From the NCBI GenBank assembly GCA_964187785.1, contig OZ076421.1, positions 52,452,001 to 52,516,000 on the forward strand: a stretch of DNA of 64,000 bases, written 5' to 3'. The notes under the pieces are model-generated. The model ran no database searches. It worked only from the letters and a program-made list of their open reading frames with translations, and had not been told where the DNA came from. The translations under genes were made by a program, and so were the position numbers. Origin of the DNA: Amphiscolops sp. MND2022. Lineage: Eukaryota. Position 1 is the first letter of the stretch. Each line of letters begins with the position of its first letter. Below, one piece after another: positions 1-64,000 of this stretch.

Positions 1-2285
1 ATACCAATGGGGACTTCTAGTTGTCCACTTGCCACCATAATTTGAAAGTTTGGTGGGGGACCAGTTTCTTTGATTGCTTCATTTGCTAGCAACTTTACTT
101 TATTAAGGTCTTGCTCGGAGATTGCACTTGTAAGGGCTCCGGTATCAATAAGACCATCGAGTGTAAGCTTTTCGAAGTCCATTGGAATGTAGTACATGTG
201 GCGTTTTCGTTTCAAAGTCAAGGAGGTTGAAATTGGAAGGTATGACAAGTTTCGTTCCTTGTCAAATTGTATATGTTCAGTGAGATCTTCATTCAAAAGA
301 GGTTGTTTTTCATCATGGCAAGAAGTTTTTATTGTTACGTGGTGTTTTTTTGTGTTTTGGGTTTCTGAGTTTGATTCAGTTTTAGGGTTGTTTGGTTGTT
401 GGGAGAAGTAGTTGTCTGGTGCATCGTGGAGGAGTTCGTATATGTCTTCAGGTTGAGTTTCGTGTGTTGAGTGTTGAAGGTTTTGTGTTGTTGAATCATC
501 TTTAATGTCTATAGTTTTTGTAGGTTTAGGGCTCGGCTGATGCTGCCAGACATCTGCAGAGTTTGATTTTTGTAGTGATTGTTTGGAAAGGCGTGGCGAT
601 TCTAGTTTAAATCCTTCGAGGAGGATTGTTGTGGGCGTTCAATGTTTGGTTTTATTGGTTTTTGAGCTTGTTTGTATGCTTCAATAATCTTTTGTTGGGC
701 TTCTGTAAGATTCCACTTTGGTGGTCGGTTAACCATGTTGGCGCCGAAGTAGCAATTTTCTTCCTCATGACCTGGTGTGTTGCAGTTTGCACATTTTGCT
801 GCATCTGGGTCTTCTTCGAGTTCTCGTCGTTTTGCTAGCTTGGGGCAATCGGCCATCATGTGGCCTGTCTCTTTGCTAAAACGGCATTGGTTGTTTTTGA
901 GTGTTTTGTCGGGTACTGTTTTAGGCGTTTGTTTCGTTTTTTCATTTGGTTTTTTGTTAGTTTTCTCAGTGTTTTGTTCTTTTTTGTAACGGTCATTTGG
1001 GTTTTAACTATGGGTTCGTCTGCTTCGAGACCGTTAAGTTCCATCTCTCTTTCGAGGTGTTTAACTATCTGGCCGTATGTCCCATTTTCAAGGTAGGCTT
1101 GATTTATGGACTTCTTGAGATGTGGGGTCATTTTCGCATAGAGTAGATTCTCTATCATTTGTTAGGCGTTGTCCCCAAACGCTTTCTCGGCACTTTCTTG
1201 GAGTTTTTCGAGGAAATCCAGGAGTTGTTGATTCTCTGGGTCAAATGAGAGTCTGTTGAACCTGTGCTTGGCAGATGCGCTAGACTCTGGTTTGACGTAT
1301 TTTCTGCGAAAGACGTTTAGAATATCCTCTAAGGTTGTATTTGGGATTCTTTGTATGTTTTTAAATGTTTTGAGAGCCAAACCCCTTAGATGTGCGTGAA
1401 AATGGTTGATCTTCATTTCATCTTCTTTCATTCTGTTAAGTTTGGTTGCATTCGGAGTGTTGTGTGAAATAAGTCTTCAAAGTATTCAAATTTCTCATTT
1501 TTCTCATTTTTCCCATTGAAGGTGAGTGTGTTTTTAGGATGAAATAAAGACTGTGGAGAATTTTTGTTTGCCAGTTTTTCTATTGCTAATGCAATCTGAT
1601 TCACTGGATCGAGAGGCTTTGTTGTCAAATTTGACGAAATTTGGTCTGCGCGGGATCCTATTGTGTCGTTTAGTTTTTGTGAGCTTTGTCTATGGAGTTG
1701 TCGGTTGGCTCCTGTCACCATGTGATACTCCTCTACTTCTTCTGCGTCAGATTCTTCGTCAGAATGTATTGTTATGTCTACATCAGATTCACACCGAAAC
1801 AAAGGTTTCGCAGGATGTTTGAGATCTTTCATTTTAGAGGCTCTAAGAGGATAGTCGTCGTTTTCGGAATCTGAAGTTTCATTATTAGATGCGCGAACTC
1901 CTATAGGCGTGTCTATCCTGGATCCCGATGGTTGTGGTTCCTGTATTTCATTTATATCAGTTCTTGGGTTTGTTGTTGTTGAAGCACTCTTATTATATTT
2001 TATCTCTTTCAGGATTGCCTCTAGTTTATTGTCCATTTCTTCTCTCATTTTCTCTATTCTTTCTGTATTTTTTCGTGTCCAAACTTGTATCTCATCACTG
2101 ATTTGACTAGGTTCTCTTAGTCGATTTTCCAAATTCATTTCACCTATACTTTCTTGAACATTCAAGTTAGAATTAGTTGAAGTTATATTACCTGTTTTTG
2201 GAGAATCAACTCTAGTTTCGTTCACTTCTCTCTCAGAAGATGGGGTTGCCAGTCTCCTTGATCTCCGGTTTCTCTTATTTCCCAT
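1..2285 (-). mobile_element. 5' part of a Ty3/Gypsy LTR retrotransposon (related family B): LTR-encoded Gag start, PBS, gag, -1 frameshift site, protease; runs off the left edge
   Basis: Gag fragments 1428-2285, 1162-1431, 856-1158 and 602-859 include the zinc knuckle CANCNTPGHEEENC. The aspartic protease motif LIDTGA lies near 135-155. PBS TGGTGACAGGAG at 1709-1720 abuts an LTR end (..TATCACA at 1721). The far LTR boundary was not located. Confidence 0.9.
602..2285 (-). pseudogene. gag: gag of Gypsy family B (stops/frameshifts)
   Basis: Collinear with family A Gag (TFNGKNEKNEKFEYFEDLFHTTL vs TFDGKTDKFEHFEDLFQTSL; QIVKHLEREMELNGL vs TMVQHLEREIELNGL). Ends in slippery heptamer TTTAAAC (605-611) followed by TAG. 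Confidence 0.88.
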
Positions 2286-2699
2286 TTCTCTTAGAGGAAA
2301 ACGAGTTTTATTTGCTGGGGAAGAATTTGAATTGTATTTTCAGTATGGAAATTCCAAACTTGGAGAAAACGATGAAAGCATTAAAAGTATCGGCAAAAGT
2401 ATGAACGAATTGATGCAACTGTACTTCAGAGGGGTTATTTCAATTGTGTCCTGCTTTTAGAAAATATCCTTTTCAAAAATATAAAAGAATGACAATCATT
2501 TTTACAAGCATCATGTAGTCCTGGGAAAACCCAAAAATAGGATAACGTCAGATCACGTAATTCTATTTATATCACTCCCATAATGACACACGTATGTCTA
2601 ATCGGTCGTAAGACCCTAGAGAAATACTGTAAAATGATATATTAAACACCACAAATGCAATTTGATGATGTATACTTTCATAGCGTTCAAAAACTGCAC

Positions 2700-3120
2700 T
2701 TTTAGCTGAAAAACGTATAATTCCACATATGCGATGGACCTGAAACCGTAAGATGACGTATAGTACACGTGAACATTTCCATCACGTTCGGATAGTAATG
2801 CATATACAGCACAATTCAATCCGCATGGTAATTTGATGAAAAACGTATGTTGATGCATATACGGCACTTCTAGAACCGTATAGTGATGCATATTATAAGC
2901 TATAAAAAGGTATGTCACCGCATACTCTAATATTTTAAAAACGTATTTTAATGCTTATTCAGAAAACGTATAATGACGCATACTCAAAAATCATTTCATG
3001 CATAGTGACGTATATTCGAAAAGTCATTTTACGTATGATGACGCATCTTTAATAATCGAAAAGCGTTTAACAACGCTCATTCACCGTCCTGATTTCAGCA
3101 TAATGACGTATAATGGAAAA
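2700..3120. repeat. degenerate ~30-bp tandem repeat (consensus approx. AAAACGTATAATGACGCATAC)
   Basis: The motif recurs near 2710, 2750, 2795, 2841, 2876, 2907, 2938, 2963, 2998, 3030 and 3099. Confidence 0.65.
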
Positions 3121-4054
3121 ATAAAAATAGCAGGTTGATCATGCTTATGTGAATTTTATGCACATGTGTTGTTTGTGAAAGTGATTCAAAGAAGTCAAGC
3201 ATCATTCATGGACTTAAAGAGTAGTCTAAAGAGATTTTCATCAAAAGAAACAAACAAATAGTTTACATGACGATGTGAAAATATCATCAAAAATGAGTTT
3301 TAAAAGGGTTTGAAGTGTTTTATTATTGAGTCTCTTCAGCAGTTCCTTTTCACTGTTGCACTACGGAACCATCGCATCTTGACGGATACGACAATCAATA
3401 AATTCTTTGATATCATCTCATGCATTTACATCATTCGTGAATTTTTCCCTTATCACAGCTGTTTTCATTGGAAAAACTCGTTCCTTGATTTTTATGTTGT
3501 GAAACTCAGTAAAGAAAAATGCTTATGTTCTCTGTTTCACTTTTTTAGTCGGAGAAAAATGTTATTTACTTTTATACCTTTGATAAATTGCTGTTTTTTG
3601 ATGATTTACTCTTGAAAATGCTTATTTTTAACAGTTTCCTTAACGGTCAGGATTGGGATTTCGTATACACGTTTAGTATCAAAGACCGTCTTCGCCGGTT
3701 TCGACACACGTAGCACATTAGCAAGTTCTTAACTTCTTGCTTTCAGAGCCTAGTAGCAATGCATCAGTCTCAACATACTGAGAATCATACAACGGACATG
3801 TAAAATTTTGGTACCCCTCTGTTAGTCTAGGTCTCGTGGTCTAAAGGAAAAACAGAACTTCACGACAAAACCCGTAACTATTTAATTTTTAAAGTCTCCG
3901 ATTGAAGAACATCGGATGGAATAAAACTGTTCCTGGTTCCATGGGTTTTCCAGATCTACAGTTTTTACTTGGCTATTGCTGGTCATGAAACTCCCGTTCT
4001 GCTTCTTTTGTCAAAATGATTCTGAAGTTTTTCCAGTAGATCAATGACACCCTC

Positions 4055-5981
4055 TGTGTTGACTGACTTCTTGGCGGAATGCGTTTAATTCGGCGGGATT
4101 AGGTTCCAGAACTACGTTCTCAAGGTTCATTCCGTTAGGACTCGGACTCGTATCATAGGACGTTCCGTCTGTCAACGAGTCTATTTTGGAAGTCAGGTTT
4201 TCTATCATTTTCAGGATTTCACGCTGACCTGTCTCGGTGTCCTTGATCCTTTTACTCATTGACTTTTCAATTTTCTCTGACAAGTCTGCGAAGTCCTTAT
4301 CGGAAATGCTGGGGACGTTTTCTGTCCTCATGCTTGAACACTCAGGTTCGCCTACAGAGCTGGAAATCGAATCGCGTCGGGCTTTCCTCTTAGAGCTTCG
4401 TTCTGGCATGCTGTTTAAGCAAAATCTCGAAATCTTCTTAGGAATAACTCAAGTACTTTCGATGAACAAAGAAATTGCGGGGCGCAAAATTCAATTAGCG
4501 TTTAATTAGAAAGTGTTTAATTCGCGACAAAACAAAATATTCAACTAAAAATGGCTTCCAAATTCCAACATATTTATACTTTTCCTCGGGGAAGCGGGGA
4601 ATTAGTGCAACAGTATTTCACAACTTGTTCAGCCAGGAGTCCATCCCAGGCAGGGAAACCGGAAGTTCAGTTCCGCTTTGTCGAACTCAGACCTTCAGTT
4701 TGTTCATGCTTTCCGAGGAAAGCACGCGTCCACTTCCTGTCTGAGTTGCGACTCCGCTTCCCTTCGCCTCCAATTTCCCGCCTTTTCAAGACGCCGAGGC
4801 TGAACTTGACAAAGACAAAGGCAATGAATCATCGAAGATACTGCAAATTGAATATGAAAATTGGGGAAAATGATGACAATCAATATTTATAAAATTTTTC
4901 CCGAATCAATAAAATAGCATCGTTCTGGCTTCAGATTAACAAAATCCCACACTGGAATATGAATGGATAGGCTGGACTGCTTATGCGGTGTTTACAGAGC
5001 TGATTTGACTGAAAACTGCAAAGCTTTCGCCCCAGGCTATGGTCCGGGACGGACAAAATTTACTTGGGGAAAAAGGAATAAATACTAGTGACGAATATTG
5101 TGACAACATCGTTTTGGAATATGGTTAACAAATTAACGGTAACAGGTTCAAGGAATAGGATGTACATGTTATTAATGCACTTGATTATTAATTAACATTA
5201 GGTCTTGAGCCCAGGCTGTGGTCCAGGCTTGTTCATTAATTTATCACAACTTACCTGCAAAACATTATATGTAATATTTAAACGGCTGTAATATTGATGA
5301 TCACACTCTATAAACTCCAGATTCATTCCTGAACAAGATTACATGGCAACATTAACATTTTCACTTTTATGATCAACTTTGGAACATGTTTATTTTCAGG
5401 CCGTATCCCAGGCCGCAGTTCGTAGTACTCTATGCAATCAGTACAAAATATCTATTATTAGATCAATTGCACTCATATCGTCATTGGTTACTGCAGATGG
5501 TATTAGAATGCTTACATGTATTTGCTAACACATTTAATTCTATTGCGCTGTGCTTAGCAGCATGATTTGTTCTCAGGCCGCTTGCCAGGCCGGCGCTTTA
5601 CAGACTGAATTTGAGGCCGGCTGCCAGGCCGCAGTCCCGCTATAGAATTATTTGGCCGCTCGTTATGCGGTGTGGTTCGCGTGTTATTAACTGTAGCACT
5701 GTGTTATCATTATTATTAACTGCACTATATCTCCGTAATGCTGTAAGTACGTATGTATGTAAATGTACATAATTATATATAACCACTAATATGTATGTAT
5801 TTATTTAATCAATTATTTCACATTTTATATTATTTAGCGCCATTGTCTCAGTTCGTATGGATTTGGCTGATTGTTTGTTGATTGTTTATTTTCGTTTTCT
5901 CCTTCGTCCATTTCCTAATTCATTCTCCAAAGACTGGGTTGGATTTGCTGCAGAATTCACAGCTCAAGTGGGGCTGTGACA
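4055..5981 (-). repeat. 3' LTR of element 1 (1927 bp)
   Basis: Minus strand begins TGTCACAG and ends GTCAACACA. Nearly identical to 17387-18704 plus 34009-34615. Confidence 0.96.
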
Positions 5982-6000
5982 GTCCTCGGCTTCTTTGCCC
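5982..6000 (-). other. polypurine tract (PPT) of element 1
   Basis: GGGCAAAGAAGCCGAGGAC lies immediately before the TG of the 3' LTR. The equivalent sequence is at 20636-20655 in element 2. Confidence 0.7.
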
Positions 6001-6003
6001 AGT

Positions 6004-6453
6004 TCACTCAGGGAGAAGAAATTGGGAAATGGATCGTATTGGGGTGTCAAACAGGGTAGGGAGATCATCTCTCATTGAGTCATACGATCGCCATGAAGAG
6101 CTGCTTGCCCAGCTGCTGCCTGACCAGTAGCCTTCTGAGCTGCTGTCGGTCTCACTGATCGGGCTCATAAATACATCATCCGGGATGACGGGATTTTCAG
6201 TCGTAAAGCGGCGTATAACTCTGTTCTCGTCTTCATTGTTAATTGTCTGCGGCGTTTGATTGTCATGAACCAAGACAATATGATGATCTTCTGTTTTGAT
6301 AATTTCGTAAGTAATAGGGCGGCCTACAGGATTAATTAACCGGTAATTAGGCGGCGGTGTAGTAGGCCGCTGTCTTGACTGCTGCTGTTGTTGATCCCGG
6401 TCCAGAATGAAAACGTCTTCATTTGTTTGATCGTTTAGCTGCGAGTGACTCAT
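6004..6453 (-). CDS. orphan sense ORF3 (149 aa) in the env position of element 1
   Basis: Open in both elements (20574-21107), with synonymous third-position differences such as AAT/AAC, GAA/GAG, GAC/GAT and ACC/ACT. No signal peptide or TM segment. Confidence 0.6.
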   Translation of the reverse strand: MSHSQLNDQTNEDVFILDRDQQQQQSRQRPTTPPPNYRLINPVGRPITYEIIKTEDHHIVLVHDNQTPQTINNEDENRVIRRFTTENPVIPDDVFMSPISETDSSSEGYWSGSSWASSSSWRSYDSMRDDLPTLFDTPIRSISQFLLPE

Positions 6454-6670
6454 TATAATAGCGAACTGATTAGCAGTGAATTCGCAATATGACTGATTTC
6501 CTTCACTTGGAAAGTTTGCTCACATGGTTTGTGTGATCTCCATGAATTGTTCAGCTGGCAGACTGAACAATTCTCCTTATATAGCAGATAACTTTAAAAT
6601 GTTACTAATCCATGGTTTTACGCCACGTCTTCTGTTATTGTATAGCGATTGTTATTTCAGACTTTTGAAC

Positions 6671-9600
6671 ATGTGTTCCACAGAGGAAGATGATGTCCTT
6701 TTTCGTCGAGGTGGAGAGTTATTGGAAGGTGAAGTTGAAGCTGAGTCTGTTGTTGAGTCTGTGGTCCGTGGGGAGAAAGATGAGAGTGGCAGAGGTAGTG
6801 TTGACGAAAAATGAGTTGTGAGCGGGGCTGCAGTTTCAAATTTGCCTGGTTTCGGTGAGAAGGACTCCAGTGACAGCATGGATGATGATGACATTGACAG
6901 TTGTGCAAAGACGGGCTCTTTCCATTCCGCTACCAGCGAAGATCGTCATGAATTGGATTTCTTAGCAAACAAACAAGGTAAACTTTTCTAGGAATTAATA
7001 GGTGGCCAGCCTTTCCTAGGTTTCTGTGAACGCGTTCTTTTGACTTCTACTTTCATAGTGAGTGACGATGGTCAAGATGAGGACTATGTCCCTTCGTCGC
7101 GGACGAGGTCGCTACTCAAGAAAAAGCGCCGTGCTAGTCGTGTGTTATCGACAGGGAGTGTCCAGCCAGCTCGTCGAGTGCGTTTAGCTGACGTTATACC
7201 TGGGAATGTGCCCAGGCCTCCGACCCTCCAGGACAGTCATGGGGAAGATTTCGAGCCCCCCATCATTTCTGCGTCACGCACACTTGAAAGTAGGTATTCT
7301 TTGTCTTCTTGCTACATGTAGGGGTAGGTGTCCATAGTTGGGGGTGAACTTACTCCCCCTTTCATGAATGGTGTTTGCTGTATTTCCAGTTGCTGATCCC
7401 GAGTCCGGGCCGGGATTGGAGTCTTCTGCTGCAAGTGACGTCTTTGTGTGCGATCAGGCTGTGGATTCGCCTGCTGTAGAGAGTGAGGTCACTTCCTTGT
7501 TGCCCGATGATCCTGGACGGCTTTCGCGGACTCAGCACGGTCGTGATGCGGTTGGAGTGGAGCCATCAGTCGTTTACAATGACTGGGAAAGAGGTATGTA
7601 ATTGTTTTTGGTTGTTTTCTTTTATCTGCAGTGTATAATTGGGTTGGGTTTTCTATTTGCTTTCTTTCTTTACTGCCTGGGCTGATGTTCTTGATGTGTA
7701 TCGGTGTTATGCCTTGTTGTTCTTGTTTAGTGGGCCTGAAGTCTGCTGCTCCTGGGTCTCCCATGGTAATGTCAGCTGCCCAGAGCGTGTTGCTTGCCCG
7801 GAGCGCTGCCCGAGCCGAGCGTACTGAGACTTTGAAAGAGACGAAGACTTTAGCCCGACGTAAGGTACTATTTGCATCCTTCCCTCTTTGTGTTTGTCTA
7901 GATGGTTTGTTCGATTGTTCTTGATTGTCCTTGTGTTACACTGTTTCTGTTAGTTCGTTGTGTTTTCCACCGTACATTTTTGTGAAGTCCATATGCTGTG
8001 TTGTGTTTAGAGTTTGAGGAGTTGTCTCAGTTGTTAGAGCGAAAAGGGATTGACGCTAGTGACCCTGGTCGTGTCGTGGATCCCCTGGAAGCCAAAAAGG
8101 AGAGGCTGTTGGCTCGAGATGAGGAGCGGGCTAAAAAACAAACAGAGCGGCATGTTCTGACGGAAGCGATGAGTAATCATCCCATCCCCAGGCTGTTCGT
8201 GAGCCGCAGAAATGATTTGCCACAAAGACGTGTCGTTTCTGTCGCGGGGTCCTCGTGGTATTTGGAGGCATTTCAAATGCAAAAGTCACTACCAGAAAGA
8301 TCGGCGTTACCGGTACGATCACGAAGACATGATTTTCACTGAAAAGTTTGACGCTGTACCAGTGGCTGACTTGTCAGCTGAGTTGTGGGAAGAAATTGAG
8401 GCTACGCCCCCTGTTATCCTTGGCAAGATGAACAAATTTGCCAAGGACCAGGTGGATGCATTGGTTGGCGTTCCGTCCAATATTTCCCCCACGACGCTCG
8501 TTGGCTGCTTGTTCGAGCTTTTGAGGAGTGGTGGCTCGCAAGGCTTTCTTCGGCGTTTGTGGAACCAGTTTCGAACCACTCTGCCTGTGGAAAGTCCTTA
8601 TGCCTCAGCTTCATGGAGTAAAACCGAGACTCTTGTGGTTCTGGTCCAGACGTTATATCCTCGGGTGCTTCGTCGCTTGAAGTCACGGCTGGGAGACAGT
8701 CCCTTTAGTTTGTCGATACAGACTTCACATTCCGGTGTGCGGTGTATCGTCCGTTGCTGTCCCGATGACTCTTTGCGTGAAATATGTCTCGTGGATGAGG
8801 ATCATGGAGCGACACCTTGTGAGGCTGAAATGCAGTGTTTGTCCCGGGTCCTATCCTTGGTCTCAACTGATAGAGGGCCTGTTGTCATCCAGGGTTGTCC
8901 GCCAATCCTGTTCAATGCGTATACTGACTGGTGCCAAGTTGTTGGTCGTCCTGTGCCCCTCGTTGCAGTTGTGTTTGATGAAGATTATTTGCGGCGTCTG
9001 ATCCATGTGGCCAGTTTTATGGGTGTGGGATCGGTGGATCCATTTTCAACTGTTGATCACTTGGCCCGGCGTCTAAGGAGATTTCGTCATCAAAATTGGT
9101 TGTTGCAGTTGCCCCGTTTTCGCTTGTGTCTTGAGTCTGGTGTTGTGCCCGTCGCATCCTTGTGTGATGTTCTACAGGAGCTGATAGATAATTGGGCTGA
9201 CATCAAACTGTGTCTTTCGAATGATGTCTTGCTGATGAAGAAGAGCGTCAATGTGGTTGATTTGGATTCCCTCTTATGTTCGGATCGTCTGGGATTGCCT
9301 CGTCTAGCCCTCTTGCATGTCGTGTTGGTTTGTTTTCGTGCCAATTGTGAGAAACTATTTGATTCTGTCGTCAGGGATTATGCCTGTAGGAGCTTTACAG
9401 ATTGCTGTTTCTTCTATTGGAGTCTGTTGAGCAAGGTAAAGAAACTGAGTCAGTTGCCCTCCATAGATAATTGGTTTGACTATATAGATATGCCTCTGAA
9501 TAGCTGGGCCAGTGTCGCTGCGGCAGAATGTCTTCAGAGTTAGCCGTGCATCATGAAGGCCATGCGGGGGTTCGAGGATGCGCCCCGGCGCTCTTTCCTG

Positions 9601-10415
9601 CGCGAGTGTCAGGGCTATCGGTTAGAGCTTCTGAAACTGCTTGGTGCGTCTTCTTTCATCTAATCACGGGTTGCCCGATCGCTCAGTTGTTTGAGCATCG
9701 ACATGCTTCTTGGAGGAGATGCCGATTACGTTTCGGAGCTGTTCCAGGACCTCGGTTCTTGCTTTCATGAGGCTGGGTATGTGAATGACGTGGATCGCGA
9801 GGCTGCTGTGAATGAGTTCAAATCACTACTTGTGGATCTGCGGCGACAGTCTGTTGATCATTCTCAGGTGTTAGACGTGTTCCAGTATTTGGAGTCAAAA
9901 GACAGCTTTCAGTGCCGTACCAATGCCAAACGGGTGATTCGTTTGGTTCGTGCAATCGTGTGCCCGGCTCCAAAGGATATGCCAGCTGTGGATATTTCTG
10001 TGAGTGGGACTCAGTAACCTCCTGCTACTATTCGTTCGGGACTTAATTGCGTACAATCTTTTGTGCTTCACCCGAAATTCGTGTCCAGTGATTTGTTGAC
10101 TGTTGAGTGTCTGGAGGAGCTAAAGAGTAACATGCCTGTGGGTCATCAGTTTTTGTCTTGTGGGATTTTGATCCTATCAGTGTTGTGAGTCGCCACCCCA
10201 GTGCTGATATTTACTCGAGTTTGTTGCGATGTTATACTGCGTACTATACTGGGCAGGTGGAGTCTTGGAGGGCTCGGATGGGTGGAGCGTCAACATCAGC
10301 TTCAAAGGCTGCTCCTACAGCTGGTACGTCTGAGGCTGAATGTTCTGGTTCCGGTGTTTCTTCACAGACGAAGAAGAGTTCTATAGGCTCCAAGCGACAT
10401 GGGAAGTCGCTTTAA
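6671..10415 (+). pseudogene. antisense multi-exon cargo gene of element 1 (zinc finger + hAT-transposase-like), disabled
   Basis: Coding exons 6671-6977, 7059-7289, 7390-7593, 7731-7859 and 8011-~10415, all introns GT..AG phase 1. Lesions: TGA at 6812-6814, ~29-bp deletion near 8215 removing the first Cys of the CxxC, and stops at 9541, 9660 and 10015. Confidence 0.88.
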
Positions 10416-10915
10416 AACTGAACATTATTCTAAAATTTTGACTCGTATTTTGTTTGTATATATTTTGTTGTTGTTATTGTATTTACCAGACTCTTCGCGT
10501 CTGGTGCATTGGAATGTTCTTGAAAAGAAAAGGAAAAAAAATGAAGTCGAGAGACGAGAAAATGCCCCAATTTGAGAGAGGGAAAAAACTCGGGGCTGGC
10601 TCAATGTCCATTGTGTCTTTCAATTTAGCGTTTAGCCTCTGCATCGTTTTCATTAAAGTTGTAGAGTAGAGTATAGTGAGAGATCGCTCGTAGATTGAGG
10701 AGATATAAAGTGAACATGTATAACAGCCGTCCCGTTCTTAGTTTAAGGCGTGTTCGGTTATCTGGTCTCAGGCCACTGCCTGGGCTGGGGTTTGCCATAA
10801 TCCGTTTCTGGGTCATTGGCTGGGCCGTCATTCCAATGTATACTGTTATTCCTCAAATCCGTGTCGTAGTTGGGTGGGTGGGTTAGTAGGAGAGACGATG
10901 ATCCTTCTTGGATGA

Positions 10916-13900
10916 TTGATATTCAGTTTTGTGCGATAGGGTCGATGTTCACCGGATTATAGTACGCGTAATCCTTCTTCCAGTTTGCTGGCGGGTTCGC
11001 TCGTAGATTTTATTTACTTTTCCTGGGGGAATTGGGGGGCGGGATCGCGCTTTCATGATTGTTTGAGTCAAAGTTGGATATTGAAACTTCAGGGTGTTCG
11101 TCCGGGTTGGCTATTGAGGGGTGGGCTTCTGGGTCAAACGTTGGTGTATCCTTTTGGGCGAGCTGTTCTTCGCGGGACTCGGGAATTGTTATGGTAGGTT
11201 CTTTTTGAAAAGAAGTGTTTGGCGTTTCGGCGAAATCCTCGGAATCCGACTGCCATGTTTGAGCGTACAAGTCGTAATGGAAGACGTCTACTTCCTTGTC
11301 CGGAATATAATCTTTGGGCAAGACATGTTTGTCCGGAAGTGGTTTGTCGGTCGGGCATGGTTTTAGTCGGATTCTGTGAAGGATTTGCGTGTAATTTGTC
11401 TGTAATTTCCGGATAAGGTAATTGTTGTTTGGAAGTACTTTGACCACAATGTAGGGTCCTGTCCAGCGGTATTCCTTGAATGGGATTTTGGTACCTTGGG
11501 TGTTCGCTCTGGGGTGAAGTGCGTAGCAGTATTCGTTGACGTGGAGAGGGTGGGCATTTGCTTTTTTGTCGTAATAGTGTTTGTATCGTATGTAGGACTG
11601 CATTAGGTTTTTGCTCACGGTCTCTTTAATCTGTTGGGTTTTGTGTAGGATGTCTTTTCCCAGATTCGTTGTTGTGGTTGAGTGTTTTTCATTTCGTATG
11701 CCGAACTTGAGGTCCAATACGTTTTAAGGGATCCTCCCGTGAAACACTCGGCTAGGTTCACACCCCAGGGCGGAGTGGTATGACGTGTTGTAATTGAGTG
11801 TAGCTATGGCCACGTACTGGTGCCACATGGTTCGCCTTTCTCCCGTGGAGATTTTCAACGATTCTTTTAGGGATGCGTGGCTTCTCTCTAGTATTCCGAT
11901 AGTTTGGGCATGCTTGGTAGTAGCATGTTTGAGCTGTATGCCCAGGGTCCTGGTTGCGTCTGCCATGACTTCAGACATGAATTGGGTACCCTTGTCTGTA
12001 ATGACGGTGGTTGGAAGTTAGGCGTGGCGAGTCATAATGTCTACAAGGACTCGAGCTACCGTTGGGGCGTCCGTCTTGACTACATTGTACGTGAAAAGAT
12101 AACCAGAGAAAACGTCCATTGCTGTTATAATTGCATTATAACCTCCAGAGGGTTCATCAAAAGGAACGATGTCCATTGGAGGGCGTCTTCTGGGCCTAAA
12201 GCGATTTTGGACGTATCGATCATTGGTGGCGTGATGGACCGTTTGTCCGTGCGTTTGGTTTGCAAGCATTCGGTGCATCGAGAGATGTGGTGGCTGATCC
12301 TGGCTGCCATGCCTGGGTAGTAATACTTCTCTCGGCATTGTTGTATTACCTTGGCTATCCCTGGGTGTTTGCCTGCTTGTCCATGGTGCGCTAGGATGAA
12401 CGATTCGACTAGGTGCTCAGGTAGCAGAATCTGGAGGAATTTGACTTTGCCTGTTTCGTCGTAGTACTGCCGGTATAGCAATCCGTCTTTTAGTATTATT
12501 CTGCTGTCCTGGGCAATGTATCGAACTGTGCGGGGGTCGCTTGCTAAGAGTTGTTCGTTGTAAGGTTCTTTGAGCAAGCGGAGTTTGTAATTTCTCAGGA
12601 CGTTGTCTTGGTCCTGTTGTTGTCTCATTGTTTTCATTGGGCCATTGTGTTCGTTGTTGGTTTCAGTCAGGGTTTGGGTTACAAGTACTTCCGTTTGAAA
12701 TATGGTAACCTCTTTGTCACTGGGAGCTGTCTCGGTATTGGTGTCTTCTAGGTGTGGTTTGTTGTTGTTGTCATCAATAATTTTCTTTCGTGCTCGCAGT
12801 TTACGCTCCCATATCTGTTCCTCTGTTTCCGTGTCGTCATCAGGCATGAAGAAGAATTGTTCTTCTTCTGCAACATCGGACGACTGGATGTTGACTTGGA
12901 TGGGAGTGGTCCGTATGTCGTCCCTTATTGTGAGATGGACTTTGTCCTTTGGCTGAATGTCGAGACGGGACAGGAAATCTGCTGCCGTGTTCATTTTGCC
13001 TGGCACGTGAGCGATAGTGAAATGGAACTGGAGGACAAAATCACACGCGTTCCATAGGGCTGGAGGGATGATTTTTGTTTGGAAAAAACGTGTCACAGAT
13101 TTGTTGTCCGTGAGGACGACAACCGGTTTGTTTGATTCCCAAAGAATGTGGCTATACGCCATGAAGGCGAAGTAGATAGCCAGGAATTCTTTTGCGTACA
13201 TGGACAGTTTAATCTGAGAGATAGAGAACGTTTTGGAACCGAATGCTACTGGTGCGTAGGTTTTTCGGACCGAGCTAATTTTCTCTTCTGAATTTTTTTC
13301 GATCATGAGGGCGTAGCCCGCGTTTTTGTAGTTGGCATCGGTCATGAGCACATATTGTTTGTTGGGCCTGGGTTGTTTGAGCCACAGGCCGCACGCGTTG
13401 TCCAAAGATTTGTTGATGTTGGTGAAACTGTCCATGATCTCGTTTGTGATCTTGATGGGTTTTTCGGTTTTGATGAGTTCGTGGAACGGAGCTATCTTTT
13501 CGGAAAGTCTAGGGATGTAGTTCCGATAATAGTTGACGAAACCTATGCAACGCTGGAGTCCCTTCTTGGTCTTTGGGAATGTCAGTTTTTGCAAGTAGTT
13601 TCGAATCTTCTGATCTTGTGTGGCAATTCCTTCTGGCGACACAGTTCGTCCAAGGAATTGGACTTCCTTGGCACCAAACTGGCATTTGGCCATTGTCAAA
13701 CGCAGACCTGCTTCTCGAACGCACTGAAAAACCTCACGCAGGTTGGTCTTCAACTCCTCGGCGTTGTGGGTGGCAATCCCGATGTCGCCTACGTACTGAG
13801 CGCATTTTTCAGCTTTGATGACTCGATCAAGATATTCTCTCATGAAGCTCGAGAAGGAGGAGAGGGACCTGTTGAGCCCTTGTGCGAGTCGCAGGTATGC

Positions 13901-16353
13901 GAATGTTCGACTGGCGAAATTGAAGGCTAGTTGTTCTACCGACTTTTTGTCTGCCATTTGCAAGACATGATAAGCCTGGGAGCAGTCTAGCTTGCAAAAT
14001 AACTTCTTTCCGGCGAGATGTTGGGCTGCATCGGAGAGGGTGCTGACTGGTTGGTTGTTGTTCGTGTAGTCGTCAGCTATTAGATTGTTGATCTTTCTAA
14101 GGTCAACTAGCTGTCGAAGGCGCCCGTTTGGCTTGCTTTGAGCAAATATGGGGCTAGCTTATTTCCTGAACGGGAGAGTGGTTATGATGCCGTAGTAGTG
14201 CATCAAGGCTAGTTCTACCGTGAGAACCTCTTTGAGATTCACGGGACAGGGTAGGCTCTGCGTATAGGCTGGTTGATCGTTCTTCGGAGTCAATTTTATC
14301 TTGAAGTCGTGATTGACGCCTATGTCTAGGCGGTGGCGGGCGAATATGTCGTGGTTTTCGACAAGGATGTTCTCGATGTCCTCTCTATCGTGGCTCTCTA
14401 ACTGTGAGTTGTTCCACTTGAAATTTTCGAGGAATTTTTGTCTGTCCTGGGGGCCCGATGTTGGGTTCAGTTTCTGGATTTGCTCCAACTCTTCAATCTC
14501 TCTGAGGATCCTTCTTTGAACGGGGGTATGGGTGGAGGGATCACCCGGATTGTCTGGGGTTGGGAACCAGAACTGCTGGGATGTTTCGAGTTTTTCTGTA
14601 GTTTTCAGCAGTTCGTTTACGTACTCGAGTGCTTGTTCTGAGTCGTCCTCGGTTAGGACCTTTAATGCCGCCGTGGATAAAGGTTTGATGTTTTTTGCTT
14701 CGTTGGGGGTTGTAATGTGGAATTCGGCCACTACTGTGTTCTTCTTGATGGTAAATGGAGTGGGCGAGGTATTCGTTATTCGAATCGGCGTCTTCATTTC
14801 GTGGACAGTTGACAGAGAACTGGCTATTACTATTGGTTTATCTTCCGTGTAGGCCGGTATCGGGTTGATGACACCGGTGGTGTCCGCAATCGATCTGATG
14901 TTGACTGAGGCCTCGACTGTGATGCATTGATCGGGGGCCAATGTTGTTTGATTGAGGATAGTCACTTTATGTGTTTTCGTTGGTTGTTCATCAGATACAG
15001 GTTGTATTGCGTAGGTTAGGTGATGGAAATGGAGGAGTCCCTGACTGGCGTCCAGGATGGCGCTATTGGACTTCAGGAAGGTGAGGCCTAGTATGGGGCC
15101 AGTGATTTTGTTGGCCACAATGAAAGTTTCTTTGAATGTCCAATCTCCTATTTCAAACTGTATTTGGATGGTCCTGATCGGGGTTTCTATGTCGCCGTTT
15201 GCGACCTGTAGTTTAAAAGGGGGCGGATCAGATTCCTTCAGGATGTTAGCGGGGCTCATATTTTTGAGTTTTTGATATTCATTCTCGGGCATGCAATTGA
15301 CCAGGGCACCTGAGTCGATAAGGGCATCTATCGAGAAGTGTTGGAAGTCCATTGGTGCAAACAGCATGCGTCTCTTCTGTTTAAGTGCAATTGCCGAGGA
15401 TATTGGTAGGCATTGTTCCCCCATTGGATTGTTTGTTGTGGTGATATTTTCTAATTGGTGGGCATCGAGTTGTAAAAGCAAGCTGTTGTCACCTTGTTGT
15501 GTATTTGTGGGCTTGGGGTTCCCATCATTGTTGGGTTGCTGGTTTTGTTCGAATTCACAGGTCAGTGCCCGTTTGATGCGCTTCGTTTTTGGTGCTGGGT
15601 TAGCCGTAGTTGTAGTTGCAGGGGTAATGGTGGGGTCCCTGGCTCTGTATGTGTCTGGTACCTCGATGGTAGAGGTTCCTGATTTGGTAGGATATTTCTT
15701 TATTGGGTACTCGGGACTTTGGGGGGATGATGGTGATGACGTCATTGCAGCCCGGATTTCGTTCGTGGGTGCCGGAACTCTTAAGTTGACCTGGGTTCGG
15801 TCATGATGGGTGTAGGAGGTTTAAGAATTGGTCGGAGGGTTATCGTCGGTGGTGCGACGATAACTTGTAGGTCTCGATCCTGTTCTTCGGCGTGTTGTAC
15901 GGGTGAAAGACTGTCGTTGTCATCATCTCGCCTTTTGGTGATGTCCAATTTCATGTTCGTTCTTTTGACGAAATCGTGTGAGGGTACATTGATCGTCCCT
16001 TTGAATGTTAGAGTCTCCTGGTCGTATAGGTCTGGGTTGTGGTAAGGGTCACAGTTGTAGTCTGTGTCGAGTATGTAAGTGAGAGGAGTAGAGCTGGGTG
16101 GGAGAGGGCGTCTAGTTGAGCTGTATAGTAGAGGGTTCCCTTGATACCATTCTGGGTACGGTAGTTTGTCGATAGTGGATTTGTTGAATTTTATGAGGCG
16201 CCTGATGAGCCATCTCCGCTGCCAGTCGGTAGATGGTTCTCCGGGACACTCTGCAAACATTTCTAAATCATGGTCCTTCGGGGGTTCAGATGTTGTGTAG
16301 AATCGGTAATCGATGTAATCCCCGAAGCGAAGACGTGGCTTCAGGAGTTTTTT
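10916..16353 (-). pseudogene. pol: pol of element 1 (unknown N-terminal region, PR, dUTPase-like linker, RT, RNase H, integrase with GPY/F motif)
   Basis: PR ALIDSGA; RT CAQYVGD (DD mutated); RH VLMTDA..VLTDNKS; IN HHGQAGKHPG..CTEC, MDVFS, GILERSH and WTGPY. Several stops and frameshifts, e.g. a stop at 14159. Confidence 0.96.
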
Positions 16354-17741
16354 GACTCGTTTTCTTGTGGATAGTTTGTGGATGCTGGGCGATGGGGATA
16401 TTGTTAGGTGATGTTGCTTTGGGTGTCTTCCACCACGTGGGGCGGTTTGCCCAGTTTGCCCCCGAATAACAATCTTTTGTCTCGTGGCTCATTTTTCCTC
16501 ATGTTTCACACGGCGAGGATGGGGTTGTGTTTTGGTTCTTTTGGGATCGTTTATCCCTGTTGGTTTTGCGGCAGTTCCGTAGGAGGTGCCCTGGGTTGCC
16601 GCACCCGAAGCATGTTCCCGTTGTTTTGGGAGGTTTATTCTGTTGTTGTTGTAGGCTGGGTTCGATGTTGTGTACCCCTGTTATTGATGAGCCATCGTTA
16701 GTGGCGAGTCCATTGAGTTCGATTTCTCGTTCTAAGTGCTGTACCATGGTTTCTTACGATTCGGTTTCGAGTATGGCCTGATTTAGGACATTCTTGAGAC
16801 GCGGTGGCATCTTGGCATAGAAAGAGGTTTCGATGAGCGTCTTCTCCGTAAGCTTCTTGAGCTAACTTTTGGTATTGCTCTAAGAAATCTGGAAATGTTT
16901 GCTGGCTTGGATTGAACGACAGATTTTCCCATTTGCAACGTGCGGTTGCCACTGTCTGCTGTCTTACATATCGTCGGCGGAAGCCAGCAAGGATGTCATT
17001 CAGGTGTTCTCGGGTTACTTCCGTCATGTTCCTGAATGTTTGTAATTAATTGTAATTAATGAACATTTGTAATTATTGTTCGCCTCGCAGAAGAGAATGG
17101 AAGTAGTGGATTTTTTCCTCTTCTGTAATGTTCGGATACACTTTGAGGCTTGTTTGAAAAAGGTCCTCAGAGTGCTCGAACTTGTCCGTTTTCCCGTCAA
17201 ATGTTGGCATAGTGGTGGACATGGCTTTTGGTAGCCTAGGGACACCGGAATTGTGCCTAGTTGCCGTTTGCAGCGATTGTAACAGTTTATCAATGATGTC
17301 ATCAGGGTACCTCTGGTTTGGAGTTGGCAGGCTTGATGATCGTTGATGGCTGTTGTCGTGTTGGTTCGCTGAAACTCCTGTCACCATGTGTTGACTAACT
17401 TCTTGGCGGAATGCGTTTAATTCGGCGGGATTAGGTTCCAGAACTACGTTCTCAAGGTTCATTCCGTTAGGACTCGGACTCGTATCATAGGACGTTCCGT
17501 CTGTCAACGAGTATATTTTGGAAGTCAGGTTTTCTATCATGTTCAGGATTTCACGCTGACCTGTCTCGGTGTCCTTGATCCTTTTACTCATTGACTTTTC
17601 AATTTTCTCTGACAAGTCTGCGAAGTCCTTATCGGAAATGCTGGGGACGTTTTCTGTCCTCATGCTTGAACACTCAGGTTCGCCTACAGAGCTGGAAATC
17701 GAATCGCGTCGGGCTTTCCTCTTAGAGCTTCGTTCTGGCAT
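16341..17741 (-). pseudogene. gag: gag of element 1 (starts inside the 5' LTR)
   Basis: ATG at 17741. Capsid-like TFDGKTDKFE..F motif and two CCHC knuckles (CFGCGNPGHLLRNC and CETCGKMSHETKDC). Disrupted by an insertion near 17045-17078. Confidence 0.93.
17375..17386 (-). other. primer binding site of element 1 (tRNA-Leu-like)
   Basis: TGGTGACAGGAG(T) directly follows the LTR terminal CA. It is 1 mismatch from the complement of the vertebrate tRNA-Leu(CAG) 3' end, TGGTGTCAGGAGT. The tRNA identity is inferred. Confidence 0.8.
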
Positions 17742-18704
17742 GCTGTTTAAGCAAAATCTCAAAATCTTCTTAGGAATAACTCAAGTACTTTCGATGAACA
17801 AAGAAATTGCGGGGCGCAAAATTCAATTAGCGTTTAATTAGAAAGTGTTTAATTCGCGACAAAACAAAATATTCAACTAAAAATGGCTTCCAAATTCCAA
17901 CATATTTATACTTTTCCTCGGGGAAGCGGGGAATTAGTGCAACAGTATTTCACAACTTGTTCAGCCAGGAGTCCATCCCAGGCAGGGAAACCGGAAGTTC
18001 AGTTCCGCTTTGTCGAACTCAGACCTTCAGTTTGTTCATGCTTTCCGAGGAAAGCACGCGTCCACTTCCTGTCTGAATTGCGACTCCGCTTCCCTTCGCC
18101 TCCAGTTTCCCGCCTTTTCAAGACGCCGAGGCTGAACTTGACAAAGACAAAGGCAATGAATCATCGAAGATACTGCAAATTGAATATGAAAATTGGGAAA
18201 ATGATGACAATCAATATTTATAAAATAATTTCCGAATCAATAAAATAGCATCGTTCTGGCTTCAGATTAACAAAATCCCACACTGGAATATGAATGAATA
18301 GGCTGGACTACTTATGCGGTGTTTACAGAGCTGATTTGACTGAAAACTGCAAAGCTTTCGCCTCAGGATATGGTCCGGGACGGACAAAATTTACTGGGGG
18401 AAAAAGGAATAGATACTAGTGACGAATATTGTGACAACATCGTTTTGGAATATGGTTAACAAATTAACGGTAACAGGTTCAAGGAATAGGATGTACATGT
18501 TATTAATGCACACGATTATTAATTAACATTAGGTCTTGAGCCCAGGCTGTGGTCCAGGCTTGTTCATTAATTTATCACAACTTACATGCAAAACATTATA
18601 TGTAATATTTAAACGGCTGTAATATTCATGATCACACTCTATAAACTCCAGATTCATTCCTGAACAAGATTACATGGCAACATTAACATTTTCACTTGTA
18701 TGAT
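17387..18704 (-). repeat. 5' LTR of element 1, left part (interrupted by element 2)
   Basis: Matches 4055-5373 and resumes at 34009. Confidence 0.95.
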
Positions 18705-20635
18705 TGTGTTGACTGTCTTCTTGGTGGAATGCGTTTAGTTCAACAGGGTTTGGTTCCGGAACTGCGTTTTCAATATTTATTCCATTAGGGCTCGAACTAG
18801 TATCATAGGACGTCCTGTCAGCCAACGAATCTATTTTAGAAGTCAGGTTTTCTATCATCTTCAGAATTTCACGCTGACCAGTCTCAGTGTCCTTGATCCT
18901 TTTGCTCATTGACTTCTCAATCTTATCTGACAAATCTGCGAAGTCGTTATCGGAATTACTGGGGACGTTTTCCGTCCTCATACTTGAACATTCGGGTTCG
19001 CCTACAGAACTAGAAATCGACTCGCGTCGGGCTTTCCTCTTAGAGCTTTGTTCTGGCATGATGCTAGTACGAGGCGTTGAAATCGTCAGGAATAACTCAA
19101 GAATTCTCGACTAAACAGAGAAATTGCGGAGCGCAAAATTTTAATTGACGTTTTATTAGATAGTGGTTAATTCGCGACAAAACAAAATTATTCAACTAAA
19201 AATGCCTTCCAAATTCCAACATATTTATACTTTTCCTCTTGGAGAATCGGGGATTAGTGCAACAGTATTTCACAACTTGTTCAGCCCGGCGTCCATCCCA
19301 AGCGGGGAAACCGGAAGTTTAGTTCCGCTTTGTCGAATTCAGACCTTCAATTTGTTCATGCTTCCCAAGGAAAGCAAGCGTCCACTTCCGGTCTGAGTTG
19401 CGACTCCGCTTCCCTTCGCCTCCAATTTCCCGCTCTTTCAAGACGCCGAGGCTGAACTTGACAAAGACAAAGGCAATGAATCATCGGAGATACTGCAAAT
19501 TGAATATGAGAATTGGGGAAAAATGATGACAAGCAATATTTATAAAATACTTCCCAAATCAATAAAATAGTATCGTCCTGTCTTCAGTTCAACAAAATCT
19601 CACACTGGAATATGAATGAGTAGATTGGGCCGCTTGAGCGGTGTTTACAGAGCTGATTTGACTGAAAACCTGCAAAGCTTGGCCCCAGGTTATGGTCCGG
19701 GACGAACAAAATTTGCTTGGGAAAGGTGGATAAATACTAGTGACGAGTATTATGACAACATCATTTGTAATATGGTTAACAAATTAACGATAACAGGTTC
19801 AGGGGATAGGATGTACACGTTATTAATGCACACAATTATTAATTAACACTGCATCTTGAGCCCAGGTTGTGGTCCAGGCTTGTTCATTAAATTATCACAA
19901 TTTACATGCAAACTATTATATGTAATATTTAAACGGTAATCATATTCATGGTCATACTCTATAAACTCCAGATTCTTTCCTGAACAAGATTTACATGGTA
20001 ACATTAACATCTTCACTTTAATGATCAACTTTGGAACATGTTTATTTTCAGGTCGCATCCCAGGCCGTAGTTCGTACTATTCTAAGCAATCGGCACGAGG
20101 TATTTATTGTTAGATCAATTGCACTCATATTGTCATTCGGTTACTGCAGAGGGTATTAGAATGCTTACATGTATTTGCTAACACATCTAATTCTATTGCG
20201 TTGTGCTTAGCGGCGTGATTTGTTCTCAGGCCGCTTGCCAGGCCGGCGCTTTACAGGCTGAATTTGAGGCCGGCTGCCAGGCCGCAGTCCCGCTATAGAA
20301 ATAGTTGGCCGCTCGTTAGGCGGTGTGGTTCGCGTGTTATTAACTGTAGCACTGTGTTATTATTATTATTATTATTAACTGCACTCCGTGATGTTGCAAG
20401 TACGTATGTATATAAGTGTATATAATTATATATAACTGCTAATATATATATGTACTTATTTAATCAATTATTTCACAAATTATATCATTTGGCGCCATGG
20501 TCTTAATTCGTATGGGATTAGCTGATTGTTTTTGATTGTTTATTTTCGTCTTCTCCTTCGTCCTTTTCCCAATTTATTCTCCGAAGACTGGGTTAGGTTT
20601 GCTGCAGAATTCACAGCTCAAGTGGGGCTGTGACA
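18705..20635 (-). repeat. 3' LTR of element 2
   Basis: Plus strand runs TGTGTTGAC..GCTGTGACA; near-identical to 32059-34003. Confidence 0.96.
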
Positions 20636-21107
20636 GTCCCCGGCTTCTTTGGCCAGTTCCCTCGGGGAGAAGAAATTGGGAAATGGATCGTATTGGGGTT
20701 TCAAACAGAGTAGGGAGATCATCTCTCATTGAATCATATGATCGCCATGAAGAGCTGCTTGTCCAGCTGCTGCCTGACCAGTAGCCTTCTGAGCTGCTGT
20801 CGGTCTCACTGATCGGGCTCATAAATACATCGTCTGGTAAGACGGGATTCTCAGTTGTAAAGCGGCGGATAACTCTGTTTTCATCCTCGTTGATAATTGC
20901 CTGCGGCGTTTGATTGTCGTGAACTAAGACAATATGCTGGTCTTCTGTTTTGATAATTTCGTAAGTAATAGGGCGGCGTACAGGATTGATTAACCGGTAA
21001 TTGGGTGGCGGTGTACTAAGCCGCTGTCTTGGCTGCTGCTGTGGTTGGTCCCGATCCAGAGTGAAAACGTCTTCATTTGTTTGATCGTTTAGCTGCGAGT
21101 GAATCAT
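20574..21107 (-). CDS. orphan sense ORF3 of element 2 (177 aa, reads into the 3' LTR)
   Basis: First 149 aa are highly similar to ORF 6004-6453. Confidence 0.6.
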   Translation of the reverse strand: MIHSQLNDQTNEDVFTLDRDQPQQQPRQRLSTPPPNYRLINPVRRPITYEIIKTEDQHIVLVHDNQTPQAIINEDENRVIRRFTTENPVLPDDVFMSPISETDSSSEGYWSGSSWTSSSSWRSYDSMRDDLPTLFETPIRSISQFLLPEGTGQRSRGLSQPHLSCEFCSKPNPVFGE

Positions 21108-21328
21108 TATAATAGCGAACTGATTAGCAGTGAATTTGTAGTGTGACTGATTTCCTTCACTTGGAAAATTTGTTCACATGGTTTGTGCGATCTCTAGGAA
21201 CTGTTCAGCTGGCAGTCTGAACAACTCTCCTTATATAGTACATAACTTTTTAAATATTACTATTCCATTGTTTTACGCCACATCTTCATTGTGTTATGGT
21301 TTTGTTATTTTTCAGAAAGTTTTGAGAC

Positions 21329-24300
21329 ATGAGATCCACTGAAGAAGATAATAGTAGGAAATAATAATAATAGGAAAGAGTGCGTGGTTGTGATGACAGG
21401 GATGACAGTGATGAGGCAAGTGTTACTGGCAGTCGCGATGAAACTGGAGAGGCTGTTGCAGGCATAGTGACCGAGACGGCAGGACGAGGCTTTGGTGAAA
21501 AAGATGTTACTGAGGATGAGATTGTTGAGGCTGATATTGAGAGCTGCCCTGAGAGTGAGTACTACCATTCTGCCACAAGCGACAATCGTCATGACATAGA
21601 TTACTTGGCGGACAAGAAAGGTAAGCTTTCCTAGAAATTAAATGGGTGGCCGGCCCTTTCTAGTTTTGTATGAACGCGTTCTTTTTGCATCTACTTTCTA
21701 CAGAGACTGATGATGATGAGCTTGACGAGGATTATTGTCCCAGCGCCAGTTCAAAATCGCAGCGCAAGAAGAAGAAGCAGTCTCGGTCCAGTCGGATGCT
21801 TTCGACGAGCAGTGTCCGGTCAGCGAAGCGTGTGCGATTGGCTGATGTCGTCGCGGGGGTTATTCCAAGGCCTCCCACCTTAATGGACAGCTGTGGCGAG
21901 GAGTATGATCCACCGACTGTTTCTGCTTCTAAGACTCTCGAAAGTAGGTATTCCTTCTTCTTTCTTGTCGTTTGTAGTGTACTTGTTAGGAGTCGTTTAT
22001 TTGTGAGTTCCAATGCTCCTTGTGAGATATCGTTATGTCATTATTTTAGTCGCTGAACTGGGGCACGGACCAGGAGTTGGATCATTTACAGATGGTGATG
22101 TTTTCATATGTGAGGCTGCTTTGGAGACGCCTGCACAGGAAAGTGACATTGCCTCTTTGCTTCCTGATGATTCTTCTCGACACACCCGAACTCAACATGG
22201 TCGGACAGCGGTAGGGTTGGAGCCCTCTGTCATCCATAACGAGTGGGAGAATGGTTTGTTTCCCTGTTTGTTTTCTTACTTCTGTTTGATCTATCCTCCG
22301 TATGGTCCTTCGAATGTGTAGTTGTCTAGCTGTTCTGGTCCTCTTTCCTTCTACCATTGCGTTTTTGATATATTATTATATTTGTTATCAGCTGGTCTGC
22401 AGTCTGTCCCCACTGGTTCTCCTGTTGTGATGTCGGCCGCGCAGTGTGTCATGTTGGCTCGAAGTGCTGCCCGGGCTGAGCGGACGGAGACGCAGAAAGA
22501 GACCAAGAATTTGGCTAAACGTGAGTATTTTCTCAAGTTTCTTCGTTTTTGTATGTTATTTGTTGTTTCTTCGGTTGTTGGGCGTTCAGTTGTATTCGTC
22601 TTCCGTATGTGTTGATGGTGTACTTTCCAGCTTGTTTGTTTCGTCGCTAGCTTGTTGATTGATTGTGCGTGTTTTATTTTAGAATTCGAAGAGCTGTCTC
22701 GTCTGTTGAAACGGAAAGGGATCGACGCCAGTGATCCTGGGCGTGTTGTGGATCCTGTCGAGCTTAAAAAGGAGCGGCTTCTGGCTCGAGACGAGGAACG
22801 TGCGAAGAAACAGACCGAGAGGCATGTTCTGACTAAGGCCATGACTAATCACCCAATACCAAGGCTGTTTGTGAGTCGTCGAAATGATAGAAGCCCCAAT
22901 GGATTTAATTGCTCGGTGTGCCGTAAAGATGTGTCCTTCCTGTCCCGAGGGCCCCGAGGCATCTGGAGGCACTTTAAGTGCAAGGGCCATTTCGCAAAGG
23001 ATCGGCGTTACCGATTTGACCACGAAGACTTCATCTATACTGAGAAGTTCGATGCCATTGCTGTCAGTGAAGTAACGTTGGAATTGCCAGCTGAAATCGA
23101 GAAGACGCCACCAGTTACTCTGGGGAAAATGAACAACTTTGTCGAGGACGAGGTGGATGCATTGGTTGGCGTCCCGTCCAATGTGCCTCCTACGACTCTT
23201 GTGGGTTGTTTATTTGAGCTATTGAGAAGTGGTGGTTCACAGATGTTTCTCCGTCGTCTGTGGAGCCAGTTCCGTACGACCCTTCCAGTTGACAGCCCGT
23301 ATGCCTGTGTTACCTGGAGTAAGACTGAAATCTTGGTGGTGATAGTCCAGACCCTCTACCCACGCGTACTTCGTCGTGTGAAGTCATGGCTTGGCGACAG
23401 CCCTTTTAGCTTGTCAGTGCAATCGTCATTCTCTGGGGTGCGATGTACTGTCCGATGCTGTCCCGATGACTCCTTGCGGGAAGTGTGTCTTGTGGATGAA
23501 GATGTTGGTTCTGTCTCCTGTGAAGCCGAAATTCGTTGCCTGTCCTGCGTGTTGTCCTTGGTATCCACTCGTCATGGTCCTATTGCCATTCAAAACTGCC
23601 CGCCAGTGTTATTTAACGCTTACATGGATTGGTGCCGTTCTATGGGTCGACCTGTGCCTGTTGTTGCTACCATCTTTGATATCGATCTTCTGCGTCGTTT
23701 GGTTCGCGATGCCAGCTTGGTTTGTGTTGGGTCCGTGGATCCCTTTGCTGTCATAGAGTATCTGACGCAGCGTTTGAAAAAGTTTGCTCCCCAGGCTTGG
23801 CTTCTGAACCTGCCGCAATTCCGTCTGTGCCTGGAGTCGGGGGTTGTTCCTCCAGAAAATTTATGCGTTGTTTTGCAAGAGCTCCTGGACATATGGTCTG
23901 ATGTGAAGATTTGTGTGTCGAACGATATCCTGTTGATGAAGAAGAATGTCAATGTCGTGGATCTGGATTCCCTCTTGTGTTCAGACCGTTTGGGTTTGCC
24001 TCGACTGGCTTTATTGCATGTCCTTTTGCTGTGTTTTCGATCAAATTGCAAGAGGTTATTTGAATCGGATGTTGCAGATTACGCTTGCAGGAGTTTTACT
24101 GATTTTTGCTTTTTCTATTGGAGTTTGTTGAGCAAGGTGAAAAAGATAAGTCAGCTACCTTCCATCGACAATTGGTCCGACTACATTGACAAGCCACTGA
24201 ACAGTTGGGCGAATGTGACTGCTTCCGAATGTCTTCAGGGAGAACCCAGTATCATGAAGGCGCTGCGTGGTTTTGACGAGAGTCTTCGACGGGCTTTCCT

Positions 24301-25081
24301 TCGTGAATCTCAAGGATATTTGTTGGAATTCCTGAAAGTCCTTGGCTCGTGTTCTTATGCCAAGTCTCGTATTGCGCGGTCCCTCAGTTGTCTTAGTGTC
24401 GATATGTTATTGGGTGGTGACGCTGAGTATGTTGTGGATTTGTTCCAGGACCTTGTCCTTTGCCTCCAGGAATCGGGATGTCTTGGCGATGTGGAACGTG
24501 ATGCCGCCACGAACGAGTTTAAATCCCTTGTTATCGATTTACGTCAGCGAAGTGTTGATTGCTCGCAGATTTCTGATGTCTTCAAGTATCTGGAGGGACT
24601 TGAGAGTTACCAGTGTCGGGCCTTTGTAAAGCAAGTTGTGCGGCTGGTCCGAGTGATCGTTTGTCCTGCTCCTAAATCTATGCCTCCTGTTGATATTTCG
24701 ACTAGCGGGACGAGTTTGCCTCCTTCTGTGATCCGGTCAGGTCTCCGAAGTGTACAGTCATTTGTACTACATCCTAAATTCATGTCTTCCGATTTGCTGA
24801 CTGTGGAATGTCTGGAGGAATTGAAGATGAATCTGCCGAATGGTCCTCAGTTCTTGGATTGTGGCGCCTTCAATCCATGGGTTGGTGTGAGTCGGCATCC
24901 CGTTGAAGAGATCTACAACAGTCTGTTCGAATGTTATAATGCCTATTATTCTGGGCAAGTGAATGACTGGCGGATTCGGATGTCGTCTGGTGCGGTAGTG
25001 CCTTCGAGTTCTACTGTTGGTCGTGCTTCTATGGATTGTAGTCAGCCGGGGTCGTGTTCGTCATCTCAGGCGGGAAAATGA
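21329..25081 (+). CDS. antisense multi-exon cargo gene of element 2 (~1,087 codons; zinc finger + inactive hAT-transposase-like protein)
   Basis: Coding exons 21329-21620, 21704-21943, 22050-22253, 22392-22520 and 22683-25081, all phase-1 GT..AG introns. The last exon is an uninterrupted 799-codon ORF containing CSVC-x16-H-x5-H. The only lesion seen is the in-frame TAA TAA TAA TAG at 21362-21373. Confidence 0.88.
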
Positions 25082-25615
25082 GGTAAACGTGCTGCGCGTC
25101 AGGGGAAATCCTGTTGAAAACTATTTGAAACTAAACTTTGATGACTTTGATTTATTTTCTTTGTTGTTTCTTTTATTGTGTAGTCATTGTTTCGATATGA
25201 GGTTCCGTCTGTCGGTTCCGTTGTTAGAAAGAGAAAAGAAAAAAAAATCGATCAATTATGCTCTGGTAGTATGGAGCAAAAGAAAAAGGTTGAGGCAGCT
25301 CGGTGGTCCACTGGGTTATTCAATTTAGTTTTTGGCCTCTGCATCGTTTTCATCAAAGTTGTAGATTAGAGTATCATGAGAGATTGCTTGTAGATTGAGG
25401 AGATTTAGAGTGAACATGTATGACAGTTGTCCTGGCCACCGTTTAGGGCGTGTTCGGTTATCTGGTCTCAGGCCACTGCCTGGACTGAGGCTTGCCATGA
25501 TCCGTTTCTGTGTCATTGGCGAGGCCATCATTCCGATGTATACTATTATTCCTCAAGTCCGTGTCGTAGTTGGGTGGGTGGGTTGGTAGGAGAGACGATG
25601 ATCCTTCCTGGATGA

Positions 25616-28600
25616 TTAATATTCAGTTTGTGCGATAGCGTCGATGTTCACTGGATTATAGTACGCATAATCTTTTTTCCAGTTTGCTGGCGGGTTCGCT
25701 CGTAGATTGTATTTGCTTTTCCTGGGGGAATTGGGGGGCGGGATCGCACTTTCATGATTGTTTGAATCAAAGCTCGGTATTGAAACTTCAGGGTGTTCGT
25801 CCGGGTTGGCTATTGAGGGGTGGGCTTCTGGGTCAAACGTTGGTGTATCCTTTTGGGCGAGCTGTTCTTCGGGGGACTCGGTAATTGTTATGGTAGGTTC
25901 TTTTTGAAAAGAAGTGTTTGGCGTTTCGGCGAAATCCTCGGAATCCGACTGCCATGTTTGAGCGTACAGGTCATAATGGAAGACGTCTACTTCCTTGTCC
26001 GGAATATAATCTTTGGGCAAGACATGTTTGTCCGGAAGTGGTTTGTCGGTCGGGCATGGTTTTAGTCGGATTCGGTGGAGGATTTGCGTGTAGTTTGTCT
26101 GTAATTTCCGGATCAGGTAATTGTTGTTTGTAATACTTTGACCACAATGTAGGGTCCTGTCCAGAGGTATTCCCTGAATGGGATTTTGGTACCTTGGGTG
26201 TTCGCTCTGGGGTGAAGTGCGTAGCAGTATTCGTTGACGTGGAGAGGATGGGCATTTGCTTTTTTGTCATAACATTGTTTGTATCGTATGTAGGACTGCA
26301 TTAGGTTTTTGCTCACGGTCTCCTTAATCTGTTGGGTTTTGTGTAGGATGTCTTCTCCCAGATTCGTTGTTGTGGTTGAGTGTTTTTCATTTCGTATGCC
26401 GAACTTGAGGTCCAGTACGTTGTAAGGGATCCTCCCGTGAAATACTCGGCTAGGTTCGCACCCCAAGGCGGAGTGGTATGACGTGTTGTAATTGAGTGTA
26501 GCTATGGCCACGTACTGGTGCCACATGGTTCGTCTTTCTCCTGTGGAGATTTTCAATGATTTTTTGAGTGACGCGTGGCTTCTCTCTAGTATTCCAATGG
26601 TTTGGGCATGCTTGGTGGTTGCGTGTTTGAGCTGTATGCCAGGGTCCTGGCTGCGTCTGCCATGACTTCAGACATGAATTGGGTACCCTTATCTGTAATG
26701 ACGATGGTTGGAAGGTAGGCGTGGCGAGTCATAATGTCTACAAGGACTCGGGCTACTGTTGGGGCGTCCGTCCTGACTACGTTGTACGTGAAAGGATAAC
26801 GAGAGAAAACGTCCATTGCTGTTATAATAGCATTATAACCTCCAGAGGGTTCATCAAAAGGAACGATGTCCATTTGGAGGGCGTCTTCTGGTCCTAAAGC
26901 CATTTTGGACGTATCGATCATCGGTGGCGTGATGGACCGTTTGTCCGTGCGTTTGGTTTGCAAGCATTGGGTGCATCGGGAGATGTGGTGGGCTATCCTG
27001 GCTGCCATTCCTGGGTAGTAATACTTCTCCCGGCATTGTTGTATTACCTTGGCTATCCCTGGGTGTTTGCCTGCTTGTCCGTGGTGCGCTAGGATGAATG
27101 GTTCGACTAGGTGCTCAGATAGCAGAATCTGTAGGAATTTGACTTTGCCTGTTTGGTCGTAGTACTGCCGGTATAGCAATCCGTCTTTTAGTATTATTCT
27201 GCTGTCCTGGGCAATGTATCGAGCTGCGCGGGGGTCGCTTGCTAAGAGTTGTTCATTGTACGGTTCTTTGAGCAAGCGGAGTTTGTAATTTCTCAGGACG
27301 TTGTCTTGGTCCTGTTGTTGTCTCATTGTTTTCATTGGCCCATTGTGTCCATTGTTGTTTTCAGGGAGGGTTTGGGTTACAATTACTTCCGTTTGAAATA
27401 TGGTAACCTCTTTGTCACTAGGTGCTGTTTCGGTGTTTGTGTCTTCTGGATGTGGTTTGTTGTTGTTGTCCTCAGTGATTTTCTTTCGTGCTCGCAGCTT
27501 ACGCTCCCATATCTGTTCCTCCGTTTCCGTGTCGTCATCGGGCATGAAGAAGAATTGTTCTTCTTCTGCAACATCGGACGACTGGATGTTGACTTGGATG
27601 GGAGTGGTCCGTATGTCGTCCCTTATTGTGAGATGGACTTTGTCCTTTGGCTGAATGTCGAGACGGGACAGGAAATCTGCTGCCGTGTTCACTTTGCCTG
27701 GCACGTGAGCGATAGTGAAATGGAACTGGAGGACAGACTCACACGCGTTCCATAGGGCTGGAGGGATAATTTTCGTTTGGAAAAAACGTGTCACAGATTT
27801 GTTGTCCGTGAGGACGACAACCGGTTTGGTTGATTCCCAAAGAATGTGGCTATATTCCATGAAGACGAAGTAGATAGCCAGGAATTTTTTTGCGTATATG
27901 AACAGTTTAATCTGGGAGGGAGAGAACGTTTTTGAACCGAATGCCACTGGTGCATAGGTTTTTCGGATCGAGCTGATCTTCTCTTCTGGGTTTTCTTCGA
28001 TCATGAGGGCGTAGCCCGCGTTTTTGAAATTGGCGTCGGTCATGAGCACGTATTGTCTGTTGGGCATGGGTTGTTTGAGCCACAGGCCGCATGCGTTGTC
28101 CAAGGATTTGTTGATGTTGGTGAAACTGTCCATGATCTCGTTTGTGATCTTGATGGGTTTTTCAGTTTTGATGAATTCGTGGAACGGTGCTATCTTTTCG
28201 GAAAGTCTAGGGATGTAGTTCCGATAATAGTTGACGAAGCCTATGTAACGCTGGAGTCCCTTTTTGGTCTTTGGGAAGGTCAGTTTTTGCAAGTACTTTC
28301 GAATCTTCTGATCTTGTGGGGCGATTCCTTCCGTCGACACAGTCCGTCCAAGGATTTGGACTTCCTTGGCACCGAACTGGCATTTGGTCATTGTCAAACG
28401 CAGACCTGCCTCTCGTACGCACTGAAAAACCTCACGCAGGTTGGTCTTCAACTCCTCGGCGTTGTGGGTGGCAATCCCGATGTCGTCAACGTACTGAGCG
28501 CACTTGTCAGCTTTGATGACTCGATCAAGATATTCTCTCATGAAGCTCGAGAAGGAGGAGAGGGACCTGCTGAGCCCCTGTGCGAGTCGCAGGTATGCGA

Positions 28601-31029
28601 ATGTTCGACTGGCGAAATTGAAGGCTAGTAGTTCTACCGACTTTTTGTCTGCCATTTGCAAGACGTGATAAGCCTGGGAGCAGTCCAACTTGCAAAATAA
28701 CTTCTTTCCGGCAAGATGTTGGGCTGCGTCGCAGAGGGTGCCGACTGGGTGGTTGTTGTTCGTGTAGTCGTCAGCTATTAGATTGTTGATCTTTCTAAGG
28801 TTTTTTTCTTGGCTTTCTTTGAGCAAATATGGGACTAGCGTATTTGCTGAACGGGAGGGTGGTTATGATGCCGTAGTAGTGCATCAAGGCTAGTTCTACC
28901 GTGAGGTCCTCTTTGAGATTCACGGGACAGGGTAGGCTCTGTGTATAGGCTGGTTGTTCGTTCTTCGGAGTCAATTTTATCTTGAAGTCGTGATTGACGC
29001 CTATGTCTAGGCGGTGGCGGGCGAATATGTCGTGGTATTCGACAAGGATGTTCTCGATGTCCTCTCTATCGTGGCTCTCTAACTGTGAGTCGTTCCACTT
29101 GAAATTTTCGAGGAATTTTTGTCTGTCCTGGGGGCCCGATGTTGGGTTCAGTTTCTGGATTTGCTCCAACTCTTCAATCTCTCTGAGGATCCTTCTTTGT
29201 ACGGGGGTATGGGTGGAGGGATCACCCGGATTGTCTGGGGTTGGGAACCAGAACTGTTGGGATGTTTCGGGTTTTTCTGTAGTTTTCAGCAGTTCATTTA
29301 CGTACTCGAGTGCTTGCTCTGAGTCGTCCTCGGTTAGGACCTTTAATGCCGCCGTGGATAAAGGTTTGATGTTTTTTGCTTCGTTGGGGGTTGTGATGTG
29401 GAATTCGGCCACACTGTGTTCTTCTTGATGGTAAATGGAGTGGGTGAGGTGTTCGTTATTCTAATCGGCGTCTTCATTTCGTGGATAACTGACAAAGAAC
29501 TGGCTATTACTATTGGTTTATCCTCCGTGTATGCCGGTATGGGGTGGATGACACCGGTGGTGTCCGCAATCGATCTGATGTTGACTGAGGCCTCGACTGT
29601 GATGCATTGGTCGGGGGCCAATATTGTTTGATTGAGGATAGTCACTTTATGTGTTTTCGTCGGTTGTTCATCAGATACAGGTTTTATTGCGTAGGTTAGG
29701 TGAGGGAAATGGAGGAGGCCCTGGCTGGCGTCCAGTATGGCGCTATTGGACTTCAGGAAGGTGAGGCCAAGTATGGGCCCAGTGATTTTGTTGGCCACAA
29801 TGAAAGTTTCTTTGAATGTCCAATCTCCTATTTCAAACTGTATTTGGATGGTCCTGATCGGGGTTTTCGCCGTTTGCGACCTGTAGTTTGAAAGGTGGCG
29901 GATCAGATTCCTTCAGGATGTTAGCAGGGCTCATATTTTTGAGTTTTTGATATTCGTTCTCGGGCATGCAGTTGACCAGGGCACCTGAGTCGATAAGGGC
30001 ATCTATTGAGAAGTGCTGGAAGTCCATTGGTGCGAACAGCATGTGTCTCTTCTGTTTAAGTGCGATTGCCAAGAATATTGGTAGGCATTGTTCTCCCGTT
30101 GGATTGTTTGTTGTGGTGATATTTTCTAATTGGTGGGCATCGAGTTGTACACATAGGCTATTGTCACCTTGTTGGGTATTTGTGGGCTTGGGGTTTCCAT
30201 CATCGTTTAGTTGCTGGTTTTGTTCGAATTCACAGGTCAGTGCCCGTTTGATGCGCCTCGTTTTTGGTGCTGGGTTGGTGGTAGTTGTAGTTGCAGGGGT
30301 AATGGTGGGGTCCCCGGCTCTGTTTGTGTCTGGTACTTCGGTGGTGGAGGTTCCTGGTTGGGTAGAATGTTTCTTTATTGGGTACTCTGGACTTTGGGGG
30401 GATGATGGTGATGACGTCATTGCAGCCCGGATTTCGTTCGTGGGTGCCGGAACTCTTGAGGGTGACCTGTGTTCGGTCATGGTGGGTGAATGGGGTTTAA
30501 GAATTGGTCGGAGGGTTATTGTCGGTGGTGCGACGATAACTTGTAGGTCACGATCTTGTTCTTCGGCGTGTTGTACGGGTGAATGACTGTCGTTGTCATC
30601 GTCTCGCCTTTTGGTGATGTCCAGGTTCATGTTCGTTCTTTTGACGAAATCGTGGAAGGGTACGTTGATCGTCCCTTTAAATGTTAGGGTCTCCTGGTCG
30701 TATAGATCTGGGTTGTGGTAAGGATCACAGTTGTAGTCTGGGTCGAATATATAAGTGAGAGGAGTAGAGCTGGGTGGAAGAGGGCGTCTAGTTGAGTTGT
30801 ATAGTAGAGGGTTTTCTTGATACCATTCTGGGTACGGTAGTTTGTCGATGGTGGATTTGTTGAATTTTGTGAGGCGCCTGATGAGCCATCTCCGCTGCCA
30901 GTCGGTAGATGGTTCTCCGGAACACTCTGCGAACATTTCTAAATCATGGTCCTTCGGGGGTTCAGATGTTGTGTAGAATCGGTAATCGATGTTATCCCCG
31001 AAGCGAAGATGTGGCTTTAGGAGTTTTTT
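25616..31029 (-). pseudogene. pol: pol of element 2
   Basis: PR ALIDSGA; RT CAQYVDD; RH TDANFKNAGY..LTDNKS; IN HHCC, MDIV/MDVFSR/TDKGTQF and WTGPY. Frameshifts near 29870, 29400, 28810, 26640 and 26130. Confidence 0.96.
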
Positions 31030-32413
31030 GACTCGTTTTCTTGTGGTGCCATGGTTTGTGGCTGTTGCATTGGAATATTTTGTGGATGCTGGGCGATGGG
31101 GATATTGTTTGGTGATGTTGCTTTGGGTGTCTTCCACCACGTGGGGCGGTTCGCCCAGTTTGCTCCCGAATAGCAATCTTTTGTCTCGTGGCTCATTTTC
31201 CCACATGTTTCACACGGCGAGGATGGGGTTATGTTTTGGTTCTTTTGGGATCGTTTATCCCTGTTGGTTTTGCGGCAGTTCCGTAGGAGGTGTCCTGGAT
31301 TGCCGCACCCGAAGCATGTCCCCGTTGTTTTGGGAGGTTTATTCTGCTGTTGTTGTAAGCTGGGTTCGATGTTGTGTAACCCTGTTATTGATGGGCTATC
31401 GTTAGTGGCGAGTCCGTTAAGTTCGATTTCTCGTTCCAAGTGCTGTACCATGGTTTCGTATGATTCCGTTTCGAGTCTGGCCTGGTTTAGGACCTTCTTG
31501 AGGTGTGGTGGCATCTTGGCATAGAAAGAGGTTTCTATGAAACGGGGAGCGTCTTCTCCGTAAGCTTCTTGAGCTAGCTTTTGATATTGCTCTAAGAAGT
31601 CTGGGAATGTCTGTTGACTCGGGTTGAACGACAGATTTTCCTATTTGCAACGTGCAGTTGCCACTGACTGTTGTCTCACGTATCGTCAGCAAGAATGTCA
31701 TTCAGGTGTTCTCGGGTTACATCTGTCATGTTTCTGAATGTTTGTAATGCTTCGCCTCTCAGGAGAGAATGGAAGTAGTGGATTTTTTCCTCTTCTCTAA
31801 TGTTCGGATATACTTTGAGGCTTGTTTGAAAAAGATCCTCAAAATGCTCGAATTTGTCCGTTTTCCCGTCGAATGTTGGCATAGTAGTGGACATGGCTTT
31901 TGGTAGTCTAGGGATGCCGGAATTGTGGCTGGTTGCTGTTTGCAGCGATTGTAGCAGTTTATCAATGATATCATCGGGGTACCTCTGGTTTGGAGGTGGC
32001 AGGCTTGTTGATCGTTGGTGGCTGTTGTCGTGCTGGTTCGCTGAAACTCCTGTCACCATATGTTGACTGACTTCTTGGTGGAATGCGTTTAGTTCAACAG
32101 GGTTTGGTTCCGGAACTGCGTTTTCAATATTTATTCCATTAGGGCTCGAAGTAGTATCATAGGACGTCCTGTCAGCCAACGAATCTATTTTAGAAGTCAG
32201 GTTTTCTATCATCTTCAGAATTTCACGCTGACCAGTCTCAGTGTCCTTGATCCTTTTGCTCATTGACTTCTCAATCTTATCTGACAAGTCTGCGAAGTCC
32301 TTATCGGAAATACTGGGGACGTTTTCCGTCCTCATACTTGAACATTCGGGTTCGCCTACAGAACTAGAAATCGACTCGCGTCGGGCTTTCCTCTTAGAGC
32401 TTTGTTCTGGCAT
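31017..32413 (-). pseudogene. gag: gag of element 2 (starts inside the 5' LTR)
   Basis: ATG at 32413 and two CCHC knuckles. A 10-bp deletion lies near 31688. Ends at slippery AAAAAAC (31023-31029) before TAA. Confidence 0.93.
32047..32058 (-). other. primer binding site of element 2
   Basis: TGGTGACAGGAG, identical to element 1 and family B. Confidence 0.8.
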
Positions 32414-34003
32414 GATGCTAGTACGAGGCGTTGAAATCTTCAGGAATAACTCAAGAATTCTCGACTAAACAGAGAAATTGCGGATCGCAAAATTTTAGTT
32501 GACGTTTTATTAGATAGTGGTTAATTCGCGACAAAACAAAATTATTCAACTAAAAATGCCTTCCAAATTCCAACATATTTATATTTTTCCTCTTGGAGAA
32601 GCGGGGATTAGTGCAACAGTATTTCACAACTTGTTCAGCCCGGCGTCCATCCCAAGCGGGGAAACCGGAAGTTTAGTTCCACTTTGTCGAACTCAGACCT
32701 TCAGTTTGTTCATGCTTCCCAAGGAAAGCAAGCGTCCACTTCCGGTCTGAGTTGCGACTCCGCTTCCCTTCTCCTCCAATTTCCCGCTCTTTCAAGACGC
32801 CGAGGCTGAACTTGACAAAGACAAAGGCAATGAATCATCGGAGATACTGCAAATTGAATATGAGAATTGGGGAAAAATGATGACAAGCAATATTTATAAA
32901 ATACTTCCCAAATCAATAAAATAGTATCGTCCTGTCTTCAGATCAACAAAATATCACACTGGAATATGAATGGGTAGATTGGGCCGCTTGAGTGGTGTTT
33001 ACAGAGCTGATTTGACTGAAAACCTGCAAAGCTTGGCCCCAGGTTATGGTCCGGGACGAACAAAATTTGCTTGGGAAAAGGTGGATAAATACTAGTGACG
33101 AGTATTATGACAACATCATTTGTAATATGGTTAACAAATTAACGATAACAGGTTCAGAGGATAGGATGTACACGTTATTAAATGCACACAATTATTAATT
33201 AACACTGCATCTTGAGCCCAGGCTGTGGTCCAGGCTTGTTCATTAATTTATCACAATTTACATGCAAACTATTATATGTAATATTTACGGTAATCATATT
33301 GGCCATACTCTATAAACTCCAGATTCTTTCCTGAACAAGATTTACATGGTAACATTAACATCTTCACTTTAGAACAACTTTGGAACATGTTCATTTTCAG
33401 GCCGCATCCCAGGCCGTAGTTCGTACTATTCTAAGCAATCGGCACGAGGTATTTATTGTTAGATCAATTGCACTCATATTGTCATTCGGTTACTGCAGAG
33501 GGTATTAGAATGCTTACATGTATTTGCTAACACATATAATTCTATTGCGTTGTGCTTAGCGGCGTGATTTGTTCTCAGGCCGCTTGCCAGGCCGTGCGCT
33601 TTACAGGCTGAATTTGAGGCCGGCTGCCAGGCCGCAGTCCCGCTTTAGAAATAGTTGGCCGCTCGTTAGGCGGCGTGGTTCGCGTGTTATTAACTGTAGC
33701 ACTGTGTTATTATTATTATTATTATTATTATTAACTGCACTATAGCTCCGTGATGTTGCAAGTACGTATGTATATAAGTGTATATAATTATATATAACTG
33801 CTAATATATATATATATATGTACTTATTTATTCAATTATTTCACAAATTATATCATTTAGCGCCATGGTCTTAATTCGTATGGGATTAGCTGATTGTTTT
33901 TGATTGTTTATTTTCGTCTTCCCCTTCGTTTTTTTCCCAATTTATTCTCCGAAGACTGAGTTATGTTTGCTGCAGAATTCACAGCTCAAGTGGGGCTGTG
34001 ACA
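32059..34003 (-). repeat. 5' LTR of element 2
   Basis: Near-identical to 18705-20635. The PBS-side terminal base is mutated (plus strand tatg instead of tgtg). Confidence 0.95.
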
Positions 34004-34008
34004 ATGAT

Positions 34009-34615
34009 CAACTTTGGAACATGTTTATTTTCAGGCCGTATCCCAGGCCGCAGTTCGTAGTACTCTATGCAATTAGTACAAAATATCTATTATTAGATCA
34101 ATTGCACTCATATCGTCATTGGTTACTGCTGAGGGTATTAGAATGCTTACATGTATTTGCTAACACATTTAATTATATTGCGTTGTGCTTAGCAGCATGA
34201 TTTGTTCTCAGGCCGCTTGCCAGGCCGGCGCTTTACAGACTGAATTTGAGGCCGGCTGCCAGGCCGCAGTCCGGCTATAGAATTATTTGGCCGCTCGTTA
34301 GGCGGTGTGGTTCGCGTGTTATTAACTGTAGCACTGTGTTATTATTATTATTAACTGCACTATAGCTCCGTAATGCTGTAAGTACGTATGTATGTAAATG
34401 TACATAATTATATATAACCACTAATATGTATGTATTTGTTTAATCAAGTTTTTCACATATTATATTATTTAGCGCCATTGTCTCGGTTCGTATGGATTTG
34501 GCTGATTATTTGTTGATTGTTTATTTTCGTTTTCTCCTTCGTCCATTTCCTAATTCATTCTCCAAAACTGGGTTGGATTTGCTGCAGAATTCACAGCTCA
34601 AGTGGGGCTGTGACA
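34009..34615 (-). repeat. 5' LTR of element 1, right part
   Basis: Matches 5374-5981 (subtype a) and is followed by TSD CCCTC. Confidence 0.95.
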
Positions 34616-34833
34616 CCCTCAATTGATCATGGTGCTGCACGAGGTTCATGTCTGCACTGTCTCATCCTAATTTCTAAAAGAGTCTCTACAAAATCAAGTT
34701 TTCCTGCTGTCACCGAAACATTAAATTATAAATCTCATCATTCAAAACTCGATTTATAATTCGTTACAGAAAAACTCCATCTTTATACACAACTCACTAA
34801 AATAGTGGCTCAAATAAATTGGAGATCGTATCG

Positions 34834-37011
34834 TCAGTCTTTCGGTTCCACTTTTGTTTCGGTTTGATTCCCTGAAGATGAAACCGGATGACTATTGCCA
34901 CACAGAAGATTGTACTTCTGGTTTTTCAATTGATTAACAAATTGTTCGAGCTCATCGATAGCGAAAGTCAGACTTCGATTGCTTTCCGTCGAATATTCCC
35001 AATGCACTGCCGTCATCATCAGCTGTAAGGGATACTCAATAATCATTCCGATTCTACTGATGGTTTCTTTTGTATCGCACTGACTTTTTCCCTTTAGTTT
35101 GGACAGAACTTCAATGCTTTCGTCCGCTAATTCTCTGGCAGTTTGAGAAATAGTAGCTTTCATCGAAGTTTTTCATTTCGTAGTCAGAAATCAGAGTTTC
35201 CAATTCGGAAAACTTCGCATGGAAGCCTTGTGGCATCTTATTAGAAGAATCGTTAATTTCAGGTCTGAACCTATTTGAGCTTTTTATTCCTGATTTATCT
35301 TCTGCATTTAACTGGGCCACTATTTTTTTAAAGGATTCATTGCTAGAGTATGCTTTCAGCTCGCGAATAATTCCATCGATTCCATCAAAACATGACAGGT
35401 CTTCTAAAATCCCTTCGGCGGCATTGATTGAGTATTTCAGAGCCCTCAAAAGACATGACTCCCAGTGAACATTGGGTATCCAATATGAGCAATTACTTTC
35501 TTTGATTACGCAAAGGATATTTTCCCTGTATATTTCTGAAACACGAGCTGTTAATTTTCCAAAATGATTCCTTTCCATGTTGACAGTTTTCCAATTACTG
35601 CGGCCAATGTTAAACTCGATGTTGCCAGAAAGCAATTTGATTGTGCAATCAAAGAAAACCAGAGCCAAGGCTGTGAAACCTTTCCTCAGTATCTCATTTG
35701 CCTTCCATTCCCATTTTTCCCAGTTCGGCGATTCCTGGGGAGGAATTTCACATTTGCGAAAATTGAGCCAATAATCTTGAAATGCGATGTTGGCACGGAT
35801 TCCGGAAAATCGTCTCAGAATGTTTTTGCGCAACTGGACCTGAAACTTAACCTCCTGAACATTTCCACAAAATTCTCTCAGGCTGAAGCATTTTCCATTT
35901 TGTTGAGTGTATTTCAAACAACACCAGTAAGATGGGGCTTTAAAGAAGTATTGCCAAATGCAAGAGAAACTATCATTGATGAAAACAACCTGTTTAACGC
36001 CAAATTCTTTCAACTTCTCAAAATCTGACTCCAGGTAAACGTCATCAACTTGTAGAAAGTAGCGGCCATCGGGGCCTTTATAAAGTGATACACCTGCAAC
36101 TTGCGGAATATTTTGCGCCAAACTGTTTGGATCGACTCTCTCATAATTTGAAGACGGTTTGATGAAAGACAGAAGTTGTCCCACGAAAAGCACGGTTGGT
36201 TGATCTGTGTTTCCAGGAACTTGGCCAACAACGTTTGATAACGTTCTCCGGAAAAATTTAACCAACTTTTTTTGGTACCAGTTTTCATAATTCGCAACTT
36301 CGAAATCTTTCACTATGATTGTCAATTGAACAGTCGCTCTGGTAATTGCACTGAAGAAATGATCGTCTTCGAAATTCAAAACGTTTTGTTTCAAATCCAA
36401 TAGGACAATTACTTTTGTGAATTCACACCCTTCAATTGACAGCGGGTGACTAAACAAAATATGAGGAATGTCCCTTTCATTGGAAAGTGATGACTTTTCC
36501 GTGTTTTTGAATTTGGTTCTTAGTAGTGGATCAACATAAATGGAAAACTTGGACTGAAGTTTCGTGAGAATGTGTCTGAGAAACTTTTTTGTCACAAACG
36601 GAACCACGAGACAATCGTTGTGCTGGCTATTGCCGAGTTCTATCAACACCTGGAGACATTTCTCGGAAAACTCCGTTTCTCCAGGACTTTCGCTGAATTG
36701 GGATCCATCAGCGAATCTAACGTCTACTGGTTCCCCTAGAAACGTCTGGGATGGTAAACTGATGAACACGTCTTTCAATTGCTGATCTTGATAGCTGTTG
36801 GCAAAAAAGGTCAGCTGCGATGTTGCTCGAAGGCATGTTTTCAGATGAATGTGTTTGAAGGTCGCGTTCATGTATCGTTTTTTCTCAGACGTGAACAACA
36901 CACAATGTTGGCTGGGATTTAAGTTCTCCAGTATCCTTTCGTGACAGGAATCTTTCGCTTCGTCGCAAAGCAATAGTTTTATTCCTTTTACCTCTTGGTG
37001 AAAGGTTTCCT
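34834..37011 (-). CDS. 3' exon of a NERD-like nuclease + SF1 (Schlafen/DUF2075-like) helicase gene
   Basis: Acceptor ttctttgcctgtgtttcag at 37012. Motifs: Walker B LLLCDEA, HLKTCLRATSQL, SIEGCEFTKVIVL and AITRAT. A +1 frameshift in the A5 run at 35169-35173 links ORF 35111-36973 to ORF 34834-35163. Confidence 0.75.
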
Positions 37012-37667
37012 CTGAAACACAGGCAAAGAATAGCAGTTCAATTTTAAGCTCTAGAGTGTTAAGATATTATCGGATTTCCGGATTGCATCACTTACCTTGA
37101 AACTAGATCAAATTCTTCGAGTACAGTCGAGATAATGAAAGTTGCGTAGAAATCGGGTACATTTTGTTTCTGATGAAAGATTACAAGCTGGAATTTTTAC
37201 TAATGATATCTTGACATTGATTTAAAAAACGCATTTTAACAAAAAAATGTTATCATTGTTCGTCTTTGCTAACTATTTCTCAATACAAATATTCAACTCA
37301 TTTCTTTCCGAACTAACGAAAAAATTGTTATTAGTGATAGTGGAGACATATCAGATTTTTGGTCGGTACTCCGACCCAGAAAGTTTTGTTCTTCGGTTCA
37401 GTGGATTTGGAAGTGACAGAAATGGCAGTGGTTGGAGCCGCCCACTTGTCTCGTTAGTTCAGTTTTGACTGCCCACTTTTTTCTGATGGCGGGTTTGGTA
37501 TTGTTGTGTTCCGTTATTTCTTCGGTAGCGCAATTTGGTTTTGCTACATTATGAGACCAACTCTAGTAGCTTTTGTGTCAAATAGCTGTTTTTGTGTTCG
37601 TTGAAATCTTCCGGGAGTCACTCGTGATGTTTGTGTTAGAGGCTAACCAAAGTTGAAAAAGAAACTG

Positions 37668-38040
37668 TGGGGAAGCATATCGTAGTGGTTAGAGCATTCG
37701 GCCTGTGGTGGGGCAGTATCCGGTTCCAATCTCTCTCAACTCGCCATTGTTGGTCCTTAAGCAAGTCCTTCATCCCTAGCTTAGTGGTATGGTCATTGAC
37801 AAAAAATAACGCGGCGGAGAAAAACAAAACAAAAAAACAGTGAGCAGTCAGACCTTTGTGACCTTGAGCAAGACCACAGCTCCAAGTCCACCATTACTTG
37901 ACCACTTGGCTGCAAATATGGTACCATAGCTTGCTATGGGGAGATAGTATCCGAAAGGGCGCCGACTTTGAAAAGCAGAACTGCTTATTCGGCGTCCACC
38001 CCGCGGTAATGGGGAAATTAACTTCTCTCTTCTCTCACTG
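37668..38040 (+). mobile_element. tRNA-derived SINE (tRNA-His-like head, CORE-like motif, CT-rich tail)
   Basis: A box TAGTGGTTAG, anticodon-like CTGTGGT and B-box-like GGTTCCAATC. Body has GTGACCTTGAGCAAG (MIR CORE-like) and the tail is TTCTCTCTTCTCTC. Confidence 0.6.
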
Positions 38041-38439
38041 TGGTTCCTAATTCGGCTAAATGCACTCCTTTTTTCAAACAGTTTAATTGAAACAATTTTG
38101 TTTCAGCGAAAACAACATTATCACACACAATGGTTAACAGTGAATGAATTGATACAACTGACAAGAAAATTTTTGTTGACAAACTTTATCAAACAAATTA
38201 TTCGAGATAGCAACTAATGTGAATATCATTTAAAAATAGATTTTAGTTCAAAATCATCAAATTCAAATTGCAAAGATAGCGCGTATCCTATTTGGCGAAC
38301 ATGTGCCATAATACTTGTTTATTATTTTCCGCCCACATAAATGGGGGAGAAAAATCATGATCTGTGTTGCGTTTGTTCTTCAACCTCTGCCAACTTTATA
38401 AAAGAAGTTGCCTTTTGGCGGTATCAGAACTTGCGGTCA

Positions 38440-38770
38440 TAGTTAAATACGAAGTATATTGTGTTTTACTATTATACGTATAAAATTGCGTTTTAATAGG
38501 GAGGAAGAAAAAATACGACAATATTGCGCTATTTCCAAAATTTTGACGTCATATCCGAACAATATTGCATTTTACAAAGGAGGCGGCGGAGGCTCGAAAA
38601 AATGCGCACCCATTTGTACCAGCACGCTATAACCGAACTCTTGACGTTAGATCCGAAGTGAATTGTGTTTTACTAAAGAGGAAGCGTAAGTTCGAAAATA
38701 CTGAGCAATAATCAAATTTTGACGTTATATCCCCGAAGTAAATTGCGTTTTGCCAAGGTGGTAAATTTTC
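38440..38770. repeat. degenerate ~80-100-bp tandem repeat
   Basis: TTGACGT(C/T)ATATCCGAA..ATTG(C/T)(G/A)TTTTAC recurs near 38543, 38640 and 38718. Confidence 0.5.
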
Positions 38771-38889
38771 AATTAGGCGTTTCTTCTAAGTAAATTGAAG
38801 GCGGAAAAAATCTCGGTGCAAAAAGGAATGCAAAATCTCGGTGCTACGCAATGTAACGAAACCCTATGGGACAGCGAAATCAACAGATT

Positions 38890-39250
38890 CGGAAATTTTG
38901 ACGGATGTTTAGAAGTTTGGTCAAAACATTCTAATTTGATGTGTGAGGTGGCACTGAGCATGTGATTGATCTTTTCGCTGTTTTCGCCATTTTCAATTCA
39001 ATACGAAGAGAAGAGCAGACCGAGCGAGACCGAGCGGGAACACGGAGAACGAGATAGACTTAGAGCTCTGAAAGTCGGTAAAAACTCGTAGGAAGACACT
39101 TTTTGAGGTGCTAACCCCAGATTTTTAGCATTACGTTACCTTAATTAACGAGAACCGGAAAAGCGAGTCTTTTTGCCTGGAGATCCTGTTTGGTACTTGG
39201 AGCCCATGTGCCCCAGCTTGTAGCTGTGTTATCTGCCACCTGCAACCTTT
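38890..39250 (+). repeat. dispersed ~350-bp repeat, copy 1
   Basis: Aligns with 45420-45760 (shared blocks AGAGCAGACCG, TTTTTGAGGTGC, GAACCGGAAAAG, GAGTCTTTTTGCCT, TGCAACCTTTAG). Confidence 0.7.
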
Positions 39251-40799
39251 AGGATGCAAAATGAATAAATGCAATTGTGGCCAGTACCGAATCTATATCC
39301 ATAATATTGTTTCCTCCGCCTCTTGTTCCGGCAAAATGCTAAGTGTTTGTCGTTACATGTTACATGAGAACTCATTTTTTGATGACCACAGAGGGATCGT
39401 CTCGGGAAGCTTTCCTTCCTGGTTTTGAAACCTCCGGCCCTCTTGTGTTTGAGGCCAAGGCCGATTTGGCTCTGGCAGCAGATGTTCTTCCAGAGTTTTT
39501 CCTTTTTGTAGACGATATGATGTTTTACTTTGGTATTTTTCCATTCTTCCAGGGGACTTTCCCGATTACCTACGGTATGTTTTTGTAGAAAGGTAATTGT
39601 CGTCTGAAATTGCAAAGCTCCCATCAGCGGGAACTCTTTCCAGAGTCGCCGTGGACAGTAGCACGTCGCTACTGGTATTTAGGGGTATTTAGGAGGTTTT
39701 GCCAGCTTTTTTTCTGTGATTTGCGCAGTATACAAAAGGTCAAATTGATGGATGCGCAAAATTCCATCCGACAAATAGCATCTGGCTGTTGTGGATGTTG
39801 AGAAAAAATCAGCAAAGGTACCACCTATCATGCCAGTATTATCGACGTTTTGAAATATGGTATTAAAAAACTTTGGATTACGTATTTGTGGAAAGGGAAT
39901 GGTTTGGTAATGCTAGTTTTCTCTCTTTGTATCTCAGTGTGTGCATTTGCAGCTGTTTTCAGTGAGAAAAGTTCAATTTTCAGACCAAAAAAAAGGCGTC
40001 ATTTTTGGCGTTTTTATTGGTACGAGGTAGAGCGCTTTAGGTATTAGCCATTGCAGTTCCATACATAGATGGAAAGCAGCCTAAATTTTCCAGGGTCCTG
40101 CTTCATAAAGTAAAAGATTATCAGAAAAGTCGTTGGAGTCCTTTTTCAGTTGCATTTTCAATGAATATACCAGGTTGCAAAAATTAGCAAAAAACCTCCA
40201 TGAAATGCTTCTGAAAAAGAGCCGGATTGTGATTTGCCATTTCCTTGCTACTATTAGTTTGGGGCCACACTCCATAGTAACAGAGAGTTTAAGATAGTTT
40301 GTAACGTCATCTTAGTGATAGCAGGTCAAAAAATTTTCATTTTTCTCCAGTTTCAGGAGTGCAAGAGCACACAATTAACAACTCTAGGACAGTCTGTGTT
40401 TTCGTGACTTGGAATCCTGTGCATTCCCATTTTGTGTTTTTGTAGTAAAAAACAACGTGCAGGAGTGAAAACCGCATGTGAAACTTCTTTTTCAGTGCTG
40501 AGAAAAGTGGAATACCGCACTGAAAAGCACAATTTTTGGCTGAAACCGAAGTGTCTGGATATCAGTGCTGGGTCATTGATTCGATAACCCTACCTTGAAA
40601 GTGGTTGCATATTCGCAACCACCACCAAAACAAACGTTAGTGCCGAAACTTTAGTTCACCAAGGTCGAGAAAATTTTTGACCTCGGTAAGCTGAAATAAT
40701 CCAAAACTGCAGGACTGACGGTGCCTCTTACCTAACGGACACAGCTAATTAGGGGTTGATTTCAGTGGTACAGCTAGTGGAGCAACGCGTTGACCTTAT

Positions 40800-41350
40800 A
40801 TTGCCTGTTTTAACGTTCCTTGAAAAGACCCTCATTGCCAATTTGTGAAAAAAGAATCACCGTTACTACGGTAAGAGTATCTGTACCTGGTCGAATCCTC
40901 AAATAAGCCTTAGAGCTTCTATCGGACCATTGGAATGGCTTTGCGTGTGTCCACAGGCAACGCCTACTAAGTTTGGTGATGAATGGTACAGTACTCATAA
41001 AAAAATTGACGGAAACAGACTGCACAAAAACGACTTTTTGAAGTTATTGGGAATTGCCTGAACACTTTAGTCAAAGAGTGGGGCCAAAGTACTGCCCACC
41101 AATGTAATTTGTGCTAATTGCTGTATCGTTGCTGAAAAAAGACCTTGCTAGCTCTTCGCAGTGGACCGAGATCTTTGTTGACACGTGAAATAAAGTGCAT
41201 AGTCGAACACGGTGATACTAAACGTCTGTATTTTGTTGAGATTTCCATAAGTCATCCCAGCCCAAATCGGCGCTTCTTCCCATGTACAGCATGATACGTG
41301 GAATTCTTTGACTGAGTTTGAGGCTGACCATACGATTCTAGCGTGCGCAC
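40800..41350 (-). mobile_element. decayed Gypsy RT/connection fragment
   Basis: SVNFF..VPFITKL..LW..KPFQWSD..SKAYLRIR resembles the Gypsy RT thumb/linker consensus. Confidence 0.45.
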
Positions 41351-42499
41351 TAGCTATTTGCGTTTTTCATTCAATTGAATTTGGAAAACGTGAAAAATAC
41401 AAAAAAGTCTGTACGTTGCAGCTCGTTGAGACCCTTGGAACCAACTTCGTCACTTCTCGGACTTGCATAATCATTGTTTCAGTTTAAGTTTTCACCGAAG
41501 CGAAAACTGGGAAAGTGCGTAAAAAGCCTGATATACGTGTTAGGAACCTGCGTAACCCCCCAAGTGTGAACTCATAGTCGTGAACCCATTGCTGTACGTG
41601 TAGATTGTGGTCAGTATCGAGTGTACTGCCTCAGTCCATCAAAGTATTTTTTTTACATTTAGTTGTGATCTCTTGTGTATTGTAACGAGTTGGACCAACG
41701 TTTGTAGTGGCACCTCATTGGAGAGTTGGTACTACAATGCTTTGGAGTATATTTATCCGTGTCAGTTGGTACCTCGTTGCTGGAAAGGTGAACTTCTCTG
41801 CACAGTGGACGAGATATTTTGATTGCACGTGAAAAATCGTGTTTCCTTAGACACGGTGGTCTCGGCATCAAGTTGTGATGGTTACAATGTTCCTAGATAA
41901 ACTTGGGATCGTGTGACTACTTGTGAGCCCGATCCAACGTTTCAGGGTTAGTAAGATCATTTTGAGTGTTTTTCGAGTTTGCAAATCCAAAAATTGGTGA
42001 AAACGACACGATCTTGTAGCTCGAGGCACATATCAACTCCGGGAGGAAACTGGTGACTGACAAAACGTGTTGTATAGTTTCCTGCCCAGTACTAATGATA
42101 AAACATATTTTGTTTGTGCGCAGACACGCACTTGGACGAAAAACCCCGCAAAAACTATCAGAAAAACGAATAACATAAAACCGAAATACTTTTGCTGTTC
42201 AGAAGCCAGAGACAAAAAGCTTTCACTTTCAAACCGAACGGAGCTGGTATTCAGTCCTTCCTGGGTGCAAACAAAGTAAATCATTCAGTTCAAAAAAATA
42301 CCCGCAGGGGTAATTAATTTTGACTCCACTGGTAGTTTAATCTTTGATCCTGATAAAGCCCCAATGGGAGCCTTTAAGTGCCTACTACGCACTTCGGACT
42401 TTTTTTCAAAGATGACATACACCTCTAGGCTTTTCGTTTTGAGCCTCAACAGGGAATTGAATATCAGAAGACCACCATGAGGGAACCTACTTAATCAAA

Positions 42500-44450
42500 T
42501 ATTTTAAGAGGAGCAATCTCCTAGCGACAAAAATTCGACCGGATTGCCCGAGTGCAAAACTTTTTTGGCTGCTTTTTCGTTCCAATTTGGTGTTATTCGG
42601 CAGCGTCAAGTAGTATACGCACCTGTTATCACCTCCGTTTTGCAGCGAGCTGCTTTGGATAATTGCAACAAACACAAATCCGTTGATGTTGAGAGGTCAA
42701 TGGACGTCTCGACTGTTTGTCTGGTGCACACTATCACTACTGCTGCAGCAATTTGCTTGAGAGCAACACTCTCCATGCCAACGAGTATCGTGAAAAGTGT
42801 AGAGCGATTTTCAGCACTCTGTACCCGCTAGGAAGTGATCTGACATGGACCCTGGAACTAAATTTGCGTGCAAAAAGAATCCCAGTGAAGCAGTTTAAAT
42901 CTATATGAAGCTGAAAGGAAACGTTGGAAGTTCCTCGACAGTCCCTTTCCTTTTTCGAGGGAGGAAGCCAGTGCAGCTCAAGCAATCGATGGATAAGGGT
43001 TGAAAGCAGATAATTACTCCCAAAAGGTAGATGAACAAAGCCGATCAATGAAGTTAGAGGATCTGAATGTGGAAGAGGTCTTTGGTGGATAATTTCAAAG
43101 TTATCTCCGATTTTCTAGACCCATCGCCATTTAACTCGAGAGTTACTGAACAAAAGAGGAACATAAGGGATTCCAGTCCTAGTTCAGTACCGTCGTCGAT
43201 AATTTTCTCTCTCCATAGAGCTAGTTTTCAGGTTTATCAGGCACATGACCAAGCCTCAGAGACCCTGGAGCAGCAGATGGACGAGATACCAGTCTTGTTG
43301 GCAAAAAGCCGGCTACGCCGAAAGAAATTGCTAGCGCGAGCGCTAGCGCATTTTCAGTCAAAAAATGCAGCTGTGCAATGATCAGTACACTTCAGAAGTG
43401 CCACTATCATTTTTCCAAGGCAGAACAAATGACAACGTCTAGGAAAGACATAGGGGTGATCCCATCATTTTGGACACGACAATCATCAATCAAATGCATT
43501 GCAAATATATGGCCTGTTCATTATGCTGGTGAAAACGGTCCGCTCGAGAGCTACTGCTGCACAAGTGATACAAAGAATGAACTGGTATTAAACAGTCCTT
43601 CCACTTTTTTTATCAAAGACTGGAGAGCTGGAAACCTTAGTTCCGAATTCTTGCTCTGCAGTACATCGCGGAACGCGGAGTCTACCTGACTACCGCTGAA
43701 ACACCATCTACCAACCTCCTTGAAGACCACCTATCGATATTACCGATGGGTCCGGTTTGCAACCCTTCCTTGTGACCAAGTCCCTATTATCAACTTCGCA
43801 GTTGCTGTCGAAAGGATTGAAAGATTCTATTGAGCCACGTTCTGCTAAACGTGGTCTGCAGGATGCCATTTTGGTAGACCCAACAATCTTTATAACATGG
43901 TTTCCTGGTGGTTCAGCTAAATCTCAACCAGCTGAACATAGACGTGGTCCACCCCAGTCGTCGGCACTTTATGTGATTGAACATGGCAAAAAGTGCTCCT
44001 TTGTTTTTTTGATGGATGCATCCAGTCACGGAAACATTTCTTCTTCTAATGTAGCTAGGACCCAGTCTCCGTAGTCGTCAACATTAGACTCCTTATAATT
44101 CATGCTTCATACACGTACTTCTGGCAGCACGCGTTGCTGTCGGATGACACGTATCTTTTAAAAACCATAGGCGACTTCTCTTCAAAGGTGGAAAGGGTTG
44201 TCAACGCTCATTTTATCGTCTTTCATATTTTGTTGGTCATTGCAATCTTCATATCGAGGAGGGTGTACAATGACTAACGCTGGAGGAGTCAAGTAAGGCC
44301 CATGGAGCACCAGTTGAGAATAAAACACCCCTTTACTCCCCAATTCTTCTGGACACCTCCCGGAGGGTATCACTACGTTTCGTAATGGACACTTGGCCGC
44401 GTGATGGTCCTATTCAAGCAGTTGTTTCTGCAACTTGATTTCTAGAAACT
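42500..44450 (+). mobile_element. highly decayed BEL/Pao pol fragment
   Basis: LLAKSRL (BEL RNase H AKSRVAP motif) near 43295 and W-VHYAGEN (W.HV..NPAD-like) near 43510, plus integrase-like remnants to ~44400. Confidence 0.5.
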
Positions 44451-45419
44451 TCAATAGTAGTCTTGTAAAAATTGTCACATGTTTGTTTCTCGGTTTCTTC
44501 GAGAATTCTTCATTAGAATACTTCTATTAGTGCAAAAATTACCCCGAAATCGCCACATATGTCGCATCGCCGAAAGGTGCTTTTTTGTTTTTCGTGAGTA
44601 TCCCGAAGTTTCTATAGGCTTCAACGTGATACCCGAATACTCGAAAATTGCGGATCTCGCGCAGTTCCAATTTTTCGTATTGCAAGATTTCGTCTAACTT
44701 TGCCTACTTTACTCCAGTGCAAACTATCACGAGCAGTCCATAGTTTCCTTTTGATGTGCTTCTCAACAGATGCTTCGGAACTCTATACAGGTATGGAGCT
44801 GCACATTGGTGTTGTCCAAATCATGCCGAACTGTCACTGTGAACTAAAGGTATCAGAGAGCTGCAGGTGTACCTTTCAAGCGCTGGTTTTTCGCTGAAAA
44901 AAATTTTACCGAAAAACTTTCAATTTTGCCGCTTACTGAAAATTTGGTGCCGTGGAAAAGAAAAGTTTGATTCGAACTGCGTGCGCCGCGGAGGTCAAGA
45001 GCTCCGTAAAAGACATTTCAAACGTCCACAAACACAGTACTAGCAAGATCCTGTTCAAATTTGGCGCAGAAAGCTCGTGCTAACAAATTGGTGCACTCAG
45101 ATTGAGGTATAGAACTTTGGATTTGAACAATTCTAGGGTGCATTTTCGGGGTAATTGGTTTTCTTTCTCGAGAGGTACTCGAGAGCTCGTTTTAACAGTT
45201 GGTGGACGATACAGGCTCTTTAGATGACAAGAGGCAAGACCTATATGTGGCTCAATCAGCGAAAGATGACAGTGCCACTATATCCCCGCAACATCAGATG
45301 ATTGGACTCCTAGTTGATTGCAAAGTCGACGTAGAGATGTTTTCAATGCCCTCTTTTCCACATGACGAAGACCCGGGGAATGATGTCACGGAAACCTCGG
45401 ATACGGCAGAACCAGGGGT

Positions 45420-45760
45420 TTTGAAATTTTGACATGTTCAGAAGTTTGGTCGTAAATTCTAATTCGACGTGTGACGCGGCATTGATTGTTTGATTATTCT
45501 TCTCACTGTTATCGCCATTTTCAATGCAAAACGAAGATGAGAGCAGACCGGGAAAGACCAAGCGGGAAAATGGAGAACGAGACCGTAAAAACTCCTAGAT
45601 AGACTCTTTTTGAGGTGCAAACCCCAGTGTTCAGCAATATGCTACCTTAAGTGACCAGAACCGGAAAAGTGAGTCTTTTTGCCTAAAGATCAAGTTTGGG
45701 ACTCGGAGCCCCTGCGCCCCTGCTTGTAGCAGTGTGATCTGCCAACTGCAACCTTTAGTA
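45420..45760 (+). repeat. dispersed ~350-bp repeat, copy 2
   Basis: Aligns with 38890-39250. Confidence 0.7.
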
Positions 45761-48566
45761 TCTACAGAGCGAACGACAGCGTCTTTACCGTAGTTCAATT
45801 TAACCACACGTGCAAGTGGGTAATGTCCTCGTGGACTTGTAGGCTGCATGTCCCACACAATGCTTCCGGTCTTAAGATTTGGCTGGGTTGACTACTTTGA
45901 ACGGCAATTGGGCGACTGAACGTAACCTCTTAGTCAACGGTCTCAAATTGCATTGCGAAGCGCTTCTTGTGGTATAGGTAGCCTATTTGATGTGATGGCA
46001 TTATGGAACCCGAAGTTCCCGACAGAAAGTGGTTTGGAGTCAAGACGTCCAAATCCGTAGCGTCGGATCAAACGGGTACCAGCGGATGAGTCTTGAGGCT
46101 CTGCTATACCAGATAGAAGCTAGTGGTTAGTATCTCGTCGGATTGCTTAGAAGACCGGTTTGAAGCTGTTGAGAGTTTCCGCTCGACGTTTACTGCAATT
46201 GATACATTTGGAAACGATTGAGCTGAGGGCACCGAGGGTTCTAGGCTTGATGATGGCGAACTGTTGCTGCATCAATGCCCTCAAGTAGTCATAACCCTGA
46301 TGGCCCAATGGAAAGTGAAAAAATTTAGAAGAGTTGCTACCGGGTACTTCTAAAGCACATCGCTTTGACGGCAAATGACTCCTTTTAGACGAATTGGAAA
46401 TACGTCATTCAAGCAATTGTCATTTTTATGGTATCAGACATTGAGCCACAATTGGAACGAAAAGCTTCGTTTTCTGGCAGCAGGCGCGAAAAATGATCCG
46501 TACTTCCGCCACTCGAAAGATTTTGCGCTCCGAAGTGGGTGTCTGACTTTTTCGTTTTCAATTTGATCTCAATTGCTTTTGTGGGTTGAAGGGCCAGTCA
46601 AATGTTCGCAAGAAAGAAGGACAAGTAAGCCAATGGCTGTTACGGAGTTAATTGGCTGAGAGGCAACGCGTTTCTGCAGCAGCGGTGCTGTCACTTGAGT
46701 TGACATAGTTCTATTCATCCACTGCAGTTAGTTCGAGGATTTCGGCACCACGGTGGGAGACAAACACAGATTACTTTTCAATGAAAGGACCCACTGAAGG
46801 ACCGTCGCACTGTCCGTCCGTATGAAATGTTGTCAATTCTTACCGTTAAAGCACTTCTGATATCTTTTTGGAGTCGTCCGGGGAGCAACAAGTCTTGTAT
46901 TTCTAGCTTCGGGATTGTAAGGGCTTTTATGAGTGCCACTCAGGATTTCCTGATGACGAATGCTAACTCTGAGGTGTATCCAGTCCTGGTGGTAACTTTT
47001 CTCGAAGAAAAGCCTTGGCGCTGATGACATCATGAGAGCTGTCCAAAAAGGAAAAATCCAAGAAGGCAACTTTCTTTTCGAAGTAGCTCCGTGGGATTTG
47101 GAAATCGCTCAATACTGGTGGTTATTTGCTCCATTCTTTGAACTTGGTTCCAATTTCGTCAGTCATGTTGTCACCCCATTGTTGATCGCTTAATCTTTTC
47201 AACAAGAATCTTGCTTGGGCAGTGTACGGAGCGAAGGGTCCAATTGGACCGCAAACAGTTGAGACTAAGCTCAATACCACTTGCTGAGTAACAGTTTTGT
47301 TCGCATCAGTTCTGCAAAATACCACGAGGGTACCAGAAGCATGCTTCCAATTAGATCCCAGTACATGCAAAGACAGGTCCGCTTCGGAATCCCTTCTCAT
47401 TGACGGTGCTGGTTTACCACTATGTTAATTTTGGAAAGAAGCTTGGGCAAAATGAAGCCACTTTTTGCCAGTAGTGTGACAAGTCCTTTGCTTCTTTACT
47501 GGACTCTCCGACTGTAGGTCGTCTCGGCTCCAAGTAGTCGTTCATGTGAAAGTTGCGATGAACGCTTTTCGTTGATTCAGGGCTAGTGTCTTGGTTGTTG
47601 CTCCCATTGCGGTTCAGCGCGTAGTTGGCACATTATGGCGAGTCCTTGAATCCAAAGATGTGTCAATTACACCGGTTCACAGCTATTGCTGAAGCTGCGT
47701 CTTCCAGCCACAAAAAAGGAAGTGAAGTTGATAATTTGATACGACTCCTTCTAGAAGAAACATACCTTCCATTTCGGCAGAGACTGCGTATGTGTTTTCA
47801 AACGTATGATCGTAGGGATCAGTATGTGTATCAAACTTTCGTAGCAATTCCGGTCCGGTTGAAAATGGTTTATCAAAGATGGACCCTGGAACTTCATTTA
47901 TCACTCTCCGAATCTTGCTGGGCTTGTGCTGGAAACCTACGGGATGGTGCGGCAGGTACCACTCTCGGGGTATGTCCACTTTGAACTGGTTACGTTCGTC
48001 AAGTTTTGTGAGGTACCCTTTGTCAAATCAATGTCATGGTTTGTATTGGCATAAAGTTGAGTCAATTCGTTATCTTTGTCAAAGTGACGCTCTAAGGATT
48101 CAAGCTGCACCAGCGTGTAAGCGTAGGTATTTGGCAAATCGGTAGCGAGAATCTATGTGCTTGTACTCTCCGGAGCGCCGGAGCAATAATATTCCAGCTT
48201 TGTAACAGTTACAATAAGTAACAGCTTTGAAACAAGTTGAATATCAGCTTGAGGACGAGGGGACTGGTCCAATCAAAAACCAACCCACAAGTAAACGACG
48301 GCAAATGGCGCATTTTGGTGGTTGGGATCAAAAAACTCCAAGGGGCGTATACACATCATTTCATCAGCGTAGCTGTACTTTTACAAAGAGGTTGGCTGCA
48401 ATTGTGGGTACATTGTTTTCAGAAGTTCTATATCTATGGTGTTAGTTCTAACTCTATGGTCTTCTTATGGCTTTACAGCAAATGGAGTTCAAGAACCACA
48501 CGAATGAACAGGCGTCAACTTGAGCTCCACCATTTGCGTGTCGAAGACTTGGTCGGTGTTCGAGTA
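45760..48566 (-). mobile_element. decayed BEL/Pao element, pol part (RT, RNase H, integrase)
   Basis: WYLPHHPV..KPSKIRRV..GPELL (RT); VLSLVSTV.GPIGP (Pao-type); HFPLGHQG..CINC (IN zinc domain); HYPLARVVKLNYGKDAVVRSV (IN C-terminus). Confidence 0.85.
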
Positions 48567-51500
48567 TGACATCAAGATGATCAAGAACCAATGAAAAGTC
48601 CACTTAACATAGTGGACTAGTCTTTGCTGCGGAACCAGTCTGTGCGAGTTCGAATGCGTGACGCGCTTTTGTTCTTTTTGTTCCTTTCTTCCTGAGCTTT
48701 AATTTTCATCAATCACAATATCTAGCACATAATATTATTGCTCACTACTCAGGGACAATATTTCCCGATCAAGGCTCACTTTTTAATACGTATGTAAACA
48801 TTTCTGTGAACAACCTGCATCGACTGTTTTGTTGCCATGGGGCTGTAAGTGCCATTTTTGTTACCCAAAATCAAATCAATACCCACTCCCCATATCTTGA
48901 CTTCTTATCGTTCACCTTTCATTCAAAACGTCAAAAAATGTTCATAAAAACAAATACAGTTCTTTTGCTTTGGAAGATCAATGTTTTTAAAAGCTTGAAT
49001 TCTGTTTTTGAGTTCTGAGTTCCCTTGTTCGCTCTAGTCCAAACCCTTTTCTGAGTTCCCCCGTTGTAGCTTGATAGCTACCCCGAAAATTACTGACCTC
49101 GACGTGATTTCAATAGCTGAAGGTTCAGGAGGTTCAGACGGCTCTCGTGGTGTGTGGAGTTGTCGCAACTGAATCGATCAAGAAAGGCTTGTCGCGGCCC
49201 TCCCACTAGACGGGTACCAACACTGCAGCAAGCCGGTGGACAACTCGAGGATGTCCAAAGAGCATTGGTTGAAATGGATGCACAAATTCAACAGCTCATC
49301 GAAAACAACGATGACCAAGAAGTTGATGTGAAGGATGTGGCAGATTTGTTCAATTCAGCAGAAAAAACAAGAAGGTGATGTCCGAACAAGATCAAGAATT
49401 GCGTCTTCCAAGCACCAGCTTCGCAGCGGGTCCATCAAATGGCAGTCGAACCACAAAGCTTCCCATGCTAACCTTTCTTCATTCAGCGGCGGATACACCC
49501 AATTTGTTTCTTTCTGGGACCAATATACAACACTGATTGACTGCAATGTTGACATGGCCAACGTCGAGCAGCTTTTATTCCTCAAGTGGTCACTGATGCA
49601 AACTGCAAAATTGCGAAGCGAAAAATAGAGAAGCGCTACAACAACAAGCGTGAATTTGTGAAGGCGCACCTTACTGCAATTCTTGCTCTACTAGCTGTAA
49701 AAAAGGAGCCATCAAGTGTCGAGCTGCGAGAGTTTTTCGAATTAACGAATGAACAAGTGCAAGCACTAGAAGCATTGGTGCTGCCTCTCGATCAATTGGA
49801 TGCAAAACTGGTGAGTTAGACGCTGAATCGAGGGCACAATCTGTATTGACTCATCCCGAAAAAATGTTAACAGTCAAAGAGGTAACTACCTTTATGGATA
49901 GACAAAGCCGCACATTGGAATCCAGTGGATGATTCTAGCATGATTCTTTCACTCCCATGATGACTCCTATAAAGGCACATCAAGAAGTCTACTCTCCAAT
50001 GGTTGAGCACTCCGCAAGTTTTCGGATGAAATATTGCAATGAGTTTCTTTCATCGGCGCAGTGTGATCGCTACAAGCAGTTGTGCACGCATGAGAGAAAA
50101 GTGGTCATGAGGAAGCTCAAACTGTGCACGAACTGTTTGGGGCGGCATTTCGTGGCTGACTGTCCTTCGATGTTCAGCTACCGCATATGCAACAGGAGAC
50201 ATCATACATCATTGCACGTCTCTTTGATCCACCACAGCAAAGTGGTGTAACGATTGGAGCAAGCTTAAGTGGTCCCTCAGTTCTCCTGTCAACAGCAATG
50301 GTTGGCATAGATGATAACACTGGAACGACATTGACCTTTGGACTATGGGTCCCAAACATCCTTCATCACAGCTGATGCTGCTTCAAAACTCTAGTTCTTT
50401 CAACCGTCGATGTAATGATATCTGGCAATGGTGGACGACAACAAGCAGCAAAGGAGTCAGTCAGGCTCCTAGTTTTGTAATCAAAAGTTGCCTGTTACAG
50501 TAAAAGTGTTGAACTCACTCCCAGGTAACATACCTTTTCAGTCCACCAATTTGAAGCAGTTAAAGTCAGTGAAAAGTGGGGCTACTGGAAAAAAAACTTC
50601 AATGGGCATGTCCTCGTTCAATTGTTGTAGGATGCAAATGTGTACGAAGATCCATTTCTATATGAAAGGAAGAAGGGTTATTGGCTGCTCTATCGCAAAT
50701 TGATCAACCGCCGCTCAGTGATCACTGGAGTGTTGTCTCGTGGTGACAACCAGTGTCAATCCTTCCAAAATGCAGTGGAACTGGACCTTGTTAGTTTCTG
50801 AGAAGTAGAAGAGATTCTTGGAGTGAAGCTGATATCCAATGAATATTGCCAGATTCGACAATGTCGTGTTCGATGCCATCAGCAAATCACCGCATGACAA
50901 TGCCCTGACCGATTGCCTGTTCCTTGGACCCGCGTACTAGACGATGTGTTTGACATCATCAATCGATTTTCCCTACACCAGCATGTGTTGTAGGCAGATG
51001 TGACAATGATATACCGTCAAGTGATTTTGGATTAATCCGATTGTGACCTCCATCGATTTCTAAGGAGTGATTGCTTGACAGACTTCCGTATGACTCGTAT
51101 GACTTACGGCGTTGCCAGCTGTTCAAATTTCTCAAACCAAGTGTGCGGCAAATCCATTCTTCCCGTTCGAACACTGTGAATGTCAATGGGTCGAAGATCT
51201 TACGAGTGGCGCTGATACACTGGTGTATGCATTCAAGCTTGAAGATAATTTGATTGAAAACATCAACAAGAACAAGAACTGTCTCTCATTCAGCAAGTGG
51301 AGCAGCAACGAACCGCAACTGGTCACTCGTCTCACTAAAGAGCTTCCAGAAGCTGGGTAGGCTCACAAAACTAATGATAAAACCATCATGTCAGAACCCT
51401 GGTACTGACGTGGCAATCTCCAGGGGATCACTTTGTGTATGCATGTAGTTGTGTGTATTATTCAAAATTGCAAAACGATCTTTATTCATTGATGTTTCAA

Positions 51501-53864
51501 AGCAAGCGATCCGATTGGCCTCAGAGCCACAATTCTCGTAGTAGCCATCATTCAGCAGGGTTAGAAACTGAACCCCGAGAGGAATGATGCAGTTCTAAAT
51601 GAAGGGTCACGGGAAGAAACAAAGTTGAAAAATTTAATCGCTCGCTCTCATAACTCAAAGTATCCCGAAAGGTACTACCAACACATATTTACGATGAAGC
51701 TTTCCTTCGAAAACCCAAGGTGCTTAAGTCTGTTTTGTGTCAGTCAAAGTGACATCTTTTCCCCATTCCTCAATTCCTTCAAATGCTAAGTTGCTCCAAT
51801 CAAACCTTCAACTCTTCCTCCTCGCGAGCTGTTGCCAATCTGGATGCCAACCTTGCAATAGATGTCAAGGTATCACTATTCAAATTGAACTACGCCTCGG
51901 ATATTTCTGTGTTGTAATCTGACTCAACAATCGCCCTCTCATGAATCAAGGCACACAGATTGTTTCAGACAAAGCGACCAAATTCGTGGGTGCAAGGCGT
52001 GATCTCATCGTCTCATCGAACTGGAGTAAGTTGTTCACACAGGCGCACAAACATGCAGCAGAATCTAATGACTCATCATTCCTGCACCTCGCTCAAAAAA
52101 CTTCGGCGGACTATGGAAAGCAGCGCTGAACTAGATGAAACACCACTTGCGAAGGGTCTTGGCGGTTTCGATTCTCCCGTATGAAGAGATGACTACAATA
52201 CGGTGCCGAAAGGAACAATTTCTGAACAATCCTCCACTGATGGCGCGAACAACCCAGCCGATTGGATGCCTTTCCACAACCACGTTCGCAAAAGAAGATT
52301 CCCATTGCAGTGAAAAGATTCCGCGCTCTTCAACAGCTACTCTCTCAGTTCTGGAAGCGACGGTCTTCTGAGCTCGAAGCATCCCTTCCAACCTCGAGGC
52401 AAAATGCGACAACAACGAGCAAATCTTTCAGTTGATGACGTGTTGCTGGTCACAGACAACTCTTTACCTCCACAGCACTAGAGCATTAGTCGCGTAGTGC
52501 AAGTGAAACTAGGCAACGATGGTATAACTCGTCTAGCAGTGGCGAAGTCATTATTCCTAACTGGTAGACGTCTCAGTTTGCTGATAAGCCTTGTGAATTC
52601 ACCACGCGATGATTGAATTCACCAAGCCGGAGTGCTCGAACCTGGCAGCTCACAATGGGTCCTGTTAAGCACTGTACCACGCCATGCAGTTTCATTGTCG
52701 TTCCTTCTGCTAATTTTTGTGTGCATGGAATCATTTGCAGTGGGGTGGTCAATATTCCTAGCTGGTAGACGTCTCAGTTTGCTGATAAGCCTAGTGAATT
52801 CTCCACGCGATGATTGAATTCACCAAGCCGGAGTGCTCGAACCTGGCAGCTCACAATGGGTCCTGTTAAGCACTGTACCACGCCATGCAGTTTCATTGTC
52901 GTTCCTTCTGCTACTTTTTGTGTGCATGAAATCATTTGCAGGGGGGTGGTCATTATTCCTAGCTGGTAGACGTCTCAGTTTGCTGATAAGCCTTGTGAAT
53001 TCACCACGCGATGGGTTGACTAAAAAGGTTGGATTGAAACTGCATGGCGTGGTACAGTGCTTAACAGGACCCATTGTGAGCTGCCAGGTTCGAGCACTCC
53101 GGCTCGTACAATCCAATTTGCTAATGAAACTTTTCTCAGATCTGGTTTTCTTCCTCACGAGGGATGAAGGGAGGAAGCTTAGTGCTTGAAGAGAAAGAGG
53201 TAAACCAGCCAACTTTTTACATTCTTTCTTGCAGCCGTACGCACCCAACACGAATACTCAAAGGAATTTCAACTCCCGTTATGTAAGATGATGGTGCAGT
53301 GATAGCATCGATTGAACCCTCATTAAAAGGTCTGGAGTTCGAACCCTGAAATGAAGGGTGTTTTCGTCTTACCTAAAACATAAAACTCATGTTGCAAACA
53401 GTAGTTCATACCTTATTCGTATTTCTTGTACTAATCATAAGTTGAATAAAGTGGACAGTTTATGATATCAAGATGATCAAGTTGTGAGTAAAATTCTACT
53501 TAGCACAGTGGACCAGTCTTTGCTTTCGAAACAGTCTGCGCCAGTTCAAACCTAAAGCCTTTTGTTCTATTTGTTTCTTTATTCCCGAGTTCTAATTTTG
53601 ATCCATCGCAGTAGCTGACACTTGTTACTATTGCTTAATTATCTTATATTTTATCTATCGATCAGTGCTCACATTTGCAAACGTATATATAGCTTTCTGT
53701 AAGAAAACCCGCATCAATCGTTTTGCTGCCCTTGGGCTGTAAGTGCGTACATTTTACCTAAAATTTAGGCAATAACCAGTCCATATCTTAACTTTTTGTC
53801 ATTTATCTTTTTTCATATTGTCAACAAACGTTATCAAATACAGCCCTCTTGCTTTGAGACAACA
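48567..53864 (+). mobile_element. decayed BEL/Pao element with diverged LTR-like direct repeats (48567-48980 and 53463-53864)
   Basis: Gag LSSFSGGYTQFVSFWDQY (DUF1759-like); Cys/His cluster CTNCLGRHFVADC..ICNRRHHTSLH; RT remnants at 50900-51250; IN SDKATKFVGA. The flanking repeats both start TGA(C/T)ATCAAGATGATCAAG. No TSD recognised. Confidence 0.8.
52547..53104. repeat. 2.3 copies of a 201-bp tandem repeat followed by a 70-bp inverted copy (53035-53104)
   Basis: Units start at 52547, 52748 and 52949. 53035-53104 is the reverse complement of ~52825-52894 and ~52624-52693. Confidence 0.92.
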
Positions 53865-55100
53865 TCCAAAACGTTAGTAGCTTGGACTCCAACTTTGAGC
53901 TACGTCATTTCCTCCTTGTTCAAAACGTTGAGATCTCCCGCTGTGGCCTAGTATGAACTTCGAAACAGTTGAAATTTATCCCATGGACGGCAAATTGAGT
54001 CCACGTTCCATGAACGTTCAACGTTGCCAGATTTGATGAGATCCAGGAATGGCTACAAACAGCCTTGTGCTTGGACGTTTCAACTTTTTTCGTTCGTGTG
54101 AATTTCAAATTCTAATTACTTGATCTTCCGTTTTCTTTTGAAGTTCCACTACAACTTGATGTGTCAGTTCAGCTTCAGTTCACATTAGATACTAAAACTC
54201 TGTTTGCTTTGTGCAAGAAGACGAAGGTATCATGTTAACTCCCGCCTCCATCCTTCGTACACTTGTCGGGTTGCGGGTGCTAGCGGAATGTTTGATTTTG
54301 GTAGAAGCATGAAAAGCAAAGCTTATTGTCGACTCTAAGTTTTGCTCTCTCTCGCTTTGAGAGTATATTTCCTCTGAAGGCTGGACACCTCGACAAAGGA
54401 TGTTTTTCTTTACATGCGACACAAGCGTTGTGCGGTTTGTCACTCTTTTGGCACCTTGCTGGCAAGAAGTCGTTGCGCCGAAAAGTTTTGAAGCAGTCCT
54501 GGTCTTACAGTCATCTTACTTCATGTCCTCGTGCGCTCCGGCTGCATCTTTGAGCCAATCAATAGAATCAATGAGTGTCGATCTGTTCGAAATTCGCCCC
54601 ACTGCATGCGGGAAAGATGCTTCTTTCATACTTGGCGAACACTATTGAACGGCTCGTCCAAGCAATGGTAAACTCGACTGATGTTAGAAGTACCCTACAG
54701 ACTAAGCCAACTTTTCCAGGTATGGTATGAAGTTATTAGAGCTTGCGCTGACCAAAATTCTGTTCTAGAGTCCTCGGGGCGTCTCTCTACATCGTTCCGC
54801 AATAGACAAATTCAGCGCTATCAGTCTTTGCTTTGCATGTAACCTAAGAGCCTTGCGGTATGCTAGCTTTACATCGTCGGTGAGTGGGGCCGGGTAAATA
54901 GCCTTTCTAAATTGGCCGAACCATTCATGTCACTTAATCGGGTCACCATTATATTGAGCTAGTTTCCACTCTGGAAATGGTCTTCCGTTCTTCAAGGTAG
55001 CAAGAACGAAAGGAGTTGTTTCACCACGCCGGAAGTCAAAAGATTCGTCAGTCAAACAATTAATTGTTACATTAAGAAGGCTTCCGGGTAGAAGCTGGTG
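53865..55100 (-). mobile_element. decayed BEL/Pao gag-protease part, probably the 5' half of the element at 45760-48566
   Basis: CVACKEKHPLSRCPAF..KLCFSC knuckle at 54280-54465 and DUF1759-like LAQYNGDPIK.HEWFGQF near 54900-55000. Confidence 0.75.
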
Positions 55101-58100
55101 TTTTCTCAAGACTTCAAGTGGCTTCCGATCAGCTCTTCACAGTTCATGACTGCAAAAACCATACCACACCAACTTTACTTCAAGCCAGTGGAGGCCATGT
55201 ACGGACAGTGGCCTGGTATCTGCAGAACGGTATGCGATCTTGGCAACCACCTGCTTAGAGTTGAGCTGGTATAGTGTGGTTGTTACAAAGTTCGGAAATT
55301 TGAACAGTTGTACAAAAACAACTTCAAGTCTCAAAAACAGTATCAACTTCTACTCAGAAGCGTTCGTGAATGACACAACTTTTTTGACGACGTCGGTTGA
55401 CTTCTGTCCAGTAGCCACAGGAGCTATATTTCAATGATGTCAGTGAGTGTGACGAGAATCAGTCGGCGATGCATTGGATTAGACCCAAGCCGTCAGTGTA
55501 AGACGGTTTAAAACTGCCAGTGTTGTCATATCAAAACAATTTCGTTACCTCAGTGATTCAATCGTTCAGTTCGAATCAGTGTTTAGTATCTAGCTGAAGA
55601 ACAAATCACTCCGGCCGCAATGCCAGCTTGAATTATTCTTTTTTTCACAACGTTACTGACTCAAGTTCTACCAAATGAGCACAAGGTTCTAACAGAAAGA
55701 GTCCAATAAGTTGCGATGCCTAAAGTTGGGTCAAATCGAACAGTTTTGAAGTGAGAGTTTAGAAAAAAGGGGTTGTTTTCAAGGTAGCGTTCTAAAGAAC
55801 ACGTTCAAACTAGTTGCTAACTAAACTGATATATATGTTTCAGAAATGTCGACTTCAGCTTAAATGCCCCAGTAGCAAAGTTTCAGAATTATAAATTTTC
55901 AACCAGATTCAGCAAAATTCAACTAGCAAGGCAGCCACGTTCTCGGCCACTTTGTTGAAGTCTTCATCTACTCTTTATTCAAGTTAACTTTCACACCAGT
56001 GTTCAGTGGTTGCGAGAAGAAACATTGATCGTCAGTTTTCTCCGTTTTGCCTAAACATGACCACAAAAGCAGCAGCAATTCGCGTTCATCTCAACAGAAA
56101 ACCCCAGCACTCCCTGTTTGACCACTGAAACTGTGAAGTGTAAATGTTGTAAACAATTCAGATGGGACTCAAATAAAGCTGCTGGGCGAAACCCTCAGAG
56201 GCCCCTGGGACTATTTGCTTTCAATTTGCTTTCGAACTTTCAATCCTCAGTTTTCATTCAATGAGAAAAACGCTACTCCTTCCGATCTTCCTTTTTTCCA
56301 AACTCAGCCGGCTTGTGCTCATCCGGCAACCAGTCCGCGCCCATCGACGCAAGATTTTGCTTATTACGTATTAGTACAATTGGTTGTTTGCTTGCAGTTG
56401 TTTGGCACTGAGTCCTGGTGTAGTGGACTCAGTGATGCAATACATCATTTGTGATTATCTGACGGGGGGCGAAAACATAAAATAACAATCACCCTTAAAA
56501 CATTCAGTTTCGGTGGATTCACAATGTTCGCAGCAATCAACGTTGTGATTTTACTGGATTTGGTAAGTTTTCACCAACTGCTGAATGACCACAACGGCGA
56601 AGTTTTCTGCAAATCAAAATTTTCAAAGAGGGGAAGCTGGGAACCAAACAATTCGACGACACTTTTTGTGTCTGCTGGGTTTTTCTGACTTTTTAAGACA
56701 GTTCACAGAGATGAAATTAACCTTGTTTTTGACAGCAATCAAATCACAATTTCTCTAATTATCAGAAGACTCCACCAGTTTACTGCCGCGCTCACGTGTG
56801 CTGCACAAAAGAAAAAAATATATAATCCATTGATAACTTGGTATGAAATAGTACCAAACACTTGAAACATTCAAAACGTTGTTGAAAGAGGCTTTATAGC
56901 ACAAACACAACTTTGTTGCAGTTAATCAAGTGAACATCCACAAATGATGATAAGAAAAATCTCTTCAGCTCCTGAGATCAATCGCTTGATCATCTCGGAT
57001 TATGTTTTGTGTCTCTAAAAATGATTTCAACTCCAATTTTTTTACTTCACGGATTGCACGTAAAATTGTTGGTTCCATTAATGTTCGATGCCTGGTGACA
57101 CTACTCTTCTCTTCACAACATATACCACAAACAGTGGTCAATATCTTAATTGATTCAAGTTTGGGTAGAAGATTGGGAAGTTTTTGAAGCCCTTTCTGCA
57201 GTGGTTACCAATCAGGAGATGAGATTTTTCCCTGCCGCGCCTAATTGGTCACATTTCAACAAGGTCATCAAAAGTGTCCTTCGCCAGAACCTGAACCAAT
57301 TTCCGAGCAATTGGTACCTGTTGGTTGTTTGCCAAAGAACTAAAAACCTGTATAGTACAACTCACTTACAACGTCAGATTGTTACATTTTGCAGTATATT
57401 GCATCAATGATAATGGTCACAACTGCTACAAGTGATTGCCCAATGTTAGAACCAAAACGGGTGTAGCTTTTTCGCAAGTCACTTTCGGTTTTGACCTTGT
57501 CGAAATAACTTTGGTGAAGACTCTACCGATTTACGTGTCTGAGAAACTCAGGTGTTTTCCCGGTAAACACAGGACAAATATTTGTTTCAGTCGATTCAGG
57601 TTCATTATTTGCGTGTTTACTGCATAACTTCGTTCAACAGCGTTTGTCGTCGAAAAGTGTAAGATAAAAAAAACCGTTTCCAGTTGAGTCAGTGGTTTTT
57701 CATCATATCTCAGAGACATATGCGACATAGAAAACGCCGATTTTTTCAGTTATCACTGTGATGATTTATACTATTAGGTTTGATTAAGAACTTCAATGTT
57801 CAACTTGTCTTGGAAGTTTCTCTGAGTTGATAGTTTCAGTATAAATATAACTCATATCGTTGAATAAACTCCCCAGATTTTTCCAGTGAACGAGATTGCG
57901 GTTAGTTGCGGAAAGGGAGCAGTGAAATTCTAAATAGAACGAAAGCAAAGATCGAAACTTCGTAAGATCGGAACTTAGTACTTTCTTCCCGGTGAGAAAA
58001 GTTTTAGTTTGGATCTAAGATCGAAAATCGATCGCAACTTGTAAGATTTATACTCAAGCCACAATCCTAGTGATGTAAATTGTTTAGTTCTGATTAACTT

Positions 58101-58794
58101 CAAATGGAAATGTTCAATATGGAAAGAAACAAAGACTTTCGGATGTGAAGTCTGTGCGTTCGGATACGACATCGACATGCTTCCAAGTGCACCTTCAGAT
58201 CTCTTTTCGGCCCTATAGCTTTTTATTTTCTGTGAAAAAGAAGTCAGTGCAAAATTTATTATCAAACATAGCAGTTTTATGCTTTTCGTTAGTTACAGAT
58301 GTGCATCGAAAATCATTACCAATTGGATTTCTCTGCATGCGTGTCAAAGTCTCGAAAACTTGTTTTTCCGTCGCGGAACGCCACATTTCGTTGACTTACC
58401 AAACAATTCAACCCGGGACATTTTTGTGGATACCAATCTAGATTAAAATGAAACTGAGTTTTATCGTCTATGACGGAATAATTTTGGTTGGGAGCCCGAA
58501 AAGTGAACTAAGTTTCTGGCTTAGAATAGTTTTTCTATAAGGAACTATCGACATCATCGAACCCCGCTGCTTTTTACTACTAGCGTTTTATGTTTCAAGG
58601 TAAGATCAGATACTAAAACTTGCAGTGGATCAAAAAAGTCGTGATTTTTTCAAACCTCTTGGTGCAACATTTTGGTTGTGCCAAAAGAACAGTTTTCATG
58701 AAAAACCAACAAAATTATCTGATCAGTTTTTGATTAATTGGTTTGAGGGTGCGAATCAACTGTAACTTCAAGATATTGGAGAATTTTCACTTAC

Positions 58795-59917
58795 TTCTGA
58801 TGTCTTTAACTTCAACTGCGATTCCATCCAGAGCCTCGGCCAGATTCCTTGTCAAATTGCGACATTTAGGGTTTCCATGGCAAACGAGAATTTTCTGACT
58901 GCTGTTATCGTTCTTGATGGTAGAGTTCCCCTCCTTCATTGTCGCTTCAGCATTTTCATCAACCTCTAGTAGCGATTGCGACATTTTAGCTAGATGAACG
59001 AGAAGTATCGTTTTCCCAGTACCTTTCCCGCCGGTGACTAGTAGCCGTAAGCCTTCTCCATTCGTCGATTCTGTCGTTAAGTGTTTGTACACTTCTGCAA
59101 TTACGCTCATTTGATCTTTAGTCCAGAGAATGAAGGCGTTTCTTTTCGGTAACTCTTTTTTTGAGTTTTCCGCAACAATGTTTCCAAGAACGTCGTTGTT
59201 TTCTTGATTCTTTAGTTGGCTAGCTAAATGCTTCGATTTCGAAACTGATTGAAGGAGTCCCTTTTTCAGTTTATCAGCAATGAGTACAGCCGCGCCCTCT
59301 ATCGATGTCAAAGCTATTAATTGCGCAATCAGAATGTCGAAAGAAACTTCCCACTCCACGTCTCTGATTGCGGCTAGCTTGTCATACCATTTCTGGAGGA
59401 AGATATTTTCTTTGAGTTCATATTTGTTGAACACTAAAGTGTCTCCATACACAGGTTGCATTTTCTCTTTCAGACCAGTATATCTCGATGAAGTGGGATT
59501 TGCAAAATCACAGACAACTGAATAAAGAGGAATACGTTTCTTAAGCGAAACTGGTTGGAAATTTTCCAACATCCGAAGAAATTTCCCATGTTTTTCTGAC
59601 TCTGTTTGAATTGATTGTACTGAGGGCCCGCGGTTTTTGTTTTTGACGTTAAAAACGAACAAACCTTTGTGTGGATGAGCTAAAATCATGTCAATTTCAA
59701 CTCTGGCTCCTTGCGTTTTGAAGATATGGCTACTGTCAAAGTTGGGAAAAATTAGAATTCCCGGTTGACTTTCGGAGAAAGCATTGACAAAGAAACTGTA
59801 TAGCTTTTTTTCTACTTCTTCACCTCCCAGAGTGTACTTGAAACGGGCCATGTTTCTTATTCCCCCAAGTGGCCGCGGGGGGAAGTAAGACACAAGGTTC
59901 AAATACCATTATATGCG
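58795..59917 (-). CDS. middle exon of the NERD-like + SF1 helicase gene
   Basis: NERD-like EIDMILAHPHKGLFVFNVKN, Q motif WTKDQ and Walker A GGKGTGKT. Donor A|GTAAGT at 58794 is in phase with the acceptor at 37012. An in-frame TAA lies at 59909-59911. Confidence 0.75.
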
Positions 59918-60170
59918 CTGAAATTTTGGTGCAATAAAATGAATAGTGTCAACATAATCCTATCTTTTATATTGACTGTCAGTTACAAGTTGCTCATTAG
60001 ATTTCACTGCCAGTTACTAAAGACCTTCTTATACGACTTTAGCGTGCTATTGTGGACACCAATATGTAAAAATTAGGGGCATTTTTTTCTCGAAGTGTCA
60101 AAAAGCTGTTGAGGCCATCCTCCAAGAATTAACTTACAAATAATGTAACAAGTACCCAAACAAGGTGTAC

Positions 60171-60437
60171 CTGAGGTAATAAGAAACATGGTCCCTTAAT
60201 TTTTTTCTGCAAATCGTTTTCTAATTGTGAATCGTCCAGAAACAGTTTTGGAATTCGTGCAACTGGGGCAGATGAAACGTTGTTCTTCTCCTTCCAACGC
60301 GGGTACTGCTTTTGGGCCCAATCCAGAAGAACTTCATTGGCTGAAAAAGGAATTGTCTGGTTGCCAGGCTTCATGAATTTGAAACTATCCAGTTCATTGT
60401 GGAATGTTTCTTCGATTCCACTTCCGGCAAAAGCCAT
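60171..60437 (-). CDS. putative first coding exon of the NERD-like + helicase gene
   Basis: ATG at 60437, 89 codons, donor CAG|GTACAC at 60170. Phase 0 matches the acceptor at 59918. Confidence 0.5.
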
Positions 60438-61149
60438 GAAAGTAATTGGATATACTTGGTTCTGTGTCCGAGGATAATAAACAATATGAAAATTTTTTTC
60501 AACTCGTCCACTTGAGCTGAATATTTTTTGTGTTTTTTGGTATATTTTTTGGTGTCAGCCAAGTGAAATGAATGTTTTGTGCGCAGTAACATACAAAATT
60601 ACTTGTTGTTGTAATCCAAAAGATGGAACTTATTTGTTGAATGCAAAAAAAAACAGAAGAAAACTAGAAATAAAAGAGCAATTTTTTTCTTGTAGTAACA
60701 TCTATAAAATGAAAAGGCAAAAATATACAATTGAAAATACAGTCTTTCACGTGTCTGGAAGCACGCGATTAAATTGTCAGTCGTTTTGTCTGTTTTTCAA
60801 CTTTGATTGATTGAATAACTTTGAATAGCAAACACGTTGAATAACTTTCTGAGTTTGAAGACGTTTTTGTGCTACTTTTTGTGTGAATTTAAAAAAAAAT
60901 GACTGTTGCAGCATTTGAGCATTTATGTCTTTACACCATGTCTCATGTTTCATTTATATGACGTAATAGTTGTCTTTGTTCAACGATGAAATCGAAAGAA
61001 AGATATAAAACCAATTAGTTTTTTGAGATATTATAAAAGCACTTTGAAAGACTACTTACAGAACTTGAGTGTCAGGTCTGTTCGAAGAATAACTGAGTTG
61101 GGTGAAAGTGAATTTCTCTTCTCGGGTAAACAATTCAGAAGGGATGAAA

Positions 61150-61900
61150 ATTTATAAGGTACGAGAATACATTTGGTTGGTTATCCTATGTCTACACAAC
61201 GTCTTAACTGTAGAGGTTGATATTATTGGTCATCCCAGTTTACTAAAAGTACATTCATATCGTTTAATCATCTGTATAGTCCGACAGAGTTTTAGCAAAA
61301 AAAAACACGTTAACATCGGTATTATGTTATGAACAGCTTTAAGAACTTGAGGTGGGTAAAGTTCGGAAGTGGGTTTCAAGTAGAAATCGAATAATAACGG
61401 CGTGAGCTTTGAAAACAAGAGTCAGCTGCACAAAAATCATTCTCAAGATGTTCTTATTGTCCGCTTTTCGAAAATAGGCACTGAACCAGAAACTACGTGA
61501 AGGTAAAGTTTGGAACATTTCAAGTCTACTACACGGTCCACATTGTTCTGAAGTTGCATTCTATAGATACGTTGTCTACCTTCGACGGAAGATTTTCTAT
61601 TAGCCTAAGTATTTCTCTTTGGCTGTGTTTCGTATCTCGTTGGCGTTCAGAAATTCAGTCTTCGATTTTACTGGATATCTCCTCAAAATTTTGTTCACAC
61701 AAGCGAGCACTTTCATCAACTATGCAACTAGTTGCCTCGGCTTTCTGGGAAGTCTTTGTTTGAACTAAGCACATTAACATGATGGGTATTGTATGTATCT
61801 GACATACGTATAAATAGTTAGATTTTAGTTTGTTTGCATCATGGCTCGTCATTTTTCTCTTATGACACTTCGTCGTGTTTCCTTCCACACAACCCAGGGG
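61150..61900 (-). mobile_element. possible decayed non-LTR (LINE) RT fragment
   Basis: Only a weak SVPIFEK (VPIFKK-like) motif among many stops. Confidence 0.25.
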
Positions 61901-62649
61901 CGTTGAGACTCGTTTCATTGACACTTTGGCACTTCAAGGCTTGTACTTTGTTTTGTTCTTAGCGGTCAACTGACTTTGCTACCATAAAAACCGCGAGAAT
62001 TTCTTTTTCACTTCATGTGATGTGAGAACTGACTTTGAGAAGTACAATTCGAAATTAGGGCCAACCTTTTGAAGTTGAGGTTTACTATTCTGGAGATACG
62101 CTTCGCTGTCTGAGATTTTTTTACCAGGTAAAGTGCTCGTTTTTTCATTTTGTGGTAGAAAGCGAGGATTTTTTAAGATGTTACATTGTTTTAAGAGCCC
62201 GTTTGTACAGTGAAAACTTGCCTAAACGTTTTTAAACGCTGGTAGCTAAAATAGTGTGAAATAAAAGTTAAAAGTGTGACTCAGGAGTAATACAAAGTCA
62301 GAAAGATATTGAGATAGACTGGTTCTCTTACATAAACATTCCTTGCGTTGAAAAGGAAAAACTTCAAAAAACTTTTTACAGAGCCGCAAGTTTTAGTCTG
62401 TCTGAAGAACCACCGCGTTTTGATAAATACACTTCTTAGTAGTGTAAGAAACCCTGATCCTGGCCAGTCGAATAGTTGAAGTGAGCATATTTTCAATGCA
62501 TGTCAGCAAATATTAGCCATTTTCTCAGCTGAAAATTTCTAACATTTTTCTCGGGCACGAAAAACAGCCAACATATTTTCATGGTGAATCTTTAAAATTC
62601 GGCATTTTCATTACTAAAAATTAATAATCATTTAAAAAATGAAAATAAT

Positions 62650-63010
62650 GAATGATCCATTTATCATTTAAGACTTTGTTGATATATGCGGATTAAAAGA
62701 TGAATCAATTCCTAGTGTGGATTTTGAAAAATCCTCAAGGATATAAGTCTTCCCGCTGGAATTTACATGAGAGATGATGCTTTACCACTAATAGTGGTAT
62801 AGTTAATTAACAACCCACAGAAGGAAACACTGGCTTATGTTTGTTGATGAGCTTTATTTTGCTTCAATTGGATGCCCATCTACAGTAAATGTAACAAATC
62901 AACATAATAGGGGTATTGATTCAGAACATCAAAGTCAGAAAAATTAATAGCTATTGTGCCTCCTATTGTTTATATATTTTATAACCCAAACAATCTATAT
63001 GCTTAAGAAA
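62650..63010 (+). mobile_element. Polinton/Maverick adenain-type cysteine protease remnant
   Basis: GIYMRD..SGIVN, HWLMFVDELYFASIGCP (HW..YFDSFG.P-like) and NSYCASYCLYI (catalytic Cys region), with frameshifts. Confidence 0.6.
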
Positions 63011-63339
63011 CGCAGTTTTAATTTATACTACGAAGTTTTATCAATAAATAAAGAAAAAAAACTGAAAATGATTCAGCTGAAATTAAAATCATATCTCCAA
63101 AGGAAGAGAAAATACAACTAAAGAAATACAACGGAAAAAAACAGAACGTAATAAAAGATAGAGCAGAGTTCTTTTATAAAATTGCCTCTAGTGCATTTAG
63201 AGTTTTCTAAAAGCAACTGAAATACTGTTCCATAAGCGTTTGAGCTTTCAAACTTTTGTAACTTACGATAAAACAAAATTCTTCTTGTGAATTTTGCACG
63301 ATCTATTTTGCTCGTAGTTCGAAATTACTCTTCCTCAAC

Positions 63340-64000
63340 CACAAAAAACTATCCAATTTAAAAGGAACAGACAAGAGGAATATTATTTATTCAATGTTCC
63401 CCTGGAGATGTCTGAACAATGGATGATGGGATTAACCAGTTTGGAAGTTTACAATACGGTTTTTTTCATAACACCCACCAACAACGAACTTAAAATTCTT
63501 CTGGAAAACTAACAACTCAAAGAACTAGACCTTGACACGCAATTAAAATTGAAACTAATGAATGTTGAATATTTGTATGTAACCTATGAATTAAAAGATG
63601 ATGAAGAGTATTATAAAGTTGTTGAAAAAGTTAATGAAGTTTTACGTATTTTTCTAAAAAACAAACTTAACAGAAAAAAATATGACCACTTAAGAAAAAA
63701 AAGTGAAGCTTTTAATCTACAACGAAACTGAATCTTCCATAACCAGTCCTTCCTTTGAAAGTGTAGATGACTTCTTTGAAATACAGTTAACACCAGGAGT
63801 TTATGACTTAGTTGACGTTAATAGAACTATAAAACAAAAAATCTTTGATTTTCAATTTGGAATTTATATTGAAGGCGATACGATATGAATGAAAACAAAT
63901 CTACCAACCCCAAACCCGATTCAATTTTAGTCCGGAACTCAATAAAGTCCTAGGATTGAAAAACACGAACTCAGAAGGTACTCATATTTCAGAGAAACCA
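63340..64000 (+). mobile_element. Polinton/Maverick minor capsid (penton-like) protein remnant
   Basis: EQWMMGLTSLEVYNTVF.ITPTNNE and EIQLTPGVYDLVDVN..GDTI.MKT..LG match the penton-like pattern as recalled; stops and frameshifts present. Confidence 0.6.

Follow-up and report, generated by a model that had tools for sequence, protein, structure and literature searches.

An antisense gene of probable hAT transposase descent, apparently disarmed, as a candidate LTR regulator within a Ty3/Gypsy retrotransposon

The window considered here, a 64-kb stretch of DNA, raises the question of why a retrotransposon should carry, antisense between its integrase and its 3' LTR, a gene that resembles the transposase of another class of mobile element. 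The carrier is a Ty3/Gypsy element, in which LTRs, a target duplication and the RT-RNase H-integrase order are all present, and the N-terminus of Gag in copy 2 starts within the LTR (Table 1). A sequence-only reading of the locus had placed two copies in tandem; both exist, but one is nested in the other. The cargo gene of interest belongs to copy 2, and its counterpart in copy 1 is disrupted by a frameshift and stops. Neither a phage match nor a tRNA gene was found in the 64-kb window.

Table 1. Features of the window relevant to the cargo gene and its carrier
Feature	Position	Strand	Remarks
Copy 1 (W1), Ty3/Gypsy element	4055..34615	-	5' LTR split: 17387-18704 + 34004-34615; target duplication CCCTC
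Copy 1 cargo gene	6671..10415	+	Different cargo type (~70% aa); broken
Copy 2 (W2), Ty3/Gypsy LTR element, ~15.3 kb	18705..34003	-	Inside 5' LTR of copy 1; 5-bp target duplication ATGAT
Copy 2 3' LTR	18705..20635	-	TG...CA, 1.93 kb; 98.1% identity to 5' LTR at ~32059-34003
CAGGCCG cluster, same orientation, candidate binding sites	20061..20284	+	Also 5397-5631, 33398-33634, 34032-34266
Small sense-strand ORF, no putative function assigned	20574..21173	-	Between cargo and 3' LTR; moves with LTR, not cargo
Presumed cargo promoter	21151..21335	+	TATA-like 21232-21237; 81-86% identity among backbones of group A; 5' boundary of exchanged cassette
Cargo exon 1, acidic	21329..21620	+	Predicted; four in-frame TAA stops in copy 2
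Cargo exon 2, acidic, Ser-rich, basic patch RKKKK	21704..21943	+	Predicted
Cargo exon 3	22050..22253	+	Predicted
Cargo exon 4	22392..22520	+	Predicted
Cargo exon 5, zinc finger and hAT-fold body, 798 aa	22683..25081	+	Predicted; extra introns split exon 5 in distant sub-groups
C2H2 finger C-x2-C-x16-H-x5-H	22904..23014	+	Four ligands invariant in 71/71 copies
Region superposing on Hermes 133-609 (RNase H-like core, helical insertion, C-terminal helices)	23288..24784	+	VIA
Q246 at Hermes D180 position	23420..23422	+	
Q303/N304; N304 = preferred Hermes D248 position	23591..23596	+	Register by eye
F331-D-I-D334 replacing Hermes C265xxH268	23675..23686	+	Register by eye
Segment in place of Hermes E572 helix, 18 vs 24 residues	24665..24721	+	No helix in model, no ERxFS
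Copy 2 gag-pol	25616..32464	-	Zinc knuckle, protease region, RT, RNase H, integrase; frameshifted

The antisense transcript is predicted to be spliced from five exons, all with GT-AG borders and in phase 1, and a conserved TATA-like block is presumed to serve as the cargo's own antisense promoter. The 798-aa frame (P0001) occupies window positions 22685-25078. Exons 1-3 contain 16-29% D+E and exon 2 contains 18% Ser; the basic patch reads RKKKK in exon 2 of copy 2, KKKRR in copy 1 and RKQKK in sister copies. The acidic, Ser-rich and basic character earlier ascribed to these upstream exons is thus retained, although the patch appears to be only loosely conserved. The predicted gene structure recurs in sister copies: in three of them (L136, L147 and L148) every one of the five exons has an open frame and GT-AG borders, and in another (L146) four are open and the fifth is unaligned. 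Exon 1 of copy 2 itself is interrupted by in-frame stops.

The cargo is not a chance ORF, because genome G000 contains at least 73 near-full copies, most of them with open frames, and the gene is under purifying selection. Its median dN/dS is 0.078 (10 unsaturated group A pairs) versus 0.029 for pol (135 pairs), both medians being drawn only from pairs with dS of 0.2-1.5. In 70 of 70 cargo-first loci sampled, pol lies on the opposite strand, and the RTs at these loci are 54-100% identical. The cargo is also present in seven of eight pol-first loci; the eighth (L171) was rejected as evidence for a dispensable cargo, since that element is truncated within its integrase. The features of an antisense accessory ORF, namely presence in most copies, conservation and antisense orientation, are therefore all found. 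Groups A, B and C are distinct in the cargo tree and the RT tree alike (35 of 52 copies), with the exception of W2, and groups C and D share the position of the first internal intron; for these reasons, a single old capture by an ancestor of the Ty3/Gypsy clade is likely. The exceptional W2 pairs an RT that is sister to those of group B with the cargo and LTR motif of group A.

The probable ancestry of the captured gene emerges from its predicted structure. With the AlphaFold model (pLDDT 90), the ten best Foldseek rows were all Hermes (best E 1.3e-4), with modest TM-scores of 0.33/0.41, and VIA aligned 389 residues with Hermes at Z 14.2 and an rmsd of 5.5 A. Among 48,161 chains in VIA, Hermes (Z 13.0) was the sole match with Z>=8, the next reaching Z 6.0. 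These comparisons predict a Hermes-like fold over ~390 residues and support descent from a hAT transposase, as far as a model can; ESM Atlas neighbours in hAT/ZBED clusters (0.77-0.81) offer a lead only. Membership of the VANC family was rejected, as it is Hermes, and not the VANC/PMD fold, that most of the model resembles. The sequence-profile check suggested at the outset, run with HMMER, Pfam and hhalign, returned no hAT profile: in Pfam, no hAT match (Dimer_Tnp_hAT, DUF4371, zf-BED or ZBED families) was obtained for P0001, its relatives or their alignments, PDB sequence and profile searches gave no hAT link, and hhalign against 14 hAT frames of the genome reached a probability of at most 0.2, while that same hAT profile recovered Hermes at 9e-77. 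A DUF4371 search of the genome found nothing, and its control likewise matched nowhere. Protein database searches matched only unnamed family members and no intact donor transposase, and no inverted repeat of >=40 nt flanks the cargo.

The key residues of Hermes, including its DDE triad (D180, D248 and E572), have been named (PMC6027215), and the cargo equivalents were assigned from range end-points and motif spacing, with no full superposition. P0001 includes SPFSLSVQSS (Q246), IAIQNC (Q303/N304) and VKQVVRLVRVIVCP, and the copy 1 cargo has SLSIQTS and VVIQGC at the corresponding motifs. Scoring was confined to segments spanning >85% of the query in groups A-C (51, 48 and 43 of 52 copies) and >80% in group D (20, 19 and 14 of 20). 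Asp occurs at 246 in 0/67 copies across five sub-groups, and the Gln reported at the first catalytic position in both window copies is confirmed. At 304, Asp is found in 11/67 copies, none with an acid at 246, and at 303 in 0/67; the motifs proposed for the second Asp region are present, but N304 is a better equivalent of the Asp than Q303 is. CxxH is absent from all 67 copies scored and an ERxFS-like motif from all 57, consistent with what had been seen in this frame, while the tail that had looked dimerisation-like is instead the helix just before the Hermes catalytic-Glu segment. In a by-eye register, the positions of Hermes R318/W319 hold P/S/E at 389 and F at 390 in 32/48 copies, with no R/W. 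In the aligned sequences, the DDE triad is intact in no sampled copy. Neither of the outcomes named beforehand as refuting, a missing hAT fold match or an intact triad in most copies, was thus obtained, which supports the captured, catalytically dead hAT transposase that the sequence-only reading had proposed.

P0001 also includes FNCSVCRKDVSFLSRGPRGIWRHFKCKGH, in which the four ligands of the C2H2 finger noted earlier (C76, C79, H96 and H102) are indeed present; they are invariant across the five sub-groups. Among seven types of group A, identity is 89% in the finger versus 70-71% in the core and C-terminus. A model of the N-terminal 180 aa (pLDDT 85) matched nothing significantly in either Foldseek or VIA. 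The finger is not placed in BED by fold match and has H-x5-H spacing.

The LTRs contain short motifs that differ between sub-groups. In the window, 22 CAGGCCG motifs, dense and in a single orientation, were counted versus 3.3 expected by shuffling. Each of the sub-groups A, B, C1, C2 and D has its own multi-copy motif in its LTR zone, namely CAGGCC (23/23), CCAGGC (8/10), GACGTC (7/7), TACGGA (7/7) or CCGCAT (19/20), and these motifs are reciprocal, group-specific and at 8-19x the dinucleotide expectation. Family-specific, dense arrays in non-coding element DNA, as in VANC systems, are therefore present. The group A motif is kept over LTRs merely 15-73% alignable, and groups A and B, whose fingers are most alike, have the CCAGGC core in common though their LTRs are 0-10% alignable. 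The match between motif and finger spans five related groups in which the LTR is physically linked to the cargo, and common descent or host transcription-factor sites would account for it equally well. Tandem, VANC-like motifs are absent from cargo introns and UTRs in the six copies checked. CpG observed/expected is ~0.9 in the elements and in the flank, which gives no hint of methylation that would need counteracting.

The cargo also moves between elements as a clean cassette, comprising the gene and a few hundred bases, that is swapped between backbones whose LTR and pol are 95-99% identical; elements with the same backbone but other cargo show identities of 95% (LTR), 69% (cargo) and 97% (RT). 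In group A, at least seven types of cargo, ~70% identical and with saturated dS, are shuffled in this way. The idea that cargo alleles track the LTR sequence allele by allele was rejected, as the same backbone bears different cargo. Since group A alleles are independent of LTR sequence, LTR recognition leaves the allele diversity unexplained.

Taken together, the antisense position, the loss of DDE and CxxH, the invariant ligands, the selection, the cassettes and the motif arrays argue for a captured and disarmed hAT transposase that would recognise specific sequences in its own LTR and either activate that LTR or counter its silencing, a reading to which we assign a probability of about 0.55. 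An ancestor of the Ty3/Gypsy clade would have taken in a hAT transposase gene once; the captured gene would have kept the predicted Hermes fold while losing the catalytic residues, and the protein would bind short LTR motifs and keep its own element switched on. The group-specific motif arrays lend correlative support to the LTR transactivator or VANC-like anti-silencer envisaged from the beginning; the integration tether named alongside them gained no such support. The fuller proposition, in which a class I element domesticated a class II transposase as a VANC-like, self-specific anti-silencer with a five-group finger-motif code and a swappable cassette, is tentative and falls somewhat short of an even chance.

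Among the alternatives, the foremost, although improbable, is an accessory factor acting on RNA, whose finger would bind element RNA or dsRNA in export, packaging or small-RNA suppression, with the LTR motifs being host transcription-factor sites. JAZ-, matrin- and SF3a-type fingers are RNA binders, and the H-x5-H spacing, the low-scoring similarity to zf-C2H2_jaz, zf-met and SF3a60 (best E 0.03-0.9; Atlas 0.83-0.84) and the best non-significant Foldseek row, TUT4 (E 0.79), all point in that direction; however, these matches are below significance, the remaining protein is a DNA-transposase scaffold, and the motif type changes with the finger type. Next in likelihood, and still improbable, is a protein through which element types compete with or exclude one another, or which acts as a decoy towards a host defence protein; frequency-dependent selection would then maintain the divergent alleles. 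Such a protein would suit the group A types, in which the N-terminal exons and the hAT body, and not the finger, diverge over near-identical backbones. Nevertheless, no positive selection is seen between types (dN/dS ~0.1 or lower), the swaps may be neutral template switches within conserved flanks, and such a role is compatible with LTR activation or anti-silencing. An integration tether or pre-integration-complex chaperone, guiding integrase to chromatin or shielding cDNA ends, is a little less probable again. The transposase scaffold, the basic patches and the presence of the cargo in all sampled intact elements favour it, as do the position of copy 2 within a family LTR and the adjacent or tandem family copies that occur in the genome, but free swapping across integrases ~70% identical argues against a tight integrase partnership.

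Retention of some enzymatic function is very unlikely. If the protein were a remodelled enzyme in which some non-canonical nuclease or end-processing activity survived, it could draw on the Asp at 304 in a minority of copies, on D247 and E303 in group C1 (7 of 48 copies), where acids lie no more than one residue from both first sites, and on the acids at 334 (45/48 group A-C copies) and 670 (30/30 group A/B copies scored); yet the groups have no acidic position in common, the first Asp is never retained and the model lacks the Glu helix. Least probable of all is that the retroelement simply hosts a nested hAT transposon, whether active or decaying. Although the genome holds many intact hAT elements, none of the hAT frames compared matches the cargo in sequence, and the purifying selection also speaks against this possibility. 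Every sampled copy sits in an LTR element, and the same position and orientation in all 70 loci, despite the spread of RT identity, together with the missing triad, refute it.

If the LTR activator or anti-silencer reading is correct, sequence-specific anti-silencing would extend past plant VANDALs, a retrotransposon would independently have evolved a VANC-like system out of a hAT scaffold, and the five groups would form a natural library of finger-motif pairs. An LTR element probably retains another transposon's disarmed enzyme across RT lineages only 54-70% identical, and the cassette exchange poses a distinct puzzle, namely the upkeep of accessory-gene alleles by retroelements. As the cargo is invisible to Pfam and HMMER, similar cargo may have been missed in other genomes. 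In the open-access literature searched, judged mostly from listings and with Repbase and subscription papers outside its scope, no hAT-derived LTR cargo is reported. The clean cassette exchange of cargo and the sub-group LTR motifs are new features of this analysis.

Compared with Hermes and other hAT structures (PDB 4D1Q, 8EDG and 2BW3), the cargo has in common the predicted fold, an N-terminal C2H2 finger, an F/Y-S-hydrophobic-x-x first strand and a P-x-L...P motif before the Glu segment. It differs in its low identity (10-12%), in lacking equivalents of D180, CxxH and E572, in the loss of D248 from most copies and, by eye, apparently of R318/W319, in its additional acidic N-terminal exons and in riding within an LTR retrotransposon. 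ZBED1/DREF illustrates how a hAT scaffold with a finger can be reused as a DNA-binding regulator; these are, however, host-domesticated single-copy genes, whereas the cargo is kept by a mobile element in hundreds of copies. Plant Gypsy elements also bear antisense accessory ORFs (Grande gene23, RIRE2 and Retand TRP28), which are reported to have no known origin or function and to resemble no other TE (PMC7264820, PMC11963269), in contrast to the cargo, which is multi-exon, cassette-exchanged and, according to its model, traceable to hAT. The ORF3 cargo of bdelloid LTR elements, an animal case, comprises captured non-env ORFs downstream of pol that are shared between elements (PMC5408684), but these encode GDSL esterases, DEDDy exonucleases or env and not dead transposases. 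The plant mobile domain of Gypsy elements, MULEs and MAIN/MAIL1 (PMC5418596) is likewise an exchanged domain tied to silencing, although it has another fold and no transposase body. VANC of VANDAL is similarly an element-encoded accessory protein associated with dense, one-orientation, family-specific motifs in non-coding DNA (PMC5735166, PMC6719617), and the targets of VANC21 are dense short motifs in one orientation (PMC5735166). VANC is MAIN/PMD-like (PMC13547354) and DNA-transposon-borne, with binding and demethylation shown, whereas the cargo is hAT-folded and retrotransposon-borne, and its binding is putative.

The window contains two Ty3/Gypsy elements, both on the minus strand and with RT, RNase H and integrase identified by Pfam, copy 2 (W2) being inserted within the 5' LTR of copy 1 (W1). 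The predicted introns of their antisense cargo gene are GT-AG and phase 1 throughout, and exon 5 is the part covered by the present finding. Exon 1 of the W2 cargo carries four stops and the W1 cargo is more heavily broken; in the sister copies L136, L147 and L148, all five exons are open. Cargo sub-groups are named by identity: A is the window type, B lies at ~45%, C1 and C2 at ~27%, and D below 20% outside the finger. The Gag N-terminus begins within the LTR, so that a gag start is present in every LTR, 3' LTRs included, and the gag frame crosses the LTR end and a presumed primer-binding site beginning TGG. A conserved small sense-strand ORF, which gave no match in a Pfam search, has 37-43% relatives in group B and none detected in group C, and moves together with the LTR. 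Two further long frames possibly belong to a Schlafen/STAND-like defence gene family.

Features of the window (window positions)
Feature	Position	Strand	Remarks
Copy 1 (W1)	4055-34615	-	Target duplication CCCTC
Copy 2 (W2)	18705-34003	-	LTRs 98.1% identical; target duplication ATGAT
Cargo gene	21329-25081	+	Five predicted exons; between integrase and 3' LTR
Cargo exon 5	22683-25081	+	
Gag N-terminus in LTR	31676-32464; 17073-17780		~120 codons
Gag start in 3' LTRs	18670-19110; 4041-4448		
Small ORF	20574-21173; 6004-6519	-	Between cargo and 3' LTR
Third, older family member	1428-2339 (plus L211/L212)		Crosses left edge; pol 43-69% identical; group D cargo
Long frame	35111-37066	-	Weak helicase-like match (Viral_helicase1, E 0.003)
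Long frame	58787-59908	-	Weak NERD plus P-loop matches (E 0.0008, 0.0002)
Tandem repeat	52536-53117		~200 nt (95%); inverted arms 83 nt

The cargo is very probably a hAT-derived protein whose active site is dead. The sequence-only reading had described exon 5 as a dead-looking, hAT-type antisense protein with a retained zinc finger, and the features observed there are confirmed, with a frame of 798 aa and zinc ligands kept in 71/71 copies. With an AlphaFold2 model (pLDDT 90, pTM 0.77; alignment of 100 rows), the ten top Foldseek rows are all Hermes, a hAT transposase (best E 1.3e-4, TM 0.33/0.41), and VIA comparison with Hermes gives Z 14.2 (rmsd 5.5 Å, 389 residues) against 5.5 for the next non-Hermes chain. 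Hermes alone among 48,161 chains reaches Z ≥ 8 in a wide structure search, followed by ISCth4, Tn5 and RAG1 at 5.5-5.8, which supports the hAT ancestry proposed earlier. The sequence-profile route to that ancestry failed: no sequence method tried linked the cargo to hATs, although a profile of the searched genome's own hATs recovers Hermes at 9e-77. The N-terminal part modelled alone yielded no significant structural match that would assign the finger to a subtype. The same genome has hAT transposase frames that look intact (L116-L121), are 496-697 aa long and carry DDE as well as ERxxS motifs, and profile comparison detected no kinship between these and the cargo.

The key residues of Hermes, as listed in the available text of PMC6027215, are D180, D248, R318, W319 and E572, and its residue numbers are taken here from the Hermes chain sequence itself. 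VIA ranges pair cargo W211/S212 with Hermes P142/S143, the residue registers being inferred from match end-points and motif spacing. The match starts for Cas9 RuvC, Hsp70 and YeaZ all place the strand-1 Asp at cargo Q246, given the first-Asp positions of these proteins. Spacing to the next helix and a D-x-G in group D would put the D248 position at N304, with residue 303 as an alternative, and F331-D334 stands where Hermes has C265xxH268 in this inferred register. The equivalents of P565 to I589 span 18 residues in the cargo versus 24 and form no helix in the model, so the E572 helix appears to have been replaced. The proposed loss of both Asp residues holds fully for the first, with D at 246 in 0/67 copies (Q in 23/24 of group A and 14/19 of group D); the second is mostly absent, D at 304 persisting in 11/67, in no case together with an acid at 246. 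Seven group C1 copies have both D247 and E303. The CxxH and ERxFS-like motifs, previously noted as missing, occur in 0/67 and 0/57 copies, respectively.

As lower bounds, the genome contains at least 73 near-full cargo copies (73-96% identity, frames mostly open), at least 135 matches to a distant relative, and at least 150 to a type that is more distant again and was first met immediately left of the window. Pol is opposite in strand to the cargo at all 70 loci chosen from cargo match lists (20 + 30 + 20), and a cargo is present at 7/8 loci chosen by RT similarity, the remaining locus being truncated. Three extra introns interrupt the exon 5 equivalent in group C, the first recurring at the same place in D; groups A and B lack them (L046-L065 versus window exon 5), and for an antisense gene to shed introns, it would have to recombine with its own spliced transcript. 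Database matches to the cargo are all unnamed proteins. The best match of protein P0170 in this genome is at most 39%, and the family is therefore probably also present in one or more other genomes. Group B LTR pairs are 99.0-99.95% identical (L173-L186), which indicates very recent movement of the clade, and equal-scoring cargo copies ~13.6 kb apart (G000:C10:2574534-2603617, C8:18262211-18277628) suggest tandem arrays of whole elements.

Cargo dN/dS is 0.06-0.17 for most pairs shown and 0.27-0.34 for two very young pairs, with a group A cargo median of 0.078 (n = 10 pairs) versus 0.029 for pol (n = 135 pairs). The cargo tree and the RT tree give the same groups A, B and C but differ in the branching within them; long branches join basally in the former. 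The RT of W2 is sister to group B (97/94), yet its cargo lies inside group A (100/98); L141 and L152 share identical RT segments, with cargos in different 100/100 clades. This conflict arises because the cargo diverges while its surroundings stay near-identical: in tiling, LTR, small ORF and pol are mostly 95-99% identical, the cargo only 60-75%, and its 5' exons lower still. The exchange edges fall in the conserved presumed promoter and ~100-250 nt beyond the cargo stop. In pair classes defined by hand from the data they summarise, median LTR, cargo and RT identities are 95, 69 and 97 for same backbone with different cargo (49 pairs), and 34, 88 and 84 for same cargo with different backbone (9 pairs). 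Template switching could underlie such swaps.

Every group has a distinct multi-copy 6-mer in its LTR zone, zones in C and D being set by distance from gag or cargo rather than by mapped LTR ends. CAGGCC occurs at least three times in 23/23 group A elements (168 observed versus 8.7 expected); the others are CCAGGC in B (8/10), GACGTC in C1 (7/7), TACGGA in C2 (7/7) and CCGCAT in D (19/20). The A, C1 and D motifs never attain three copies in another group, and TACGGA does so in 1/23 A and 2/20 D elements. Of the 22 CAGGCCG sites in the window, 19 fall within LTRs, all on a single strand, against 3.3 sites expected in total. The core is kept although only 15-73% of the LTR can be aligned between group A backbones (A versus B, 0-10%). 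The finger is the best-conserved part among group A types (89%) and differs between groups. This motif-finger pattern is genuinely weakened by the presence of just five related groups and by physical linkage, and host factors are an alternative.

It is proposed that a hAT gene already bearing introns was captured once, long ago, and that catalysis was then lost, finger and scaffold being retained; an acidic N-terminus would have been acquired, and the protein would now act sequence-specifically on the cognate LTR, as a putative activator or anti-silencer. This reading is ranked most likely, at a probability of about 0.55. ZBED1/DREF is a host-domesticated hAT protein that serves as a DNA-binding regulator. 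Matrin/JAZ fingers bind RNA, and an RNA-level factor, although unlikely, heads the alternatives; a competition or decoy factor, which would account for the allele diversity, comes next and is likewise doubtful, followed at longer odds by an integration tether. A residual nuclease is improbable. A nested hAT is the most far-fetched of these explanations.

Antisense accessory genes of LTR elements are a known sort of gene in the available text of PMC7264820 and PMC11963269, and the cargo belongs among them; domain tables in TE-atlas supplements could hold a comparable case. The LTR motif arrays of the putative activator or anti-silencer resemble the targets of VANC21, which, in the portion of PMC5735166 available, are likewise dense, family-specific motifs in one orientation within non-coding DNA.
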